Below are positions 1 to 64,000 of a DNA stretch of 64,000 nucleotides, one piece after another; position 1 is the first letter of the stretch, and every line of letters begins with the position of its first letter. Below the pieces are notes generated by a model that was not told where the DNA came from, did not search any database, and worked only from the letters and a program-made list of their open reading frames with translations. Both the position numbers and the translations under genes were made by a program. This stretch comes from Candidatus Contendibacter odensensis (lineage in GTDB: Bacteria > Pseudomonadota > Gammaproteobacteria > Competibacterales > Competibacteraceae). The DNA is taken from contig PDTV01000011.1 in assembly GCA_002747185.1 (NCBI GenBank), positions 6,216 to 70,215 on the forward strand, read 5' to 3'.

Positions 1-1
1 C

Positions 2-694
2 TTGCCTTGTTTTATCCGGCCACGTAACTCAGGCGTACTGAAGCGTCTATTAAGTATGGAAGGCATTCAATATATTCACGGGTTTGTATTGCCGAAAATT
101 GGTCTGCATACCTTGAATGATTGGTTGAGGGTGTGGGATGACCGCTATAACCATTACTTAATGCCCATACTGGAAACAGCCGAGGCATTTGATCGCGGCA
201 AGATGGAGCTACTACGCGATTATCTGGATGATAGCGGCTTGCGTAGCCGCATACCCTGTTTGCGGATTGGCGGGAATGACCTGTTGAACTTGCTGGGTAT
301 TCGGCGGGCACGAGGTGCAACAATTTATGATACACCGCTGCGGAATGTGATTGCAGATTTGGTTTGCACATTTTATCCAGCAGGCTATCAATTAAGTGCA
401 CCCGTCTTTGAGTATCTGGATACACCTAATGTGTTAAAACGGGAAGTCAAGGCAGATTTACAGCATGGCCTGGTTGGTAAGACAGCAATTCACCCAACAC
501 AAATTCCAGTCATTGAAAGCTGTTATCAGATTGGTCGTGAAGATTATAATATGGCAGTAGCCATATTAGACGATAATGCAGCAGCCGTTTTTAAGCAAGG
601 TGAAAGCTTTTGCGAGCCAGCCACTCATCGCCATTGGGCAACGGGTGTACTAGAGCGGGTGCAATTGTTTGGATTGGTTGAATCTGGTCCGTGA
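2..694 (+). CDS. HpcH/HpaI aldolase / citrate-lyase beta (CitE)-like protein, 5' end outside the window
   Basis: The frame is open from the window edge to TGA at 692-694. Segments such as CLRIGGNDLL and GKTAIHPTQI recall the HpcH/CitE family. This is a family call from memory only. Confidence 0.55.
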   Translation: MPCFIRPRNSGVLKRLLSMEGIQYIHGFVLPKIGLHTLNDWLRVWDDRYNHYLMPILETAEAFDRGKMELLRDYLDDSGLRSRIPCLRIGGNDLLNLLGIRRARGATIYDTPLRNVIADLVCTFYPAGYQLSAPVFEYLDTPNVLKREVKADLQHGLVGKTAIHPTQIPVIESCYQIGREDYNMAVAILDDNAAAVFKQGESFCEPATHRHWATGVLERVQLFGLVESGP

Positions 695-797
695 GCTAAG
701 CTAACAAGCAAGGTCAGTAATAACTGCTTCGCCTTGCTTTCTGGTTAAAAGCAGCGATATTGCTGCTAAAAGGATTTGAGCATGGCGGCCAGCTCAC

Positions 798-1709
798 TTA
801 CTGGGCATTATCATCCGGATTTTTGTCCATCCGCTTTATAGCATACAAGAGACTGCGTTGCATTAGTTCAAATGCTTGGCTAAGCGCTCCGATTTCACTA
901 TCATCATTGCCGATATTAATTTTTTTATCGAGTTCACCTTGACTAATAGCGATAGCTGTTTCGGTAATGGCTGCTAATGGTTCAATGATGATTTTTTTGG
1001 ATAGCTGATTAATAGTCAAGAATATTATTGTAAATATAATTGTGAAAATACCGATAGCTATTAATGCTCGTTGTAGCACAAGGGCATTGATATCCTTGAG
1101 TGGAACGCCAGCAACATTGAGACCAACTATCGTGTTCGGTTTATACCCAAAACCATGGGTTTTGCCGTACTCTTTAGTAATTGTTGATGGCGCTTTATTG
1201 GGATCACCATGGCATAACATACATGAAGTTGCTGATTTGAGCGGTCGTGTAGATAATAAGTAATCTCTGCCCTGAATGGTTCCTGTTCCTATAAGAGAAT
1301 TGAGTTGGGAATCATTGCGATAGCGTGCCAGCAATTCTTTTTCTATAGAAACCGCCTGGTTTTTTGTGTTGAGCGGATTGTCAGAGGCCAGCTTTAGGTA
1401 GTAATTCGGCTTAAGTTCAGCGAGGTGTCTTGCTATTTTAGTAATAGTTGTTGAGCCGGAAATTGCCGGTGAATGAAAGAGTTCAAGCTTTAATAAGTCA
1501 TCGCGAACATCTTGACGGATATAATTTTGTATGGACTTGACCATATCAACCATCAAGTCTAATTCCTTATTAGCTTCAGAATGGACTTGATTGTATGTTA
1601 TGAAATATATCGCAGGCAAGCTAACCACAAGAGTTATTATATAGAGCAAAAAAAACGCTTTGCGTATTTTATTGAGTACGCTATTTTGGTATTTTTTTTG
1701 ATTGTCCAT
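798..1709 (-). CDS. Membrane sensor-like protein: DUF3365/Tll0287-like haem-c domain, a second TM segment and a HAMP linker, with no output domain
   Basis: 303-aa ORF. It has an N-terminal TM segment, a periplasmic region with a CxxCH motif (CMLCHGDP), a second TM segment, then a HAMP-like segment (EPLAAITETAIAISQGELD...IGALSQAFELM), and stops about 20 aa later. Confidence 0.6.
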   Translation of the reverse strand: MDNQKKYQNSVLNKIRKAFFLLYIITLVVSLPAIYFITYNQVHSEANKELDLMVDMVKSIQNYIRQDVRDDLLKLELFHSPAISGSTTITKIARHLAELKPNYYLKLASDNPLNTKNQAVSIEKELLARYRNDSQLNSLIGTGTIQGRDYLLSTRPLKSATSCMLCHGDPNKAPSTITKEYGKTHGFGYKPNTIVGLNVAGVPLKDINALVLQRALIAIGIFTIIFTIIFLTINQLSKKIIIEPLAAITETAIAISQGELDKKINIGNDDSEIGALSQAFELMQRSLLYAIKRMDKNPDDNAQ

Positions 1710-1754
1710 ATTTTTTCCTTTTTACATGCTATTTTATAATTGGATTATCGTAGC

Positions 1755-2306
1755 TTATTGCAGGTCGTTAATTGATGCATCTGTTAAATGGTTTAGAACT
1801 ATCTTTTTAAAATTATCAGCTTCTTTTTTGTCAGGAATTTCATTTGATAAGAGTGCTATTGCTGATTTAAGGGTGATCTCCCTTGAAAGGATATCTTTAG
1901 ATATTATAGCCGCAATAGGTCCAAGAAAATTTGTTAACTCTTGTTGCAAAAATTCTTTGGATTCATTGGATAAGCTGGTTTTCATAAAATTAGGGCTACT
2001 ACTTGATTGATCGGGTATATCAAGGGACTTAATGATATCTGGTGTGTCTTTAAATACCTTGTTTTTTGGTTTTATAGGCGCCTTAATCTGTTGAAAGCGA
2101 TACAGTTTTGTGCTGCGTAAAATTGTTAATGCTTCCTCATTCTGTTTGTTACTTAATTGAATAGACCCAATAATCCCCTCGTAAAAATTTATTTGGACTG
2201 GATGGTTATCTTGAGTCGATAAAAACATTATGCCTGTAAATTTATTATTGTGAGCTTCCCAAAGTGTGGCGACTAATTTTGATAATGGTATTGAATCATC
2301 TTTCAT
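1755..2306 (-). CDS. Hypothetical protein with a DUF4388-like N-terminal region
   Basis: 183-aa ORF. An SD sequence aggagg (complement of 2313-2318) sits 6 nt before the ATG. The N-terminal pattern LSKLVATLW...KFTGIMFL...INFYEGIIGS...EEALTIL resembles DUF4388. The gene is AT-rich and lies 45 nt upstream of the HAMP gene on the same strand. Confidence 0.45.
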   Translation of the reverse strand: MKDDSIPLSKLVATLWEAHNNKFTGIMFLSTQDNHPVQINFYEGIIGSIQLSNKQNEEALTILRSTKLYRFQQIKAPIKPKNKVFKDTPDIIKSLDIPDQSSSSPNFMKTSLSNESKEFLQQELTNFLGPIAAIISKDILSREITLKSAIALLSNEIPDKKEADNFKKIVLNHLTDASINDLQ

Positions 2307-2591
2307 TTATTTCCTCCTAAATCTTGTTGATTAGTTGGATATTTTTCAGGAGCAACTGATTATTCAATCCCTGAAGACACAAACCATAAAAATCTATACC
2401 AAAAATGGTGATTAGTCTATGCGAAAAAATATAATTGTCAAAGAGGCTGTGTGTTCCTGTAGCAAAGATTGGCAAACCTGCTTCATCACGAGTTAAACTA
2501 TCTCAAAACAAACCAGAGTTTCGCATTTCGCATCACGGTTTATCCATAACCCGTTCCAAATACACGGGATAATAATCATAACCTAATTTTA

Positions 2592-3041
2592 AATCGTGTA
2601 GTCACGAGATGTTGGCCCAAGGCGCAATGCACCTGATGTGTACGGCGGCGAGAAACGAGGCTGTGTTTTTGGCATATCTTGTAGCGATACTACGCTATCT
2701 TTTGAGGTGCAGGAAAGCGTTTTCAACCAGATGCCGTAATTTGTAGAGGTCTTCATCCTGTTCGCGAGCGGATAAAACGACGGTGCGTATTGCTCCAGCC
2801 GCCGTAATCAGGCGGTCAATCACGCCACCGGGCACCCGTGCGCATAAGCCAGAAAACTGCGTTGATAAACAGGCGATTATCTCTGGAAACGCCACCCCAT
2901 TGCCCGGATTGTCCGGGTAAGTGCGGCTTCAGCAAAGCCTATACTTTGTCTGATATAGCATGTCTGCGATGTGAGTGTGTCACATGCAATCCTTTCATTA
3001 CCGATAGAATCGCTTATTTTTTATCTCGTGACTACACTATT
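2592..3041. repeat. 19-nt inverted repeat pair (2592-2610 aatcgtgtagtcacgagat; 3023-3041 atctcgtgactacactatt) bracketing the IS relic
   Basis: The reverse complement of the right arm matches the left arm at 18 of 19 positions. The right arm ends 4 nt from the stop codon of the oxidase gene (3045). Confidence 0.8.
2695..2945 (-). pseudogene. IS5-family (IS427/IS1031-like) transposase relic with internal deletions and a frame break
   Basis: On the minus strand one frame reads ALLKPHLPGQSGQWGGVSRDNRLFINAVFWLMRTGARWRD* (about 2816-2945), the N-terminal DUF4096-type signature of IS5-family transposases. A second frame ends ...EQDEDLYKLRHLVENAFLHLKR* (stop at 2695), the C-terminal Y-x2-R-x3-E-x6-K signature. 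The DDE core between them is missing. Confidence 0.7.
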
Positions 3042-3044
3042 GAT

Positions 3045-4454
3045 TTATTCAAATACTTTTCCTGGGTTTATAATTCCATTTGGATCAAATACATACTTAA
3101 TTGCTCGCATGTAGTCAATTTCAGTTTTATCGCGAGTGTAATGCAGGTAAGGTTTTTTGGTCAGTCCTACACCGTGTTCAGCAGAAATACTGCCACCATA
3201 GTGTTGTAAAATTGTAAATAACTGCGGGTTAACCTGCTCGCATTTTTCTACGAATACAGCAGATTCCAGGCTGGCCGGTTTGAGAATGTTGACATGCAAG
3301 TTGCCGTCACCAATATGCCCATACCAGAGCACTTCAAAATCAGGGTATTCCTGTGCCAATAATTGGTCGATTTCTGTCAGTAATGCAGGCACTTGCGAGA
3401 TGCGTACTGCAATATCATTTTTGTAGGGCTGATGCTCTGCAATCGATTCACTGATATTTTCGCGTAAACACCATAAATCTTGTGCCTGGGCCTCACTCTG
3501 ACTCATGACGCCATCTTTGAGCCAACCTTGTGCTATGCCGTGTTCAAATAATGCTAATGCATTATCGGTATGAGCACCTTGAGAATTTTCAAATTCAATC
3601 AAGGCGTAATAAGGTGTTTCAGTTTCAAAAGGTCGATGGAGACCTTTACGTAATACATGGTGTAGTGCTCGCTCTGAAAAAAACTCAAAGGCTGTCGGTT
3701 CCAGTGCATTGCGGAACGCATGATAGATTGACATAACACTGTCCAGGTCGGTAATGCCCAGCACCATAACCGTGGGTTCCTGTAAAGGACGGGTCAGTTT
3801 CAGTGTGGCTTCAACAATGATACCCAGCGTACCTTCGCTACCGATGAACAGGTGGCGCAGATCGTAGCCACTGGCATTTTTTATCAGTCCCCGATTGAGA
3901 TTGAGCAAATCGCCTGTTCCGGTGACCACTTTCAAGCCGGTTACCCAATCGCGGGTTAAGCCGTAGCGAATCACCTTGATACCACCTGCATTGGTGGCAA
4001 TATTGCCACCAATCTGGCTAGAGCCACGCGAGGCAAAATCGACAGGGTACAAGAGGCCATGCTCGCAGGCGAAGTTCTGAATAACTTCAGTAATAGCACC
4101 CGCCTGGCAGGTTAGACTGCGATCAAGCGGATTGAAGTCAAGGATCTGGTTCATACGCTCCAGGGAAACGACGATTTCACCCTGGCAGGCCATGGCTGCA
4201 CCACTTAATCCGGTGCGTCCGCCGGAAGGCACCAGGGCCAATTGATGTGTATTGGCATAGCGCACTAATTGTTGTATTTGTTCACTGCTATTGGGTAATA
4301 CGACCGCTAATGGGTTTGGGGTATATAGTCGCGTCCAGTCACGACCATATTTTAGGCAGCTGTCAGCGTCAGTACGGACATGGGCAGGGTCGATAAAAGT
4401 GCGTATACCATCTAGTACAGTGTTTGGTCGATCTGGTGTTTGCTTGGGGTTCAA
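3045..4454 (-). CDS. FAD-linked oxidase, D-2-hydroxyglutarate dehydrogenase-like (GlcD/D-LDH family)
   Basis: 469-aa ORF. It has an FAD_binding_4-type N-terminal half (ALVPSGGRTGLSGAA, GGNIATNAGG) and an FAD-oxidase C-terminal half (HIGDGNLH, SISAEHGVG). It is divergent from serA. Confidence 0.8.
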   Translation of the reverse strand: MNPKQTPDRPNTVLDGIRTFIDPAHVRTDADSCLKYGRDWTRLYTPNPLAVVLPNSSEQIQQLVRYANTHQLALVPSGGRTGLSGAAMACQGEIVVSLERMNQILDFNPLDRSLTCQAGAITEVIQNFACEHGLLYPVDFASRGSSQIGGNIATNAGGIKVIRYGLTRDWVTGLKVVTGTGDLLNLNRGLIKNASGYDLRHLFIGSEGTLGIIVEATLKLTRPLQEPTVMVLGITDLDSVMSIYHAFRNALEPTAFEFFSERALHHVLRKGLHRPFETETPYYALIEFENSQGAHTDNALALFEHGIAQGWLKDGVMSQSEAQAQDLWCLRENISESIAEHQPYKNDIAVRISQVPALLTEIDQLLAQEYPDFEVLWYGHIGDGNLHVNILKPASLESAVFVEKCEQVNPQLFTILQHYGGSISAEHGVGLTKKPYLHYTRDKTEIDYMRAIKYVFDPNGIINPGKVFE

Positions 4455-4494
4455 CGCGGTTGCTCCTGGGAATGAGGGACATGTTGCAGGGTAA

Positions 4495-4683
4495 AATCAT
4501 CACAGTGTTTTGCATTGGTGGCAAGGAACGGATGCGCTGATTAATGGGTGTTATTCTTCCGGTCGGGCTGATCTGGATGTATTGGTCACTCACGAGTACA
4601 GGCTGGATGATATCGTCGAAGCGTATGATTTGTCTGTGAATCAGCGCGATGGTGTATTGAAGATTACGATTGGGCCGCATTAA
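4495..4683 (+). pseudogene. C-terminal relic of a zinc-type (MDR) alcohol/polyol dehydrogenase
   Basis: The frame ending at TAA 4681-4683 reads ...LINGCYSSGRADLDVLVTHEYRLDDIVEAYDLSVNQRDGVLKITIGPH*. This is the typical C-terminal strand pattern of MDR dehydrogenases. There is no start codon or N-terminal body, and a terminator follows directly. Confidence 0.45.
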
Positions 4684-4710
4684 TTGAATAAATAGAATAC
4701 GTTGATAATA

Positions 4711-4747
4711 AAATCCGGAGTTGTTTTGCTCCGGATTTTTTATTTTT
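4711..4747 (+). terminator. Rho-independent terminator (orphan, behind the dehydrogenase relic)
   Basis: A perfect 10-bp stem pairs aaatccggag (4711-4720) with ctccggattt (4729-4738). The loop is 8 nt and the hairpin is followed by tttattttttc. Confidence 0.7.
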
Positions 4748-4807
4748 TCGAAGATGAGAAAAACGATTGGGTAGGTACGCTGACGGGCGAAGGACAGGTA
4801 CAACGTA

Positions 4808-6043
4808 ATGAACAAAACATCACTCGATAAAAGCAGGATCAGGATTTTGTTGCTGGAAGGTATTCATGTTAGTGCCGTGAAGACACTACAGGCCGATGGC
4901 TACAGCAATATTGAGGTCTGTCCCAAGGCATTGCCTGAGGCACAACTGATTGAGGCTATTCATGATGCCTATTTTATAGGTATCCGTTCATCAACCCGGT
5001 TGACAGCTAAGGTGTTGGCGCGAGCTCCACGATTGATTGGGATTGGCTGTTTTTGTATCGGCACTAATCAGGTTGATCTTGATGCCGCACAAAAGCGCGG
5101 TATACCGGTATTCAATGCGCCATTCTCGAATACCCGTAGCGTAGCGGAATTAGTACTGGCGGAGATTATTCTGCTAATGCGCGGGGTGACTCAGCGTAAT
5201 GCGTCGGCACATCGTGGTGTCTGGATTAAAACGGCTGCCGGTTCCCACGAGGTGCGTGGTAAGTGTTTGGGAATTGTCGGTTACGGTCATATTGGAACAC
5301 AGGTCGGCTTGTTGGCAGAAGCTGTAGGGATGCAAGTCATTTTTTATGACATTGAGACCAAATTGGCATTGGGCAATGCGCAATCTGTTATATCATTGGA
5401 TACGTTGCTGGAGCGATCAGATGTGGTGACATTACATGTGCCGGAAACACCGCTGACCCATCAGATGATGAGTACAAAGCAATTGGCGCGGATGAAGCCG
5501 GGCAGCCATTTGATTAACGCAGCTCGCGGTACTGTAGTAGATATGGCAGCGTTGGTAGCCGCATTGGACAGTCATCATGTTGCGGGTGCTGCACTCGATG
5601 TGTTTCCTTCTGAGCCGAAGGGAAATGATCAGGAGTTTGTTTCACCATTACGTCGTTTTGACAATGTGTTATTGACACCACATGTTGGTGGCAGCACGGA
5701 AGAGGCACAGCAAAATATTGGTCTGGAAGTGGCGGGCAAATTATTGAGGTACAGCAATAATGGTTCGACATTAAGTGCTGTCAATTTCCCTGAAGCAGCC
5801 TTGCCCGAGCACCCGGGCAAGTGTCGATTGCTGCATATTCATCGCAATCGGCCGGGCATATTATCGCAGGTCAATGCTATTTTTACCGAACAGCACATCA
5901 ACATTTCCAGTCAATATCTGCAAACTAATTCTGAGATTGGTTATGCTGTGATCGATCTCGATAGCCATCGTGCAGAAGCTTTACAGCTACGTAAATTGCT
6001 TACTGCGGTGGAGGGGACAATTCGTACACGAGTCTTGTATTAA
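4808..6043 (+). CDS. serA: D-3-phosphoglycerate dehydrogenase with C-terminal ACT domain
   Basis: 411 aa. It has an NAD-binding GIVGYGHIGTQVG motif and a 2-hydroxyacid dehydrogenase core. The ACT-like tail and overall length match the E. coli-type SerA. Confidence 0.9.
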   Translation: MNKTSLDKSRIRILLLEGIHVSAVKTLQADGYSNIEVCPKALPEAQLIEAIHDAYFIGIRSSTRLTAKVLARAPRLIGIGCFCIGTNQVDLDAAQKRGIPVFNAPFSNTRSVAELVLAEIILLMRGVTQRNASAHRGVWIKTAAGSHEVRGKCLGIVGYGHIGTQVGLLAEAVGMQVIFYDIETKLALGNAQSVISLDTLLERSDVVTLHVPETPLTHQMMSTKQLARMKPGSHLINAARGTVVDMAALVAALDSHHVAGAALDVFPSEPKGNDQEFVSPLRRFDNVLLTPHVGGSTEEAQQNIGLEVAGKLLRYSNNGSTLSAVNFPEAALPEHPGKCRLLHIHRNRPGILSQVNAIFTEQHINISSQYLQTNSEIGYAVIDLDSHRAEALQLRKLLTAVEGTIRTRVLY

Positions 6044-6075
6044 CTTCAATCGGCGAGCGGTGAGGTAAGTGGGCA

Positions 6076-6639
6076 ATGTCCTTGCAAGATGAATTGCTGA
6101 AAGCGGGCTTGATTTCAGCCGATAACGCAAAAAAACATAAAGCTGACCAGCGTAAGCGTGGCCATGAACGCAAGAAAAACAAGATGCTGGCTGCGGATGA
6201 TGCAGAACAACAGGCTGAGGCGCGACGAAAAATTGAGGCCGAGGTCGCCCGTAAGCGTGAGCAGGATCGGCAATTAAATCAGGCGCGCAATAAGCAAAAG
6301 AGACTTCAGGAGCAGATGGCTCGCGCCCGACAATTGATTCAGGAAAAAAGATTGAATGATGCTGATGCCGAGATCAAATACAATTTTCTTGATAGCGATG
6401 GCCGCTGGATTCGTGCGCTACAAGTATTGCCACCGCAACAAAAAGGATTAGCGGCTGGTCGGTTGGCTATCGTTCGTGGTGATCGTGATCAGTTTGATTT
6501 CGCGCTGGTTCACCGTGAAATTGCAGTGAAACTGGGCGCTTTTGCACCAGAGCGCATTGTGGTGCTGCATCCTGAGAGCGATGGCTACGATGAACTGTCT
6601 GCTGGTGTAGACAACACATTTGTGAAGCAGGAGGAATAG
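6076..6639 (+). CDS. DUF2058 (YaiL-like) protein
   Basis: The N-terminus MSLQDELLKAGL followed by a long K/R/E/Q-rich segment is the DUF2058 pattern. The stop codon lies 3 nt before the next gene. Confidence 0.65.
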   Translation: MSLQDELLKAGLISADNAKKHKADQRKRGHERKKNKMLAADDAEQQAEARRKIEAEVARKREQDRQLNQARNKQKRLQEQMARARQLIQEKRLNDADAEIKYNFLDSDGRWIRALQVLPPQQKGLAAGRLAIVRGDRDQFDFALVHREIAVKLGAFAPERIVVLHPESDGYDELSAGVDNTFVKQEE

Positions 6640-6642
6640 AAA

Positions 6643-7674
6643 ATGACGCAATGGTATTTGAGTTTTGACGGACAGCAGATTGGGCCTATGGATGTTGATA
6701 AAGCACGCGCTCAGGCTATGGTAAATCCTGAGGGTCAGGCCTGGCACGAAGGGCTTGCCAGGTGGACACCGATTTGTGAAATCCCCGAGCTTAAGACGGT
6801 ATCGACACCAGCGTCATCATCTTCTGTTACAGAGGCGAATCAAAACGCTATTATATCATCTTCTAATTCTTGCCCCAGACCTACACAAGCTGATGAAGTG
6901 GACTATTTCATTCATGGACAGGAAATGCAGTTTGTAGAAATTGAGCTGGATCCAGAGGAGAGTGCTGTCGCTGAAGCAGGGGCGATGATGTACAAAGATT
7001 CAGTAATCCAGATGGAAACCATTTTTGGTGATGGATCACATAATACGGGTAATAGTGGTTTCATGGCTAAATTATTGGGGGCGGGGAAGCGATTATTAAC
7101 CGGTGAAAGCCTGTTTATGACAGTGTTCACTCATGCGGGTCACCATGGCAAGGCACGGGTAGCATTTGCCGCCCCGTTCCCGGGTCATATCATTCCGATC
7201 TCACTTGCAAATATGGATGGACGGTTGATTTGCCAGAAGGATAGTTTTCTCTGTGCTGCTCGTGGAGTCAGTATTGGTATTCACTTCCAGAAGCGAATTT
7301 TGACGGGTTTGTTTGGTGGTGAAGGTTTTATTATGCAAAAACTGGAAGGGGATGGTCTGGTTTTTGTCCATGCAGGTGGCACATTAATGGAACGGCAACT
7401 GGATCATGGCGAAACATTACACGTTGATACAGGTTGTCTCGTTGCCATGCAGAGTAGTGTTGATTTTGACGTAGAAATGGTAGGTGGTATTAAGTCAACG
7501 CTATTTGGTGGTGAAGGTTTGTTCTTTGCTACGTTGCGTGGCCCCGGACATATCTGGTTACAGTCTTTACCCTTTTCACGACTTGCTGGACGAATGCTGG
7601 CATCTGCCCCACAAGCGGGCGGTTCTCAGGGTGAAGGTTCCATACTCGGTGGTATTTTAACAGGTAACCGATAA
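6643..7674 (+). CDS. GYF_2 (DUF4339) domain fused to a TIGR00266/AIM24 (DUF124) family domain
   Basis: The N-terminus WYLSFDGQQIGPM...WHEGLARWTPICEIPEL is GYF_2-like. After a Ser-rich linker the body (VEIELDPEESAVAEAGAMMY..., GEGFIMQKLEGDG, GEGLFFATLRGPG) matches the AIM24 family pattern. Confidence 0.65.
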   Translation: MTQWYLSFDGQQIGPMDVDKARAQAMVNPEGQAWHEGLARWTPICEIPELKTVSTPASSSSVTEANQNAIISSSNSCPRPTQADEVDYFIHGQEMQFVEIELDPEESAVAEAGAMMYKDSVIQMETIFGDGSHNTGNSGFMAKLLGAGKRLLTGESLFMTVFTHAGHHGKARVAFAAPFPGHIIPISLANMDGRLICQKDSFLCAARGVSIGIHFQKRILTGLFGGEGFIMQKLEGDGLVFVHAGGTLMERQLDHGETLHVDTGCLVAMQSSVDFDVEMVGGIKSTLFGGEGLFFATLRGPGHIWLQSLPFSRLAGRMLASAPQAGGSQGEGSILGGILTGNR

Positions 7675-7846
7675 TGGTTATTATACCATCATATTACTAT
7701 TGCAACCAACAATATTGATTATATACCACACAGGAGAACCAGAACTGCTAAAGCAATAACCTTTTGAAGTACCAAATATTAGTAACATATCCGGCACTTT
7801 TTGGATGATGGAGCTGTTACTAATGATGGTCTACCTAACAGTATAA

Positions 7847-9985
7847 CTAACTTGCAGCCATTTTCAGGGCGAGCACAATCACTGACCATGGCTTTACCTG
7901 AAAGTCATTATCGGCTTGTACCAGGCTTTCTACAGAAAGCTGCTCAGGGTGAAAAGTATCCAGTAAACAGTACCAATGATCGCTATTTTTGATCCGGGGA
8001 AGCTGGAATGAAATATTTGCCGCACTGGCATTAAAAATAACCAGTAGCGTATCATCCGTATCAGGGTAACCGTCTGTTGTGAAAAATTCGCCGGCATCAC
8101 CCGATAACAACATACCAAAACATCGAGCTTTCGGTTCTTGCCAGTCATGGTTATTCATGGCTTCACCGCCTGGGCTTATCCAGGCGATATCGTGCAGGTC
8201 GGTAGTATCGGATGTTTGAAAGCCATGCATAAAGCGGGATCTACGTAACACCGGATGCTCATGGCGCATGTAAATCAGACGACGCACAAAATCAGCAAAC
8301 GCTTGTTCTTCATCCGGGATATCTTGCCAATTGATCCAGTTAATTGCATTGTCTTGGCAGTAGGCGTTGTTATTACCGTGCTGGCTACGACCAAATTCAT
8401 CGCCGGCTAATAGCATTGGGGTACCTTGAGCAAGGAATACCGTTGCAAGCATATTGCGTCGTTGGCGCTGCCGTAGTTGCTGGATGCCGGGGTCTTCGGT
8501 TGGGCCTTCAATACCATGATTATTACTGAAATTACTCGGATGGCCATCACGGTTGTCTTCACCATTAATCTCATTATGGCGCTCGTTATATGAAACGAGG
8601 TCAGCCAGCGTAAAGCCATCATGGCTGGCAACGTAGTTAACTGTGGCCCATGGTCGCCGACTGTCATGCTCGAACAGGTCACTGGATGCCAGCAGGTTAG
8701 GGGCCAACCGGGCAATCATATTATCATCCCCGCACCAGAAGCGCCGAACAGTGTCACGGAAGCGATCATTCCATTCGGCAGTTCCTGGCGGGAATCCACC
8801 GAGCTGGTAACCTCCCGGGCCGATATCCCAAGGCTCGGCAATAATCTTGACCCGTGACATGGCAGGATCCTGGCTGATGGCATCAAAGAAACCACTACTG
8901 CGGTCGTAGCCATATTCTTCACGAGCCAGGGTAACTGCCAGGTCGAAGCGGAAACCATCAATATGTATTTCATTGACCCAGTAGCGCAGGCTATCCATAA
9001 CCATCTGCAAAACACGAGGGTGGGTTAGGTTCAGGGTATTTCCACAACCGGTATCGTTGATATAGAAGCGGCGATTTTCAGGTTGCAGTCGGTAGTAAGA
9101 GGCATTATCGATACCTCGAAAACTGAGTGTTGGCCCTAATTCGTTACCCTCAGCCGTGTGGTTATAGACTACATCCAGCAGCACTTCGATACCCGCATCG
9201 TGCAACTGCTTGACCATGTTTTTGACTTCTGCCAGATCGCCACCGCCCAAATAGCGCATTTCTGGCGCAAAGAAACAGAGCGTGTTATATCCCCAGTAAT
9301 TGCGTAACCCGCGGTCGGTAAGGAAGCGGTCATCAACAAAGGCATGAATAGGCATCAACTCGACGGCAGTGATCCCAAGTGATCGTAGATACTTAATGAT
9401 CTCGGGGTGGGAGAGACCCGCAAATGTGCCGCGCAGGTGATCAGGAATCTCCGGATGCTTGATGGTGAATCCCCGAACATGTGTTTCATAAATGATGGTT
9501 TTTTGCCAGGGTATCTCAGGTGCATGATCATTTGCCCAGGCAAAATGGGTATCAGCGACAACGCATTTGATCATCTCATGGGCATTGTCACGGGTATCGA
9601 AGGACAGATCGGCGTCATGATGACCGACCTGATAGCCACAATGCTCATCACGTAAGTGCAGAGAACCATAAAACTGTTTAGCATAAGGGTCCAATAGCAG
9701 TTTATGGTGATTGAAGCGGTGGCCATTACTGGGTTCATAAGGCCCAAAAACCCGATAACCATATAAGGCACCTGGCCAGATCCCGGGAACGTAGCCATGC
9801 CAAATCTGATCGGTGTTCTCAGGAAGTGCCAGGCGCTCAACTTCACGTTGGCCTGATGGATCGAATAAACACAATTCGATTTTCTCTGCGTGGGCGGAAA
9901 AAATAGCAAAATTAACACCTTTTCCATCCCAGTTTGCACCGAGTGGATACGGCTTTCCAGGCCACACACGAGCACGTGATGACAT
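7847..9985 (-). CDS. glgX: Glycogen debranching enzyme
   Basis: 712 aa. The N-terminus GKPYPLGANWDGKGVNFAIFS and the GH13 catalytic motifs (GFRFDLA, EPWD) are present. The SD lies at the complement of 9991-9997. Confidence 0.9.
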   Translation of the reverse strand: MSSRARVWPGKPYPLGANWDGKGVNFAIFSAHAEKIELCLFDPSGQREVERLALPENTDQIWHGYVPGIWPGALYGYRVFGPYEPSNGHRFNHHKLLLDPYAKQFYGSLHLRDEHCGYQVGHHDADLSFDTRDNAHEMIKCVVADTHFAWANDHAPEIPWQKTIIYETHVRGFTIKHPEIPDHLRGTFAGLSHPEIIKYLRSLGITAVELMPIHAFVDDRFLTDRGLRNYWGYNTLCFFAPEMRYLGGGDLAEVKNMVKQLHDAGIEVLLDVVYNHTAEGNELGPTLSFRGIDNASYYRLQPENRRFYINDTGCGNTLNLTHPRVLQMVMDSLRYWVNEIHIDGFRFDLAVTLAREEYGYDRSSGFFDAISQDPAMSRVKIIAEPWDIGPGGYQLGGFPPGTAEWNDRFRDTVRRFWCGDDNMIARLAPNLLASSDLFEHDSRRPWATVNYVASHDGFTLADLVSYNERHNEINGEDNRDGHPSNFSNNHGIEGPTEDPGIQQLRQRQRRNMLATVFLAQGTPMLLAGDEFGRSQHGNNNAYCQDNAINWINWQDIPDEEQAFADFVRRLIYMRHEHPVLRRSRFMHGFQTSDTTDLHDIAWISPGGEAMNNHDWQEPKARCFGMLLSGDAGEFFTTDGYPDTDDTLLVIFNASAANISFQLPRIKNSDHWYCLLDTFHPEQLSVESLVQADNDFQVKPWSVIVLALKMAAS

Positions 9986-10002
9986 ACTAGCCCCCTTATT
10001 TT

Positions 10003-10014
10003 TTGTAACTAAAG
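10003..10014 (+). promoter_or_regulatory. Ter-like site: 12-nt identity (TTGTAACTAAAG) to the E. coli TerA/TerB core
   Basis: The context is cttattttTTGTAACTAAAGc. The site lies 145 nt beyond the stop of the Tus-like gene and 18 nt upstream of the glgX start codon. The flanking Ter positions 6, 8 and 10 differ from E. coli. Confidence 0.3.
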
Positions 10015-10158
10015 CAGCAATTGATAAAAAAATGCCCGCACAATCAATTCAAGTTTTTTTAAGTGTATGCATAGTGTAGGCAATTTTATTTGTATCGTTA
10101 TACCTGAATTTACCAGTCATTTTTATATAGTTTTTATATCATCATATTACTAATAAAC

Positions 10159-11067
10159 TCACCGGTATTCAGAACGATACCTGTACACCCGAACAAGCGG
10201 CAAGAAAGGATCATCCTCAATACGCACATCAGCACGACGCAACCGGGGCACAAGGGGCGGGTCAGGGGGCACCGGTACAAATTCAGGGAACGACTCGCCT
10301 TCAAGTGGCACCAATATCGGTAGCGGAGCCTGCATTAAACGGCGCTGCACCCCATTGGAAGATGCCAAATCAGCAAATACAACATTAGCACGCAAATGAG
10401 GGCACACACTACGAACCCGCGCCAGCATCTCATCTTCAGCTATTTTGGCAAGTCGCTGCAATTCCAGACGTGTCTGCGGCGTCTCAATCCGCTTCTCCAG
10501 CAACTGACGCGCCGTGGCTACACTGGTCCGCTGGATAACACGCCCACGCTTAGACCAAGTAAAACCAACCTTCAGCGGACACCGATCCAAAAGGGGAATA
10601 TGACGGTAGGCCTGCTTAAGATTAAGACGAGCAGCCCCCATACGCTGCATGGCCATTGCAACTTTTTCCGACCGACGAAACAAATCAGCCATAACCTCAT
10701 TGGTTTGAGTGCGCGCCAGAACCTTGAGCGCCAACACACTCGCCTTAAAATTCTCCTTGGCAATATTACAAGCATGCGCAGCAGCCAATGTAGCCACACT
10801 GGCACCGACTATCCCAGGACACGTTAACGTCTCACGACCGTCCTGACTAGCTTCATACCAGAGTGCGCGATACAAATCTATTGCCTTTTCACGCATATCT
10901 ACATGGTTAGTCAGTTCCAGCTCGGTACGTGATACCCAAACCTGAAGTGCTGCATCTTGTCGAACTGCCGTACAGCACTCATTCAAGCTGTTAATCAACG
11001 CATCAAAGCGCTCTAATAAATCCATTTGCAGCGTAACAAGTGTTGCTGCCCTGGCCTGTTTTTTCAT
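10159..11067 (-). CDS. Candidate Tus-family DNA replication terminus site-binding protein (distant)
   Basis: 302 aa. It shows collinear by-eye similarity to E. coli Tus (309 aa): DLLERF/DLVDRL, TCPGIV/RLPGVL, LKQAYR/LNAYR, LKVGFTWSKR/LRFGWANKH, QLLEK/AQLEK and LVRVYRY/RLHLYV. It lies 23 nt downstream of cysB, with a ggaggg SD. Confidence 0.45.
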   Translation of the reverse strand: MKKQARAATLVTLQMDLLERFDALINSLNECCTAVRQDAALQVWVSRTELELTNHVDMREKAIDLYRALWYEASQDGRETLTCPGIVGASVATLAAAHACNIAKENFKASVLALKVLARTQTNEVMADLFRRSEKVAMAMQRMGAARLNLKQAYRHIPLLDRCPLKVGFTWSKRGRVIQRTSVATARQLLEKRIETPQTRLELQRLAKIAEDEMLARVRSVCPHLRANVVFADLASSNGVQRRLMQAPLPILVPLEGESFPEFVPVPPDPPLVPRLRRADVRIEDDPFLPLVRVYRYRSEYR

Positions 11068-11090
11068 AACGCAAAGTACCCTCCACCCAT

Positions 11091-12068
11091 TTAATAAACA
11101 GGCAATTGCACATTACTGAACAGGGCATCTACCTCCTCAAGGGATTCCGCTTTTTCAGCTTTCCTAACACGATCTTGAGAGAAATGAGATGAAAACAGCT
11201 CCATAAAAGCATACATATAACACCTCAAAAACATACCACGCCGAAAGCCCAATTTAGTCACATTCATTGCAAACAAATGACCCGCATCAAGGCGAATCAA
11301 ATCCTGATCATATAATGGGTCATAAGCCATCCTCGCAATGATACCAACACCCATACCAAGTCGAACATAAGCTTTAATAACATCAGCATCAGTAGCCGTA
11401 AAAGCAACATTGGGTTTCAGTTGTGCATTCCGGAAGGCTTCATCCAGCTGCGATTGGCCTGTAAATCCAAAGACATAAGTCACTAATGGGTAACGGGCAA
11501 CATCATTCAGTGTCAACTGGTCAATTTCAACCAAAGGGTGTCCCCGGGGAACCAATATACAACGCCTCCAAATATAACAAGGCATCATGACCAGATCATC
11601 AAAAAGCTCCAGCGCTTCAGTGGCAATAGCAAAATCGACCTCCCCGGACCGAACCAATTCAGCAATTTGTGCTGGCGATCCCTGATGAACCTGGAGTGTA
11701 ACTGCCGGATAATGCTCACGAAATGTTCGTAACACTGGAGGAAGTGCATAGCGTGCCTGGGTATGGGTCGTTGCAATTGACAAGCTACCACGTCGATCAT
11801 CCCGATATTCTTCCGATAAAATTTGAATATTATTGACTTCACGAAGAATGGCTTCCGCCTTAGCAATAATCTGGTGGCCTACGGGTGTAATCCCGGATAA
11901 ATGTTTGCCATTACGGCTAAATAATTCAACCCCAAGCTCCTCTTCAAGAAGTCGTAACTGCTTGCTAATGCCGGGTTGTGAAGTATAAAGACTCTCGGCT
12001 GCGGCAGAAATATTTAGACCATTACGAACAATGGCAATCAGATAACGCAGTTGTTGCAGCTTCATCAA
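11091..12068 (-). CDS. cysB: LysR-family regulator CysB
   Basis: It closely follows E. coli CysB along its whole length (MKLQQLRY..., LYTSQPGISKQ, ATTHTQARYALP, FTATDADVIKTYVRLG-type segments). The start codon could be either of two adjacent Met codons. Confidence 0.85.
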   Translation of the reverse strand: MMKLQQLRYLIAIVRNGLNISAAAESLYTSQPGISKQLRLLEEELGVELFSRNGKHLSGITPVGHQIIAKAEAILREVNNIQILSEEYRDDRRGSLSIATTHTQARYALPPVLRTFREHYPAVTLQVHQGSPAQIAELVRSGEVDFAIATEALELFDDLVMMPCYIWRRCILVPRGHPLVEIDQLTLNDVARYPLVTYVFGFTGQSQLDEAFRNAQLKPNVAFTATDADVIKAYVRLGMGVGIIARMAYDPLYDQDLIRLDAGHLFAMNVTKLGFRRGMFLRCYMYAFMELFSSHFSQDRVRKAEKAESLEEVDALFSNVQLPVY

Positions 12069-12111
12069 AAGTCCTGAAATAGATTACTTAAACAGAAAAA
12101 TACCCAGGAAA

Positions 12112-14334
12112 CTAATCCTGTGCACAAGATTCATCATTAAATGGAAAACGAAGCAGAATAATACCTGTTAATGGAGGCAAGTTTACTACCAGTGAATACG
12201 GTTGGTGCATATAAGCCATTGGAGTCGCGGCTATATTTTTATTGACCAAACCACGACCACCGTAACATGGCGCATCAGAGTTCATAACTTCTACATAGTA
12301 ACCCGGAGCAGGTACTCCAATCTGATAGTCACGATAGGTTATGGCAGAAAAATTCAGTATAACAATCATCAATTGAGATTCAGTATGGCGGGAGTACACA
12401 ATAACTGATTGTGATGCGCCGCAACAATCAATCCATCGAAACCCATCTTGAGAAAAATCACATTTATGCAGGCTTTCCTTTGCGAGATATAATTTATTTA
12501 GATCGCCAACCAGCTGGTGTATGCCCGCATGCTCAGGCGTAGCCAAAAGATCCCAATCCAGCGTTCCAGAGTAATCCCATTCATTTTTTTGAGAGAACTC
12601 ACTGCCCATAAATAATAACTTCTTACCCGGATACGTCCACATATAGACATAGAGCAATCGCAAATTAGCAAATTTTTGAACAGGATCCCCCGGCATCTTC
12701 TCTAGCAAAGAGCCCTTACCATGGACCACTTCATCATGAGAGAAGGGCAGTACAAAATTTTCATTAAACGCATATAACAAACTAAAGGTCAAAATGTCAT
12801 GATAATGATTACGCAAAGCGGGATCCAGGGTTAGAAATTCCAACACATCGTGCATCCAGCCCATATTCCATTTCATCCCGAATCCTAGTCCGCCCATCCC
12901 GGAAGGTCGGGTCACAAAGGGCCAGGCTGTCGATTCTTCAGCAATAATCAACACACCAGGAAAACGTCGGCGAATGACATCATTCATTTCCCGCAAAAAT
13001 GCAACAGCTTCAATATTTTCGTTTCCACCTAATGGGTTAGGTGACCATTCCCCAGATTCGCGGGCGTAATCCAAATAGAGCATGGATGCAACAGCATCAA
13101 CCCGCAAACCATCCAAATGACACTCCTCCAGCCAGAAACAAGCGCTTGCCAATAAAAAGTTTTTAACTTGTGTGCAGCTATAGTCGAATGTTAATGTACC
13201 CCAACCACGATGTTCCCGCCGGTTCGGGTCAGTGTGCTCATATAAAAAAGAACCGTCAAAGCAGGCCAATGAATGCTTATCCTTGGGAAAATGACCGGGT
13301 ACCCAATCGAGGATCACACCAATACCAGCCTGATGACAATAATCGACAAATTGACGAAAGTCATCAGGATTGCCATGACGACTCGTGGGTGCAAAATAGC
13401 CGGTAGGTTGATAACCCCAAGAGGCGTCCAGGGGATGCTCGGTAATCGGCATCAATTCGATGTGTGTAAAACCCAGGGCACTGACATAGGCAACCAGGCG
13501 CTGCGCTAACTCCTTATAATTTAAATACCCGCCATCCTTGTCACGTTGCCAGGAGCCGAGATGGACTTCATAAATGGATAACGGCATCTGATTCCAGTCA
13601 CGCTGGTGTTGAAGCTGCATCCAGGCCTGGTCATGCCAAGGGTAAGGTGTGTCACTGGTAACGATGGCAGCTACCGCAGGCCGTTTTTCAAAATGTTGGC
13701 CATAGGGGTCAGTTTTCCTGAGCAGCTCGCCGGTATCGCGGACACGCAACTCGAATTGATAGCGGTCACCTATCGCTGCACCAGGAATAAAAAGCTCCCA
13801 GATACCGTCACGCCAACGCATCGGATGACAGGTTGCATGCCAGGCATTGAAATCGCCCAGCACGCTGACCCGCTCAGCATTTGGTGCCCAGATAGCGAAC
13901 AGTATGCCTTCAATACCTTCTATTATCCGAGGGTGGGCACCTAGTACCCGATAGGTATTTAAATGACGGCCTTTATGAAACAAATCCAGGTCATATCGGC
14001 TTAATTGCGCTTCAAAACTGTAGGGATCATAAATAATATGTTCCTGGCCTTCAGCATCGATCCACGCCATCTGATAGTGCCGTGGCAAGACGACACCTTG
14101 ACCTGTCCACTCGAATAACGGGGTGTCTGCAATCCGCCGCAACAGAAAATCACCTTCCAGCAAGTAAACTTGACAGGCATCAGGCAAGAAAGCGCGAATC
14201 GCAATATTGTCACCACGTCGATGGCAACCCAGCACGGCAAATGGGTCAGGATGATGCCCATCGCGCAGGAGGGTAGCGGCAGTGAGCAAATCACCTTCAG
14301 ATAGCAGGGTGTTGTCGTATTCCGAGTCACTCAT
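12112..14334 (-). CDS. glgB: 1,4-alpha-glucan branching enzyme
   Basis: 740 aa. It has the GH13_9 motifs (DWVPGHF, GLRVDAVASM, IAEESTAWP) and the usual N-terminal CBM48 region. Confidence 0.9.
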   Translation of the reverse strand: MSDSEYDNTLLSEGDLLTAATLLRDGHHPDPFAVLGCHRRGDNIAIRAFLPDACQVYLLEGDFLLRRIADTPLFEWTGQGVVLPRHYQMAWIDAEGQEHIIYDPYSFEAQLSRYDLDLFHKGRHLNTYRVLGAHPRIIEGIEGILFAIWAPNAERVSVLGDFNAWHATCHPMRWRDGIWELFIPGAAIGDRYQFELRVRDTGELLRKTDPYGQHFEKRPAVAAIVTSDTPYPWHDQAWMQLQHQRDWNQMPLSIYEVHLGSWQRDKDGGYLNYKELAQRLVAYVSALGFTHIELMPITEHPLDASWGYQPTGYFAPTSRHGNPDDFRQFVDYCHQAGIGVILDWVPGHFPKDKHSLACFDGSFLYEHTDPNRREHRGWGTLTFDYSCTQVKNFLLASACFWLEECHLDGLRVDAVASMLYLDYARESGEWSPNPLGGNENIEAVAFLREMNDVIRRRFPGVLIIAEESTAWPFVTRPSGMGGLGFGMKWNMGWMHDVLEFLTLDPALRNHYHDILTFSLLYAFNENFVLPFSHDEVVHGKGSLLEKMPGDPVQKFANLRLLYVYMWTYPGKKLLFMGSEFSQKNEWDYSGTLDWDLLATPEHAGIHQLVGDLNKLYLAKESLHKCDFSQDGFRWIDCCGASQSVIVYSRHTESQLMIVILNFSAITYRDYQIGVPAPGYYVEVMNSDAPCYGGRGLVNKNIAATPMAYMHQPYSLVVNLPPLTGIILLRFPFNDESCAQD

Positions 14335-14487
14335 TAACAGTATTAGTTATCACGGGATATGATAGTCAGTGGCAAAAATTGCTTTTGGAGTACTAATATT
14401 AGACATCATCCAAAAGCATCCTGGATTAATGCTAGATGCTTTGTATCTAACCAATTGAGAATTATAGCAAAGAGGTCGATCAAGCGC

Positions 14488-15759
14488 ATGAGCGCCGCGA
14501 CTGCATCACGTTTCGTTAGCCGCCTAACCCGAGGAACTGTGGCACTCATTCTAGCTGGAGGCCGAGGTAGCCGGCTAAAACAGTTAACACTTTGGCGAGC
14601 CAAGCCAGCAACGCCATTCGGCGGAAAGTATCGAATTATCGACTTCCCCTTGTCAAACTGCATTAATTCAGGAATAAGACGCATTTGTGTACTCACTCAG
14701 TACAAGGCACACTCCCTGATCCAGCATATCCAGCGTGGCTGGGGCTTTTTGCGTGGTGAATTTGGTGAATTTGTCGAGCTATTGCCAGCACAACAGCGCA
14801 TCGATGAGGAGTCCTGGTATAAAGGGACCGCAGATGCCGTTTATCAAAATATGGATATATTGCGCAACCATGATCCCGAATTTGTCCTCATTCTCGCCGG
14901 TGATCACATTTACAAAATGGATTATGGTCCTATGCTGGCTCACCATATTGAAAATGAAGCGGATGTTACCGTTGGCAGTATTGAGGTGCCACAACAACGG
15001 GCTTATGCGTTTGGGGTACTGACAGTAAACGAGCACAATGAGATTATCCGCCTCGTTGAGAAACCGCAGGAACCTGAAACCTTGTTGGAGCGAGGCGATG
15101 TGGCACTGGTTTCGATGGGTATTTATGTATTTAGTACCCGATTTTTATATCAGTGCCTGATTGAAGATGCCAGCCAAATAGGTTCGCAGCATGATTTTAG
15201 TCGGGATATCATCCCAAAATTACTTGAACACTATCGCGTTATTGCCTATCCCTTCCACGATGTGCAGACCAAGGCCAAGGGGTATTGGCGTGATGTCGGT
15301 ACCGTAGATGCTTTTTGGAAATCGAATACTGAGCTGGTGGACATCGACCCGGAGTTGAATCTGTATGATGGGCATTGGCCAATCTGGACCTATCAGGATC
15401 AGTCACCGCCAGCCAAGTTTGTATTTGATGATGAAGGGCGACGTGGCATGGCCGTTGACTCAATGATTGCGGATGGTTGCATTATTTCGGGTGGCTACGT
15501 TAATCACTCGCTTTTGTTTTCGAAAGTCCAGGTGCACTCCTTCGCGGAATTGCACGACGTTGTTATATTGCCGGGAGTCGATATCGGCCGCTATTGCCGA
15601 CTACGCAAAACCATTATCGAACGAGGTTGTATTATCCCGCCCGGCACGGTCATCGGTGAGGATCCTGAGGAGGATACCCGCCGGTTTTACCGTACAGAGA
15701 ACGGCGTGGTTCTGGTTACACCTGAAATGCTGGGACAAGCATTTCATAATATCCGCTGA
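14488..15759 (+). CDS. glgC: Glucose-1-phosphate adenylyltransferase
   Basis: I placed the start at ATG 14488 (MSAATASRFV...LILAGGRGSRLK), downstream of the first in-frame Met of the ORF track. The protein has the typical ADP-glucose pyrophosphorylase body and a left-handed beta-helix tail. Confidence 0.9.
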   Translation: MSAATASRFVSRLTRGTVALILAGGRGSRLKQLTLWRAKPATPFGGKYRIIDFPLSNCINSGIRRICVLTQYKAHSLIQHIQRGWGFLRGEFGEFVELLPAQQRIDEESWYKGTADAVYQNMDILRNHDPEFVLILAGDHIYKMDYGPMLAHHIENEADVTVGSIEVPQQRAYAFGVLTVNEHNEIIRLVEKPQEPETLLERGDVALVSMGIYVFSTRFLYQCLIEDASQIGSQHDFSRDIIPKLLEHYRVIAYPFHDVQTKAKGYWRDVGTVDAFWKSNTELVDIDPELNLYDGHWPIWTYQDQSPPAKFVFDDEGRRGMAVDSMIADGCIISGGYVNHSLLFSKVQVHSFAELHDVVILPGVDIGRYCRLRKTIIERGCIIPPGTVIGEDPEEDTRRFYRTENGVVLVTPEMLGQAFHNIR

Positions 15760-15816
15760 TCTTTTCGCCTAAAGCCAGCAGCAATCACATCATAATCTTT
15801 AAGGAGTTATTGACTC

Positions 15817-17283
15817 ATGAGCGGGAATGCGCCCTTCGTTCAGCGCCGTGCCGGGCTTTTACTTCATCCGACATCGTTGCCAGGTGATCATGGTAGTGGC
15901 GATTTGGGGCCAAACGCTTACCGGTTTATCGAATTTATGGCTGCTTGTGGCTTTACCATGTGGCAAACACTGCCACTAGGGCCACCTCACGATGATTTAT
16001 CGCCTTACTCGGCGCAATCTGTACATGCGGGCAATCCTCGCCTGATTGCGCTAGAGCCGCTGATTGAAGCCGGCTGGTTACAAGAAGATGGTGGCGGGCA
16101 AGGGTGGGATTATCGTCAGCAGCGATTGGCCGAAGCCTACCGGAGCTTTGTCAATGATGGTGGTTCCAGGCATGAGGATTATATCGCTTTTCAGGCGCAA
16201 CATGCTTATTGGCTAGACGATTACGTGCTGTATCAAGCTATCCGCAAAGCACATGATCAGTGGGCATGGTTTGATTGGCCAACTGAGTTGCGTGACCGCG
16301 AACCGGAGGCTATCGCAGCTGCACGAAAAGATTATGCTGAAAGTATCGCACAATACACTTTTGAACAATTTTTATTCTTCCAGCAATGGATAACGCTCAA
16401 GCGTTACGCGAATGAGCATGGCATACTGATTTTTGGTGATATACCCCTTTTTGTCGGTTATGACAGCGCTGATGTCTGGGCGCAACGTGAGGCCTTTCAA
16501 CTTGATCAGAGCGGGCAGAGGAAAGTGGTTGCTGGTGTACCGCCGGATTATTTTTCGGAAACAGGTCAATTATGGGGCAATCCACATTATTCGTGGAAAG
16601 CGATGCAAGCAGACGGCTTTGAATGGTGGAAGCAACGTATCCGTACCCAATTTACGCAGTTTGATTTGTTGCGTATTGACCATTTTCGAGGGTTGGAAGC
16701 CTATTGGGAGATTCCTGCTGATGCGGACACAGCGGTTCATGGTCGCTGGCAACAGGCTCCAGGCCATGAATTACTCAACACGCTACAGCAGGAATTTGGT
16801 GAGTTACCGCTGGTTGCAGAAGATCTCGGGATTATTACCGATGACGTTGAAGCATTACGTGATGCTCATAATTTACCGGGCATGAAGGTTTTGCATTTCG
16901 CTTTTGGAGGTGGCGCGAATAACCCTTATTTGCCTCATAATCATATCGTCAACTCAGTGGTTTATACCGGCACACACGATAACAATACAACACTGGGCTG
17001 GTTTGAAGAGCTTGATGAAAGCACGCGAGCACATGTATTTGGCTATTTAGGAGGAGATGCCGGGCAAATGCCTGAGTTACTGGTACGGACCGCTCTGGCT
17101 TCAGTGGCACGACTCGCTATTATACCGATGCAGGATGTATTAAAGCTGGGTGGTGAGGACAGGATGAATCGACCCGGTACACCTGATGGAAACTGGACAT
17201 GGCAGTTTCAATGGGAACAGGTGGAGCCACAGCTTGCCGGGCGTTACCGGTCCTTGTTGAGCATGTACGGACGTATCGTTTGA
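15817..17283 (+). CDS. malQ: 4-alpha-glucanotransferase (amylomaltase)
   Basis: 488 aa. It has the GH77 pattern (RRAGLLLHPTSLPG, RIDHFRG, AEDLG, TGTHDN). Confidence 0.9.
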   Translation: MSGNAPFVQRRAGLLLHPTSLPGDHGSGDLGPNAYRFIEFMAACGFTMWQTLPLGPPHDDLSPYSAQSVHAGNPRLIALEPLIEAGWLQEDGGGQGWDYRQQRLAEAYRSFVNDGGSRHEDYIAFQAQHAYWLDDYVLYQAIRKAHDQWAWFDWPTELRDREPEAIAAARKDYAESIAQYTFEQFLFFQQWITLKRYANEHGILIFGDIPLFVGYDSADVWAQREAFQLDQSGQRKVVAGVPPDYFSETGQLWGNPHYSWKAMQADGFEWWKQRIRTQFTQFDLLRIDHFRGLEAYWEIPADADTAVHGRWQQAPGHELLNTLQQEFGELPLVAEDLGIITDDVEALRDAHNLPGMKVLHFAFGGGANNPYLPHNHIVNSVVYTGTHDNNTTLGWFEELDESTRAHVFGYLGGDAGQMPELLVRTALASVARLAIIPMQDVLKLGGEDRMNRPGTPDGNWTWQFQWEQVEPQLAGRYRSLLSMYGRIV

Positions 17284-17293
17284 GGTTTAGGTT

Positions 17294-18346
17294 ATGCGTA
17301 TTGAGGCTGATCTTAAACTGGGGTTCAAGGACGTACTGATTCGGCCAAAGCGTTCGACGCTGGGTAGTCGGGCCCAGGTTAGTCTGGAGCGCACCTTCAA
17401 ATTTCGACATAGTGGCCGATGCTGGAGTGGCATACCGATTATGGCTGCCAATATGGATACCGTTGGTACCTTTCCAATGGCGAAGGCATTGGCAACCTAT
17501 CAGTTGATAACGGCGGTTCACAAGCATTATTCACTTTCAGAATGGGATGATTTTGTTTCTGAATTTTGTTCAAACCATCATCAATCCGGGCTGGATTATA
17601 TAGCTGTCAGCACCGGGATTCTCGATAGCGATCTGGATAAGCTGGATCGGCTTTTTGCAAAGCATCCCAGTCTGGGCCTTGTTTGCATTGATGTCGCAAA
17701 CGGTTACTCGGAACAATTCGTTGCATGTGTTCGAAAGGTACGGGAATGCTATCCTGAAAAGGTGATTATCGCGGGTAATGTGGTGACCGGCGAGATGGTG
17801 GAAGAATTGTTACTGTCCGGTGCAGATATTGTCAAAGTCGGGATTGGCCCTGGTTCGGTCTGTACGACCCGTGTCAAAACGGGAGTAGGTTATCCACAAT
17901 TATCTGCAATCATTGAGTGCGCCGATGCCGCTCATGGTTTATCCGGACAAATTATTTCAGACGGTGGTTGTATCTGCCCCGGCGATGTTGCCAAGGCGTT
18001 TGGTGCGGGTGCTGATTTTGTGATGCTGGGTGGAATGCTGGCCGGTTGCGATGAAGGTGGTGGACGGCTTATTGAGCGGAATGGCGAGCATCTATGTGAA
18101 TTTTATGGAATGAGCTCAAAAAAGGCGATGGAGAAGTATAGCGGTGGCCTTGCTGAGTATCGTGCTTCTGAAGGAAAAGAGGTTTCTGTGCCGTATCGGG
18201 GCGCGGTAGAGCATGTTGTCAAGGATATTCTTGGTGGGCTGCGTTCAACATGCACATATGTTGGCGCAGGCCGATTAAAGGAACTGAGTAAGCGAACCAC
18301 ATTTGTGCGGGTTGCTGAACAACATAATCCTGTTTTTGATTTTTGA
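17294..18346 (+). CDS. guaC: GMP reductase
   Basis: The N-terminus [23 protein letters not shown]...ANMDTVGTF is nearly identical to E. coli GuaC. Confidence 0.9.
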
Positions 18347-19200
18347 TGGTTAGCGCCATGTTAGGTGATCAACAATTTGCTGCTCCACGATTGTGGCGGG
18401 TCATCGAAGCTGTACGGATGCAGAAACCGCTGGTACATAGCATCACCAACCTGGTTGTTACAAATACTACAGCCAATGTATTGCTTGCTACAGGCGCTTC
18501 ACCAGCGATGGTGCATTCGCTGGATGAAGTCGAAAGATTTGCACCGCAGGCAAAAGCACTGGTCATCAATATTGGCACGCTGGATTCGAAGTGCCTGGCA
18601 GCAATGAAGCTCGCTATTCTAACGGCCAATAGCGCTGGTATTCCCTGGGTGCTCGACCCGGTAGGCGCGGGTGCGACACCTTATCGTTTACAGGCTGCAA
18701 TGGCACTCGGTTATCAAAAACCGAGTGTTATTCGTGGTAATGCTTCCGAGATTCTAGCTTTAACCTATGGCTCTGATGGGGTGGGCAAAGGCGTGGATAG
18801 TGTTGATAGTTCCGAGGCTGCACTGGGTGCTGCACAATCACTGGCGGTCGATAGAAACGCTATAGTGGCGGTTACTGGAGCAGTGGATTATGTTACGGAC
18901 GGCAAACAGGTTATAGGTATTGCCAATGGCCATCCGCTGATGACATCGGTAACAGGACTGGGCTGCTCGGCAACAGCGGTGGTAGGTGCCTGTCTGGCAG
19001 TAGAACCTGATCCGGTTGTGGCAGCAGTTGCAGGACTGGCGTTATTTGATATCGCCGGAGAGCAAGCCGCAAAAGCAGCACAAGGCCCCGGCAGTCTGCA
19101 AGCAGGGTTGCTGGATGTACTTTACGGCCTTGATCAGGCGGTGTTCCAGGATGCGTTGCGGCTCAGTCTTGTCAGCGATTGTGAGGCCGTGATTCACTGA
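18346..19200 (+). CDS. thiM: Hydroxyethylthiazole kinase
   Basis: It has LVHSITNLVVTNTTANVLLATGASPAM and the rest of the ThiM pattern. The ATG at 18346 overlaps the guaC TGA (tgATG). Confidence 0.85.
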   Translation: MVSAMLGDQQFAAPRLWRVIEAVRMQKPLVHSITNLVVTNTTANVLLATGASPAMVHSLDEVERFAPQAKALVINIGTLDSKCLAAMKLAILTANSAGIPWVLDPVGAGATPYRLQAAMALGYQKPSVIRGNASEILALTYGSDGVGKGVDSVDSSEAALGAAQSLAVDRNAIVAVTGAVDYVTDGKQVIGIANGHPLMTSVTGLGCSATAVVGACLAVEPDPVVAAVAGLALFDIAGEQAAKAAQGPGSLQAGLLDVLYGLDQAVFQDALRLSLVSDCEAVIH

Positions 19201-19308
19201 TTCATTTGCGATGCTTTTTCAAATGAACTCAAACGAGCGGGTGAGATGGGCAGCAAGATCGTATACCACCCATCTCCTCCATTCCGTGCATCGTGGACGT
19301 GTACTGGT

Positions 19309-20751
19309 TTAACGTGGCAATTCTGAATGTCCCATTAAATACCCGTCGACGGCATGAGCACATTGTCGGCCCTCACGGATGGCCCAGACGACCAATGATT
19401 GCCCACGCCGCATGTCGCCTGCACTAAAAATCTTGTTAATGGAAGTTTGATAATCCTGCTCATTGGCATTGACATTGCCACGTGCATCAAGTGCTACACC
19501 CAGATCTTGCAATAAACCCTCGTGAACAGGATGCACAAAGCCCATCGCCAACAAAACAAGATCCGCTTTAATTTCAAAGGTGCTATCTGGCACTTCAAGC
19601 ATGGTTTGGCGGCCGTTTTCCGACTGCCATTCCAGCCGTACCGCCTGAAGCGCTCTAACTTGACCATGACTATTCCCCAAAAATGCTTTGGTCGTGACGC
19701 ACCAATCACGTTTACAGCCTTCCTCATGAGAGCTGGAGGTTCGTAGTTTCAGTGGCCAATTTGGCCAGCTCAACAGCTTGTTTTCATGGAGAGGCGGTTT
19801 CGGCATGATTTCCAGCTGGGTCACGGAGCGCGCACCGTGACGTACCGAAGTACCCACACAATCGGAGCCGGTGTCACCACCGCCAATCACTACCACATCT
19901 TTATCGGTAGCAATAATCTCTTTTTCAGCAGGAATCGCCTTACCTGCAACGCGCCGGTTTTGCTGCGTCAGAAAATCCATAGCAAAGTAGATACCAGGCA
20001 ATTCATGGCCGGGCACATCCAATGTACGTGGTTTTTCCGATCCTCCTGCCAGAACCACAGCATCAAACTCTGTCAATATTTTCTGCGCAGAAACATCGGT
20101 ACCCACATGACTGTTGGGACGAAATGCCACACCTTCAGCACGCATCTGCGCCAGACGGCGGTCAATCCACCGGGATTCAAGCTTAAAGTCGGGGATACCG
20201 TAACGAAGCAAACCACCGATTTGATCGTTTTTTTCAAATATAACCACCTTATGGCCAACACGGGCCAATTGCTGGGCACAGGCAAGGCCAGCAGGACCCG
20301 AGCCGATGATAGCAACCCGCTTGCCTGTACGGTGAGCGGCAATCTGCGGCGTTACCCAACCTTCTGCCCATCCCCTATCGATAATGGCACATTCAATGTC
20401 CTTGATAGTAACAGGTTGGTCATTGAAGTTCAGGGTGCACGATGCTTCACAAGGCGCCGGACAAATTCGGCCGGTAAATTCCGGAAAGTTATTGGTAGAG
20501 TGCAATACATCCAGGGCTTCACGCCAGTTGCCACGGTAAACCAGATCGTTCCAATCCGGGATGATATTATGTACCGGACAACCACGATGGCAGAAAGGAA
20601 TACCACAGTCCATACAGCGAGCGCCTTGCTCGCGAATTTGTGATTCCTCCAGAGGGATTACAAAATCACGGAAATTCTTGATCCGTTCTGCAACGGGCAG
20701 GTAATTGTGGTCGTTGCGGGTAATTTCCAAAAATCCGGTGGGTTTGCCCAT
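19309..20751 (-). CDS. gltD: Glutamate synthase small subunit
   Basis: 480 aa. It has the N-terminus MGKPTGFLE, Cys clusters and a GSGPAGLA dinucleotide fold. It lies directly downstream of gltB. Confidence 0.9.
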
Positions 20752-20754
20752 ATG

Positions 20755-23700
20755 TTAAGCTCCAACAGCCACACTGGCTTGCTTGTTGTTACTGGCCATG
20801 CTAGCTTTTTCCTGTATTTCCTGTAGCGCCCGCCGGTAGTCCAAGGGCATAACCTTTACAAAGGCTGGCAATAATTCGCGCCAGTTTTCCAGCACACGGT
20901 GTGCAGGCGCGCTTCCCGTATTCTGATAATGACGGGCGACCAGTATGTGCAGTCGTTTAGCATCGTGACGGAGTTGCTGTTTAGGCAACTCTGTTGCCGC
21001 CAGGGCGCTCCAGTCAGCATGCAAGGCATGAACGTTTAACGTTTCCTCAGCATCGTTTAGCGGTTCCAGCGTAACCATTGCAGTATTGGCACGTCGTTTG
21101 AAGTCACCATGTTCGTCCAGTACATAAGCAATACCACCACTCATACCGGCGGCAAAATTACGGCCGGTTGCGCCTAGCACTACGACTACTCCACCGGTCA
21201 TATATTCACAACCGTGGTCGCCGGTGCCTTCAACAACAGCAACAGCGCCTGAGTTGCGTACCGCAAAACGCTCACCGGCAATGCCCCGGAAATAGCATTC
21301 ACCGCCAATCGCACCGTACAGAACAGTATTACCGATAATGATATTGTCCTCAGGACACAAGGTGCTGGTACTTTGTGGTCGGATAATAATTCGTCCACCG
21401 GATAGGCCCTTGCCAACGTAGTCATTGGCCTCACCCGCTAATTCAAAGGTCACGCCTCGCGCCAGAAATGCGCCGAAGCTTTGACCTGCAGTACCCTTCA
21501 GGCGAACATGAACGGTGTTGTCCGGCAAGCCGGCATGGCCATAACGGCGTACTATTTGTCCCGATAGCATCGTACCGGCGGTGCGATCAGTATTGGCGAT
21601 CGGTGATTCGATTGTAACCGCCTGCCTTGAATCCAGGGCCGGTTTTGCCTGCTCGATCAGACGATGATCGAGCACATTGTCCAAACCATGATCCTGTTTC
21701 TGGCAATGATACGTGGCTACACCTTCAGGGGCATGGGGCACGGCCAGCAGGCGGGTAAAGTCCAGACCGCGTACTTTCCAATGCTGAATCGCTCGACGCA
21801 TATCAAGCCGGTCAGCGCGGCCTACCATTTCATCAAAGGTGCGAAAACCGAGCTTCGCCATCAGCTCGCGGACTTCCTCGACCAGGAATGTGAAGAGATT
21901 AATGACATGCGCAGGTTCCCCGGGAAAACGTTTACGCAGCTCTTCGTTTTGGGTGGCAACACCTACCGGGCAGGTGTTGAGATGGCATTTACGCATCATG
22001 ATACAACCGGCAGCAATCAACCCAATGGTACCGAAGCCGAATTCGTCTGCACCCAATAATGCGCCGATGACAATATCGCGCCCGGTACGCAGGCCACCAT
22101 CGACCTGAACGGCGATACGTCCACGCAGATCGTTACGAACCAGGGTCTGGTGAGTTTCTGCCAGACCGATTTCCCAAGGTGAACCGGCATGCTGGATAGA
22201 GGTTAGCGGACTCGCACCGGTACCGCCGTCATCGCCAGAAATGGTGATATGATCGGCATGCGCTTTCGATACACCGGCTGCGACTGTACCGACACCGATT
22301 TCCGAGACCAGTTTAACACTGATATCTGCCTGTGGATTAGCGTTTTTGAGGTCAAAAATAAGCTGTGCCAAATCTTCAATGGAGTAGATATCATGATGTG
22401 GTGGCGGCGAAATGAGTCCGACACCAGGAGTGGAATGACGGACTTTGGCAATCCAGTCATTGACCTTGTGTCCTGGTAACTGTCCACCTTCACCTGGTTT
22501 TGCGCCTTGTGCCATTTTGATCTGAATCGCATCGGCATTGACCAGGTATTCTGTAGTGACACCAAAACGCCCTGATGCAACCTGCTTGATCGCTGAGCGG
22601 GCGAGATCACCATTTTCCAGCGGTGTGTAGCGTTTGGCATCCTCGCCACCTTCTCCGGTATTTGATTTTGCGCCCAGCTTGTTCATCGCAATCGCCAGGG
22701 TGGTGTGCGCCTCCCAGGATATCGAGCCAAAAGACATGGCGCCCGTAGAAAAACGCTTGACAATCTCGCAGGCTGGTTCCACTTCATCCAGGGGTATCGG
22801 GTCAGCGGTAAAACGGAACTCGAATAGACCACGCAGGTTACGTAAACCGTCACGCTGCCTGTTCATAGTCTGGCTATATTGCTTGAATTTTTGATAATCA
22901 CTTGCCCGGACCGCGTGCTGAACCAGCGAAATGGTTTCCGGTGTCCAGGCGTGTTCTTCACCACGAATACGGTATGCAAGGTCGCCACCGGTGTCCAGGC
23001 GATTGCGATACAGTGGCGCATTACCAAAGGCCAGGTGGTGACGACGGACAGCATCTTCAGCAATTTCGCTCAAACCGACACCTTCAATTACGCCTTGCGT
23101 ATTGGTGAAGTAGCGCTCGACAAATTTGCTGGACAGGCCGACGGCTTCAAAAATTTGTGCACCGCAGTACGATTGATAAGTGGAAATACCCATTTTTGAC
23201 ATCACTTTGAGGATGCCCTTGGATACGGCCTTGGTGTAGCGCTCGTGAATGTCTGCCTGAGCCGCTGGCTGCAATACGGTCGGTGCATGAACTGTCAGGG
23301 TGTCAAATGCAAGGTAGGGGTTGATGGCCTCAGCACCATAACCGGCGAGCAAGCAGAAATCCTGCACGCGTCGCGCTTCGCCGGTTTCAACCACTAGACC
23401 CACTTCGGTTCGCAGACCACCACGAATCAGGTGGTGGTGAACAGCGGCGGTGGCGAGCAGGGCGGGGATTGCGATGTGATCGGCATCCACGTCCCGATCC
23501 GAAAGTATCAGGATGTTATAGCCACGACGAACAGTATCGGCGGCTTCACGACACAGGCTTTCCAGCGCAAGCGCCATACCCTTTGCGCCCCGTTCTACCG
23601 GATAGCAGATACTCAAGGTACGGGTGCGGAAGGCACGGTCCACATGGTATTCGATGCGACGAATCCGCTCCAGGTCAATGTTATCGAGAATCGGGCGCTT

Positions 23701-25404
23701 GACTTCCAGACGCTTGTGGGAACCACCGCTACTACGATCAAGCAGATTGGGTCGCGGACCAATAAACGAGACCAGCGACATAACCAACTCTTCACGGATC
23801 GGGTCAATGGGCGGGTTGGTTACCTGGGCGAATTTCTGCTTGAAATAGTCGTATAGCAGTTTGGGACGGTCGGACAACACGGCCAGTGGGATATCACGTC
23901 CCATAGAGCCAATCGGATCCTCGCTTTTTTCTGCCATGGGTAGCAGGAAGACACGCAGATCTTCCTGGGTGTACCCGAAAGCCTGCTGTCGCCGCAGCAA
24001 GGTTGCTGCATCCGGCGCCATCGGTCCGATTTCAGCGGGCAAATCCTGAAGGCGAATTTGAGTATTCTTTAACCATGTCTGGTAGGGGTGGGTGGTAGCA
24101 AGCTGCTCCTTGATTTCATCATCATCGATGATACGGCCTTCTTCCAGATTAATCAGCAGCATTTTTCCTGGTTGTAGCCGCCATTTTTTGATTATTTTTT
24201 CCTCGGCAACAGGCAGTACACCCATTTCTGAAGCCATGATGACCTGATCATCATCTGTGACCAGATAACGCGCCGGCCGCAAACCGTTACGATCAAGGGT
24301 TGCGCCAATCTGACGGCCGTTGGTAAAGGCAATAGCGGCAGGACCATCCCAGGGTTCCATCAGTGCAGCATGGTATTCGTAAAAGGCCCGACGCCCGGGA
24401 TCCATGAGCGGGTTATCCGCCCATGCCTCTGGAACCATCAGCATCATGGCGTGTGGTAATGAATAACCGCCTGCAACCAGTAATTCCAGTGCATTATCAA
24501 AGGTGGCGGAGTCAGAAACGCCATCACCAATCAGTGGCCATAATTTGTCGAGATCATCCCCCAAGGTATCGGAGCTCATATTATGACGACGCGCCTGCAT
24601 CCAGTTAATATTGCCGCGCAGGGTGTTAATTTCGCCGTTGTGACACAGGTAGCGAAAAGGTTGTGCCAGTGCCCATGATGGAAAGGTGTTGGTAGAGAAT
24701 CGCTGGTGAACCAATGCGAGTGCTGATTCGAGGCGCGGGTCATTAAGATCAAGGTAATATGCGCCCAGGTTGCTGGCTAAAATCATGCCTTTATACAGCA
24801 AGGTATGGGATGAGAGCGAGCTAATGTAAAAATGTATCCCGTTAGGCAGATTCATTTGCCGAATCGTGTTGTGGGACCGCTTGCGAATAACAAACAGCTT
24901 GCGTTCGAAAGCATCATTGTCAGGGCAGCTATCACCGCACTGAATAAACACTTGCCGAATAACCGGTTCGGTGGGTTTTACGCTGTAACCTAAGCAGCTA
25001 TTATCGGTTGGTACATCGCGCCAACCGAGAAAAATCTGCCCTTCCGCGACAATATTCTGCTCAATTGCTGTTTCACATTGTGCGCGATCGGGCGCATCCC
25101 GGGGCAAAAACACCATACCGACAGCGTAGTGGCCAGAAGAGGGCAAATGGATGCCTATAGTGTCACATTCGGCTCGCAGAAAACTGTCAGGAGCCTGTAT
25201 CAGGAGACCGGCACCATCACCGGCGAGTGGATCGGCACCAACCGCACCGCGATGGCTCAGATTTGCGAGTATTTTAAGCCCTTGCTGAACAGTTTGATGG
25301 CTCTTGCGATTTTTGATATCAACGATAAAACCGATACCACAGGCATCGTGCTCATTACGGGGGTCGTATAATCCCTCGTGTGTAGGGGTGTGGGTTACAG
25401 TCAT
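20755..25404 (-). CDS. gltB: Glutamate synthase large subunit
   Basis: 1549 aa. It has the N-terminal amidotransferase Cys (HDACGIGF) and the FMN/3Fe-4S and GXGXG domains in canonical order. Confidence 0.95.
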   Translation of the reverse strand: MTVTHTPTHEGLYDPRNEHDACGIGFIVDIKNRKSHQTVQQGLKILANLSHRGAVGADPLAGDGAGLLIQAPDSFLRAECDTIGIHLPSSGHYAVGMVFLPRDAPDRAQCETAIEQNIVAEGQIFLGWRDVPTDNSCLGYSVKPTEPVIRQVFIQCGDSCPDNDAFERKLFVIRKRSHNTIRQMNLPNGIHFYISSLSSHTLLYKGMILASNLGAYYLDLNDPRLESALALVHQRFSTNTFPSWALAQPFRYLCHNGEINTLRGNINWMQARRHNMSSDTLGDDLDKLWPLIGDGVSDSATFDNALELLVAGGYSLPHAMMLMVPEAWADNPLMDPGRRAFYEYHAALMEPWDGPAAIAFTNGRQIGATLDRNGLRPARYLVTDDDQVIMASEMGVLPVAEEKIIKKWRLQPGKMLLINLEEGRIIDDDEIKEQLATTHPYQTWLKNTQIRLQDLPAEIGPMAPDAATLLRRQQAFGYTQEDLRVFLLPMAEKSEDPIGSMGRDIPLAVLSDRPKLLYDYFKQKFAQVTNPPIDPIREELVMSLVSFIGPRPNLLDRSSGGSHKRLEVKRPILDNIDLERIRRIEYHVDRAFRTRTLSICYPVERGAKGMALALESLCREAADTVRRGYNILILSDRDVDADHIAIPALLATAAVHHHLIRGGLRTEVGLVVETGEARRVQDFCLLAGYGAEAINPYLAFDTLTVHAPTVLQPAAQADIHERYTKAVSKGILKVMSKMGISTYQSYCGAQIFEAVGLSSKFVERYFTNTQGVIEGVGLSEIAEDAVRRHHLAFGNAPLYRNRLDTGGDLAYRIRGEEHAWTPETISLVQHAVRASDYQKFKQYSQTMNRQRDGLRNLRGLFEFRFTADPIPLDEVEPACEIVKRFSTGAMSFGSISWEAHTTLAIAMNKLGAKSNTGEGGEDAKRYTPLENGDLARSAIKQVASGRFGVTTEYLVNADAIQIKMAQGAKPGEGGQLPGHKVNDWIAKVRHSTPGVGLISPPPHHDIYSIEDLAQLIFDLKNANPQADISVKLVSEIGVGTVAAGVSKAHADHITISGDDGGTGASPLTSIQHAGSPWEIGLAETHQTLVRNDLRGRIAVQVDGGLRTGRDIVIGALLGADEFGFGTIGLIAAGCIMMRKCHLNTCPVGVATQNEELRKRFPGEPAHVINLFTFLVEEVRELMAKLGFRTFDEMVGRADRLDMRRAIQHWKVRGLDFTRLLAVPHAPEGVATYHCQKQDHGLDNVLDHRLIEQAKPALDSRQAVTIESPIANTDRTAGTMLSGQIVRRYGHAGLPDNTVHVRLKGTAGQSFGAFLARGVTFELAGEANDYVGKGLSGGRIIIRPQSTSTLCPEDNIIIGNTVLYGAIGGECYFRGIAGERFAVRNSGAVAVVEGTGDHGCEYMTGGVVVVLGATGRNFAAGMSGGIAYVLDEHGDFKRRANTAMVTLEPLNDAEETLNVHALHADWSALAATELPKQQLRHDAKRLHILVARHYQNTGSAPAHRVLENWRELLPAFVKVMPLDYRRALQEIQEKASMASNNKQASVAVGA

Positions 25405-25718
25405 GGGTATTCCTCAAGAAATCGGTGGCGGGCAGCGGTCCCTGTAAGGGCGGTTCCATAGGTTTGCCTGGGTGATAGCCGAAATTTGGAGTCGCCATCA
25501 ATTTTTCAAAAGCGGCATACTAACTAGCACCTGCCTGCTTATGCAACTGTTATAAGCCCGCGATAGTATTCAGTGGAAGAGGGTGGCCGAATTCCGTATT
25601 TTAATTTTGCTCAATTATCGCTTGACATCACATATGGCTATAGAGCAATCAGGTTGATCTTGCAGGCTGGAAGCGGAATCCTGCAGGCAGGCAAGGATGA
25701 TTGACCGCTTGTACGTGG

Positions 25719-26864
25719 CTATTTTTTCAGGCGATGCTGCTCCATGGCATCATGCCATTCTTTCTCCTCGGCATGCAGATACAAACCGGTGGTATCAAGA
25801 CGGGCATGACGAGCGTTGCGCTGTAGGTGCGAAAGATCAATGCCCGCATCTGCTTGATGGGTAATGCTGGTATGTCGGAGCCAGTGTGTGGAAGCACGGC
25901 GCAATCTTTCAGCTTGATATGGGTCATCTGCGTCCAGCCGCATAGCTGCTTTGGTAACCAGATCTTTGATTATCCTGTAAATCATATTGCTGCTAATGCC
26001 ACTAGTGCCCTTAAGATTCATCACTAGGGGTATCTCCTCACCGGGTGACGGGAGTGGCGACAAACCAAGGAACTGCCGGTATTCCCGCAAGGCTTGCAGC
26101 ATGTCACGGTTGACAGGTACACGTGCTTCTTTTTGACCTTTACCGGTAACATGCCACCACCAGCGGCTACGAATCTGTACAAAGCTGCCCATCGTATGAT
26201 TAGCAATCTCACTCACCCGGGGGCCTAGCAGGTAAAGTAATGCAAGCAGGTAACGTGCGCGGGCATGGTGCTGTTGATCGCGCTTGCTATCTTGCGGTAG
26301 TGCTTTAATGGTATCCAGCAAGGCTTGCCATTGATCGTGTTCAAGAAAACGTTCCACGCTATTTGTGGCGTTTTGGTTACGATGGCGACGACGAACCAAT
26401 GCCAATGGATTGCCTGCCAGATAGCCGGCTTTAACTAGGTAACTCAGCATCGAATTGATGATTAACATGGCTACCTTGCGGCTTGATGGGCCGAGCGCAC
26501 CTAGAAAAGGCCGCCAGCGTGCACTATGACGTGGTGCTTTTGGCCCGCACCAACGTTCTCCTGGCTGTGGGTCGCTGAGGAAAATCTCATAAAGAATACA
26601 GTCTTCGCGGGTCAAACTGGATAATGGTTTTTTACGCTCAAGCAGTGCCCAAAGCAGTAATCGCTCGGCTTCCTTGCGATAGTTTCGCAGGGTTTGCGGC
26701 GAGTCATGGTATTCAGCAAGCCATGCATTAATTGCTTCAAGGTCGTTATTGGCAGCTAGTTGGCAAACGACCTCCGGGCCTGCACGATTACGTCCTGTCC
26801 GGCCATCGAGGTCTTGCGGTAATTGCAGCCGCTCTAGTGGAAGGGTTGCTGAGAAGGTGGTCAT
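25719..26864 (-). CDS. Tyrosine-type site-specific recombinase/integrase
   Basis: I placed the start at ATG 26864 (MTTFSATLP...). It has an N-terminal SAM-like region (LRNYRKEAERLLLWA) and a catalytic set that looks intact (GPRVSEI Arg, HWLRHT His-x-x-Arg, RHARLDTTGLYLH with the Tyr). Confidence 0.8.
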   Translation of the reverse strand: MTTFSATLPLERLQLPQDLDGRTGRNRAGPEVVCQLAANNDLEAINAWLAEYHDSPQTLRNYRKEAERLLLWALLERKKPLSSLTREDCILYEIFLSDPQPGERWCGPKAPRHSARWRPFLGALGPSSRKVAMLIINSMLSYLVKAGYLAGNPLALVRRRHRNQNATNSVERFLEHDQWQALLDTIKALPQDSKRDQQHHARARYLLALLYLLGPRVSEIANHTMGSFVQIRSRWWWHVTGKGQKEARVPVNRDMLQALREYRQFLGLSPLPSPGEEIPLVMNLKGTSGISSNMIYRIIKDLVTKAAMRLDADDPYQAERLRRASTHWLRHTSITHQADAGIDLSHLQRNARHARLDTTGLYLHAEEKEWHDAMEQHRLKK

Positions 26865-27123
26865 AAGCAGGTCTTTAGGGGATGGGGAAACGGGGGGTAG
26901 CCGGGTGCAGGTGTGGTGGAAGGTCGTGTTTCTGGATAACGTATTTCTTATTAATTTACCACTAAAGATTTTGCTGTTGCCATACAGGTTAAGGAAATTA
27001 TTCTTGGATGTATCAGTTGACAACAAGCTGCTTATTGCATGTCCGTAGTGGTTTTTTTCATTAAAAAATAATTCATGATTATAGTAATTATCTTGAATTT
27101 CTGCATGTAAAATGTGTATAAAT

Positions 27124-27156
27124 TACGTAATACGTAATATTGTCTTGTGGTATAAT
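27124..27156 (+). promoter_or_regulatory. Putative kfrA-like promoter with a tandem TACGTAA TACGTAA operator candidate
   Basis: An extended -10 (tgg tataat) sits at 27148-27156, 35 nt before ATG 27191. Two adjacent TACGTAA heptamers (27124-27137) lie at the -35 position. This is the AT-rich divergent region shared with the integrase gene. Confidence 0.35.
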
Positions 27157-27190
27157 CCCAAAATTATTCTTTGACACGGTAATCATAATT

Positions 27191-28231
27191 ATGGCGCGCT
27201 CTGGAATTCGTTATGAAGACGTTCAATCTGCTGCTGAATCTTTGCTCGGTCGTGGACTCAATCCCACAATTCAACGAATACGCGAAGTTTTAGGCACCGG
27301 TAGCAATACCACCATTAGCGAACATCTTAAAAGCTGGCAACAACACATGGCTGACACACCTAAAGCCATTTTGCCCCCCAGTATCCCTGAAGCAGTTACC
27401 ACTGCACTTAACATCTTTTGGAAAACAGCCGTGCAACATGCTGAAGATATATTTGCAGAGCAGCGTCAACTCGCTGCACAGTCCGTAGCTGAAGCCGAAA
27501 AATCGCGTGATCAGGCGATCAATGCACAGCAAGCTGCGCAAGCAGATACAGCCCGGCATATTGAACAGCTTGATATTGAAAGAAAAGCTGTCCGCAAGTT
27601 GACAGATCAACTGCTTGTGGAGCAAGAACGCCGCACCACGGCTGAAAGTGCTATTCAGGCGGCGGAACAACGTGTAGTTATCGCACAAGACAACATCACA
27701 CAAATTCGACATGAAACCACTGCACGAGTGACGCAACTAGAAGCGATGGTACAAACAGTACAAACAGAAATGGATAGATGTATTCATGAAGCTAAACAGC
27801 AACTTGACCAGGAACGCCAGCGTAGCGAAACGAATGAAAGCCACTTGATGCAGCTCATCGATCAAATACGTCTGGAGTTGGCTAATGAACGCCACCATAT
27901 CAGTAAGGAGCGTGAAAACTGGAATCAACGTGAAATACAATGGCAAGCTCAGCGCGAGCTGCAACAACACGAACTGGCTGAGAGAAAAATTGCTGAAGCA
28001 ACCCTGCAAGAACGCTATCAAGGATTATGCACAGAATTGGAACGACTAAATATGGAATCGGAGCAATTGCGTACCGAGATGGAAAGCATGGCCCAGGAGC
28101 ATTGGACAGCATTGCGTAAAATTGAAATGTTAACTGCTGAACTTAGAATGACCACAGAAATAAAAAATCGTCTGCAAGAACAGATTGATAATATCAATGA
28201 AAATCATGATTCTGCTATTTCTGTAAAGTGA
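27191..28231 (+). CDS. KfrA_N-domain DNA-binding protein with a long coiled-coil tail
   Basis: MARSGIRYEDVQSAAESLLGRGLNPTIQRIREVLGTGSNTTISEHLKSW matches the KfrA N-terminal DNA-binding pattern. The remainder is Q/E/R/A-rich and heptad-like. Confidence 0.7.
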   Translation: MARSGIRYEDVQSAAESLLGRGLNPTIQRIREVLGTGSNTTISEHLKSWQQHMADTPKAILPPSIPEAVTTALNIFWKTAVQHAEDIFAEQRQLAAQSVAEAEKSRDQAINAQQAAQADTARHIEQLDIERKAVRKLTDQLLVEQERRTTAESAIQAAEQRVVIAQDNITQIRHETTARVTQLEAMVQTVQTEMDRCIHEAKQQLDQERQRSETNESHLMQLIDQIRLELANERHHISKERENWNQREIQWQAQRELQQHELAERKIAEATLQERYQGLCTELERLNMESEQLRTEMESMAQEHWTALRKIEMLTAELRMTTEIKNRLQEQIDNINENHDSAISVK

Positions 28232-28240
28232 GCATCCAGT

Positions 28241-29581
<1,341 letters not shown>

Positions 29582-29647
29582 TTAAAGGCGATTCTACCTT
29601 AAACCGCCTCTAAATCACGTTAATAAATTGACCTTGATACCAGTAAG

Positions 29648-30853
29648 CTAAATGTCACGAGTCCACAAGGAAGCCATAGCTGGACCTGTACCAACACACA
29701 ATGAAGCGCCACCCAGCGTCTTGCCCTCACGCTCTAGCTCATACAGCAAGCTCACGATAATGCGTAGACCTGTAGAACCGACAGGATGACCAAGCGCAAT
29801 ACCGGAACCATTGGCATTACAGTTGTCAGGCGTCAAGGTTATGTTGTGATCTTCTTTCAGCATCCGCCCAACACCCAGCCATTGAGCAGCAAACGCTTCG
29901 TTAACTTCCCAATACTCAATATCCTCAAACTTAAGATTTGCACCTTTCAGGCATTTGGGGATCGCTACTGCCGGGCCTAAACCCATAATTGCGGGATCGA
30001 CGCCTGCCTGGCAAATATTGACCAGCTTGGCCAGTGGCTTGATACCCATCTCTTTGGCTTTATCCAGCGACATAACAACGACTGCACTGGCACCATCATT
30101 AATGCTGGAAGCATTAGCCGCAGTCACTACCCCGTCTTTCTTGAAAGCAGGACGCAGTTTGCCCATCGCCTCAAGATTTGCGTCGGTCAGGGGATTTTCA
30201 TCGTCCTCGAAGAATTTTGAGCCTTTCTTGGACTTGATCTCGACCGGCACAATCTCTGGCTTGAAAATACCTTCATTAACAGCTCTGGTTGCACGAGTAT
30301 GACTGATAAGCGCCAGCTCATCACACTCTTGACGGGTAATACCATATTTTTCAGCAACATTCTCGGCTGTCATTGCCATATGACCTGGCACCAGCTCATC
30401 GAACAACCCGTCATAGATCATGCTGTCTTCAATGCTGCCCTGACCCATGCGGTAACCCATGCGGGCCTTGGGAATCATATAGGGGGCATTGGTCATGCTC
30501 TCCACACCTACGGCCAGGCCAATCTCGGTATTTCCTAACATAATGTTGTGGCAAGCAATTTCCAGTGCCCGCATACCAGAAGTACAGTTCTGATTAATCG
30601 ATACGGCACTACTGCGATGAGGCAAACCAATCCGCATGCTGACCTGCCGTGCGGGTAAGGAGCCTTGCATACCCGTATATAGCTGTCCCATGCAGATCTC
30701 ATCGATAATATCAGCCGATACGCCCGATCGATCAATTGCACCCTGCGCAGCAGTGATAGCCAGATCGCGTGCCTGAACACTTTTCAGGCTACCCATAAAA
30801 CTACCAATTGCCGTCCGTGCGGCACTAACGATCACAACTTCTTTAAGAGCCAT
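29648..30853 (-). CDS. Acetyl-CoA C-acetyltransferase (thiolase II)
   Basis: 401 aa. It has the active-site Cys context (NQNCTSGM), NEAFAAQ, and the C-terminal GGASLCVGTG motif. Confidence 0.9.
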   Translation of the reverse strand: MALKEVVIVSAARTAIGSFMGSLKSVQARDLAITAAQGAIDRSGVSADIIDEICMGQLYTGMQGSLPARQVSMRIGLPHRSSAVSINQNCTSGMRALEIACHNIMLGNTEIGLAVGVESMTNAPYMIPKARMGYRMGQGSIEDSMIYDGLFDELVPGHMAMTAENVAEKYGITRQECDELALISHTRATRAVNEGIFKPEIVPVEIKSKKGSKFFEDDENPLTDANLEAMGKLRPAFKKDGVVTAANASSINDGASAVVVMSLDKAKEMGIKPLAKLVNICQAGVDPAIMGLGPAVAIPKCLKGANLKFEDIEYWEVNEAFAAQWLGVGRMLKEDHNITLTPDNCNANGSGIALGHPVGSTGLRIIVSLLYELEREGKTLGGASLCVGTGPAMASLWTRDI

Positions 30854-31120
30854 AGAAAATCCTCGATTTGCGTGGTTTTGGGTGAGTCAGTTACATACTG
30901 GAGTGTTTCATCCTGGAGCCTTTATATAGCACAACTCCTGTTACTGATACATCCACGATGCGTTTAGAAAACGCTGCGCGGAACGTAAGGAAAGTTAAAG
31001 CCGATATGGGGCAGATGTCAATTTTATCTGGATAATTGAGCAAATGTTTTTAAAGATGATGGTATATTATTTATACTTTTATGAATATGAATGCCCGGCC
31101 AGGATTAACCAAAAATCCAC

Positions 31121-31867
31121 CTAACCGGTTTTATTGCGCGCAACGGCATCCATCGCTATCCATCGCCAGCCCTCTGCAATATAAATCTCATGCGGATTAA
31201 AACGCTTTTTGTACACCATCTTGTCGCAATTCTCGATCCAGTAACCCAGATACACCCATTGCAATCCTTTTCGTTTTGCTTCGGCAATTTGCTGCAAGAT
31301 AGCAAAGGTCCCCAAGCCTCGCACGTGCTCCTGCGGATCAAAAAATGTGTAAACCGCCGACAAACCATCATCCAGATAATCCGTCACGGCTATCGCTAAC
31401 AGGCGCTGGCCACAGCGAACTTCATACAGCTTGGTCGAACACCATAACGAATTAACGAATGACCAGTAATCTTCAGGTTCAGCCGGATCCATCCCCGCTT
31501 TTGCATGCCGCTTGGCAACATAATGTGCAAACAAATCAAAATGCTCATCCTGAAATGTGGCATCCATAACGGCTACCTGTAAATCCTGATTACGCATCAG
31601 CACCCGTCGCTGTGAACGGTTAGGTCGAAAATGCTCCACCGGAATTCGTAGCGACCGGCATGCCTTGCAGCCCCGGCAATGCGGTCGGTAAATGTGATTA
31701 CCACTGCGCCGAAAACCCAAGTGTGCTAATTGGGTATAAAGTACGTTATTGGCAACATCCGGGTCAGCAACCAGATTACGCGCCTGTCGATCCGACAAGT
31801 AATTACAGGCATAATCGGTCGTTAAAAACATCCGTAAATTATATAGAGAATCAATAAATTCACTCAT
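31121..31867 (-). CDS. bpt: Arginyltransferase-family Bpt (aspartate/glutamate leucyltransferase)
   Basis: I placed the start at ATG 31867 (MSEFIDSL...). It has the ATE_N Cys motif (CRGCKACRSLR) and an ATE_C body. The start overlaps the aat stop by 8 nt (ATGAGTGA). Confidence 0.85.
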   Translation of the reverse strand: MSEFIDSLYNLRMFLTTDYACNYLSDRQARNLVADPDVANNVLYTQLAHLGFRRSGNHIYRPHCRGCKACRSLRIPVEHFRPNRSQRRVLMRNQDLQVAVMDATFQDEHFDLFAHYVAKRHAKAGMDPAEPEDYWSFVNSLWCSTKLYEVRCGQRLLAIAVTDYLDDGLSAVYTFFDPQEHVRGLGTFAILQQIAEAKRKGLQWVYLGYWIENCDKMVYKKRFNPHEIYIAEGWRWIAMDAVARNKTG

Positions 31868-32594
31868 TGTTGTATTCAAGTACACCAGCAAGCAGATCAT
31901 CATCCAGCTGCCAGCAACCGGTCATACCAGCGTATGAACAATAACGATCCAATAATTGTAAAAACAGGGTTCTGGAAATCTCTACCGCCCCCATACGGCT
32001 TAGATGATCGGTATGTAGCTGACAATCAATAATGGCAAACCCCCATCGGTGTAACTGGGCCGCCAAAGCAACCAGGGCCACTTTTGACGCATCACTGACA
32101 TAACTAAACATCGATTCCCCATAAAAAATGCGGCCCTGCCCGACCCCATATAGCCCGCCCACCAACTCACCTTGCAGCCAGGCTTCGATAGAGTGCGCAT
32201 GGCCCAATTGATGTAGACGACAATAAGCACGGTGCATTTCTGGTGTAATCCAGGTACCTGATTCTGACCTGCGTGGTTCGGCGCAAGCACGCACAACCGT
32301 GTCAAACGCCGCATCAGCCGTCACATTAAACATCCCCTTACGCAAGGTCTTGCGGAGACTACGTGACACCCTGATTGCTTCTGGCAACAATACCAATCGT
32401 GGATCAGGCGACCACCACAAGATGGGCTGACCTGCTGAATACCAGGGAAAAATACCTTGTCGATAAGCATTTAACAGACGGCGTGGATTTAAATTACCAC
32501 CCACTGCCAATAAACCGTTAGGCTCAATGAGTGCATGATGTGGGTGAGGAAAAGGCTGGCTATCATCACTGGGATCCAGCCACACAGGTAACAT
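31860..32594 (-). CDS. aat: Leucyl/phenylalanyl-tRNA--protein transferase
   Basis: EPNGLLAVGGNL...YRQGIFPWYSAGQPILWWSPDPR follows E. coli Aat closely, including the position of the start codon. Confidence 0.9.
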   Translation of the reverse strand: MLPVWLDPSDDSQPFPHPHHALIEPNGLLAVGGNLNPRRLLNAYRQGIFPWYSAGQPILWWSPDPRLVLLPEAIRVSRSLRKTLRKGMFNVTADAAFDTVVRACAEPRRSESGTWITPEMHRAYCRLHQLGHAHSIEAWLQGELVGGLYGVGQGRIFYGESMFSYVSDASKVALVALAAQLHRWGFAIIDCQLHTDHLSRMGAVEISRTLFLQLLDRYCSYAGMTGCWQLDDDLLAGVLEYNNE

Positions 32595-33744
32595 CAGTAA
32601 TCACCTCATCCCGATAGGGTGAATGTTGTTGCAACTTTTGAGCGTATTCGCGTATCGCTGAACGTTCACGTTCCAGAAAATGAGCAATAGCCCGACGAAA
32701 ATCAGGATCAGCAATCCAATGCATCGAATGCGTCAAGGTTGGCAAAAAGCCTCGGTAGATTTTGTGTTCCCCTTGAGCACCCGGTTCAAAACGCTGTAAC
32801 TTATGATCAATACAATACTCCAGACCCTGATAATAGCAGGCCTCAAAATGCAGGCTATCGTAATCAGCATGACAGCCCCAATGACGGCCGTACAAGGTTG
32901 TTTCGCTACGAAAACTAATCGCAGCAGCCACCTCCTGGCCTTGTGGCCCGAGAGCCAGCATGAGCACTATCCGGTCACCCATTGTCATGGCGATATCTTC
33001 AAAAAATGACTGGGTGAGTGTTGGAATACCACCAAGTCGATGAAATGTAGAGCAGTAAAATTTGTAAATGGCGTGCCATTGTGCTGCACTAATCTCTGAG
33101 CCATGAAGCGTGCGCAACTCCAGATTAGCTTCATCTACTTTCCGGCGTTCCCGCTTGATATTCTTACGACGCTTGGCGGTAAGCGTATCCAGAAAATCCT
33201 GAAAATCCCGATACCCGCGATTACTCCAGTGAAACTGGCAGCCCAGTCGGTGCAATAATTCCTGTGACCGCATGGCGTTCAGTTCGGCAGCGCCCGGAAA
33301 TAACCAATGAACCGAGGATACTTGATGTCGCCGCCCCTCTTTCAGAATATAATCTATCATGGTTGATGCTGTCTTCTGTGGATGAGCCTGGCCATCCGCC
33401 AACAGCAAACGTGCGCTCGTTACCGGTGTGTACGGGATTGCACCAACGAACTTTGGGTAATAGGCTAAACCTCGCTGTCGATAAGCTTCTGCCCAATGCC
33501 AGTCAAACACAAACTCGCCGTAGGAATTAAACTTCAGATATAAAGGCACAGCTCCCAATAAATACCCATCCTCACTGTAGCAAATAACATGATGTGGCAA
33601 CCAGCCAGTATGCTCACCCACACAGCCATGTCGCTCCAGTGCGCTTAAAAATTCATAGCTGAGAAACGGATTCTGCCCCGCAACCAGGGCATTCCATTCA
33701 GTGGAAGAAACTTCGTCAAGACTATGCAGGAATTGAAGGCGCAT
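32566..33744 (-). CDS. DUF482 / FemAB-like GNAT-fold protein
   Basis: 392 aa. WNALVAGQNPFLSYEFLSALE...GWLPHH is the DUF482 (FemAB_like) signature. Its 3' end overlaps the aat start by 29 nt. Confidence 0.75.
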   Translation of the reverse strand: MRLQFLHSLDEVSSTEWNALVAGQNPFLSYEFLSALERHGCVGEHTGWLPHHVICYSEDGYLLGAVPLYLKFNSYGEFVFDWHWAEAYRQRGLAYYPKFVGAIPYTPVTSARLLLADGQAHPQKTASTMIDYILKEGRRHQVSSVHWLFPGAAELNAMRSQELLHRLGCQFHWSNRGYRDFQDFLDTLTAKRRKNIKRERRKVDEANLELRTLHGSEISAAQWHAIYKFYCSTFHRLGGIPTLTQSFFEDIAMTMGDRIVLMLALGPQGQEVAAAISFRSETTLYGRHWGCHADYDSLHFEACYYQGLEYCIDHKLQRFEPGAQGEHKIYRGFLPTLTHSMHWIADPDFRRAIAHFLERERSAIREYAQKLQQHSPYRDEVITDVTCVAGSQ

Positions 33745-33954
33745 GATCCAGCAATCAGGGCGGTGAGCACGCTTTGAAAATTAGCGTGTTGGTCATTGGA
33801 GCCTGAACAAGGCAAGCAAGTTCGCTGATATCCCCTCGGGCTTCACCTTAATCACCAGGAATGGGAGAATAATGTTTTTTACAGTTCAGTGACCACAAGT
33901 TACCGGTTAACAAACAGTATCTAACGTATCACAACGAAACCACAGGACCCTATT

Positions 33955-36924
33955 TTGGCGCAAGCACAACGCATCAGACCTAAGTCATCGAACATTCGCA
34001 CCGGCATAACCCGCTTCATACACAGGTTACTACGAGAGGCCGGCTTCTGGTTCTTGGTCATACTTGCACTGACCATGTTGGCTGCGTTGTACACATTTAA
34101 CCTGCAAGACCCCGCATGGACACACACTGTCGAAGCTGAGCAGATTCATAATATCGGTGGTATCACTGGCGCCTGGTTCGCTGACATTACGCTGTACTTC
34201 CTTGGCTATCCTGCTTACCTGTTACCCCTTGGCATCCTGCTGGTCGCCTGGCAACTGTTTAAGCGAAACCGGTTATTACACCTAGACGCTGAAATCATCA
34301 TATTCCGCATACTGGGTTTCACCGTCATGCTGGCATCTGCCAGCAGCCTGGCTGCAATACACTGGCATGCAGCCGCAGGTACTGTACCCGGTTCCGGTTC
34401 CGCAGGAGGACTGGCAGGATCGAATCTCAGCCAATTTCTATACCAAATCCTTGGGCCAACCGGTGCCAACCTGTTCTTGCTGCTCTTGTTCCTGGCCAGC
34501 ACAACACTCGTCGTCAATATTTCATGGTTAGCGCTGATTGACCGGATCGGTGATATCACCCTAAAACTGTTTGATTTTATAGGTGGTCTGGTTTTGTCAC
34601 CAATACGACTATTTAAACCAGCAGCTTCCCCGGACACAGCACGCCCGCAGAAACCGGCAGCAGGTAAGCCCCCTGTTGAGAAGCCTACTGTTAATGTCTC
34701 TAAAAAAAACCCGGAAAATCCTGATCCGCTTGATCCGCTAACTACCACGCCCCCAACCCAAACACCACTACCGTTTGTTGATACCACTGCAAAAAAAACA
34801 GCTCCATTACAGCCAGCACACAGCAACATGCAACAACACCCGCAATCAGAAACACGATCTGCAATTGATGCATCCAGAGATGAACCCACAGCAGCACCAC
34901 TACCGAGCGCTGAAACGATCCTGCCACAACTGGTCAACAGCCCAATCCCTTCACTCAAAAAAGATAAAACCATAAGTACAGAAGAAGATAAACAGATCAC
35001 TTCTTTTGAGCTGCAAACGTTAATTCCTGCCATTGCATCGGCCGCACAACCGACTGAATCTGCCGATGCGACCGATGCAATACCGCTATCAAACCTGTCG
35101 GCTGAACCCTCACAAGAAACCATGACCCCCCAATGGGTCAAGCCACAAAATGTCAGCACCCCACCACCACCGACAATACCGTCACCGGCTGGACAGGACG
35201 GGGCCTCGCCTGAAACAGTTAGATCGACTGTAGAACCTAATTCACAACTACAGGCTGGCCACGAGAATGCTTCACCCATTGAAGCAGGCATTACTGCACA
35301 TAATGCCCCCTTTACGCCTGTCGTTACCGAGCCATCCTCACTATCCAGCCCCACTGATGTGGCCACACCACCGCCTACTGCAAAACTAGCAGCCACCACG
35401 CCGTTCAGGGAAGCCGCTCCTGTTACACCTTATTCACTCCCCCCCCTGGATCTGCTTGATACACCTCAAGCACACCAGGTGGGTTACTCCGCTGAAATGC
35501 TGGAAGAAATGTCACGGCAACTGGAGGGCCTGCTCAAAAGTTTCGGGATTGAAGTGGATGTGGTTGCCGTAGAGCCAGGCCCGGTGATCACCCGCTTTGA
35601 AGTACAACCCGCACCCGGTGTTAAAGTAAATCAAATCAGCAATTTAACTAAAGACCTGGCACGTGGCTTATCCGTCATTAGTGTGCGACTGGTTGAGATT
35701 ATTCCCGGCAAATCGGTAATTGGACTGGAAATACCCAACCAGAAACGGGAGATCGTCTATTTACGCGAGGTACTAGAATCGTCGGCCTACAAACAATCTT
35801 CGGCCGCACTCACCTTGTCACTTGGCAAAGATATCAGCGGCAATCCCAGCGTTGCCAACCTGGGAAAAATGCCACACCTGCTCGTTGCTGGCACTACCGG
35901 TTCCGGCAAGTCGGTCGCTATCAATGCCATGCTGCTAAGTCTGCTCTATAAAGCGCCGCCGAGTGAAGTACGGCTGATTCTAGTCGATCCAAAAATGTTG
36001 GAATTATCCATCTATGAGGATATCCCGCATCTACTAACACCCGTCGTTACTGACATGAAAGAAGCCGCCAACGCACTACGTTGGTGTGTCGCCGAAATGG
36101 AGCGCCGCTATCGGCTGATGGCTGCCTTGAAAGTCCGTAATATTGCTGGTTTTAATCGTAAGGTAAAGGATGCAATCAATGCCGGAGAGGCCTTGCCTGA
36201 TCCTTTGTGGAAACCCGAAGATGATATCCGCTCTGATGAAGCGAATACACTGGAACCACTACCTTTCATCGTCATTGTGATTGATGAGCTTGCCGATATG
36301 ATGATGATCGTCGGCAAGAAAGTCGAGGAGCTCATCGCCAGGCTCGCACAAAAAGCCCGCGCCGCCGGTATTCACCTGATTCTGGCCACACAGCGACCTT
36401 CAGTCGATGTCATTACCGGCCTGATAAAGGCTAATGTTCCAACACGTATCGCGTTTCAGGTCTCTTCGCGGGTGGATTCCCGCACTATTCTCGATCAAAT
36501 GGGCGCTGAACAACTACTAGGGCATGGCGACATGCTCTATTTGCCACCGGGTATCGGCGTGCCGCAACGCGTACACGGCGCCTTTGTTGATGACCATGAA
36601 GTCAACCGTGTGGTCGAATATCTGCGTTGTACCGGTACACCCAATTATATCGAGGATGTCCTCACCGGATCGTTTGAAGAAAACGGTAATGGCAGCGAAA
36701 ATGGCAGCGGTAACAGTCGTGGCGATGAAAGTGACCCGTTGTACGATGAAGCCGTGCATATCGTCACAGAAACACGCCGTGCCTCTGTATCCGGCGTGCA
36801 ACGCCGCTTGCGTATTGGTTATAACCGGGCAGCACGGCTGGTTGAAGAGATGGAAGCAGCCGGTATCGTCGGCCCGGCCCAATCCAATGGCAGCCGTGAA
36901 GTACTGGTTCCGCCCCCATCATAA
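33955..36924 (+). CDS. ftsK: DNA translocase FtsK
   Basis: It has an N-terminal 4-TM domain, a roughly 290-aa P/T/A/Q/S-rich linker, a motor with a Walker A motif (GTTGSGKS), and a C-terminal gamma wHTH ([21 protein letters not shown]). The only available start is TTG, so the start is uncertain. Confidence 0.9.
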
Positions 36925-36932
36925 ACAACCCA

Positions 36933-37676
36933 TTAATCACGATCAAAAATTCGTCCCGCGACCCGCAACCCGATAAAAATCAAATCGGGTTCCCAGCGGT
37001 ATCGGTCCAATAAATACGGCAAGATGGCTTCGGCATCACCACCAGTTAACAGCCGTGTCCCTGAACCGCGGATAGCGACCATCCGGTCAATAATACCATC
37101 GATTGCTGCGGCGACCGCATACGCTGCCCCGCCCCAAACACCATCACGAGTACTGTCACCAAACAGTTGTATCTCCCCGGTTTCCGGAGGAATCTGCCGC
37201 GTCGCCCGAAACAAGGATTCACGCATCAAACGTATTCCGGGCAGAATTACGCCGCCCAGATGCTGGCCATCGGCTGCCAGCGCATCAATTGTCACTGCCG
37301 TTCCGCAATCTACGACGTAACATACCTGCCGGACAATCGCATGTGCAGCAATCATGGCCACCCAGCGATCCGCACCTAAACGCCCTGGCTCAGCATAAGC
37401 ATTGCGAATACCGTGGTCTGCCGTGGTTGAAAAAATAAATTCCGCTTCAATATGCCAGTGCTTACCCATCCAGGCTGTAAGCGCTGCATGTGCCTCGACA
37501 CCGGCCACGCTCACGATGAGCGCGCGTGATGGCCGGGGCAGCCTGGCCCATAACCGCGCCAATAAATGATCCCAGTTTTTATTATCGTGAGCAGCACGGC
37601 CAGCATGATGGTAATCAACCCCATCCCAGAACACCCATTTAATCTGGCTATTACCGACATCAGCCAACAAAATCAC
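36933..37676 (-). CDS. coaX: Type III pantothenate kinase
   Basis: The N-terminus MILLADVGNSQIKW and the DCGTA motif are present. It overlaps the birA stop by 4 nt. Confidence 0.85.
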   Translation of the reverse strand: MILLADVGNSQIKWVFWDGVDYHHAGRAAHDNKNWDHLLARLWARLPRPSRALIVSVAGVEAHAALTAWMGKHWHIEAEFIFSTTADHGIRNAYAEPGRLGADRWVAMIAAHAIVRQVCYVVDCGTAVTIDALAADGQHLGGVILPGIRLMRESLFRATRQIPPETGEIQLFGDSTRDGVWGGAAYAVAAAIDGIIDRMVAIRGSGTRLLTGGDAEAILPYLLDRYRWEPDLIFIGLRVAGRIFDRD

Positions 37677-38656
37677 GATTCAAGCCTCAGGCTGGTTTCT
37701 CCACCTCTATAAGGCTTCACCTGCCCGTCACTGCTCTCTAGCAATAACGCACCCTGGGTATCGACACCACGCACAATGCCCACCACTGTTTTATTCGGCA
37801 AATGCAGACAAACCCGCCGCCCGGTAATTTGGTCAAAACGCGCCCATTCAGCAGACAGATCGGCAAACCCACCCTGCTCAAAAGGTAACAAGACCTCAAC
37901 TAGCGCATTAACCAATGCGGCAGCCAAATGGTTCCGGGAAACGCGCCCCGTGCCCAGAACTTCCTGTAAGTCAACCCAGGGCTGGTCAATCAGGGTCACC
38001 GCTTGCGGCGGCAACGCGATATTAATGCCGACACCGATAACCACGAAGAAAACACCATTGTTATCTCCTGATTCCAGCAAAATACCGCCCAGCTTACGCT
38101 CACACCACAAGATATCATTTGGCCACTTCAGGCCAACGGCCTCTACACCTAAACGCTGTAAAGTACGTGCTACTGCAATACCGATTGCCAGGCTCAAACC
38201 ACTCAGCGCCGTTGCAGGCACCTTGAATTGCCATAGCAGTGAACCAAACAAACCTGCGCCCAGTGGTGATAGCCAACGACGCCCCAGTCGGCCACGTCCC
38301 GCTCGCTGCAATTCGCTAAAACAGGCTATGCTACCGACATCATGCTCACGCGCCCTGCTCAGTAAATAATCATTGGTAGAGTCCAGTACTGCGTGAACTT
38401 CCAATTGATTCAATGCAGAACGGCTTATCTCATTCAGACGGGTACTAATCTGCTCCTTTGCCAACAATTCCAAGGGTGCAGGCAGTCTATAGCGATGATT
38501 CATTAAAACGCTGATGTCCACTCCCAGCGTTTGCAGGGTGCGCAAACACTGTTTCACCGTTGACGGGGGCATCTGTAGGCGCGTGCTTATTTCTTGCAGG
38601 CTATATGCCTTACCGTCAGCTAACAGCGCCAGCGTCATTTGCTCATGTTTGGTCAT
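37673..38656 (-). CDS. birA: Bifunctional biotin-[acetyl-CoA-carboxylase] ligase / biotin operon repressor
   Basis: It has an N-terminal wHTH (YSLQEISTRLQMPPSTVKQCLRTL) and the GRGRLGRRWLSP biotin-binding loop. Confidence 0.85.
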   Translation of the reverse strand: MTKHEQMTLALLADGKAYSLQEISTRLQMPPSTVKQCLRTLQTLGVDISVLMNHRYRLPAPLELLAKEQISTRLNEISRSALNQLEVHAVLDSTNDYLLSRAREHDVGSIACFSELQRAGRGRLGRRWLSPLGAGLFGSLLWQFKVPATALSGLSLAIGIAVARTLQRLGVEAVGLKWPNDILWCERKLGGILLESGDNNGVFFVVIGVGINIALPPQAVTLIDQPWVDLQEVLGTGRVSRNHLAAALVNALVEVLLPFEQGGFADLSAEWARFDQITGRRVCLHLPNKTVVGIVRGVDTQGALLLESSDGQVKPYRGGETSLRLES

Positions 38657-38862
38657 AATGCTGAAAACCGCCTTGACCTGTACAGGAAAAAGCGGTTTTT
38701 ATAATAATCTGATAAGATACTGTACCTCTTAGAACATCTGTCCCCAGGGTACGACCGAAAAAAAACTTAACCAGGATGCCACAAGTAGCACGATAATAAT
38801 GAACAGAGGAAAATTCTGTAAGTTAAACATATCATTCTCCTTACCATTAACGGGTCATTAAA

Positions 38863-39048
38863 TCAATTACCATCATTTTCTTTCCGGCAATGGTGTGGGA
38901 TGCGCGGGTCATCATCATCCATCAGAATACGGTGGGCAGGCCCTTCCAGGTCATCAAATTGCCCTGTACGCACGGCCCAGAGGAACGCCCAAAGCGCGAC
39001 TCCAACAACACCCAGCATCACCGGAATCAACAGATAAAGGATTCGCAT
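38863..39048 (-). CDS. ccoS: cbb3 oxidase maturation protein CcoS
   Basis: 61 aa with a single TM segment followed by GQFDDLEGPAHRILMDDD, which is the CcoS pattern. Confidence 0.8.
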   Translation of the reverse strand: MRILYLLIPVMLGVVGVALWAFLWAVRTGQFDDLEGPAHRILMDDDDPRIPHHCRKENDGN

Positions 39049-39061
39049 AATTTATGACCTC

Positions 39062-41551
39062 TCACTTAGATTGCCGAAGCCGTAACGCATTAACCACCAC
39101 CAACAGCGAACTGAACGACATGCCAAGCGCCGACATCCAGGGTGTCAAATAGCCTCCCGCTGCCAACGGTAGTGCTATTAGATTGTAACCGATTGCCCAT
39201 AAAAAATTCTCACGCATTATCCACAATGTGCGCCGGGCTACATCAACACTGTAAACCAGATGCGACAGGTCTTCCGAAAGCAAAATCATATCTGCGGTCG
39301 CATGAGCGAGCTGAGTACCCTCACCCATTGCAAGTGATACCTGAGCGGCTGCCAATACCGGTGCATCGTTAACACCATCACCGACCATCACAACCACTGC
39401 ACCCCGCTGCTGCAATGCACGTACCCGATCTAATTTATCCTGAGGTGACAACCCGCCAATCGCCTTGTCAATCATCACTTGATGGGCAATATGTGTCACT
39501 GCGTCCTGACGATCACCACTCAGCAGTTCAACAGCCAGCCCCCGCGCCTGCAATGCTGCCCCCATTTCAGCTGCACCCGGGCGCAAGGTATCTTCCAGCT
39601 TAAACCAGGCTAATACGCCTTGACTATCCCCCAACACAACCCGGGTACTACTTGCATCAAGATCGCTACGCGCTATCACACTTCCACTGAGTTGCGCTAC
39701 AAATTCAGGATGCCCGACGCGATAGCAACAGCTATCAACCCAACCTTCTATCCCGCCACCCGGGGTATTACACAACGCTGTTGCTACAGGCGCACAGGCG
39801 CCATCACCTGCCATTTGACCGGCCGCATCAACCAATGCACGTCCCACCGGATGTTCCGAACCGCGCTCCAGCGCAGCCGCCAGAAGCAAGCAACGCGACG
39901 AATCCAGGCACCCCGCCGTATCCACAGCAGTCACCCGTAATCGACCATAAGTCAGTGTACCGGTCTTATCAAAAATCACATGGGTCGCTTGTGCCAACGT
40001 CTCCAGTGCGTGACCACGTGTGGTCAATATACCGCGTCGGGTCAGTGCACCGGTTGCCGCAACAATAGCTGTCGGTGTCGCTAACGACAGCGCACATGGA
40101 CAGGTCACCACGAGTACCGAGAGTGTGATACGAAATGCGGTGTCAAAACCAGCGAGTCGCCACCACACCAAAAACACAATGCTGGCGACCACTAGCAACC
40201 CAGCAACAAACCATCCAGCAATCTGATCCGCCAACCTTGACAGGCGCGGCCTTTCACTCTGGGCACGATCAAGTAATCGCACAATGGCGGACAATACGGT
40301 ATCAGCGCCAATCTTCTCAACCCGCATGATCAACGGGCTTTCGATATTGACTGATCCACCAATCAGGACCTCACCCGCTTTCCGGGTTAACGGCAGGCTT
40401 TCACCACTGAGTAAAGACTCATCGACACTACTGCTACCCTCCTCAATCCGTCCATCTGCCGGTATCGTTTCCCCCGGTCGAACCAGCACCCGATCCTTGG
40501 GCTGTAATTCTGCAACAGCTACAATTTCTTCTTCGTTGTCACGACCCAAACGAGCTGCCGTCGCTGGCAACATTCGCACCAATGCTTCAGAGACCTGTCC
40601 GGCATGATGCCGAGCACTCATTTCAAGGAACCGCCCGGTCAACAGGAAAAAGGTGAACATGGTCACTGAATCGTAATAGACCTCACCCCCGCCCTGCCGG
40701 GTATATCCAATGCTCGCGATAAACGCGGTCACAATCGCCAATGATACTGGCACATCCATCCCTAGCTGCCGACGCTGTAAATCACGCCAGGCCGCATCAA
40801 AAAACGGTCGCGCAGCATAGATGACGACTGGCGTGGTCAAAATCAGGCATATCCAGCGCAGAAAGTCCCGAATCCAGACCTCCATACCCTGGTGCTCACC
40901 CACATATAATCCCACGGTCAGCATCATCACCTGCATCCCAAACAATCCGGCAACAGCCAACCGTCGCAACGCCACAGCCCGCTCGCGCTTCTGTAAGGCT
41001 TCCTGCCGTCCCGGATCAAAAGGGTGCGCGATATAACCTATCGCAGCGATGGCATTTAAAACATCACTGAGCTTAATGTGACGATCATCCCAGCGAAGGC
41101 GTGCACGATGGGTGGAATAATTGACCCGAAACTCCAGAACTCCCGGCAAGGCATTGATATGTCGCTCGTTAAGCCAAACACAAGCAGCACAGACAATACC
41201 TTCAAGAATCAGTGCGGCCTCGCGTACATGCGTATCCTCAATACGAACAAAGCTTCTTTGCAGATCCGGGCGATCATAAAGCGTTAATCCCCGCAATTGC
41301 TCAGGAATCAAGTCCTCTGCCCGCCGTGATGATGCAGTACGATGGCGGTAGAAATCGGTCAAACCCGCCGCCATGATAGCTTCTGCGACTGCTTGACAAC
41401 CATGACAGCACATCGGCTGGCGCTGACCATCAATGACGGCAAAAAAATGCGTATTGGGTGGCACCGGTAAATGACAGTGAAAACAAATTGTTTCAGCCAC
41501 TTTTACCGAAGCATTATTTTGCGTACTCAGTGGTTCAACGGATGTAGTCAT
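39062..41551 (-). CDS. ccoI: Copper-translocating P1B-type ATPase CcoI
   Basis: 829 aa. It has the CPC motif (VTCPCAL), DKTGT and GDGVNDAP, and it sits in the ccoGHIS position. Confidence 0.85.
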   Translation of the reverse strand: MTTSVEPLSTQNNASVKVAETICFHCHLPVPPNTHFFAVIDGQRQPMCCHGCQAVAEAIMAAGLTDFYRHRTASSRRAEDLIPEQLRGLTLYDRPDLQRSFVRIEDTHVREAALILEGIVCAACVWLNERHINALPGVLEFRVNYSTHRARLRWDDRHIKLSDVLNAIAAIGYIAHPFDPGRQEALQKRERAVALRRLAVAGLFGMQVMMLTVGLYVGEHQGMEVWIRDFLRWICLILTTPVVIYAARPFFDAAWRDLQRRQLGMDVPVSLAIVTAFIASIGYTRQGGGEVYYDSVTMFTFFLLTGRFLEMSARHHAGQVSEALVRMLPATAARLGRDNEEEIVAVAELQPKDRVLVRPGETIPADGRIEEGSSSVDESLLSGESLPLTRKAGEVLIGGSVNIESPLIMRVEKIGADTVLSAIVRLLDRAQSERPRLSRLADQIAGWFVAGLLVVASIVFLVWWRLAGFDTAFRITLSVLVVTCPCALSLATPTAIVAATGALTRRGILTTRGHALETLAQATHVIFDKTGTLTYGRLRVTAVDTAGCLDSSRCLLLAAALERGSEHPVGRALVDAAGQMAGDGACAPVATALCNTPGGGIEGWVDSCCYRVGHPEFVAQLSGSVIARSDLDASSTRVVLGDSQGVLAWFKLEDTLRPGAAEMGAALQARGLAVELLSGDRQDAVTHIAHQVMIDKAIGGLSPQDKLDRVRALQQRGAVVVMVGDGVNDAPVLAAAQVSLAMGEGTQLAHATADMILLSEDLSHLVYSVDVARRTLWIMRENFLWAIGYNLIALPLAAGGYLTPWMSALGMSFSSLLVVVNALRLRQSK

Positions 41552-41643
41552 CGTAACCAGGTTTATTCGTAACTATTTTAACTAGTGCTTATTTCTAACA
41601 AACCTGACGCACATGCTGAACAACACACGCCAAATTGCGGGTA

Positions 41644-42453
41644 TTACAACCGGCGATGCGCCAGCACACGGGTTCTGGCCCGAATTTCATGTAACTCCTC
41701 ATCCTTACGAATTTGAAGTACCAGATCCCAATGACCGACAACAGACAAGGCTATACTGGCTTCATAAATGCCTGGTGCGATCTCTGGCAGATCAAAGCCA
41801 ACATCCAGTTTATTACTTGAAGGTCGCAAAAACATACCGGTAACACGTGCACCAGTGACCGGCACCGCATCGCGGGTTTCAACCGCGACCCGAAAAGGTG
41901 TGGCTTCATTAACACGAGGTGCTGAATGCACCCAGCCTTTTCGTACCCGCCAGCCTCGCTGGCGTTGACGCTCCACTTGCTTAAGATACTGGTTATATAA
42001 CGATTCCTTCTTATGATAATCGTGCGATACCACACCAGGAAAACTTGACATTATACCGCGCTGTCCGGCCTTGTCTGGCAAGAGCCAATCCCTTACAGAA
42101 GGCGGCAAACCGTGCTCGGCGACTGCAATAAATACCGCGCCTGACATCACCACGAAGATAAAAAACCCGCTAATGGCCACCGGTTCCCAGCACAAACGCT
42201 GACCTTCGACGCGTGCACCCAGCAGTATGGCACAAACAAACGAAGCCATAAGGTATATCGCCAGATGAATGGCGAATACATCACCACCTGGCCAGAACAG
42301 GATGGCATAGGGAACATATAGGCCCAGAATTACCAGCACCATGACTGCAGCGGCTTGTTTGGCACTAACATGTATAAAACGAACCAGCACCACATTAGCC
42401 AGTACAATTAGCGCAGTCCCTAAAGCAAGACTGAATAGCAATCCGTTCATCAA
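41644..42453 (-). CDS. ccoH: FixH/CcoH-domain protein with an N-terminal multi-TM extension
   Basis: It occupies the ccoH slot between ccoG and ccoI. The C-terminal roughly 165 aa look FixH-like (one TM segment plus ...RGWRV...FRVAVETRD...GIYEASI...). About 100 extra N-terminal residues form three more hydrophobic segments. The start overlaps the ccoG stop (ATGA). Confidence 0.6.
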   Translation of the reverse strand: MMNGLLFSLALGTALIVLANVVLVRFIHVSAKQAAAVMVLVILGLYVPYAILFWPGGDVFAIHLAIYLMASFVCAILLGARVEGQRLCWEPVAISGFFIFVVMSGAVFIAVAEHGLPPSVRDWLLPDKAGQRGIMSSFPGVVSHDYHKKESLYNQYLKQVERQRQRGWRVRKGWVHSAPRVNEATPFRVAVETRDAVPVTGARVTGMFLRPSSNKLDVGFDLPEIAPGIYEASIALSVVGHWDLVLQIRKDEELHEIRARTRVLAHRRL

Positions 42454-43868
42454 TGACCTTCTGGAACGTAAAAAGGTACTTGCCGACGAATGGGTTCTGC
42501 TGTTGCGCCATCCATGATCTGAATAACAAACGTAACGTTATCACCGACTGTAGCATTGTTCTGCACCGGTGGAATCCGTACCCGCGCCATCAGCTTAATC
42601 CGCTCCTGTGGTTTCAGATCAAGGCGCTCCATACCCTCCATGTTCAAGGTTGCCCCATCCAGACCCTCAATACCAATACCAACAGTCATCGGTGCAGTCA
42701 GTTTGTTGTTTAATTTGATCTCATAACTATTGCGAATACTTCCATTCGATAAGCGGGTATACAAAGGCTGGCGGACTTGCACCACTGTACCACTGTAAGG
42801 TGCGCTATTTAGCACGCTCCAGGTCAAAATACTGATGGCCACAGTCAGAACCACCCCATAACCGACTGTTTTGGGCTTCATGATATTGGTCCTTTTGCCG
42901 GCCAGACCCTTCTCGGAAGTATAACGAACCAGACCACGTGGCCATTTCAGATTATCCATTATGGTGTCGCAGGCATCGATACACAGTGCACAGGAAATAC
43001 ACTGATATTGCAGGCCATCGCGGATATCAATACCAACAGGGCAAACCTGCACGCAATACCCACAATCCACACAGTCACCAACACCTTTGGCAGCACGATC
43101 TTCTCGGGTCTTCATACCTCTAGCGAGCGTACTGCGTCCCTTTAAAGCCTCGCCCCGTTTTTGATCATAGGAAATAATCAGGGTGTCATGATCAAACATC
43201 GCGCTCTGGAAGCGAGCATACGGGCACATATAGATACAGACCTGTTCCCGCGCCAGACCCGCCATGATAAAAGTCGTGGCCGTCAGAAAAAAGGTGGTGA
43301 AATAAGCAGAATAAGGGGCCTCACCGGTGACAAACGCAATCAGCAGGGCTGGAGCATCCATCCAGTACATGGTAAACGTCAGACCTGTCCAGAAGGCGAC
43401 TAATAACCAAAGCGCATAGGTCAATCCTTTTTTCAGGGCTTTCTCTCGATTCCAGGGCGCTCTGTCCAGACGCATCCGTGCTGGCCGCTCGCCTTGGACC
43501 CAGTGCTCAATCATCATGTAAAGATCGGTCCACAAGGTCTGAAAACAGAAATAGCCACACCATACCCGACCTGCAAGACCGGTCACAAAAAACAATAATA
43601 TGGCGAAAATCACCAATACACCGGCCAACCAGAAAATATCCTGCACCTGAATCGTCAAGCCAAAGATATAAAAGTGCCGTCCCGGCAAATCGTAGAGTAT
43701 GGCTTGATCCGGTGCATTCGGTCTATCCCAGCGCAACCAGGGCAACAGATAATAAATGCTGTAAGCCAGACTCAAGATACCCGTCTTGAGATTACGAAAA
43801 CGCCCTGTGATGGAACGTGGATAAATTGGAATACGTTTTTGGTAAAGCTCTACATGCGCTTCAGTCAT
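42450..43868 (-). CDS. ccoG: cbb3 oxidase accessory protein CcoG (4Fe-4S ferredoxin-type)
   Basis: 472 aa. It has TM segments, CVDCGYCVQVCP and CISCALCIDAC clusters, and a C-terminal Ig-like domain. Confidence 0.85.
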   Translation of the reverse strand: MTEAHVELYQKRIPIYPRSITGRFRNLKTGILSLAYSIYYLLPWLRWDRPNAPDQAILYDLPGRHFYIFGLTIQVQDIFWLAGVLVIFAILLFFVTGLAGRVWCGYFCFQTLWTDLYMMIEHWVQGERPARMRLDRAPWNREKALKKGLTYALWLLVAFWTGLTFTMYWMDAPALLIAFVTGEAPYSAYFTTFFLTATTFIMAGLAREQVCIYMCPYARFQSAMFDHDTLIISYDQKRGEALKGRSTLARGMKTREDRAAKGVGDCVDCGYCVQVCPVGIDIRDGLQYQCISCALCIDACDTIMDNLKWPRGLVRYTSEKGLAGKRTNIMKPKTVGYGVVLTVAISILTWSVLNSAPYSGTVVQVRQPLYTRLSNGSIRNSYEIKLNNKLTAPMTVGIGIEGLDGATLNMEGMERLDLKPQERIKLMARVRIPPVQNNATVGDNVTFVIQIMDGATAEPIRRQVPFYVPEGH

Positions 43869-44037
43869 GATCTACTCGACACAGCAGTTGCAATAGCATC
43901 AACAAATAACACTAACTATCTCTTGCAGTTACAGTCATTGCGATTGCTCAAAACAGCAAACTACCGCCCATTTTTGTTGTACTCTAATGTGAGAATGCGA
44001 GCAATCGGTACTCCTTGCGCCCTATTATATTAAAAAA

Positions 44038-44061
44038 TTCACCCCCCGATCGGGGGGTGAA
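44038..44061 (-). terminator. Rho-independent terminator of ccoNOQP
   Basis: A perfect palindrome ttcaccccccgatcggggggtgaa lies 38 nt after the ccoP stop. On the minus strand it is followed by tttttta. Confidence 0.75.
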
Positions 44062-44099
44062 TAATAGAACCTGCTTAGCACAACTGGTAGACAAGGAAA

Positions 44100-45059
44100 T
44101 TATTGAGAACCGCCCAGCTGACGAACATAAACAGCCAATAGTTTAATATCGGTCGGTGACAAACGGTCTTTCCAGGCTGGCATTAATCGCCGGTTATAAA
44201 CTCCCTGAGCGACAAAAGACTTAATGGCATCCACTTTCTGCTGCCCATCACTCAATACCGGAATATCAACCAATGTCCAGATCTTGTCTGTCAGATTCGC
44301 CGATCCCAACGCTTTGAGCCCCTTACCATCCGCACCATGGCAATAGTAACAGCCGCCTTTCTGCCCATGAAAAATTGCCTTGCCGCGCTCCGAGGCTTCG
44401 CCAGATTCCATCTCACCGGATAATGTCAGCACATAACGCGCGATATCATCGAGTTGATTCGGCTGCAACACTTCACCAAAAGCAGGCATGTAACCATTAC
44501 GACCCTGTACCAGCGTCTCATGGATTTGACTCATGCTACCACCCCATAGCCAATCGTCATCCGTCAAATTCGGATACATACCAACTACACCCTGACCACC
44601 ACTGCCATGACAGGCGGCACAATTATCGCCAAAAAGCCCCTTACCCACCGAACGGACAAACTCCATTATTTTCGGATCCCTGGCAATCTGCTGATAATCC
44701 GCAGCCTGCACCTTCCCCAGCATCGCCTTACGCTGTGGATTATTGGCAGCATCCGTCAGATCTTTCAATAACAGCGAGCGGGTATTCCAGCGAAATTCCC
44801 TCTCGGATTCCTTGCCTGTCGATCGATCTGTAACCGAATAGCTAACCGTCTTCATGCCTTTTAACCAACCTTTGCCAACCGGCCAAGATGGGTAGAGGAA
44901 CCAGTAAAGCACTGCAAAAACAACCGTTCCATAGAAGCACCACAGCCACCAGCGTGGCAATGGATTATTATATTCCTGCAAGTCGCTGTCCCAAGCATGA
45001 CCGGTGGTTTCAACCACACCCAATTTCTTTTGTTTATTTACTTTATTGTCGCTCATCAT
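44100..45059 (-). CDS. ccoP: cbb3 oxidase dihaem cytochrome c subunit
   Basis: It has an N-terminal TM segment with PLPRWW and two CxxCH motifs (CAACHG, CYYCHG). Confidence 0.9.
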   Translation of the reverse strand: MMSDNKVNKQKKLGVVETTGHAWDSDLQEYNNPLPRWWLWCFYGTVVFAVLYWFLYPSWPVGKGWLKGMKTVSYSVTDRSTGKESEREFRWNTRSLLLKDLTDAANNPQRKAMLGKVQAADYQQIARDPKIMEFVRSVGKGLFGDNCAACHGSGGQGVVGMYPNLTDDDWLWGGSMSQIHETLVQGRNGYMPAFGEVLQPNQLDDIARYVLTLSGEMESGEASERGKAIFHGQKGGCYYCHGADGKGLKALGSANLTDKIWTLVDIPVLSDGQQKVDAIKSFVAQGVYNRRLMPAWKDRLSPTDIKLLAVYVRQLGGSQ

Positions 45060-45282
45060 CCTTCACCTTGTGGAATTGGGAAGGGGCCTCACCCTGCGAA
45101 ATATTCAGCTGCCGCAGATCATCATCTTCAAACGGCATGTATTTATAAGACTCCAACCGCTGAGATCGGCGCTTACCCGTAAATACGTAAAGCACAATGC
45201 CACAAAAAGCGCCAAAGAACAGCACAAGCGCCAAAGGCTTGGAGTTTTCCATATGGGTAAACCACAGTAACCAGTCAAACAT
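45043..45282 (-). CDS. ccoQ: cbb3 oxidase subunit CcoQ
   Basis: This is a small single-TM ORF between ccoO and ccoP. The true start may be the internal Met at 45252. Confidence 0.6.
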   Translation of the reverse strand: MFDWLLWFTHMENSKPLALVLFFGAFCGIVLYVFTGKRRSQRLESYKYMPFEDDDLRQLNISQGEAPSQFHKVKDDERQ

Positions 45283-45334
45283 CAGATGGAGACTCCATCT
45301 GCCCCCTGCTTAAACGGGGGCATCAGTCGGTTTT

Positions 45335-46069
45335 TTAGCGAAATTCGGCAAAATAGCCTTCATCGTATTTAGTGAAATCCACCATCGTACCCAGAACCTG
45401 CAAGTACGCTACCAATGCTTCCATTTCAGTAATTCGATCCGGGAAATTATCAAAATTCTTATCCCGGGCCTGCTTTACCAAACTGATTTCTGCCTGACTA
45501 ATATCCAGCTGGTCAGCAATAGTCTTGCCAAAACGGGCAACATTTTTGTCATACTCTTGCTGAGTCAGCGAATAGGGTACCCCCGTTGCTCGCAAGGCAC
45601 GCATTCGGTCAGCCATATCCGAATAGTCCAAATCGGTATCCAGCAGCCAAGGGTAGTTTGGCATGATAGACTGCGGTACCACCGAACGAGGTGCCACCAA
45701 ATGCTGGACATGCCATTGATCCGAGTATTTGCCACCGACCCGCGCTAAATCAGGGCCTGTGCGCTTCGAACCCCACTGGAAAGGATGATTGTATTGTGAC
45801 TCTGCGGCCAGCGAGTAATGCCCGTAGCGCAGCCATTCATCCCGAAACGGGCGAATCTGCTGCGAATGGCAAAGGTAACAACCTTCACGGACGTAGATAT
45901 CCCGACCCCGAATCTCCAGCGGCGTGTAAGGGCGTACCCCATCGACCTTTTCAACCGTTTCGTTGATGTAGAACAACGGTACAATTTCCACCAAACCACC
46001 AATACTGATGACCACCATGACCAACAGAATCATCAGGCCGGAGTTCGTCTCAATATGTTCGTGTCGCAT
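45335..46069 (-). CDS. ccoO: cbb3 oxidase monohaem subunit
   Basis: It has the CYLCHSQ haem motif and the typical FixO body. Confidence 0.9.
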
Positions 46070-46102
46070 GACTGTTTATTCTCCGGAAATCGCTTTTTTT
46101 GC

Positions 46103-47545
46103 TTACGCCCGCGCTAATTCGGCACTGGCAGTTGACTGTTCGCGTCGCGCCATAACCACAGTCATGAAGAAGTTATAAGCCATGACCAGGACACCCAAAA
46201 CAAAGAACGCACCACCTAGTGCCCGCCAAGCATACGGCGTGTGCATGAATTCAACAGTTTCGATAAAGGTATAAGCAAGATTACCGTACTCATCAAAGCT
46301 GCGCAGCATTAGACCTTGACCGATACCGGCAACCCACATCGCGGTGATGTACAAAACGATCCCAATGGTCGCCAGCCAAAAATGTATATATATTAAAGAG
46401 TTACTATACATTCTGGTATCGTAAAGCCGTGGTATCAGATGATAAAAAGAGCCAAAACTGACTAATGCGACCCAACCCAATGCACCAGAATGAACATGAC
46501 CGACGGTCCAGTCAGTATAGTGTGACAAGGCATTAACACTCTTTAACGACATCAACGGCCCTTCAAAGGTAGACATGCCATAGAAGGACAAAGAAACAAT
46601 CAAAAACAGCATAATGGGATCAGAACGCAGTTTCTCCCAGGCACCTGATAAGGTCATAATGCCATTAATCATACCACCCCAGGAGGGCATCAACAGGATA
46701 ATGGAAAAGGTCGCCGCCAATGTGGATACCCAGTCAGGCAAGGATGTCCAGTGCAGGTGATGGCCCCCGGCCCACATGTAAAGAAAGATTAACGCCCAGA
46801 AGTGAATGATGGATAAACGATACGAGTAAACTGGACGGCCGGCCTGCTTGGGTACGAAGTAGTACATCATGCCAAGAAAGGCTGCGGTCAGGAAAAATCC
46901 CACCGCATTATGCCCGTACCACCACTGGGTCATTGCATCCTGCACACCAGCAAACAGACTATAGGATTTGGTCAAACTAACCGGCACGGCCATATTATTA
47001 AAAATATGCAGCAAGGCAACGGCCAGAATAAATGCCATAAAAAACCAGTTTGCTACATAAATATGTGCCTGACTACGACGGCGAATCGTTTCCACATAAA
47101 TCAACAGATAAGAGACCCAGACAACAGCTATCGCCAGATCCAGCGGCCATTCAAACTCGGCGTATTCACGACCCTGGGTAATCCCCATCATATAGCTTAG
47201 CGCGCCCAGCGCCACACCACCTGTCCAGCCCCAAAAAGTAAATTCAGCCAGCCACGGAAAAGCGAGCCGTGCCTGACAGGTACGCTGCACGACATAATAT
47301 GAAGTCGCAAATAGCGCACTACCGCCAAAACCGAAAATAACCAAGGTCGTATGAACCGGACGCAAGCGTCCGAAGGTTAGTTGCGGGATATCAAAATTAA
47401 GAAACGGCCATGCCAACTCACTGGCGATGTAAACACCAACGGACATGCCAAGTACCGCCCATACCATCGCCATAATGGTAAATTTGCGAACGATATCGTA
47501 ATTGTATTGCTCGGTTGGCAGCGCTGAGCTTTGAATCATCTCCAA
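46103..47545 (-). CDS. ccoN: cbb3 oxidase catalytic subunit
   Basis: 480 aa, polytopic, with the haem-copper oxidase His ligand pattern ([27 protein letters not shown]). Confidence 0.95.
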
Positions 47546-47680
47546 GCCTCCTTAGCAAGCCATGGAAAAAATTTATGTAACATCTCTAGTCATTTCCCGA
47601 TGCTTATAGTCGGAATTATAAAATGCACCGGAATGATTCAGGTTATCCCTATTCTACTAACATCAACAGGGTTTTCTCAA

Positions 47681-47743
47681 TAAGAGAAAAATGGCTATCT
47701 ACGGATTACTTTTCAACTCAATTTAAGAGAAAAACGGCTATCT
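47681..47743. repeat. Two 20-nt direct repeats (taagagaaaaa[t/c]ggctatct) upstream of ccoN
   Basis: The copies at 47681-47700 and 47724-47743 match at 19 of 20 positions and start 43 nt apart. They lie 136-198 nt upstream of the ccoN start. Confidence 0.5.
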
Positions 47744-47845
47744 TGGGTTTGTGATAACCTTATGTTTGCCATCTTTTGCTTCTCCTGCAACAAATAACAC
47801 ATTGATAGCAAAACAGTGCCAATGCAATCTTGCCTACATCGCGAT

Positions 47846-48754
47846 TCAGTGACCGCCCTGGCCACGATCAAGCAATCTGGATAGCGGAAAAACAGCCGGT
47901 TCGCGCTCACCAGGCCGTAGGCGTAGTTGGCTTGGTAACACACCCCATGCATGGCCATAGACCACTTCACACGTTACCGGTAACAAACCATCCAACTGAC
48001 GAAATTGATCGTAGGCATTACGCATGGCCTGCATTCGACCTTTGCCCATCAAGCCACGAGGACGACCCATTGTAACATTGCGTGCCCCGGCCATCGCCAA
48101 ATCACGCATCAAGCCACCGATTTCGGTATAGGTCAATGTTAACCGCTCAACATCTATTACCGGTTCTGCCAAACGCGCCCGAACCAGCGCATCACCGATA
48201 TCATGCATATCAAAAAACGCATTAACATGATTATAACTATCCACTTCCGACCAGCTTTGCCGTAATTCCTTGAGTGTATCCGGCCCCAATGTGCTAAACA
48301 GCAAGACCCCGCCAGGCTTGAGCACCCGCCGAAACTCGGCAAAAACCGAATCCAGATCGGGATACCATGGCAACGTGAGATTGGAAAAAATCAAATCACA
48401 ACTGGCCTCTGCCAGCGGCAATGCCCCGGCCTCTGCAACCACACCATGCAAAGTGCGCCACCAGGGTACACGCCGACGCGCCATTGCAATCATTGCCGAA
48501 GCGTGTTCGGTGGCAATCACTTGCGCCTTGCGATAGCGTTTCATCAGTGCAGCCGTCGTAATACCGGTTGCACAGCCCACATCAACAATCACCTCAGGTA
48601 TGAATCGAATAACATCCAGACGTTCCAATAAGCGATCACCAATCTCATGATGCAGGAATGCCGCCTCATCATGGTGTTTTGCTGCCCGTTCAAGCGCGAC
48701 CTGCAACCAGCGCCGATCTGGCTCGAACGGCCAGGTTTCAATCTCATCACACAT
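47846..48754 (-). CDS. bioC: Malonyl-ACP O-methyltransferase
   Basis: I placed the start at ATG 48754 (MCDEIETW...). It has the SAM motif VVDVGCATG and overlaps the bioH stop by 8 nt. Confidence 0.8.
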   Translation of the reverse strand: MCDEIETWPFEPDRRWLQVALERAAKHHDEAAFLHHEIGDRLLERLDVIRFIPEVIVDVGCATGITTAALMKRYRKAQVIATEHASAMIAMARRRVPWWRTLHGVVAEAGALPLAEASCDLIFSNLTLPWYPDLDSVFAEFRRVLKPGGVLLFSTLGPDTLKELRQSWSEVDSYNHVNAFFDMHDIGDALVRARLAEPVIDVERLTLTYTEIGGLMRDLAMAGARNVTMGRPRGLMGKGRMQAMRNAYDQFRQLDGLLPVTCEVVYGHAWGVLPSQLRLRPGEREPAVFPLSRLLDRGQGGH

Positions 48755-49565
48755 CAAGAAACGCCCGTAGCTCAGCCATAAATTCTGGCAAGTGCGAAAA
48801 AAACGGCGCGTGCCCGGCACCAGCAACTACATGTAAACGGGCATCTGGCAGCGCAGCGCACATCGCAACACCTGCCGCCGCTGGTATCAATTGGTCACGC
48901 TGCCCCATCAGGAGTAATGCCGGACAGCCAATACGCGGTAATTCAGCGCGTAGATCCGAAGTTTCCAAAATACTCAAACCTGCCTTCAGCGCCGAGATTT
49001 CCGGCTCACCATGCTGGAATAACATCGCCTTCAGCAAGCGTAGTTGCTCATTGGCATGTGTGCTGCCATGAACTTCCAGTGCAATGAAGCGCTTGAGTAC
49101 AGCCCGATAATCCTGCTGCAACTCCTCAGCAAAACGCTGTAATACCGGTAAATCAATACCGTGTAACCAGCCAGTACGCTTGATAAAGCTAGGGGTGCTA
49201 CTGACCAGCACCAGTCGACTGATATGCTCAGGCGCACTCAAGGCAACCTGTTGGGCAACCAGGCCACCCAATGACCATCCAATCCAGGTTGCCGGCGCCG
49301 GTACTGCTGCTGCCACCATATCAGCCAGCTGCACCAGACCATACTGGTTTTCCAACGTCCGGCTATAGCCATGCCCCGGCAAATCCAGTACGGTCACTCG
49401 ATAATGACCAGCCAGCCCTTCAACAACATCCTGCCAAATACCGGCGTGCATACCCCAGCCATGAACCAGAACCACATCGGCCCCGTGTCCGACAGTCTGC
49501 ACGTAATAATAGTTTTTTTGCTGATACCTGGCATGATCCGGTTTACTCCACAGGCCCTGGCACAC
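48747..49565 (-). CDS. bioH: Pimeloyl-ACP methyl ester esterase
   Basis: It has VLVHGWGMHAGIW, the nucleophile elbow GWSLGG and a C-terminal GHAPF. The exact start is uncertain. Confidence 0.75.
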   Translation of the reverse strand: MCQGLWSKPDHARYQQKNYYYVQTVGHGADVVLVHGWGMHAGIWQDVVEGLAGHYRVTVLDLPGHGYSRTLENQYGLVQLADMVAAAVPAPATWIGWSLGGLVAQQVALSAPEHISRLVLVSSTPSFIKRTGWLHGIDLPVLQRFAEELQQDYRAVLKRFIALEVHGSTHANEQLRLLKAMLFQHGEPEISALKAGLSILETSDLRAELPRIGCPALLLMGQRDQLIPAAAGVAMCAALPDARLHVVAGAGHAPFFSHLPEFMAELRAFLDV

Positions 49566-49637
49566 AGTACAACATTCCTTTCAGGCACAAACTGTCGCAA
49601 AAAACCATCTCTCGATGCAGTGGCCTGTTTTGTGATG

Positions 49638-50078
49638 TCATAACGACAGTGGTACGGCTGTGTTTAATAACGGATGCCCTTCATCATCCAGTGGAATGTC
49701 CAGCCATTCATCCTTGTAAATCCGTCTCAGATCCATAATCGACCAGGGCATTAAAATCAGCACCGCCAAAATCCAGGCAATCAGATACCAAACCCAGCCC
49801 CCACCAGGAATAAACGTAGCACTCGCGACAAAAAAGCCGGTGATACCATAAAACCGGTAGGCTGCCCGTTGGGTATAGTGCCCTACTTTCGGATCAGGGT
49901 GGTGGCGATTCATGGCATAAACCAGCATCGAGGCGCCGAACCAAAAAATCAGCAGCGGGAATGGCAGTAAAATCGAAATCACGTTACCGTAATTCATGAG
50001 AGCAGCGGCACGCCTGGCTGATGATCCGCGTGCTATTTTGCCGAGCGTTGTTTCCTCATTAGATTCCAGAGTATACAT
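49638..50078 (-). CDS. Hypothetical membrane protein
   Basis: 146-aa ORF with three or four hydrophobic segments. It is co-directional with bioHC. I recognised no family. Confidence 0.5.
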   Translation of the reverse strand: MYTLESNEETTLGKIARGSSARRAAALMNYGNVISILLPFPLLIFWFGASMLVYAMNRHHPDPKVGHYTQRAAYRFYGITGFFVASATFIPGGGWVWYLIAWILAVLILMPWSIMDLRRIYKDEWLDIPLDDEGHPLLNTAVPLSL

Positions 50079-50153
50079 TAGCTACCTAGCCTCATTTAAT
50101 GACGAGGGAGAATGTATATTCTCTCATAAAAACCACGTTGCCTGAAAAAATTA

Positions 50154-50876
50154 ATGATCTTCAACGCCCTGACAGGGTGGCTTTCCCGGCTCCAGCGTAT
50201 ATTGCTGCCGCCGCACTGCCTGCTCTGTGGAAACGCTGGCACAGCCGACCTTGATTTATGCGCCGGCTGTATTGCTGATTTACCCTGTAACGTCACGGCC
50301 TGTGTCTGCTGTGCCCGACCACTTGCAATAAAAACGGCTGCGCCCTGTGCAACCTGCCAATCATCACAGACTCGACCTTTTAGCCGTTCCTTTATCCCGT
50401 TTTGCTATAAACCACCTCTCAATTTTCTACTGATCCAGCTAAAATTTAATCGCCAGTTAAGCCATGCCCACCTGCTTGGCAACTTATTCAAAACCGCTCT
50501 CGCTGAACACCATCGCACGTTACCTGATATCATCGTACCGGTACCCTTGCATCCATTGCGCCTGCAGGAACGTGGTTTTAACCAGGCAGTAGAACTCGCA
50601 CGAACCACAGCGCATCATTTTCAAATCCCACTACTCATCAATGGCCTGCAACGCACCCGCCACACAACACCACAAACCCGGCTTGATGCCAAACGACGTC
50701 GTACTAACCTAAAAGATGCATTCTCAGCAACCGGTTCATTCTCCGGCACACGAATTGCTCTAATGGATGATATTGTGACCACTGGCAGCACAACCTCCGA
50801 GTGCGCTCGCGCTCTGCAGGCAGCAGGGGCAACAGATATCGAAATCTGGGCTATTGCGCATACCGCAAGCGTGTAG
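50154..50876 (+). CDS. ComF/GntX-family phosphoribosyltransferase-like protein
   Basis: It has N-terminal Cys pairs (CLLCG, CAGC...CxxC) and a C-terminal PRT motif (LMDDIVTTGST). Confidence 0.75.
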   Translation: MIFNALTGWLSRLQRILLPPHCLLCGNAGTADLDLCAGCIADLPCNVTACVCCARPLAIKTAAPCATCQSSQTRPFSRSFIPFCYKPPLNFLLIQLKFNRQLSHAHLLGNLFKTALAEHHRTLPDIIVPVPLHPLRLQERGFNQAVELARTTAHHFQIPLLINGLQRTRHTTPQTRLDAKRRRTNLKDAFSATGSFSGTRIALMDDIVTTGSTTSECARALQAAGATDIEIWAIAHTASV

Positions 50877-51022
50877 GTTGCCACTCTCACCTACACAAGC
50901 CTCAGGGCCAGGTTGATGAAATTAAACCAGGATGCTGAATCATCAAAATAAACCAGTTAACATGGTTATTCTATCTTGTGATTGATAAGCGCATAATAAA
51001 CTCGATAAATTTGCTGACATAA

Positions 51023-52675
<1,653 letters not shown>

Positions 52676-52690
52676 GACAAAGGGCTCTCG

Positions 52691-52717
52691 CCGGAAGCGG
52701 TTTTATACCGCTTCCGG
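52691..52717 (+). terminator. Hairpin terminator after pgm
   Basis: An 11-bp perfect stem pairs ccggaagcggt with accgcttccgg around a 5-nt loop. The T tract that follows is weak (ttcacc). Confidence 0.55.
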
Positions 52718-52776
52718 TTCACCGGTCTACTGGCTTATATCTGTCCAATCCATCAATCAGTTCAAATTGTTACGCC

Positions 52777-53649
52777 ATGTCACACCGCGACTCCCTGCAC
52801 CGATTCTTGTTCGAGCGATTGGCTGCACGTGGTCAATTCATCCGTTTGGACGCATCCTGGCAAACCGTACTAGAACGCCGGGATTATCCCCCCGTGGTAC
52901 GGCAGATCCTCGGTGAGGCGATGGCTGCCGCTGCCTTGCTGTCAGCGACCATTAAATTTGATGGCTTGCTAACCTTGCAAATTCAGTCACAAGGTTCATT
53001 GCGGCTACTGGCAGTACAGGTGACATCCAAACATACGCTACGTGGCTTGGCACGCTGGGACAGTGACCCGCAACCCCAACCTCTTAGGGAATTGTGCAGT
53101 GACGGCACCCTGGTTTTAACCATCGATCCTGGCACAGGACATGAACCATATCAAGGCATGGTCAAGCTACAGGGCGATACACTGGCTGAAGCGCTGGAAG
53201 ACTACTTCGTCCGCTCCGAGCAACTCCCAACCCGTATCCATTTAACGGCCGATACACAAACCGCTGCGGGTTTATTGCTACAGCAGTTACCGGGTGCAAC
53301 CAGCGCTGACCCTGATGCGTGGAACCGCCTGGGAACACTGGCAGCCACTATACAAGACACAGAACTACTTACACTGGATGCACCGACATTAATACAGCGA
53401 TTATTTCATGAGGATGACCTGCGGATTTTTACACCAGAATCCTTTCGCTTCCGCTGCAATTGTTCACGCGAGCGAACGGCTGCCATGTTACGAGCACTGG
53501 GTGAAATTGAATTAAGGCAAATTCTCGATGCACGAACCACACTGCATATCGATTGCGAGTTCTGCGGCCACCGCTATGCCTTCGAACCTATCGACATCGC
53601 TGGCCTGTCCACTGTACTCAACTCAACATCTGTAAAAACCCGCCACTAA
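52777..53649 (+). CDS. hslO: Redox-regulated chaperone Hsp33
   Basis: It has the typical Hsp33 body and the C-terminal zinc centre CNCSRE...CEFCGHRY. Confidence 0.9.
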   Translation: MSHRDSLHRFLFERLAARGQFIRLDASWQTVLERRDYPPVVRQILGEAMAAAALLSATIKFDGLLTLQIQSQGSLRLLAVQVTSKHTLRGLARWDSDPQPQPLRELCSDGTLVLTIDPGTGHEPYQGMVKLQGDTLAEALEDYFVRSEQLPTRIHLTADTQTAAGLLLQQLPGATSADPDAWNRLGTLAATIQDTELLTLDAPTLIQRLFHEDDLRIFTPESFRFRCNCSRERTAAMLRALGEIELRQILDARTTLHIDCEFCGHRYAFEPIDIAGLSTVLNSTSVKTRH

Positions 53650-53653
53650 GCCC

Positions 53654-54169
53654 ATGAGCAGCCTGTTAAATCTGTTCCTTGATATTTGTTTGTTTCGTAA
53701 ATGCCCTCAGGACGTGCCGCGCTCATCGGGTCTTTTAAACATATGCCTGCTTGCCTATGCACTCTCTGGATTCACCGTGCTATTGATGAGCACCTCCGTG
53801 CAGGCCGCATTACTACAAGTTACTCTGGATATTGCCTTAATGGGCAGCGTGCTGTATTGGGCACTGCTGCTGTACCGACGGCCTGAGCGTTTTGAACAAA
53901 CCTTTAGCGCTCTGACCGGTTCTGGAACGCTGATAACGCTACTGGCGCTACCATTAATATACTGGTCAGTTCATAAAGCCACTTTGAATGACATGACCCT
54001 ACCATTACTCCTGATGCTCGGCCTGGTTATTTGGAGCATCGCTATCATCGCCCATATTGTACGTCATGCCTTTGACACACCACTCTGGTTAGGCTCACTA
54101 TACGCATTTGTATACACGATCATGTCCTGGACATTGACGAGCTGGTTTACTACACCTCAAACGGGCTAA
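53654..54169 (+). CDS. Hypothetical membrane protein
   Basis: 171-aa ORF with about five hydrophobic segments. It starts 4 nt after the hslO stop. I recognised no family. Confidence 0.5.
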   Translation: MSSLLNLFLDICLFRKCPQDVPRSSGLLNICLLAYALSGFTVLLMSTSVQAALLQVTLDIALMGSVLYWALLLYRRPERFEQTFSALTGSGTLITLLALPLIYWSVHKATLNDMTLPLLLMLGLVIWSIAIIAHIVRHAFDTPLWLGSLYAFVYTIMSWTLTSWFTTPQTG

Positions 54170-54240
54170 CCCTCACTCAACCACCCTTACTCAACTATCC
54201 GATTCCGCACTCAAGGCGGCGGGCGGAGAAACCTGATTCC

Positions 54241-55617
54241 ATGCACATCCATATTCTCGGTATCTGTGGCACTTTCATGGCAGGCGTTGCTTTGCTGGCG
54301 CGTGCTACCGGCCATACGGTTTCCGGCTGCGACGCTAATGTCTATCCACCCATGAGTACTCAGCTATCCGAAGCCGGCATTGTGTTACATGAAGGGTACG
54401 ACCCTGAGCAGCTTGACCACTTTAAACCCGATAGCATCGTCATCGGCAATGTCATGAGCCGTGGCTATCCGATTATTGAAGAGTTGCTAAATCGGGAATT
54501 GCCCTATACCGCAGGCCCGACCTGGCTAGCTGATTACATACTGCGTGACCGGCATGTGATCGCCGTCGCGGGTACTCACGGAAAAACAACGACCAGCAGC
54601 CTGCTCGCCTGGATCCTTGAGTATGCCGGACTGGAACCCGGCTTTTTAATTGGCGGTATTCCCGAAAACTTTTCAGCATCGGCCCGATTGGGCCGGAATC
54701 CCTTCTTCGTGGTAGAAGCTGATGAGTATGATACGGCATTTTTTGATAAACGCTCCAAATTTGTCCATTACCGTCCCCGCACACTGATCCTTAACAATCT
54801 GGAATTTGACCACGCTGATATCTTTCCCGATCTTGCCGCCATCCAGCGGCAGTTTCACCATTTGCTACGAACCGTCCCTAGTGGTGGATGCATTATCAGC
54901 AACGGACAAGATAGCAATCTGGATAAAGTGCTGGAGATGGGTTGCTGGACCCCTGTGCAACGCTTTGGCCTGGGTACAGGCCACTGGCAAGCCAGGGACA
55001 TTGCTGCCGATGGCAGTGCTTTCGATATCTACTTCCAAGGCGAGCGACAAGGTAAGGTTCATTGGGAACAACTTGGTACGCACAGCGTGCATAACGCACT
55101 GGCAGCCATCGCAGCGGCGCATCATGCCAATGTCGCTACTGAAACAGCTATTACCGCACTCAACCAGTTTCAAGGTGTCAAACGGCGGCTGGAATTGCGC
55201 GGCATCGTGAATGAGATCACCGTCTATGACGATTTCGCCCACCATCCCACTGCAATTTCAAGCACACTGGAAGGATTACGTGCCCGTGTCGGTGATCAGC
55301 CCATCATTGCAGTATTAGAGCCACGTTCCAATACCATGAAACAAGGTGTGTTCAAGGATACACTCGCACCTGCACTGGCCATTGCAGACAGCATAATTCT
55401 TTATCAAGCGCCTGAGATTGGCTGGGATGTCAGCACTGTTGCCACAGCATTGGGTGCACGTGGCCGCTTGTGCCATACACTGGATGAGACATTGATGGCT
55501 ATTTGCCAGCAGGCAAAACCCCGCAGCCATGTACTTATCATGAGCAACGGCGGTTTTGGTGGTATTCACCAGCGGCTGCTGGATACCCTGCGTAGTGCTA
55601 CATCACCAACTCGCTAA
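54241..55617 (+). CDS. mpl: UDP-N-acetylmuramate:L-alanyl-gamma-D-glutamyl-meso-diaminopimelate ligase
   Basis: MHIHILGICGTFMAG..., GTHGKTTTSSLLAW and the Mur ligase domain order are present. Confidence 0.9.
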   Translation: MHIHILGICGTFMAGVALLARATGHTVSGCDANVYPPMSTQLSEAGIVLHEGYDPEQLDHFKPDSIVIGNVMSRGYPIIEELLNRELPYTAGPTWLADYILRDRHVIAVAGTHGKTTTSSLLAWILEYAGLEPGFLIGGIPENFSASARLGRNPFFVVEADEYDTAFFDKRSKFVHYRPRTLILNNLEFDHADIFPDLAAIQRQFHHLLRTVPSGGCIISNGQDSNLDKVLEMGCWTPVQRFGLGTGHWQARDIAADGSAFDIYFQGERQGKVHWEQLGTHSVHNALAAIAAAHHANVATETAITALNQFQGVKRRLELRGIVNEITVYDDFAHHPTAISSTLEGLRARVGDQPIIAVLEPRSNTMKQGVFKDTLAPALAIADSIILYQAPEIGWDVSTVATALGARGRLCHTLDETLMAICQQAKPRSHVLIMSNGGFGGIHQRLLDTLRSATSPTR

Positions 55618-55653
55618 TAGTCATTTAACCGGATCACACGATACTCACCACAC

Positions 55654-56280
55654 ATGACCGCATGTCAACCTATTATTCTTGGTATGACTGGCGCATCCGG
55701 CGCAGATTACGGCCTGCGGTTGTTGCAATACCTGTTAGCTGCAGAGTATCCGGTGCAACTTTTGCTCAGTAAAGCTGCACAAATCGTTATCCATATGGAA
55801 ACCGAATTACGCCTTCCCGGTCGAGCGCATGATATCCAGCGTGTCTTAACCGAATATTACGGTTGTCACTCCGGACAATTACGGGTATTCGGCCAGGATG
55901 AGTGGACCGCTCCACCGGCCAGTGGTTCTGCACGGGCACAAGCCATGGTGGTCTGCCCCTGTACCACAGGCACATTAGCCGCTATCGCCAACGGCAATAG
56001 TGATAATTTGCTGGAGCGTGCTGCCGATGTCAGCCTCAAGGAAGGTCGCAAACTGATTCTGGCAGTGCGGGAAACACCGCTATCCATTATTCATCTGGAA
56101 AACATGTTACGGCTAGCACGCACCGGTGCGGTGATTCTGCCAACCAATCCTGGTTTTTATCACCAGCCTGAACATATTCTTGATTTGGTGAATTTTGTTG
56201 TGGCCCGAATTCTGGATCAATTGGATATCCCCCATCAATTGCTACCACGCTGGGGTGAGCCACCAGAGCCAAACGCCTAA
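55654..56280 (+). CDS. ubiX: Flavin prenyltransferase
   Basis: ILGMTGASGADYGLRLL and the rest of the UbiX/Pad1 pattern are present. Confidence 0.9.
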   Translation: MTACQPIILGMTGASGADYGLRLLQYLLAAEYPVQLLLSKAAQIVIHMETELRLPGRAHDIQRVLTEYYGCHSGQLRVFGQDEWTAPPASGSARAQAMVVCPCTTGTLAAIANGNSDNLLERAADVSLKEGRKLILAVRETPLSIIHLENMLRLARTGAVILPTNPGFYHQPEHILDLVNFVVARILDQLDIPHQLLPRWGEPPEPNA

Positions 56281-56359
56281 TTGGGATGATGCCACCCGGA
56301 CTGGTAAATTGCTGGAAATGGCCGAACCACAGCAGCGACTCAGCATTCTGCTTGCTATA

Positions 56360-56458
56360 GCGCAAACACTATAAATTGCTCCAGTTTATAGTGTTTGCGC
56401 GTTAAAACAGATAGATATAGCGGAACCCATTAATCAAATCCAGTTGGTTCCGCTATAT
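56360..56458 (+). terminator. Two consecutive hairpins downstream of ubiX
   Basis: Hairpin 1 has a perfect 16-bp stem (56360-56375 / 56385-56400) and no T tract. Hairpin 2 has a 13-bp stem (56415-56427 / 56446-56458) followed by tttcc. Confidence 0.5.
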
Positions 56459-56459
56459 T
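56442..56459. repeat. Left copy of an 18-nt direct repeat (agttgGttccgctatatt), candidate att site
   Basis: It matches 60100-60117 at 17 of 18 positions in the same orientation. It overlaps the 3' arm of hairpin 2. Confidence 0.4.
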
Positions 56460-56503
56460 TTCCGGGACATAATCAACACCCTTCAGGAAAAGCAGCACAT
56501 TCA

Positions 56504-57304
56504 ATGAACACTATCCCACATCACCATGACTTTGATATCCACACTGATTACCACCGGCTACACGCCCTGCGTCTAAGCCCACCACAAGCGGCAAACCATC
56601 CGACCCTGGTGTTTCTGCATGAGGGACTAGGCAGCATCAGACAGTGGAGTCATTTTCCCGAACAATTATGTGACCTCACCCATTTACCCGGATTGGTGTA
56701 TGAGCGCCACGGCCACGGTCAGTCCGAAACACTCACTCATCCTCGATCCTGTGATTATTTACACCAGGAAGCGCAAGATTATTTACCCGCCGTACTGAGT
56801 ACCTGTCATATCACAGAACCCCCTATCCTGTTTGGCCATAGCGATGGCGGCTCTATTGCTTTACTATACGCTGCCGCCTGTCCCGATAAGGTACGTGCCA
56901 TTGTTATTGAAGCGGCACATGTGTTTGTCGAAGAGGCTTCCCTCTATGGTATTCGTGCTGCCTGCCAGTCCTTTGAACAGGGCCATTTATACAGGAAACT
57001 GCAGCGTTATCACGGTGACAATACCGAAACCATGTTTCGAGGATGGAGTAATATCTGGTTGCATCCTGATTTCCGTGACTGGCGTATTGAAAAGGAATTA
57101 CAAGCCATTACCTGCCCGGTACTCATTGTTCAGGGTGAAGATGACGAATACGGAACCCGTGCACAGGTTGATACGATTGCTAATAGCATCACAGGTCCTA
57201 GTGAAATTCTATGGCTACCTCATTGTGGCCATACGCCCCACCATCAGCTACGAGAAACCGTACTAGAAGCGACCGCAGGTTTTATCAATCAGTACATTTG
57301 CTAA
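56504..57304 (+). CDS. Alpha/beta-fold hydrolase
   Basis: I placed the start at ATG 56504 (MNTIPHHH...). It has HEGLGS, the nucleophile elbow GHSDGG, and a C-terminal CGHTPH. Confidence 0.75.
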   Translation: MNTIPHHHDFDIHTDYHRLHALRLSPPQAANHPTLVFLHEGLGSIRQWSHFPEQLCDLTHLPGLVYERHGHGQSETLTHPRSCDYLHQEAQDYLPAVLSTCHITEPPILFGHSDGGSIALLYAAACPDKVRAIVIEAAHVFVEEASLYGIRAACQSFEQGHLYRKLQRYHGDNTETMFRGWSNIWLHPDFRDWRIEKELQAITCPVLIVQGEDDEYGTRAQVDTIANSITGPSEILWLPHCGHTPHHQLRETVLEATAGFINQYIC

Positions 57305-57350
57305 ACGTTTTTTACCCCTTCGCACCAGGCAAGAACAACGCATTTTGCTA

Positions 57351-57493
57351 AGAAATCTTTGCACAAACTGTCGAGCGGGTAAAATTCGAGGCGCACGGCG
57401 CGCAAAAACCGGAGTTTACAAGCAGTAAATGAGAATTTCGAGCACCGCGCAACGAAGAATTTGTCGTGTGCAGGCGTTTGTGCAAAGGTTTCT
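57351..57493. repeat. 143-bp element with 18-nt terminal inverted repeats (agaaa[t/c]ctttgcacaaac)
   Basis: 57351-57368 matches the reverse complement of 57476-57493 at 17 of 18 positions. The interior carries an imperfect direct repeat (ttcgaggcgcacggcgcgcaa / ttcgagcaccgcgcaa). It lies between two convergent gene ends. Confidence 0.55.
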
Positions 57494-57517
57494 TGAAATT
57501 AATAGACATTCGTTGTG

Positions 57518-58474
57518 TCATTTCATTATCTGCCAATACCCGCCTTTTGCTGAACCTACTCGCTTGATTTTTCCCTGTTCCTTTAATTTGGCAATGTGCT
57601 TTTCAACCGCACGTGGGCTAATGCCTATCGCTTCGGCAATTTTAACCGCACTAATGGTGGGCGTTTGTTCGATAATTGCTAAAATTTTCTCCGAACTTTT
57701 CTCCGAACTTTTCTCCGAACTTTTTTGACCGCTCGTCTGTCTGTCAAAAATCACACTAAAAAAGCTGTCAAACTCAAATGTCGCTTGTCTAAGATGAGCT
57801 TCTTGCAGTGCCGTGTTGATACGGTGTACGCCGGTGCCGAGCTTCTCGATATAGTTGATGCGAAGCAAAATGCTTGCTAGCGTTGCATTGCGTGTGAGGC
57901 TGTATTTGCCAAAATCCTTTTCTGCTAACCCCTTAGGCAATCCACCGGGGTTTGAGATTACAATCTTATCATCGAAAATTTCCACCATCACTCTTGCCCC
58001 TTTTTCCAAATAATCCCGGTGAACAATGGCATTAACGACTGCTTCTCGTAATGCCACCTCGGGAATTTCCCAAATATCTTGGCGTTGTATGCCTTCAATT
58101 TTGGCAGAGATATTAATGTGACGCTCAATAAACCGTATCGCATTGTCAATATTACTATTATCAATGGATTTTAATGCGCCCAGACTTCTCAATATTGCCT
58201 CGGGTGGGAGTTGGGCGGAAATATGGGCAATCTCGCAAAAGTGTTGCCATTTGCTTGTAGAAAAATAGCGTGGAAAGTCTATCTCGATAAAATTAACAAT
58301 AGTGTCAGTCGTCATTTTTTGGGCATTCGCCCCATTGCGAATGTAAAATCCGGTACTGCAACGATACGGTTTGTTTGCGCCTTCTTTGACTTCAACTTGC
58401 AGACGTTTAAATTCGCTGTAATAACCCTCGCCTTGTTCGATGACGGCTTGTAATTCAGTTAGTGTTTTTTTCAT
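57518..58474 (-). CDS. AlbA_2 / HATPase_c_4 / wHTH putative regulator; AlbA_2 domain appears internally deleted
   Basis: The body (REAVVNAIVHRDY..., ISNPGGLP, LGTGVHRI) and the C-terminal wHTH are present. The N-terminal domain jumps from ...GEGYYSEFK straight to the ...VKEGANKPY...YIRNG end of AlbA_2. Confidence 0.6.
   Translation of the reverse strand: MKKTLTELQAVIEQGEGYYSEFKRLQVEVKEGANKPYRCSTGFYIRNGANAQKMTTDTIVNFIEIDFPRYFSTSKWQHFCEIAHISAQLPPEAILRSLGALKSIDNSNIDNAIRFIERHINISAKIEGIQRQDIWEIPEVALREAVVNAIVHRDYLEKGARVMVEIFDDKIVISNPGGLPKGLAEKDFGKYSLTRNATLASILLRINYIEKLGTGVHRINTALQEAHLRQATFEFDSFFSVIFDRQTSGQKSSEKSSEKSSEKILAIIEQTPTISAVKIAEAIGISPRAVEKHIAKLKEQGKIKRVGSAKGGYWQIMK
57685..57724. repeat. 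Perfect 12-nt tandem repeat (ttttctccgaac x3 plus a partial copy) inside the regulator gene
   Basis: Read directly at 57685-57696, 57697-57708 and 57709-57720. It encodes (SSEK)3 in the linker before the wHTH. Confidence 0.95.
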
Positions 58475-58543
58475 CGTTGCATTATAGCACTTCGGCTAAC
58501 AGCTTTAGTGGCCGGTAGAAAAATTGACCCAGGATTTCATTAA

Positions 58544-59599
58544 CTATACCCCAACCAAATTCCCATTAACCCCCATCTGATTCACGATTTCGGTAAACGC
58601 CTTATTCCCATCGGCAAATTTCTCAATCTCGAACAGTATGTCTACTACACTAATAGCATGAGCTTTTTCCTCTTTTTCATAGCGAACTTTCATTCCTAAT
58701 CGTGCCATCGTTGCTACTTCATCAGAGGTTAGACTTCCACTATATTGTCTTGTTTTCACGGGAAATTGGAATGGTTTCAAATTATATAATTTAGCGGTCT
58801 TATCATTTGATCCTGTTAAAATCTGTTGTCCATTGGGTGAGAACGATACTGAATTAACATCATCACTATGTGCAAACTCCTTTAGTTTATTACCTTGTGT
58901 ATCCCAAAGTACGGCAAAATGATCAAAATTATTCCACCCAGTTAAAATCTGCTGTCCATTAGGAGAGAAGGTAACTGAGTTAATACAACCAATATCATGT
59001 CTAAAAGTTTGTAATTTATTACCATTCTTATCCCAGAGAATAGCAACTTCATTATGTGCACCAGTTAAAATTCGTTGCCCATCGGGAGAAAAAAATCACT
59101 GAGTAAACTTTAGAACCATAATGTGGAAATATTTTTAATTGCTTTCCTTGTTTTCCTTCTATGTTCCAAAGTGTGGCAGTACCATGATCTGTGCCCGTTA
59201 GTATCAGTTTCTCTAAAGGGGAGAAGGCTACCGAAAGAACAGTACTACTATGAGGAAGCTCCTGTAATTTTTTTCCTTGTTTACTCCAAAGGCTGCCTTA
59301 TGCTCATCGCCTGTTAAAATATGCTTACCATCAGGGGAAAATGCCACTGAGATAACATAATTATTATGTGGAAATATTTGTAATTTATTACCTTTTTTAT
59401 CCCATAAAATAGCTTTATTTTTTGTCCCTGTTAAAATCTGGTTGCCATCGGGGGAAAATGCCATTGAAAAAACCCCATTCTTATGAGGAAAAGTAGCAAT
59501 CGGTTCTTTAGCAAAAGCCAATGGTTGCAATAATATTGCACTAGGAATAACGATACCTGCGATAGCTTGCCTGATTTTATGTAATGCTTGCTTTTCCAT
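58544..59599 (-). pseudogene. Secreted WD40-repeat protein gene, broken by at least two frameshifts
   Basis: A signal-peptide-like N-terminus is followed by repeats of the form ...V.SV(A/T)FSPDG..ILTG....A.LWD..GNKL. These continue through three reading frames. The breaks are near 59286-59300 and at an A7 run (59089-59095). Confidence 0.75.
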
Positions 59600-59648
59600 T
59601 GTTCCCTCTTCAAATACGATTGGCGTTGATTACTGTCTTACACATACT

Positions 59649-59960
59649 CTAGCGAAATAAGTGCCGGTATGCGTTTAACGCCGTTACTGCCTTATCAATT
59701 GATTTAGCTTTTTCAGCACAAGGGCAAAGCCCTTTTCTAAGTAATGCCCTTGCTTCCAAATGAGCGTCTCTGGCCATTTTTAGTGAGACATCCGGGTAAA
59801 CACCAATTGATAACTTTTTATCTCGTTTGGCATAATTGTACTTGTACCGCCAATATTTTCCCGACTGGGTGATGTGCAAGTATAAGCCGTGTCCATCAAA
59901 AATTTTTCTGTCGCGTCCTTCATATTTAAAATTCCTTACCTCTAAGTTAGTTAATCGCAT
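59649..59960 (-). pseudogene. Truncated P4-type tyrosine integrase (only the N-terminal Arm/DUF4102 domain is left)
   Basis: MRLTNLEVRNFKYEG...FDGHGLYLHITQSGKYWRYKYNYAKRDKKLSIGVYPDVSLKMARDAH..ARALL is the DUF4102 pattern. The ORF ends after about 100 aa with no catalytic domain. Confidence 0.7.
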
Positions 59961-60099
59961 TGTAAAACCTCATTTTTCTTTTAAAATAGTCTGATTATAG
60001 ACTCCAATAAAAGCCCCTTAAAGGTTTGCGATGCTTTAAAATAATTCTTTACGAACACACTGAAAAAAATATAATTAAATTTTTTCTGTTACAAGAATT

Positions 60100-60117
60100 A
60101 GTTGATTCCGCTATATT
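60100..60117. repeat. Right copy of the 18-nt direct repeat (agttgAttccgctatatt), candidate att site
   Basis: It matches 56442-56459 at 17 of 18 positions. It lies 140 nt outside the start of the integrase relic. Confidence 0.4.
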
Positions 60118-60394
60118 ACAGGGTGCTGTACTGCCACACTGCGCTTTGCTGATAAATTTCAAGCCCGTTCCACGACGACCGTTGACTGCCTCTGGATTCC
60201 AGTCCGCCGGGCAATATCAGGCACACTGAACAGGTCAAACACCACCGGCAATCTGGCTAGCACCCATCTAAAAAAACATTGATTGATTCAGTGAAGCTTC
60301 AGATCCAGGCACTACAATAATTATCGGGCCGCTAGTAACCAGATATTTTGTCACTAATGTTCAATCCAGTTGAGTAATGGGGAATTAATAACTT

Positions 60395-60862
60395 ATGAAC
60401 AAGTACTTGCGAGTTTATCTGATCGGTGGATTAATCGGTTTGGGCACAGTGATAACCACCAATGCTAGCAGCCCCAGGCCGGAAGAAGCGGTCCATTACC
60501 GTCAATCCGTTTTTACGATTACCAAATGGAATTTTATACCCATCGGCGCGATGGTTAGGGGTAAAATCCCGTTTGATGCAGCAGCAGTGGCTCGTCATGC
60601 CCAATATATTGAAATGATGAGCAACGCTGCATTAGAGGGATTTCCCAAAGGTACTGGCCCGGATGTTGTTAAAGATACCGAAGCGCTACCGGAAATTTGG
60701 GCGAAACGTGAAAAATTTGAAGCCGCCATGACTGATTTTCAGCAAGCCTCCAGTAAACTGGCTGAAGCGGCCCGATCTGGCGATGAAAAAGCCATCAAGG
60801 CACAATTCGGCAAAACGGCCAAAACCTGTAAGGCTTGCCACAAAGCATTTCGCAAAGACTAA
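60395..60862 (+). CDS. Cytochrome c' (class II cytochrome c)
   Basis: It has a signal peptide, four-helix-bundle-type sequence, and a single C-terminal haem motif CKACHKAFRKD. Confidence 0.85.
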   Translation: MNKYLRVYLIGGLIGLGTVITTNASSPRPEEAVHYRQSVFTITKWNFIPIGAMVRGKIPFDAAAVARHAQYIEMMSNAALEGFPKGTGPDVVKDTEALPEIWAKREKFEAAMTDFQQASSKLAEAARSGDEKAIKAQFGKTAKTCKACHKAFRKD

Positions 60863-60966
60863 ACTGTCCTTCAGGCATAAAGGCTCATCAGCACCCAATC
60901 GTTGGTGGGCTTTTCCAGCGGCTATACTGAACACATGCCCTTCATGGTAACCGGTTAATTCAATTC

Positions 60967-63900
60967 TCAATCTTTTATCACCTGCTTCCACTGTGCCTCC
61001 AAACGCTTTACCGATACCGGCATAGCTGTCTTCAACTCTTGGGCAAACTGCGAAACGCGCAATTCCTCCAGCAGCCAGCGAAAATGGATCAACTCAGCAT
61101 CATAGCGCTCCCGCTCGGCATTACGTGCCCATTGCCGCTTGCAATTCTCCCACAAGGGTAGAATCTGACTACAACGCTGCCGATCCTTGTCAGGCGCCAT
61201 ACGAAACTTCTGTATCCGCAGTTCAATCGCCCGCAAATAACGCGGCAAATGGCTCAGCCATTCTGCTGGAGTATTACTAAATGATCCCGGATAAACCAGA
61301 TGCTCCAATTGGTCATGAATATCTGTCAGTGCCTCTGCCCAAACCGGCGGTGAATCACTATTTAATACGCAACGTATCTGGTGATAAGTCGCCAAAATAG
61401 CGGCTGTGGTATCACCAACAGCTACCCGTGCAGCAGCCAGTCGTGATCTACCCTGCTCCAGCATCACCTCAAAAGCAACCCGATTGCGTGGCAATGGCCC
61501 ATCGGTCAGAAACGCACGATCAATAATGGTATTTAACACATCATCACGCAGCATTTCTTGTGTTCCCAGGCCTGTATAATGCAAGGTCATTTGTTGAAAA
61601 TGCGGCAATTTACGAATCAGTTGCCGTGCTACAGACCCCAACTGCCAAACAATCAACCGCCGAATACCGGCCCGTGTTACAACTTTAGCTCGCGGTGCTG
61701 AATCCAGTACCCGCAATGCCAATGTACCATCAGCCTCGGCAACCAATGCGGGATAACCTTTTAGCCTTACGTTATTACGAGTGAAACTGACCTCCTGTGG
61801 CAATTCGCCAAAGTCCCAGCTACGCACACCTTCCCGCTCAAACTCGGGTGTCGGTAATGCTGCAAAACTGATACGCGCCTCACCCCGCAATTGCAGTTGA
61901 ATCGTTTCCCAATCACGTCCTGCCACCAATTCCTGATCATGACTATCAACCACGCGACAACGCATCCGTAAATGTTCCGCCACTGCTGCATAATTCCAGG
62001 CATTATCAGGAATCTGTACACCGGTCATCTGATATAATCGTCCAGCCATGGCTCCAGTCAACGAACAACCATCGGCTACTACTGATTCCAGCAAGGCCTG
62101 GACATAGTTAGGCACCGGCACAAAATGGCGACGCAAGGCTTTGGGCAAACTCTTCAGCAGGGCGGCCATTCGCTCCGCCAACAATCCCGGCACCAGCCAG
62201 TCCAGCTGTTTGGGATCAATTTGATTGACCGCCGCCAATGGCACGGTCAGGGTTACACCATCATCATCTGCTCCAGGGGTAAATTGATAAGACAACGGCA
62301 GTTTCAAGTCGCCAAAATCAAGATAATCAGGAAAACGCCCGCTATCCGCTATCGGCGCTGCCTTTGCCAACACTGCATCCCGATCAAAAAACAATAACTG
62401 TGGATTATCCCGCTCGGCCTGCTTGCGCCAACGATCAAAACTCGCCCCACTGTAAATTTTTTCAGGTATCCGTTCATCGTAAAAACGATATAACGCTTCT
62501 TCATCGGCTGTCAGATCACGACGAGCACGGGTTTCCAATTCTGCCAATTCCACCAATAGTTGCCGGTTATGTCGAAAAAAGGCGGCCCCACACTGAAATT
62601 CACCCTCAACCAGGGCATAACGAATAAATAATTCCCGCGCCACTACCGGATCAAGTCGCCCATAGTTCACGCGACGATTCGTGACTACGGGCAACCCGTA
62701 TAACGTAACCCGTTCAACCGCAGCCACTTGAGCATGACGTTTTTGCCAACAGGGTGCACTGTAATGATGTTTCAATAAATGACCTGCCAAACCCTCTATC
62801 CACTCTGGCTCAATCCGTGCAACCGTACGTGCATACAGGCGAGATGTTTCCACCTGTTCGGCAGCAACCACCCAACGTGGACGCTTCCTGAATAGTCCGG
62901 ACCCCGGAAAAAGATAGACACGGCGACCATGTGCGCCCAGATAGACCTGATCCTGCGACCGTTTCAGCCCAAGATAACCCAGCAAGCCGGTCAGCAACGC
63001 CCGATGCAAATGATCATAAGGCGCTTCTGCCTCATTGCAGCGCATCCCCATCTCCGTAACCCGCCTCAACAACTCTTTATAAAGATCGTGCCACTCTCGC
63101 ATCCGCACAAAGGATAAAAAGTCTCTTCGGCATTGATTTCGCAGTTGGTTTCTGGAAAGTTGGCGTACCTGTTCATGGTAATAAGCCCATAGTTTCAGCA
63201 ATGCCAGAAAGTCAGAGTGCTCATCACGAAAACGACTGTGTTTCTCATCTGCAGCCTGCTGTTTTTCCAGTGGGCGCTCACGCGGATCTTGAATCGTCAA
63301 CGCCGATACAATCGCCAGAACCTCACGCACACAACCTTCCCGTTGTGCCGCCAGCAACATTCGCCCCAAACGGGGATCGACGGGCAATTTAGCCAATTGC
63401 CGACCCAATTCGGTAATACGCCGTTGCCCATCCATCGCCTGTAATTCAAAAAGCAGCTGGAAACCATCGCTAATTTGCCGTGACTCAGGGGGATCAACAA
63501 ATGGAAAGATTTCAGGGTGACCCAAATTCAAGGCACTCATTTGCAGAATCACGGCAGCCAGGTGAGTCCGTAAAATCTCAGGATCAGTAAAGGCTGGACG
63601 TGACCGAAAATCATCCTCGGCATACAGGCGAATACAAATACCCGCACTGATGCGACCACAACGCCCGGCCCGCTGATTGGCGCTCGCCTGGGAAATCTTC
63701 TCCACCGGTAACCGTTGAATCCGGCTGCGTGGACTGTAGCGGCTGATACGTGCTGTACCTGGATCAATAACATAGCGGATACCCGGCACAGTCAACGAAG
63801 TCTCAGCCACATTAGTTGCCAGCACAATACGTGGGCGACCATGCGGCTGAAACACACGGCTTTGTTCTGCCACGGACAGCCGCGCATACAACGGCAAAAT

Positions 63901-64000
63901 CTCGGTATTGGGTGGATGATGTTTGCGTAGACTTTCTGCCGTTTCCCGAATTTCCCGCTCACCTGAAAGAAAAATCAGAATATCACCTGGACCCTGCGCC
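60967..64000 (-). CDS. hrpA: ATP-dependent RNA helicase HrpA, 5' end outside the window
   Basis: The frame stays open to the window edge (...GDILIFLSGEREIRETAESLRKHHPPNTEILPLYARLSVAEQ, matching E. coli HrpA). The helicase C-terminal, HA2/OB and long C-terminal regions follow. Confidence 0.9.
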   Translation of the reverse strand, partial: AQGPGDILIFLSGEREIRETAESLRKHHPPNTEILPLYARLSVAEQSRVFQPHGRPRIVLATNVAETSLTVPGIRYVIDPGTARISRYSPRSRIQRLPVEKISQASANQRAGRCGRISAGICIRLYAEDDFRSRPAFTDPEILRTHLAAVILQMSALNLGHPEIFPFVDPPESRQISDGFQLLFELQAMDGQRRITELGRQLAKLPVDPRLGRMLLAAQREGCVREVLAIVSALTIQDPRERPLEKQQAADEKHSRFRDEHSDFLALLKLWAYYHEQVRQLSRNQLRNQCRRDFLSFVRMREWHDLYKELLRRVTEMGMRCNEAEAPYDHLHRALLTGLLGYLGLKRSQDQVYLGAHGRRVYLFPGSGLFRKRPRWVVAAEQVETSRLYARTVARIEPEWIEGLAGHLLKHHYSAPCWQKRHAQVAAVERVTLYGLPVVTNRRVNYGRLDPVVARELFIRYALVEGEFQCGAAFFRHNRQLLVELAELETRARRDLTADEEALYRFYDERIPEKIYSGASFDRWRKQAERDNPQLLFFDRDAVLAKAAPIADSGRFPDYLDFGDLKLPLSYQFTPGADDDGVTLTVPLAAVNQIDPKQLDWLVPGLLAERMAALLKSLPKALRRHFVPVPNYVQALLESVVADGCSLTGAMAGRLYQMTGVQIPDNAWNYAAVAEHLRMRCRVVDSHDQELVAGRDWETIQLQLRGEARISFAALPTPEFEREGVRSWDFGELPQEVSFTRNNVRLKGYPALVAEADGTLALRVLDSAPRAKVVTRAGIRRLIVWQLGSVARQLIRKLPHFQQMTLHYTGLGTQEMLRDDVLNTIIDRAFLTDGPLPRNRVAFEVMLEQGRSRLAAARVAVGDTTAAILATYHQIRCVLNSDSPPVWAEALTDIHDQLEHLVYPGSFSNTPAEWLSHLPRYLRAIELRIQKFRMAPDKDRQRCSQILPLWENCKRQWARNAERERYDAELIHFRWLLEELRVSQFAQELKTAMPVSVKRLEAQWKQVIKD

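Follow-up and report, generated by a model that had tools for sequence, protein, structure and literature searches.

A divergent Tus-family protein and oriented candidate Ter sites point to a probable narrow replication fork trap in Competibacteraceae

One gene product of the 64,000 nucleotides of Candidatus Contendibacter odensensis DNA analyzed here (the window) is supported, by family profile and by predicted structure, as a very divergent member of the Tus family with a two-domain fold like that of E. coli Tus. Beside the gene, and again 19 kb away in the opposite orientation, lie copies of an asymmetric 16- to 18-bp motif. We consider it probable that the protein and these five oriented sites together make up a narrow (19.4-kb) type I Tus-Ter fork trap. 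Among polar replication barriers, Tus-Ter is the textbook case, and the Competibacteraceae are uncultured glycogen accumulators of wastewater. The features referred to throughout are the following:

6848 to 6865, plus strand: candidate Ter L3, CTATTATATCATCTTCTA; PWM score 24.1 bits; outermost of the left-arm sites, within the ORF at 6643-7674.
7678 to 7695, plus strand: candidate Ter L2, TTATTATACCATCATATT; PWM score 24.7 bits; left-arm backup.
10131 to 10148, plus strand: candidate Ter L1, TTTTTATATCATCATATT; PWM score 27.5 bits; innermost site of the left arm.
10149 to 29553, no strand: inner zone of the proposed fork trap, 19.4 kb.
10159 to 11067, minus strand: tus-like gene; 302 aa, ATG start; divergent, PF05472-related, predicted DNA-binding protein.
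11091 to 12068, minus strand: cysB, upstream of tus; CysB equivalog NF009326, 507.6 bits.
29554 to 29571, minus strand: candidate Ter R1, ATCTTATATCATCATATT (as read on the minus strand); PWM score 25.2 bits; innermost site of the right arm.
31053 to 31070, minus strand: candidate Ter R2, ATAATATACCATCATCTT (as read on the minus strand); PWM score 21.7 bits; right-arm backup.

The Tus name is already known for this protein: an identical one, from a Candidatus Contendobacter odensis MAG, is entered in NCBI/UniRef as “DNA replication terminus site-binding protein,” a provenance that bears out the suspicion, voiced in an earlier note made from the letters alone, that the source was not enterobacterial. 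Direct searches did not recover the relationship. Neither Pfam nor NCBIfam gave a match to the window protein by hmmscan at E ≤ 10, sequence searches of the PDB found no Tus with either the protein or both family profiles, and pairwise BLASTP against E. coli Tus was not significant (E = 15), placing the resemblance beyond pairwise detection; the identity is ~16%. Such results would fit a spurious similarity, arisen by convergence or chance in a protein from an unrelated family, yet that explanation is barely conceivable because at the level of profile and structure the resemblance to E. coli Tus is well above chance. When a 94-sequence family profile was aligned with an enterobacterial Tus profile, hhalign returned a probability of 96% and an E value of 4.4e-9 over 233 collinear columns (family positions 6-265 against Tus 4-277), and the near-invariant residues of the family were paired with residues invariant in enterobacterial Tus at eight positions (family residue first): G85/G96, N101/N118, K104/K121, F107/F124, R155/R157, W171/W172, L190/L190, and P250/P258. 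The Pfam Ter family (PF05472) was itself matched by 62 of the 94 diverse family members (best 7.7e-11). A check against this Pfam family, which the note had suggested, was thus failed by the window protein itself and passed by relatives with 57-66% identity to it, which scored 25.5-29.6 bits where the curated cutoff is 22 bits.

The predicted structure pointed the same way. An AF2 model built from the 94-sequence alignment reached a pLDDT of 92.9 and a pTM of 0.87 (a shallow 30-sequence alignment had given a pLDDT of 51 and was unusable), and its four best Foldseek matches in the PDB were 4xr2, 1ecr, 4xr1, and 4xr0, all of them E. coli Tus (E 6e-13 to 2e-12, prob 1.00, TM 0.58-0.62), aligned over about 329 columns. 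The fifth match stood 11 orders of magnitude away (E 0.066), and no rival family competes. As modeled, the protein has the Tus fold, with two alpha/beta domains and an interdomain beta-strand DNA cleft. Both the family assignment and the full-length collinearity that had been read by eye are thereby upheld. Of the two outcomes that the note had named as refuting the assignment, an insignificant profile match with an unrelated fold and a confident placement in another family, neither was obtained. Of seven blocks that the note had paired with E. coli Tus, five were recovered by hhalign with the very same residue pairing (TCPGIV/RLPGVL, (K)QAYR/NAYR, KVGFTWSKR/LRFGWANKH, QLLEK/AQLEK, and PLPILVP/PTPLIAL); the N-terminal block DLLERF/DLVDRL was shifted by 4 residues, roughly a turn of helix, and the C-terminal block fell beyond the extent of the alignment.

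The cytosine-binding pocket of E. coli Tus (I79, F140, H144, and G149) was not conserved in the hhalign alignment, where these residues were paired with Y71, S133, A137, and G144, respectively; G144 is invariant across the family, and S133 is variable. The C6-lock residues F140 and H144 seem not to be recognizable in the window protein, in agreement with the note's reading, and the alignment at this segment is uncertain because model confidence is lowest there (pLDDT 60-76). Conservation within the family is strong, at 74% mean column identity with many invariant basic residues. The wider Tus-like family includes 686 clusters at 50% identity; its taxonomic range is poorly defined, since a third, profile-based homology search returned mainly Competibacteraceae again, and Pelagibaculum spongiae was the sole name returned by cluster look-ups.

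The motif, whose consensus is TnTTATAYCATCATCT, is newly recognized here; the candidate Ter sites had gone unseen in the earlier note. A PWM scan of the window gave exactly five matches, at 21.7-27.5 bits, and none between 10 and 21 bits, with a 95th-percentile maximum of 16 bits under the null. The sequence TTATAYCATCATATT is present in three exact copies, where 0.38 would be expected even with 2 mismatches allowed. All left-arm sites are on the plus strand and all right-arm sites on the minus strand, and four of the five are intergenic, with L3 inside a coding region. L1 is vicinal to tus, ending 10 nt past its stop codon; L2 lies between a TIGR00266-family gene and glgX; R1 lies between serS and a thiolase gene, where it coincides with a switch in the sign of the GC skew; and R2 lies between the thiolase gene and the arginyltransferase gene (bpt). 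The inner zone contains tus, cysB, glgB, gltBD, a tyrosine recombinase gene, and serS and gave no PWM match of at least 10 bits. An asymmetric site beside tus, with opposed clusters in the layout +,+,+ / -,-, is the arrangement of a fork trap in which the protein would bind these sites.

The sites do not resemble the Ter sites of E. coli. Compared with TerB in both orientations, the motif PWM scored at best -12.2, against a null mean of -5.1, thus showing no similarity (P = 0.93), and the window motif does not contain the enterobacterial Ter consensus, that is, the GTTGTAAC core with its G-C(6). The polarity assigned to the sites consequently derives from their geometry. A likeness by eye between the motif as read on the tus coding strand, AGATGATGRTATAA, and E. 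coli AGTATGTTGTAACTAA failed in the same PWM comparison. Separately, a TerB-like 12-mer, TTGTAACTAAAG, matches the E. coli TerB core in full at 10003-10014, 145 bp away from the gene; it occurs once in the window, is absent at the equivalent position in 62 of 62 related loci, and was rejected as a chance occurrence.

Among relatives, the motif recurs in one orientation. Across 62 Competibacteraceae loci, which are related and syntenic so that the counts are not independent events, PWM matches of at least 17 bits numbered 127 on the strand opposite to tus versus 2 on the tus strand. Similar lengths were scanned upstream and downstream of the gene. On the opposite strand, the 120 bp next to tus gave 44 matches on the upstream side and 44 on the downstream side; beyond that distance there were 36 downstream and only 2 upstream. 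A vicinal site is found in 56 of the 62 loci, an equivalent of L1 within 120 bp downstream in 40, and a site within 120 bp upstream in 44. Both same-strand matches are in one locus (L059), 4.5-5.8 kb upstream of tus; judged from its sequence, this locus appears to be a complete compact trap, with opposed arms, on one 8.3-kb contig. Another (L069) repeats the right arm in the order site, thiolase (85% identity), site, serS (76% identity), with the R1 equivalent ~60 bp upstream of serS and the R2 equivalent beyond the thiolase orthologue. The motif is also specific: against 129 matches in 1.1 Mb of tus loci, the serS loci of other bacteria gave 3 over 924 kb, of which 2 are in L069; the SerS metagenome scan covered mostly non-Competibacteraceae (60-68% identity) and served as a negative control in addition to supplying the replicate L069. 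Beside the gene in distant family members (L065-L068, 26-38% identity), no equivalent motif was found.

These distributions bear on two other explanations. In the first, the motif would have nothing to do with the Tus-like protein, being bound, for instance, by some other factor or representing an oriented chromosomal motif particular to the lineage, and the Tus homologue would be a domesticated megaplasmid remnant with another function or none. The nearest annotated relatives are indeed megaplasmid genes (24-33% identity), of the kind that Galli et al. 2019 (PMC6549158) call “mobile,” and binding of the motif by the protein is a prediction. We nevertheless give this explanation a slim chance: the motif adjoins the gene, on one side or on both, in the 56 loci with a vicinal site, including one (L064) in which the genomic context is entirely different; its position parallels that of the Ter found beside tus in all Enterobacterales (Toft et al. 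2021, PMC8707476); and the gene is strongly conserved, with its synteny kept.

In the second, the Tus-fold protein would bind the motif without arresting forks, its main role lying in transcriptional regulation, perhaps of its own gene, or in the nucleoid or the segregation of the terminus region. This is a minor but real possibility, as the upstream site in 44 of the 62 loci falls in the short cysB-tus spacer, a potential position for the tus promoter, F140 and H144 of the lock have no conserved counterparts, and the window sites are intergenic except one. The exception, inside a coding region, argues the other way, and regulation leaves unexplained the strict co-orientation (127:2), the copies of the same polarity downstream of tus and of glgX, the near-absence of same-polarity sites on the inner side, and the cluster of opposite polarity that lies 19 kb off, exactly at the GC-skew switch. 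Nor does regulation exclude a trap, because in E. coli the two functions occur side by side: forks are arrested, and TerB likewise overlaps the tus promoter and autoregulates.

GC skew marks the right arm of the proposed trap. Cumulative GC skew, which the note had proposed to follow over the complete genome and which was followed here within the window, reaches its maximum at 28-30 kb, a gene-level regression with gene strand as covariate placed the break between 29524 and 29648, and the best single break, independent of gene strand, separates the ORFs at 28241-29524 and 29648-30853. Skew was +0.108 to the left of the inner zone, +0.016 within it, and -0.128 to its right, as calculated over 64 kb of a MAG contig whose left flank outside the trap spans only 6.8 kb. 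In 50 of 52 loci, the outer flank was skewed in the direction expected of a motif on the G-rich strand. Three genes (tus, cysB, and glgB) have a skew of their own opposite to that of their surroundings. Other terminus markers were sparse: the gammaproteobacterial dif consensus had no match in the window, a weak dif-like match at 27067 was discarded for its wrong spacing, and KOPS (GGGNAGGG) occurred only 3 times in the window, which is uninformative.

From protein, sites, and skew together, we infer that the protein binds the motif, that the bound protein blocks forks with polarity, and that the chromosome terminus lies at this locus. As proposed, the protein would bind the asymmetric 16- to 18-bp TnTTATAYCATCATCT site as a monomer. 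The three plus-strand sites (6.8, 7.7, and 10.1 kb) would halt leftward-moving forks and the two minus-strand sites (29.6 and 31.1 kb) rightward-moving ones, L1 and R1 being the predicted innermost blocks in the respective directions. The non-permissive face, as judged from geometry, would be the CATCATCT end of the site. Forks could then enter the 19.4-kb zone between the arms and could not exit, because the opposed arms would stop outbound forks. The switch in GC skew at the 29.6-kb site suggests that a fork arriving through the tus side would usually cross the zone and stop there. In the classification of Toft et al. 2021 (PMC8707476), such a trap would be of type I because its innermost left site is vicinal to tus, L1 ending 10 nt from the tus stop and the inner zone measuring 19.4 kb.

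The surroundings of the gene are those of a chromosomal resident. The cysB-tus gap of 23 nt, given in the earlier note, agrees with the ORF coordinates, and because it holds no promoter-like or terminator-like site, the cotranscription that had been proposed for the two genes is plausible on sequence grounds. In related loci, cysB is upstream of tus in 53 of 62 (median gap, 71 bp), and in most relatives a spacer of 21-114 bp carries an extra Ter copy; glgX is downstream of tus in 48 of 62 and glgB upstream in 45 of 62. The glgB-cysB-tus-glgX synteny is thus kept across the 62 loci, which come from species-level genomes, and the largest contigs with the tus gene are of chromosomal size (1.7-7.2 Mb). 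With this conserved context and chromosomal location, the Competibacteraceae tus would count as “resident” in the sense of Galli et al. 2019 (PMC6549158). A tyrosine recombinase gene was considered as a constant component of the trap and was not established as such, since only 4 of 62 loci have one within 10 kb of tus.

The taxonomic oddity to which the earlier note had drawn attention is borne out by the literature. Tus-Ter has been thought confined to Enterobacterales, Aeromonadales, and chromosome 2 of Pseudoalteromonas, with only three resident tus clades recognized and “mobile” copies elsewhere (Galli et al. 2019, PMC6549158). If the proposed trap is real, the Competibacteraceae would become the fourth lineage with a resident trap, here chromosomal, narrow, and of type I, in which the Ter sequence is completely different and Tus is ~16% identical to that of E. 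coli, seemingly without its lock residues. That this fourth resident trap reflects an independent domestication or an older, wider distribution of Tus, working with an unrelated Ter and achieving polar arrest without the C(6) lock pocket, we put forward tentatively, as a possible but doubtful extension. The Competibacteraceae system would offer a natural test of what polarity essentially requires, setting the mousetrap lock against a dynamic clamp and protein-protein contacts. Surveys based on Pfam under-count the Tus family, the window protein itself being missed. Engineered fork barriers are widely used in yeast and mammalian cells, and the present pair could supply an orthogonal protein and site for such barriers. 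For the Competibacteraceae, a terminus landmark would aid genome finishing and growth-rate (peak-to-trough) estimates.

Among the known systems close to the window locus is Tus-Ter of E. coli (PF05472 / IPR008865; PDB 1ECR, 2I06, and 4XR0-2). Shared with it are the fold and length of the protein, the interdomain beta-strand core F-x-W-A/S, the asymmetric candidate site directly beside tus, the opposed clusters of sites, and an inferred non-permissive face that, like that of TerB, is directed away from tus and towards the termination zone. Unlike E. coli Tus, the window protein has no direct HMM match, its ~16% identity to the former comes with lock residues F140/H144 not conserved in alignment, and its site consensus lacks significant similarity to TerB (GTTGTAAC core). 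The proposed trap is 19 kb wide with 5 sites, whereas E. coli has about 10 Ter sites spread over hundreds of kilobases. In B. subtilis, RTP is a winged-helix dimer on bipartite sites, and polar fork arrest takes place at oriented sites that flank the terminus. RTP-Ter would be a functional analogue of the window system; the proteins are unrelated, with no similarity in our Pfam and Foldseek searches. The closest annotated relatives of the gene are “mobile” plasmid tus genes of Halomonas, Methylophaga, Pseudomonas, and Azotobacter, several of them annotated as Tus and 26-33% identical over most or all of the length. Such genes are carried on gammaproteobacterial plasmids and megaplasmids (Galli et al. 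2019, PMC6549158), whereas the Competibacteraceae gene lies among housekeeping genes on chromosomal contigs of up to 7.2 Mb. The proposed layout resembles that of the type I traps of Enterobacterales other than Enterobacteriaceae, such as Edwardsiella tarda and Dickeya paradisiaca, which likewise have an innermost Ter vicinal to tus and a sharp GC-skew switch with the trap and, in D. paradisiaca, an inner zone about as narrow (18 kb, against 19.4 kb here). In those traps, Tus shares 46-59% identity with its E. coli counterpart, and the Ter sites, in which C(6) is conserved, match TerB at 74-83% identity (Toft et al. 2021, PMC8707476); the window protein and its site, from Competibacteraceae and not from Enterobacterales, lie far outside these ranges.

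The tus-like ORF was recomputed, bearing out both the placement in the earlier note and its 23-nt distance to cysB; the pair is flanked by glgX and glgB:

7847-9985, glgX
10159-11067, minus strand, tus-like ORF, 302 aa, ATG start
11091-12068, minus strand, cysB, upstream of tus (CysB equivalog NF009326, 507.6 bits)
12112-14334, glgB

Because no promoter-like or terminator-like pattern was found in the cysB-tus gap of the window, a single transcript carrying both genes seems plausible.

The Tus-family reading of the earlier note, made by eye, is supported by profile comparison, by Pfam matches among relatives, and by structure matches: the window protein is almost certainly a genuine, very divergent Tus homologue. 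On its own it matched no Pfam or NCBIfam family at E ≤ 10, and BLASTP against E. coli Tus (reference sequence from NC_000913) gave E = 15. An exhaustive homology search recovered 686 clusters (50% identity), mostly full-length at ~300 aa. The Pfam check proposed in that note was thus negative for the window protein itself and positive for its family: PF05472 (Ter) was matched by 62 of 94 diverse representatives (best 7.7e-11), and relatives within Competibacteraceae that share 57-66% identity with the window protein scored 25.5-29.6 bits against a curated cutoff of 22. Aligned by hhalign, a 94-sequence family profile and a 17-sequence enterobacterial Tus profile matched collinearly over 233 columns, pairing family positions 6-265 with Tus 4-277, at 96% probability (E 4.4e-9); PDB sequences gave no match to the window protein or to either family profile. 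Five of the seven blocks previously aligned by eye were reproduced; of the other two, the N-terminal block was offset by 4 residues and the C-terminal one fell outside the alignment. At eight positions that hardly vary in the wide family, the residue equals the invariant one of enterobacterial Tus (G96, N118, K121, F124, R157, W172, L190, and P258). As had been suspected by eye, lock residues F140 and H144 of E. coli are not conserved in the profile alignment, pairing with S133 and A137, while G149 is conserved as G144; the segment concerned is the lowest-confidence part of the AlphaFold2 model, and the pocket residues of a base-flipping lock are not recognizable in the window protein. Structure prediction, also proposed earlier, reached pLDDT 92.9 and pTM 0.87 with a diverse alignment (only pLDDT 51 with a shallow one), and the four best PDB structure matches of the model were all E. 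coli Tus-Ter (E 6e-13 to 2e-12, probability 1.00, TM ~0.6), the fifth having an E of 0.066.

The 12-mer TTGTAACTAAAG (10003-10014, plus strand) equals the E. coli TerB core exactly and occurs once in the window, 145 bp past the tus-like stop in the upstream region of glgX; it was kept in 0 of 62 Competibacteraceae tus loci fetched from GTDB species genomes and is thus probably a chance match. A repeat scan of the window found three exact copies of TTATAYCATCATATT, for which 0.38 were expected even with 2 mismatches. Across the 62 loci, the 9-mer core TATAYCATC was counted 123 times opposite to tus and 3 times on the tus strand (~10 expected in total), within a consensus of TnTTATAYCATCATCT that has no sequence relation to E. 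coli TerB. A position weight matrix (PWM) made from the sites of these loci matched the window exactly 5 times, at 21.7-27.5 bits, with nothing at 10-21 bits and a null 95th percentile of the maximum of 16 bits. These candidate Ter sites form a left arm (L1-L3) and a right arm (R1 and R2):

6848-6865, plus strand, L3, within ORF 6643-7674
7678-7695, plus strand, L2, intergenic, ahead of glgX
10131-10148, plus strand, L1, ending 10 nt past the tus stop
29554-29571, minus strand, R1, between serS and a thiolase gene
31053-31070, minus strand, R2, between the thiolase gene and bpt

At site position 11, 97 of the 123 sites in the related loci have C, and 4 of the 5 window sites have A, the three highest-scoring among them. 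Repeats of other kinds were also seen: 5-6 degenerate copies of a ~77-95-nt unit, spaced ~116-129 nt apart at low GC (0.43), occupy 58800-59500, in a stretch (58475 to 60394) with no ORF of at least 150 aa, and may represent either a noncoding repeat array or a repeat-protein gene in decay; the 12-nt tandem repeat AACTTTTCTCCG occurs three times, perfectly or near-perfectly, at 57682-57724 within ORF 57518-58474.

At a PWM threshold of ≥17 bits, the 62 loci held 127 sites on the strand opposite to tus and 2 on the same strand. Of the 127 opposite-strand sites, 44 fell in the cysB-tus spacer, no more than 120 bp upstream of tus, another 44 no more than 120 bp downstream, and 36 farther downstream; just 2 were farther upstream, comparable amounts of sequence having been scanned on either side. 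Both same-strand sites belong to one locus (L059), where two opposite-strand sites bracket tus and the same-strand pair lies 4.5 and 5.8 kb upstream, making the locus a complete miniature trap on a single contig. Another locus, L069, copies the right arm of the window in the same orientation (site, thiolase at 85% identity, site, serS at 76% identity). In the control, serS loci of other bacteria gave 3 matches in 924 kb, 2 of them in L069, compared with 129 in 1.1 Mb for tus loci. Among different neighboring genes on a 7.2-Mb contig, a homologue with 55% identity is preceded by a site, 8 bp ahead of its start; the motif was not found with family members at 26-38% identity.

In three more divergent Competibacteraceae, serS lies directly beside tus (10001-~10880), convergent with it and 24-155 bp downstream, and in one of them (L056) a motif copy on the tus arm precedes serS by ~70 bp; because serS marks the opposite arm in the window, rearrangements between arms of the terminus region are indicated. 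In L067, whose tus-like gene is distant (26% identity), a run of GAACGT/GATCGT hexanucleotides follows that gene (10859-11000) and overlaps a called 41-aa ORF. In a lineage whose tus-like gene is at 38% identity, the end of a PF05099 “TerB”-domain gene of the tellurite-resistance type (L065, 916-1359; L066, 445-888) overlaps that gene by 4 nt, the shared name with the Ter site TerB being a coincidence.

Cumulative GC skew in the 64-kb window reached its maximum at 28-30 kb. When skew was regressed gene by gene, with strand taken as a covariate, the single break that fitted best fell in the intergenic gap with R1, between ORF 28241-29524 and ORF 29648-30853 (side effect 0.08 for all positions, 0.17 for third codon positions). 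Skew was +0.108 to the left of the left arm, +0.016 between the arms, and -0.128 beyond the right arm; this change from positive to negative is a terminus-type switch. Most of the inner zone (10149-29553) has the sign of the left side; tus-cysB-glgB deviates, with coding strands that are strongly rich in G across all loci. Third-codon-position skew (plus strand) is -0.50 for tus and -0.31 for cysB, opposite in sign to all neighboring genes (+0.1 to +0.3); the anomaly (10159-14334) recurs in 93% of related loci and is a conserved gene-specific composition effect. The outer flank of tus had the sign predicted for a motif on the G-rich strand in 50 of 52 related loci, a sign test that overstates independence because the loci are related; on the inner side, mean skew was zero.

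No dif was found in the window, where KOPS were uninformative. The inner zone encodes a 435-aa tyrosine recombinase (25719-27026, minus strand) with weak XerC/XerD-like matches (~81 bits, far under cutoffs). An orthologue (67% identity) lies within the 4.4-kb inner zone of L059 (5209-6327), and L015, L055, and L056 have others no farther than 10 kb from tus. Such a recombinase might act in terminus-associated dimer resolution or might represent an integrated element; no dif-like site was seen. The AT-rich divergent intergenic region between its gene and an unannotated 363-aa ORF (27027-27139) contains overlapping palindromes (ATTACGTAAT and TACGTA), and a dif-like match there (27067-27089) was rejected as weak and wrongly spaced.

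In the arrangement we propose, the Tus-like protein would bind the asymmetric site as a monomer, the plus-strand sites of the left arm stopping leftward forks and the minus-strand sites of the right arm stopping rightward forks, so that forks might enter the 19.4-kb zone and be barred from leaving it. From site geometry, the nonpermissive face would be the CATCATCT end. In the many genomes with a cysB-tus spacer site, this face is directed away from tus, toward the inner zone. The arrangement is identical to that in E. coli, where TerB shares the strand of tus, sits 11 bp ahead of the gene, and has its face directed away from it. E. coli TerB autoregulates tus, and by analogy the spacer site probably does so too; it is absent from the window's short cysB-tus gap. 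Given the skew switch at R1, it seems that the fork coming via the tus side mostly arrives first and then waits at that site. That the protein runs such a trap we consider likely.

A Candidatus Contendobacter odensis MAG record holds an identical protein named “DNA replication terminus site-binding protein,” and some family members are already named Tus, most Competibacteraceae relatives at 64-73% identity being labeled “hypothetical.” The protein is a new and in part already annotated member of a known family, and what our computational analysis adds is the candidate Ter consensus and the putative fork-trap layout. No paper tying Competibacteraceae to replication termination was found within an incomplete coverage of the literature. 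Resident tus was found only in most Enterobacterales, Pseudoalteromonas chromosome 2, and Aeromonadales, the remaining genes being termed “mobile,” with three domestications inferred (Galli et al. 2019, PMC6549158); the Competibacteraceae gene has the conserved context and chromosomal location of a resident tus, and the nearest tus genes to it among known systems, at 24-33% protein identity, are those of megaplasmids. In the narrow type I traps, defined by an innermost Ter vicinal to tus and spanning 18 kb in Dickeya, the lock residues are conserved and Ter sites share 74-83% identity with TerB (Toft et al. 2021, PMC8707476), and it is this type of trap that the Competibacteraceae architecture matches.
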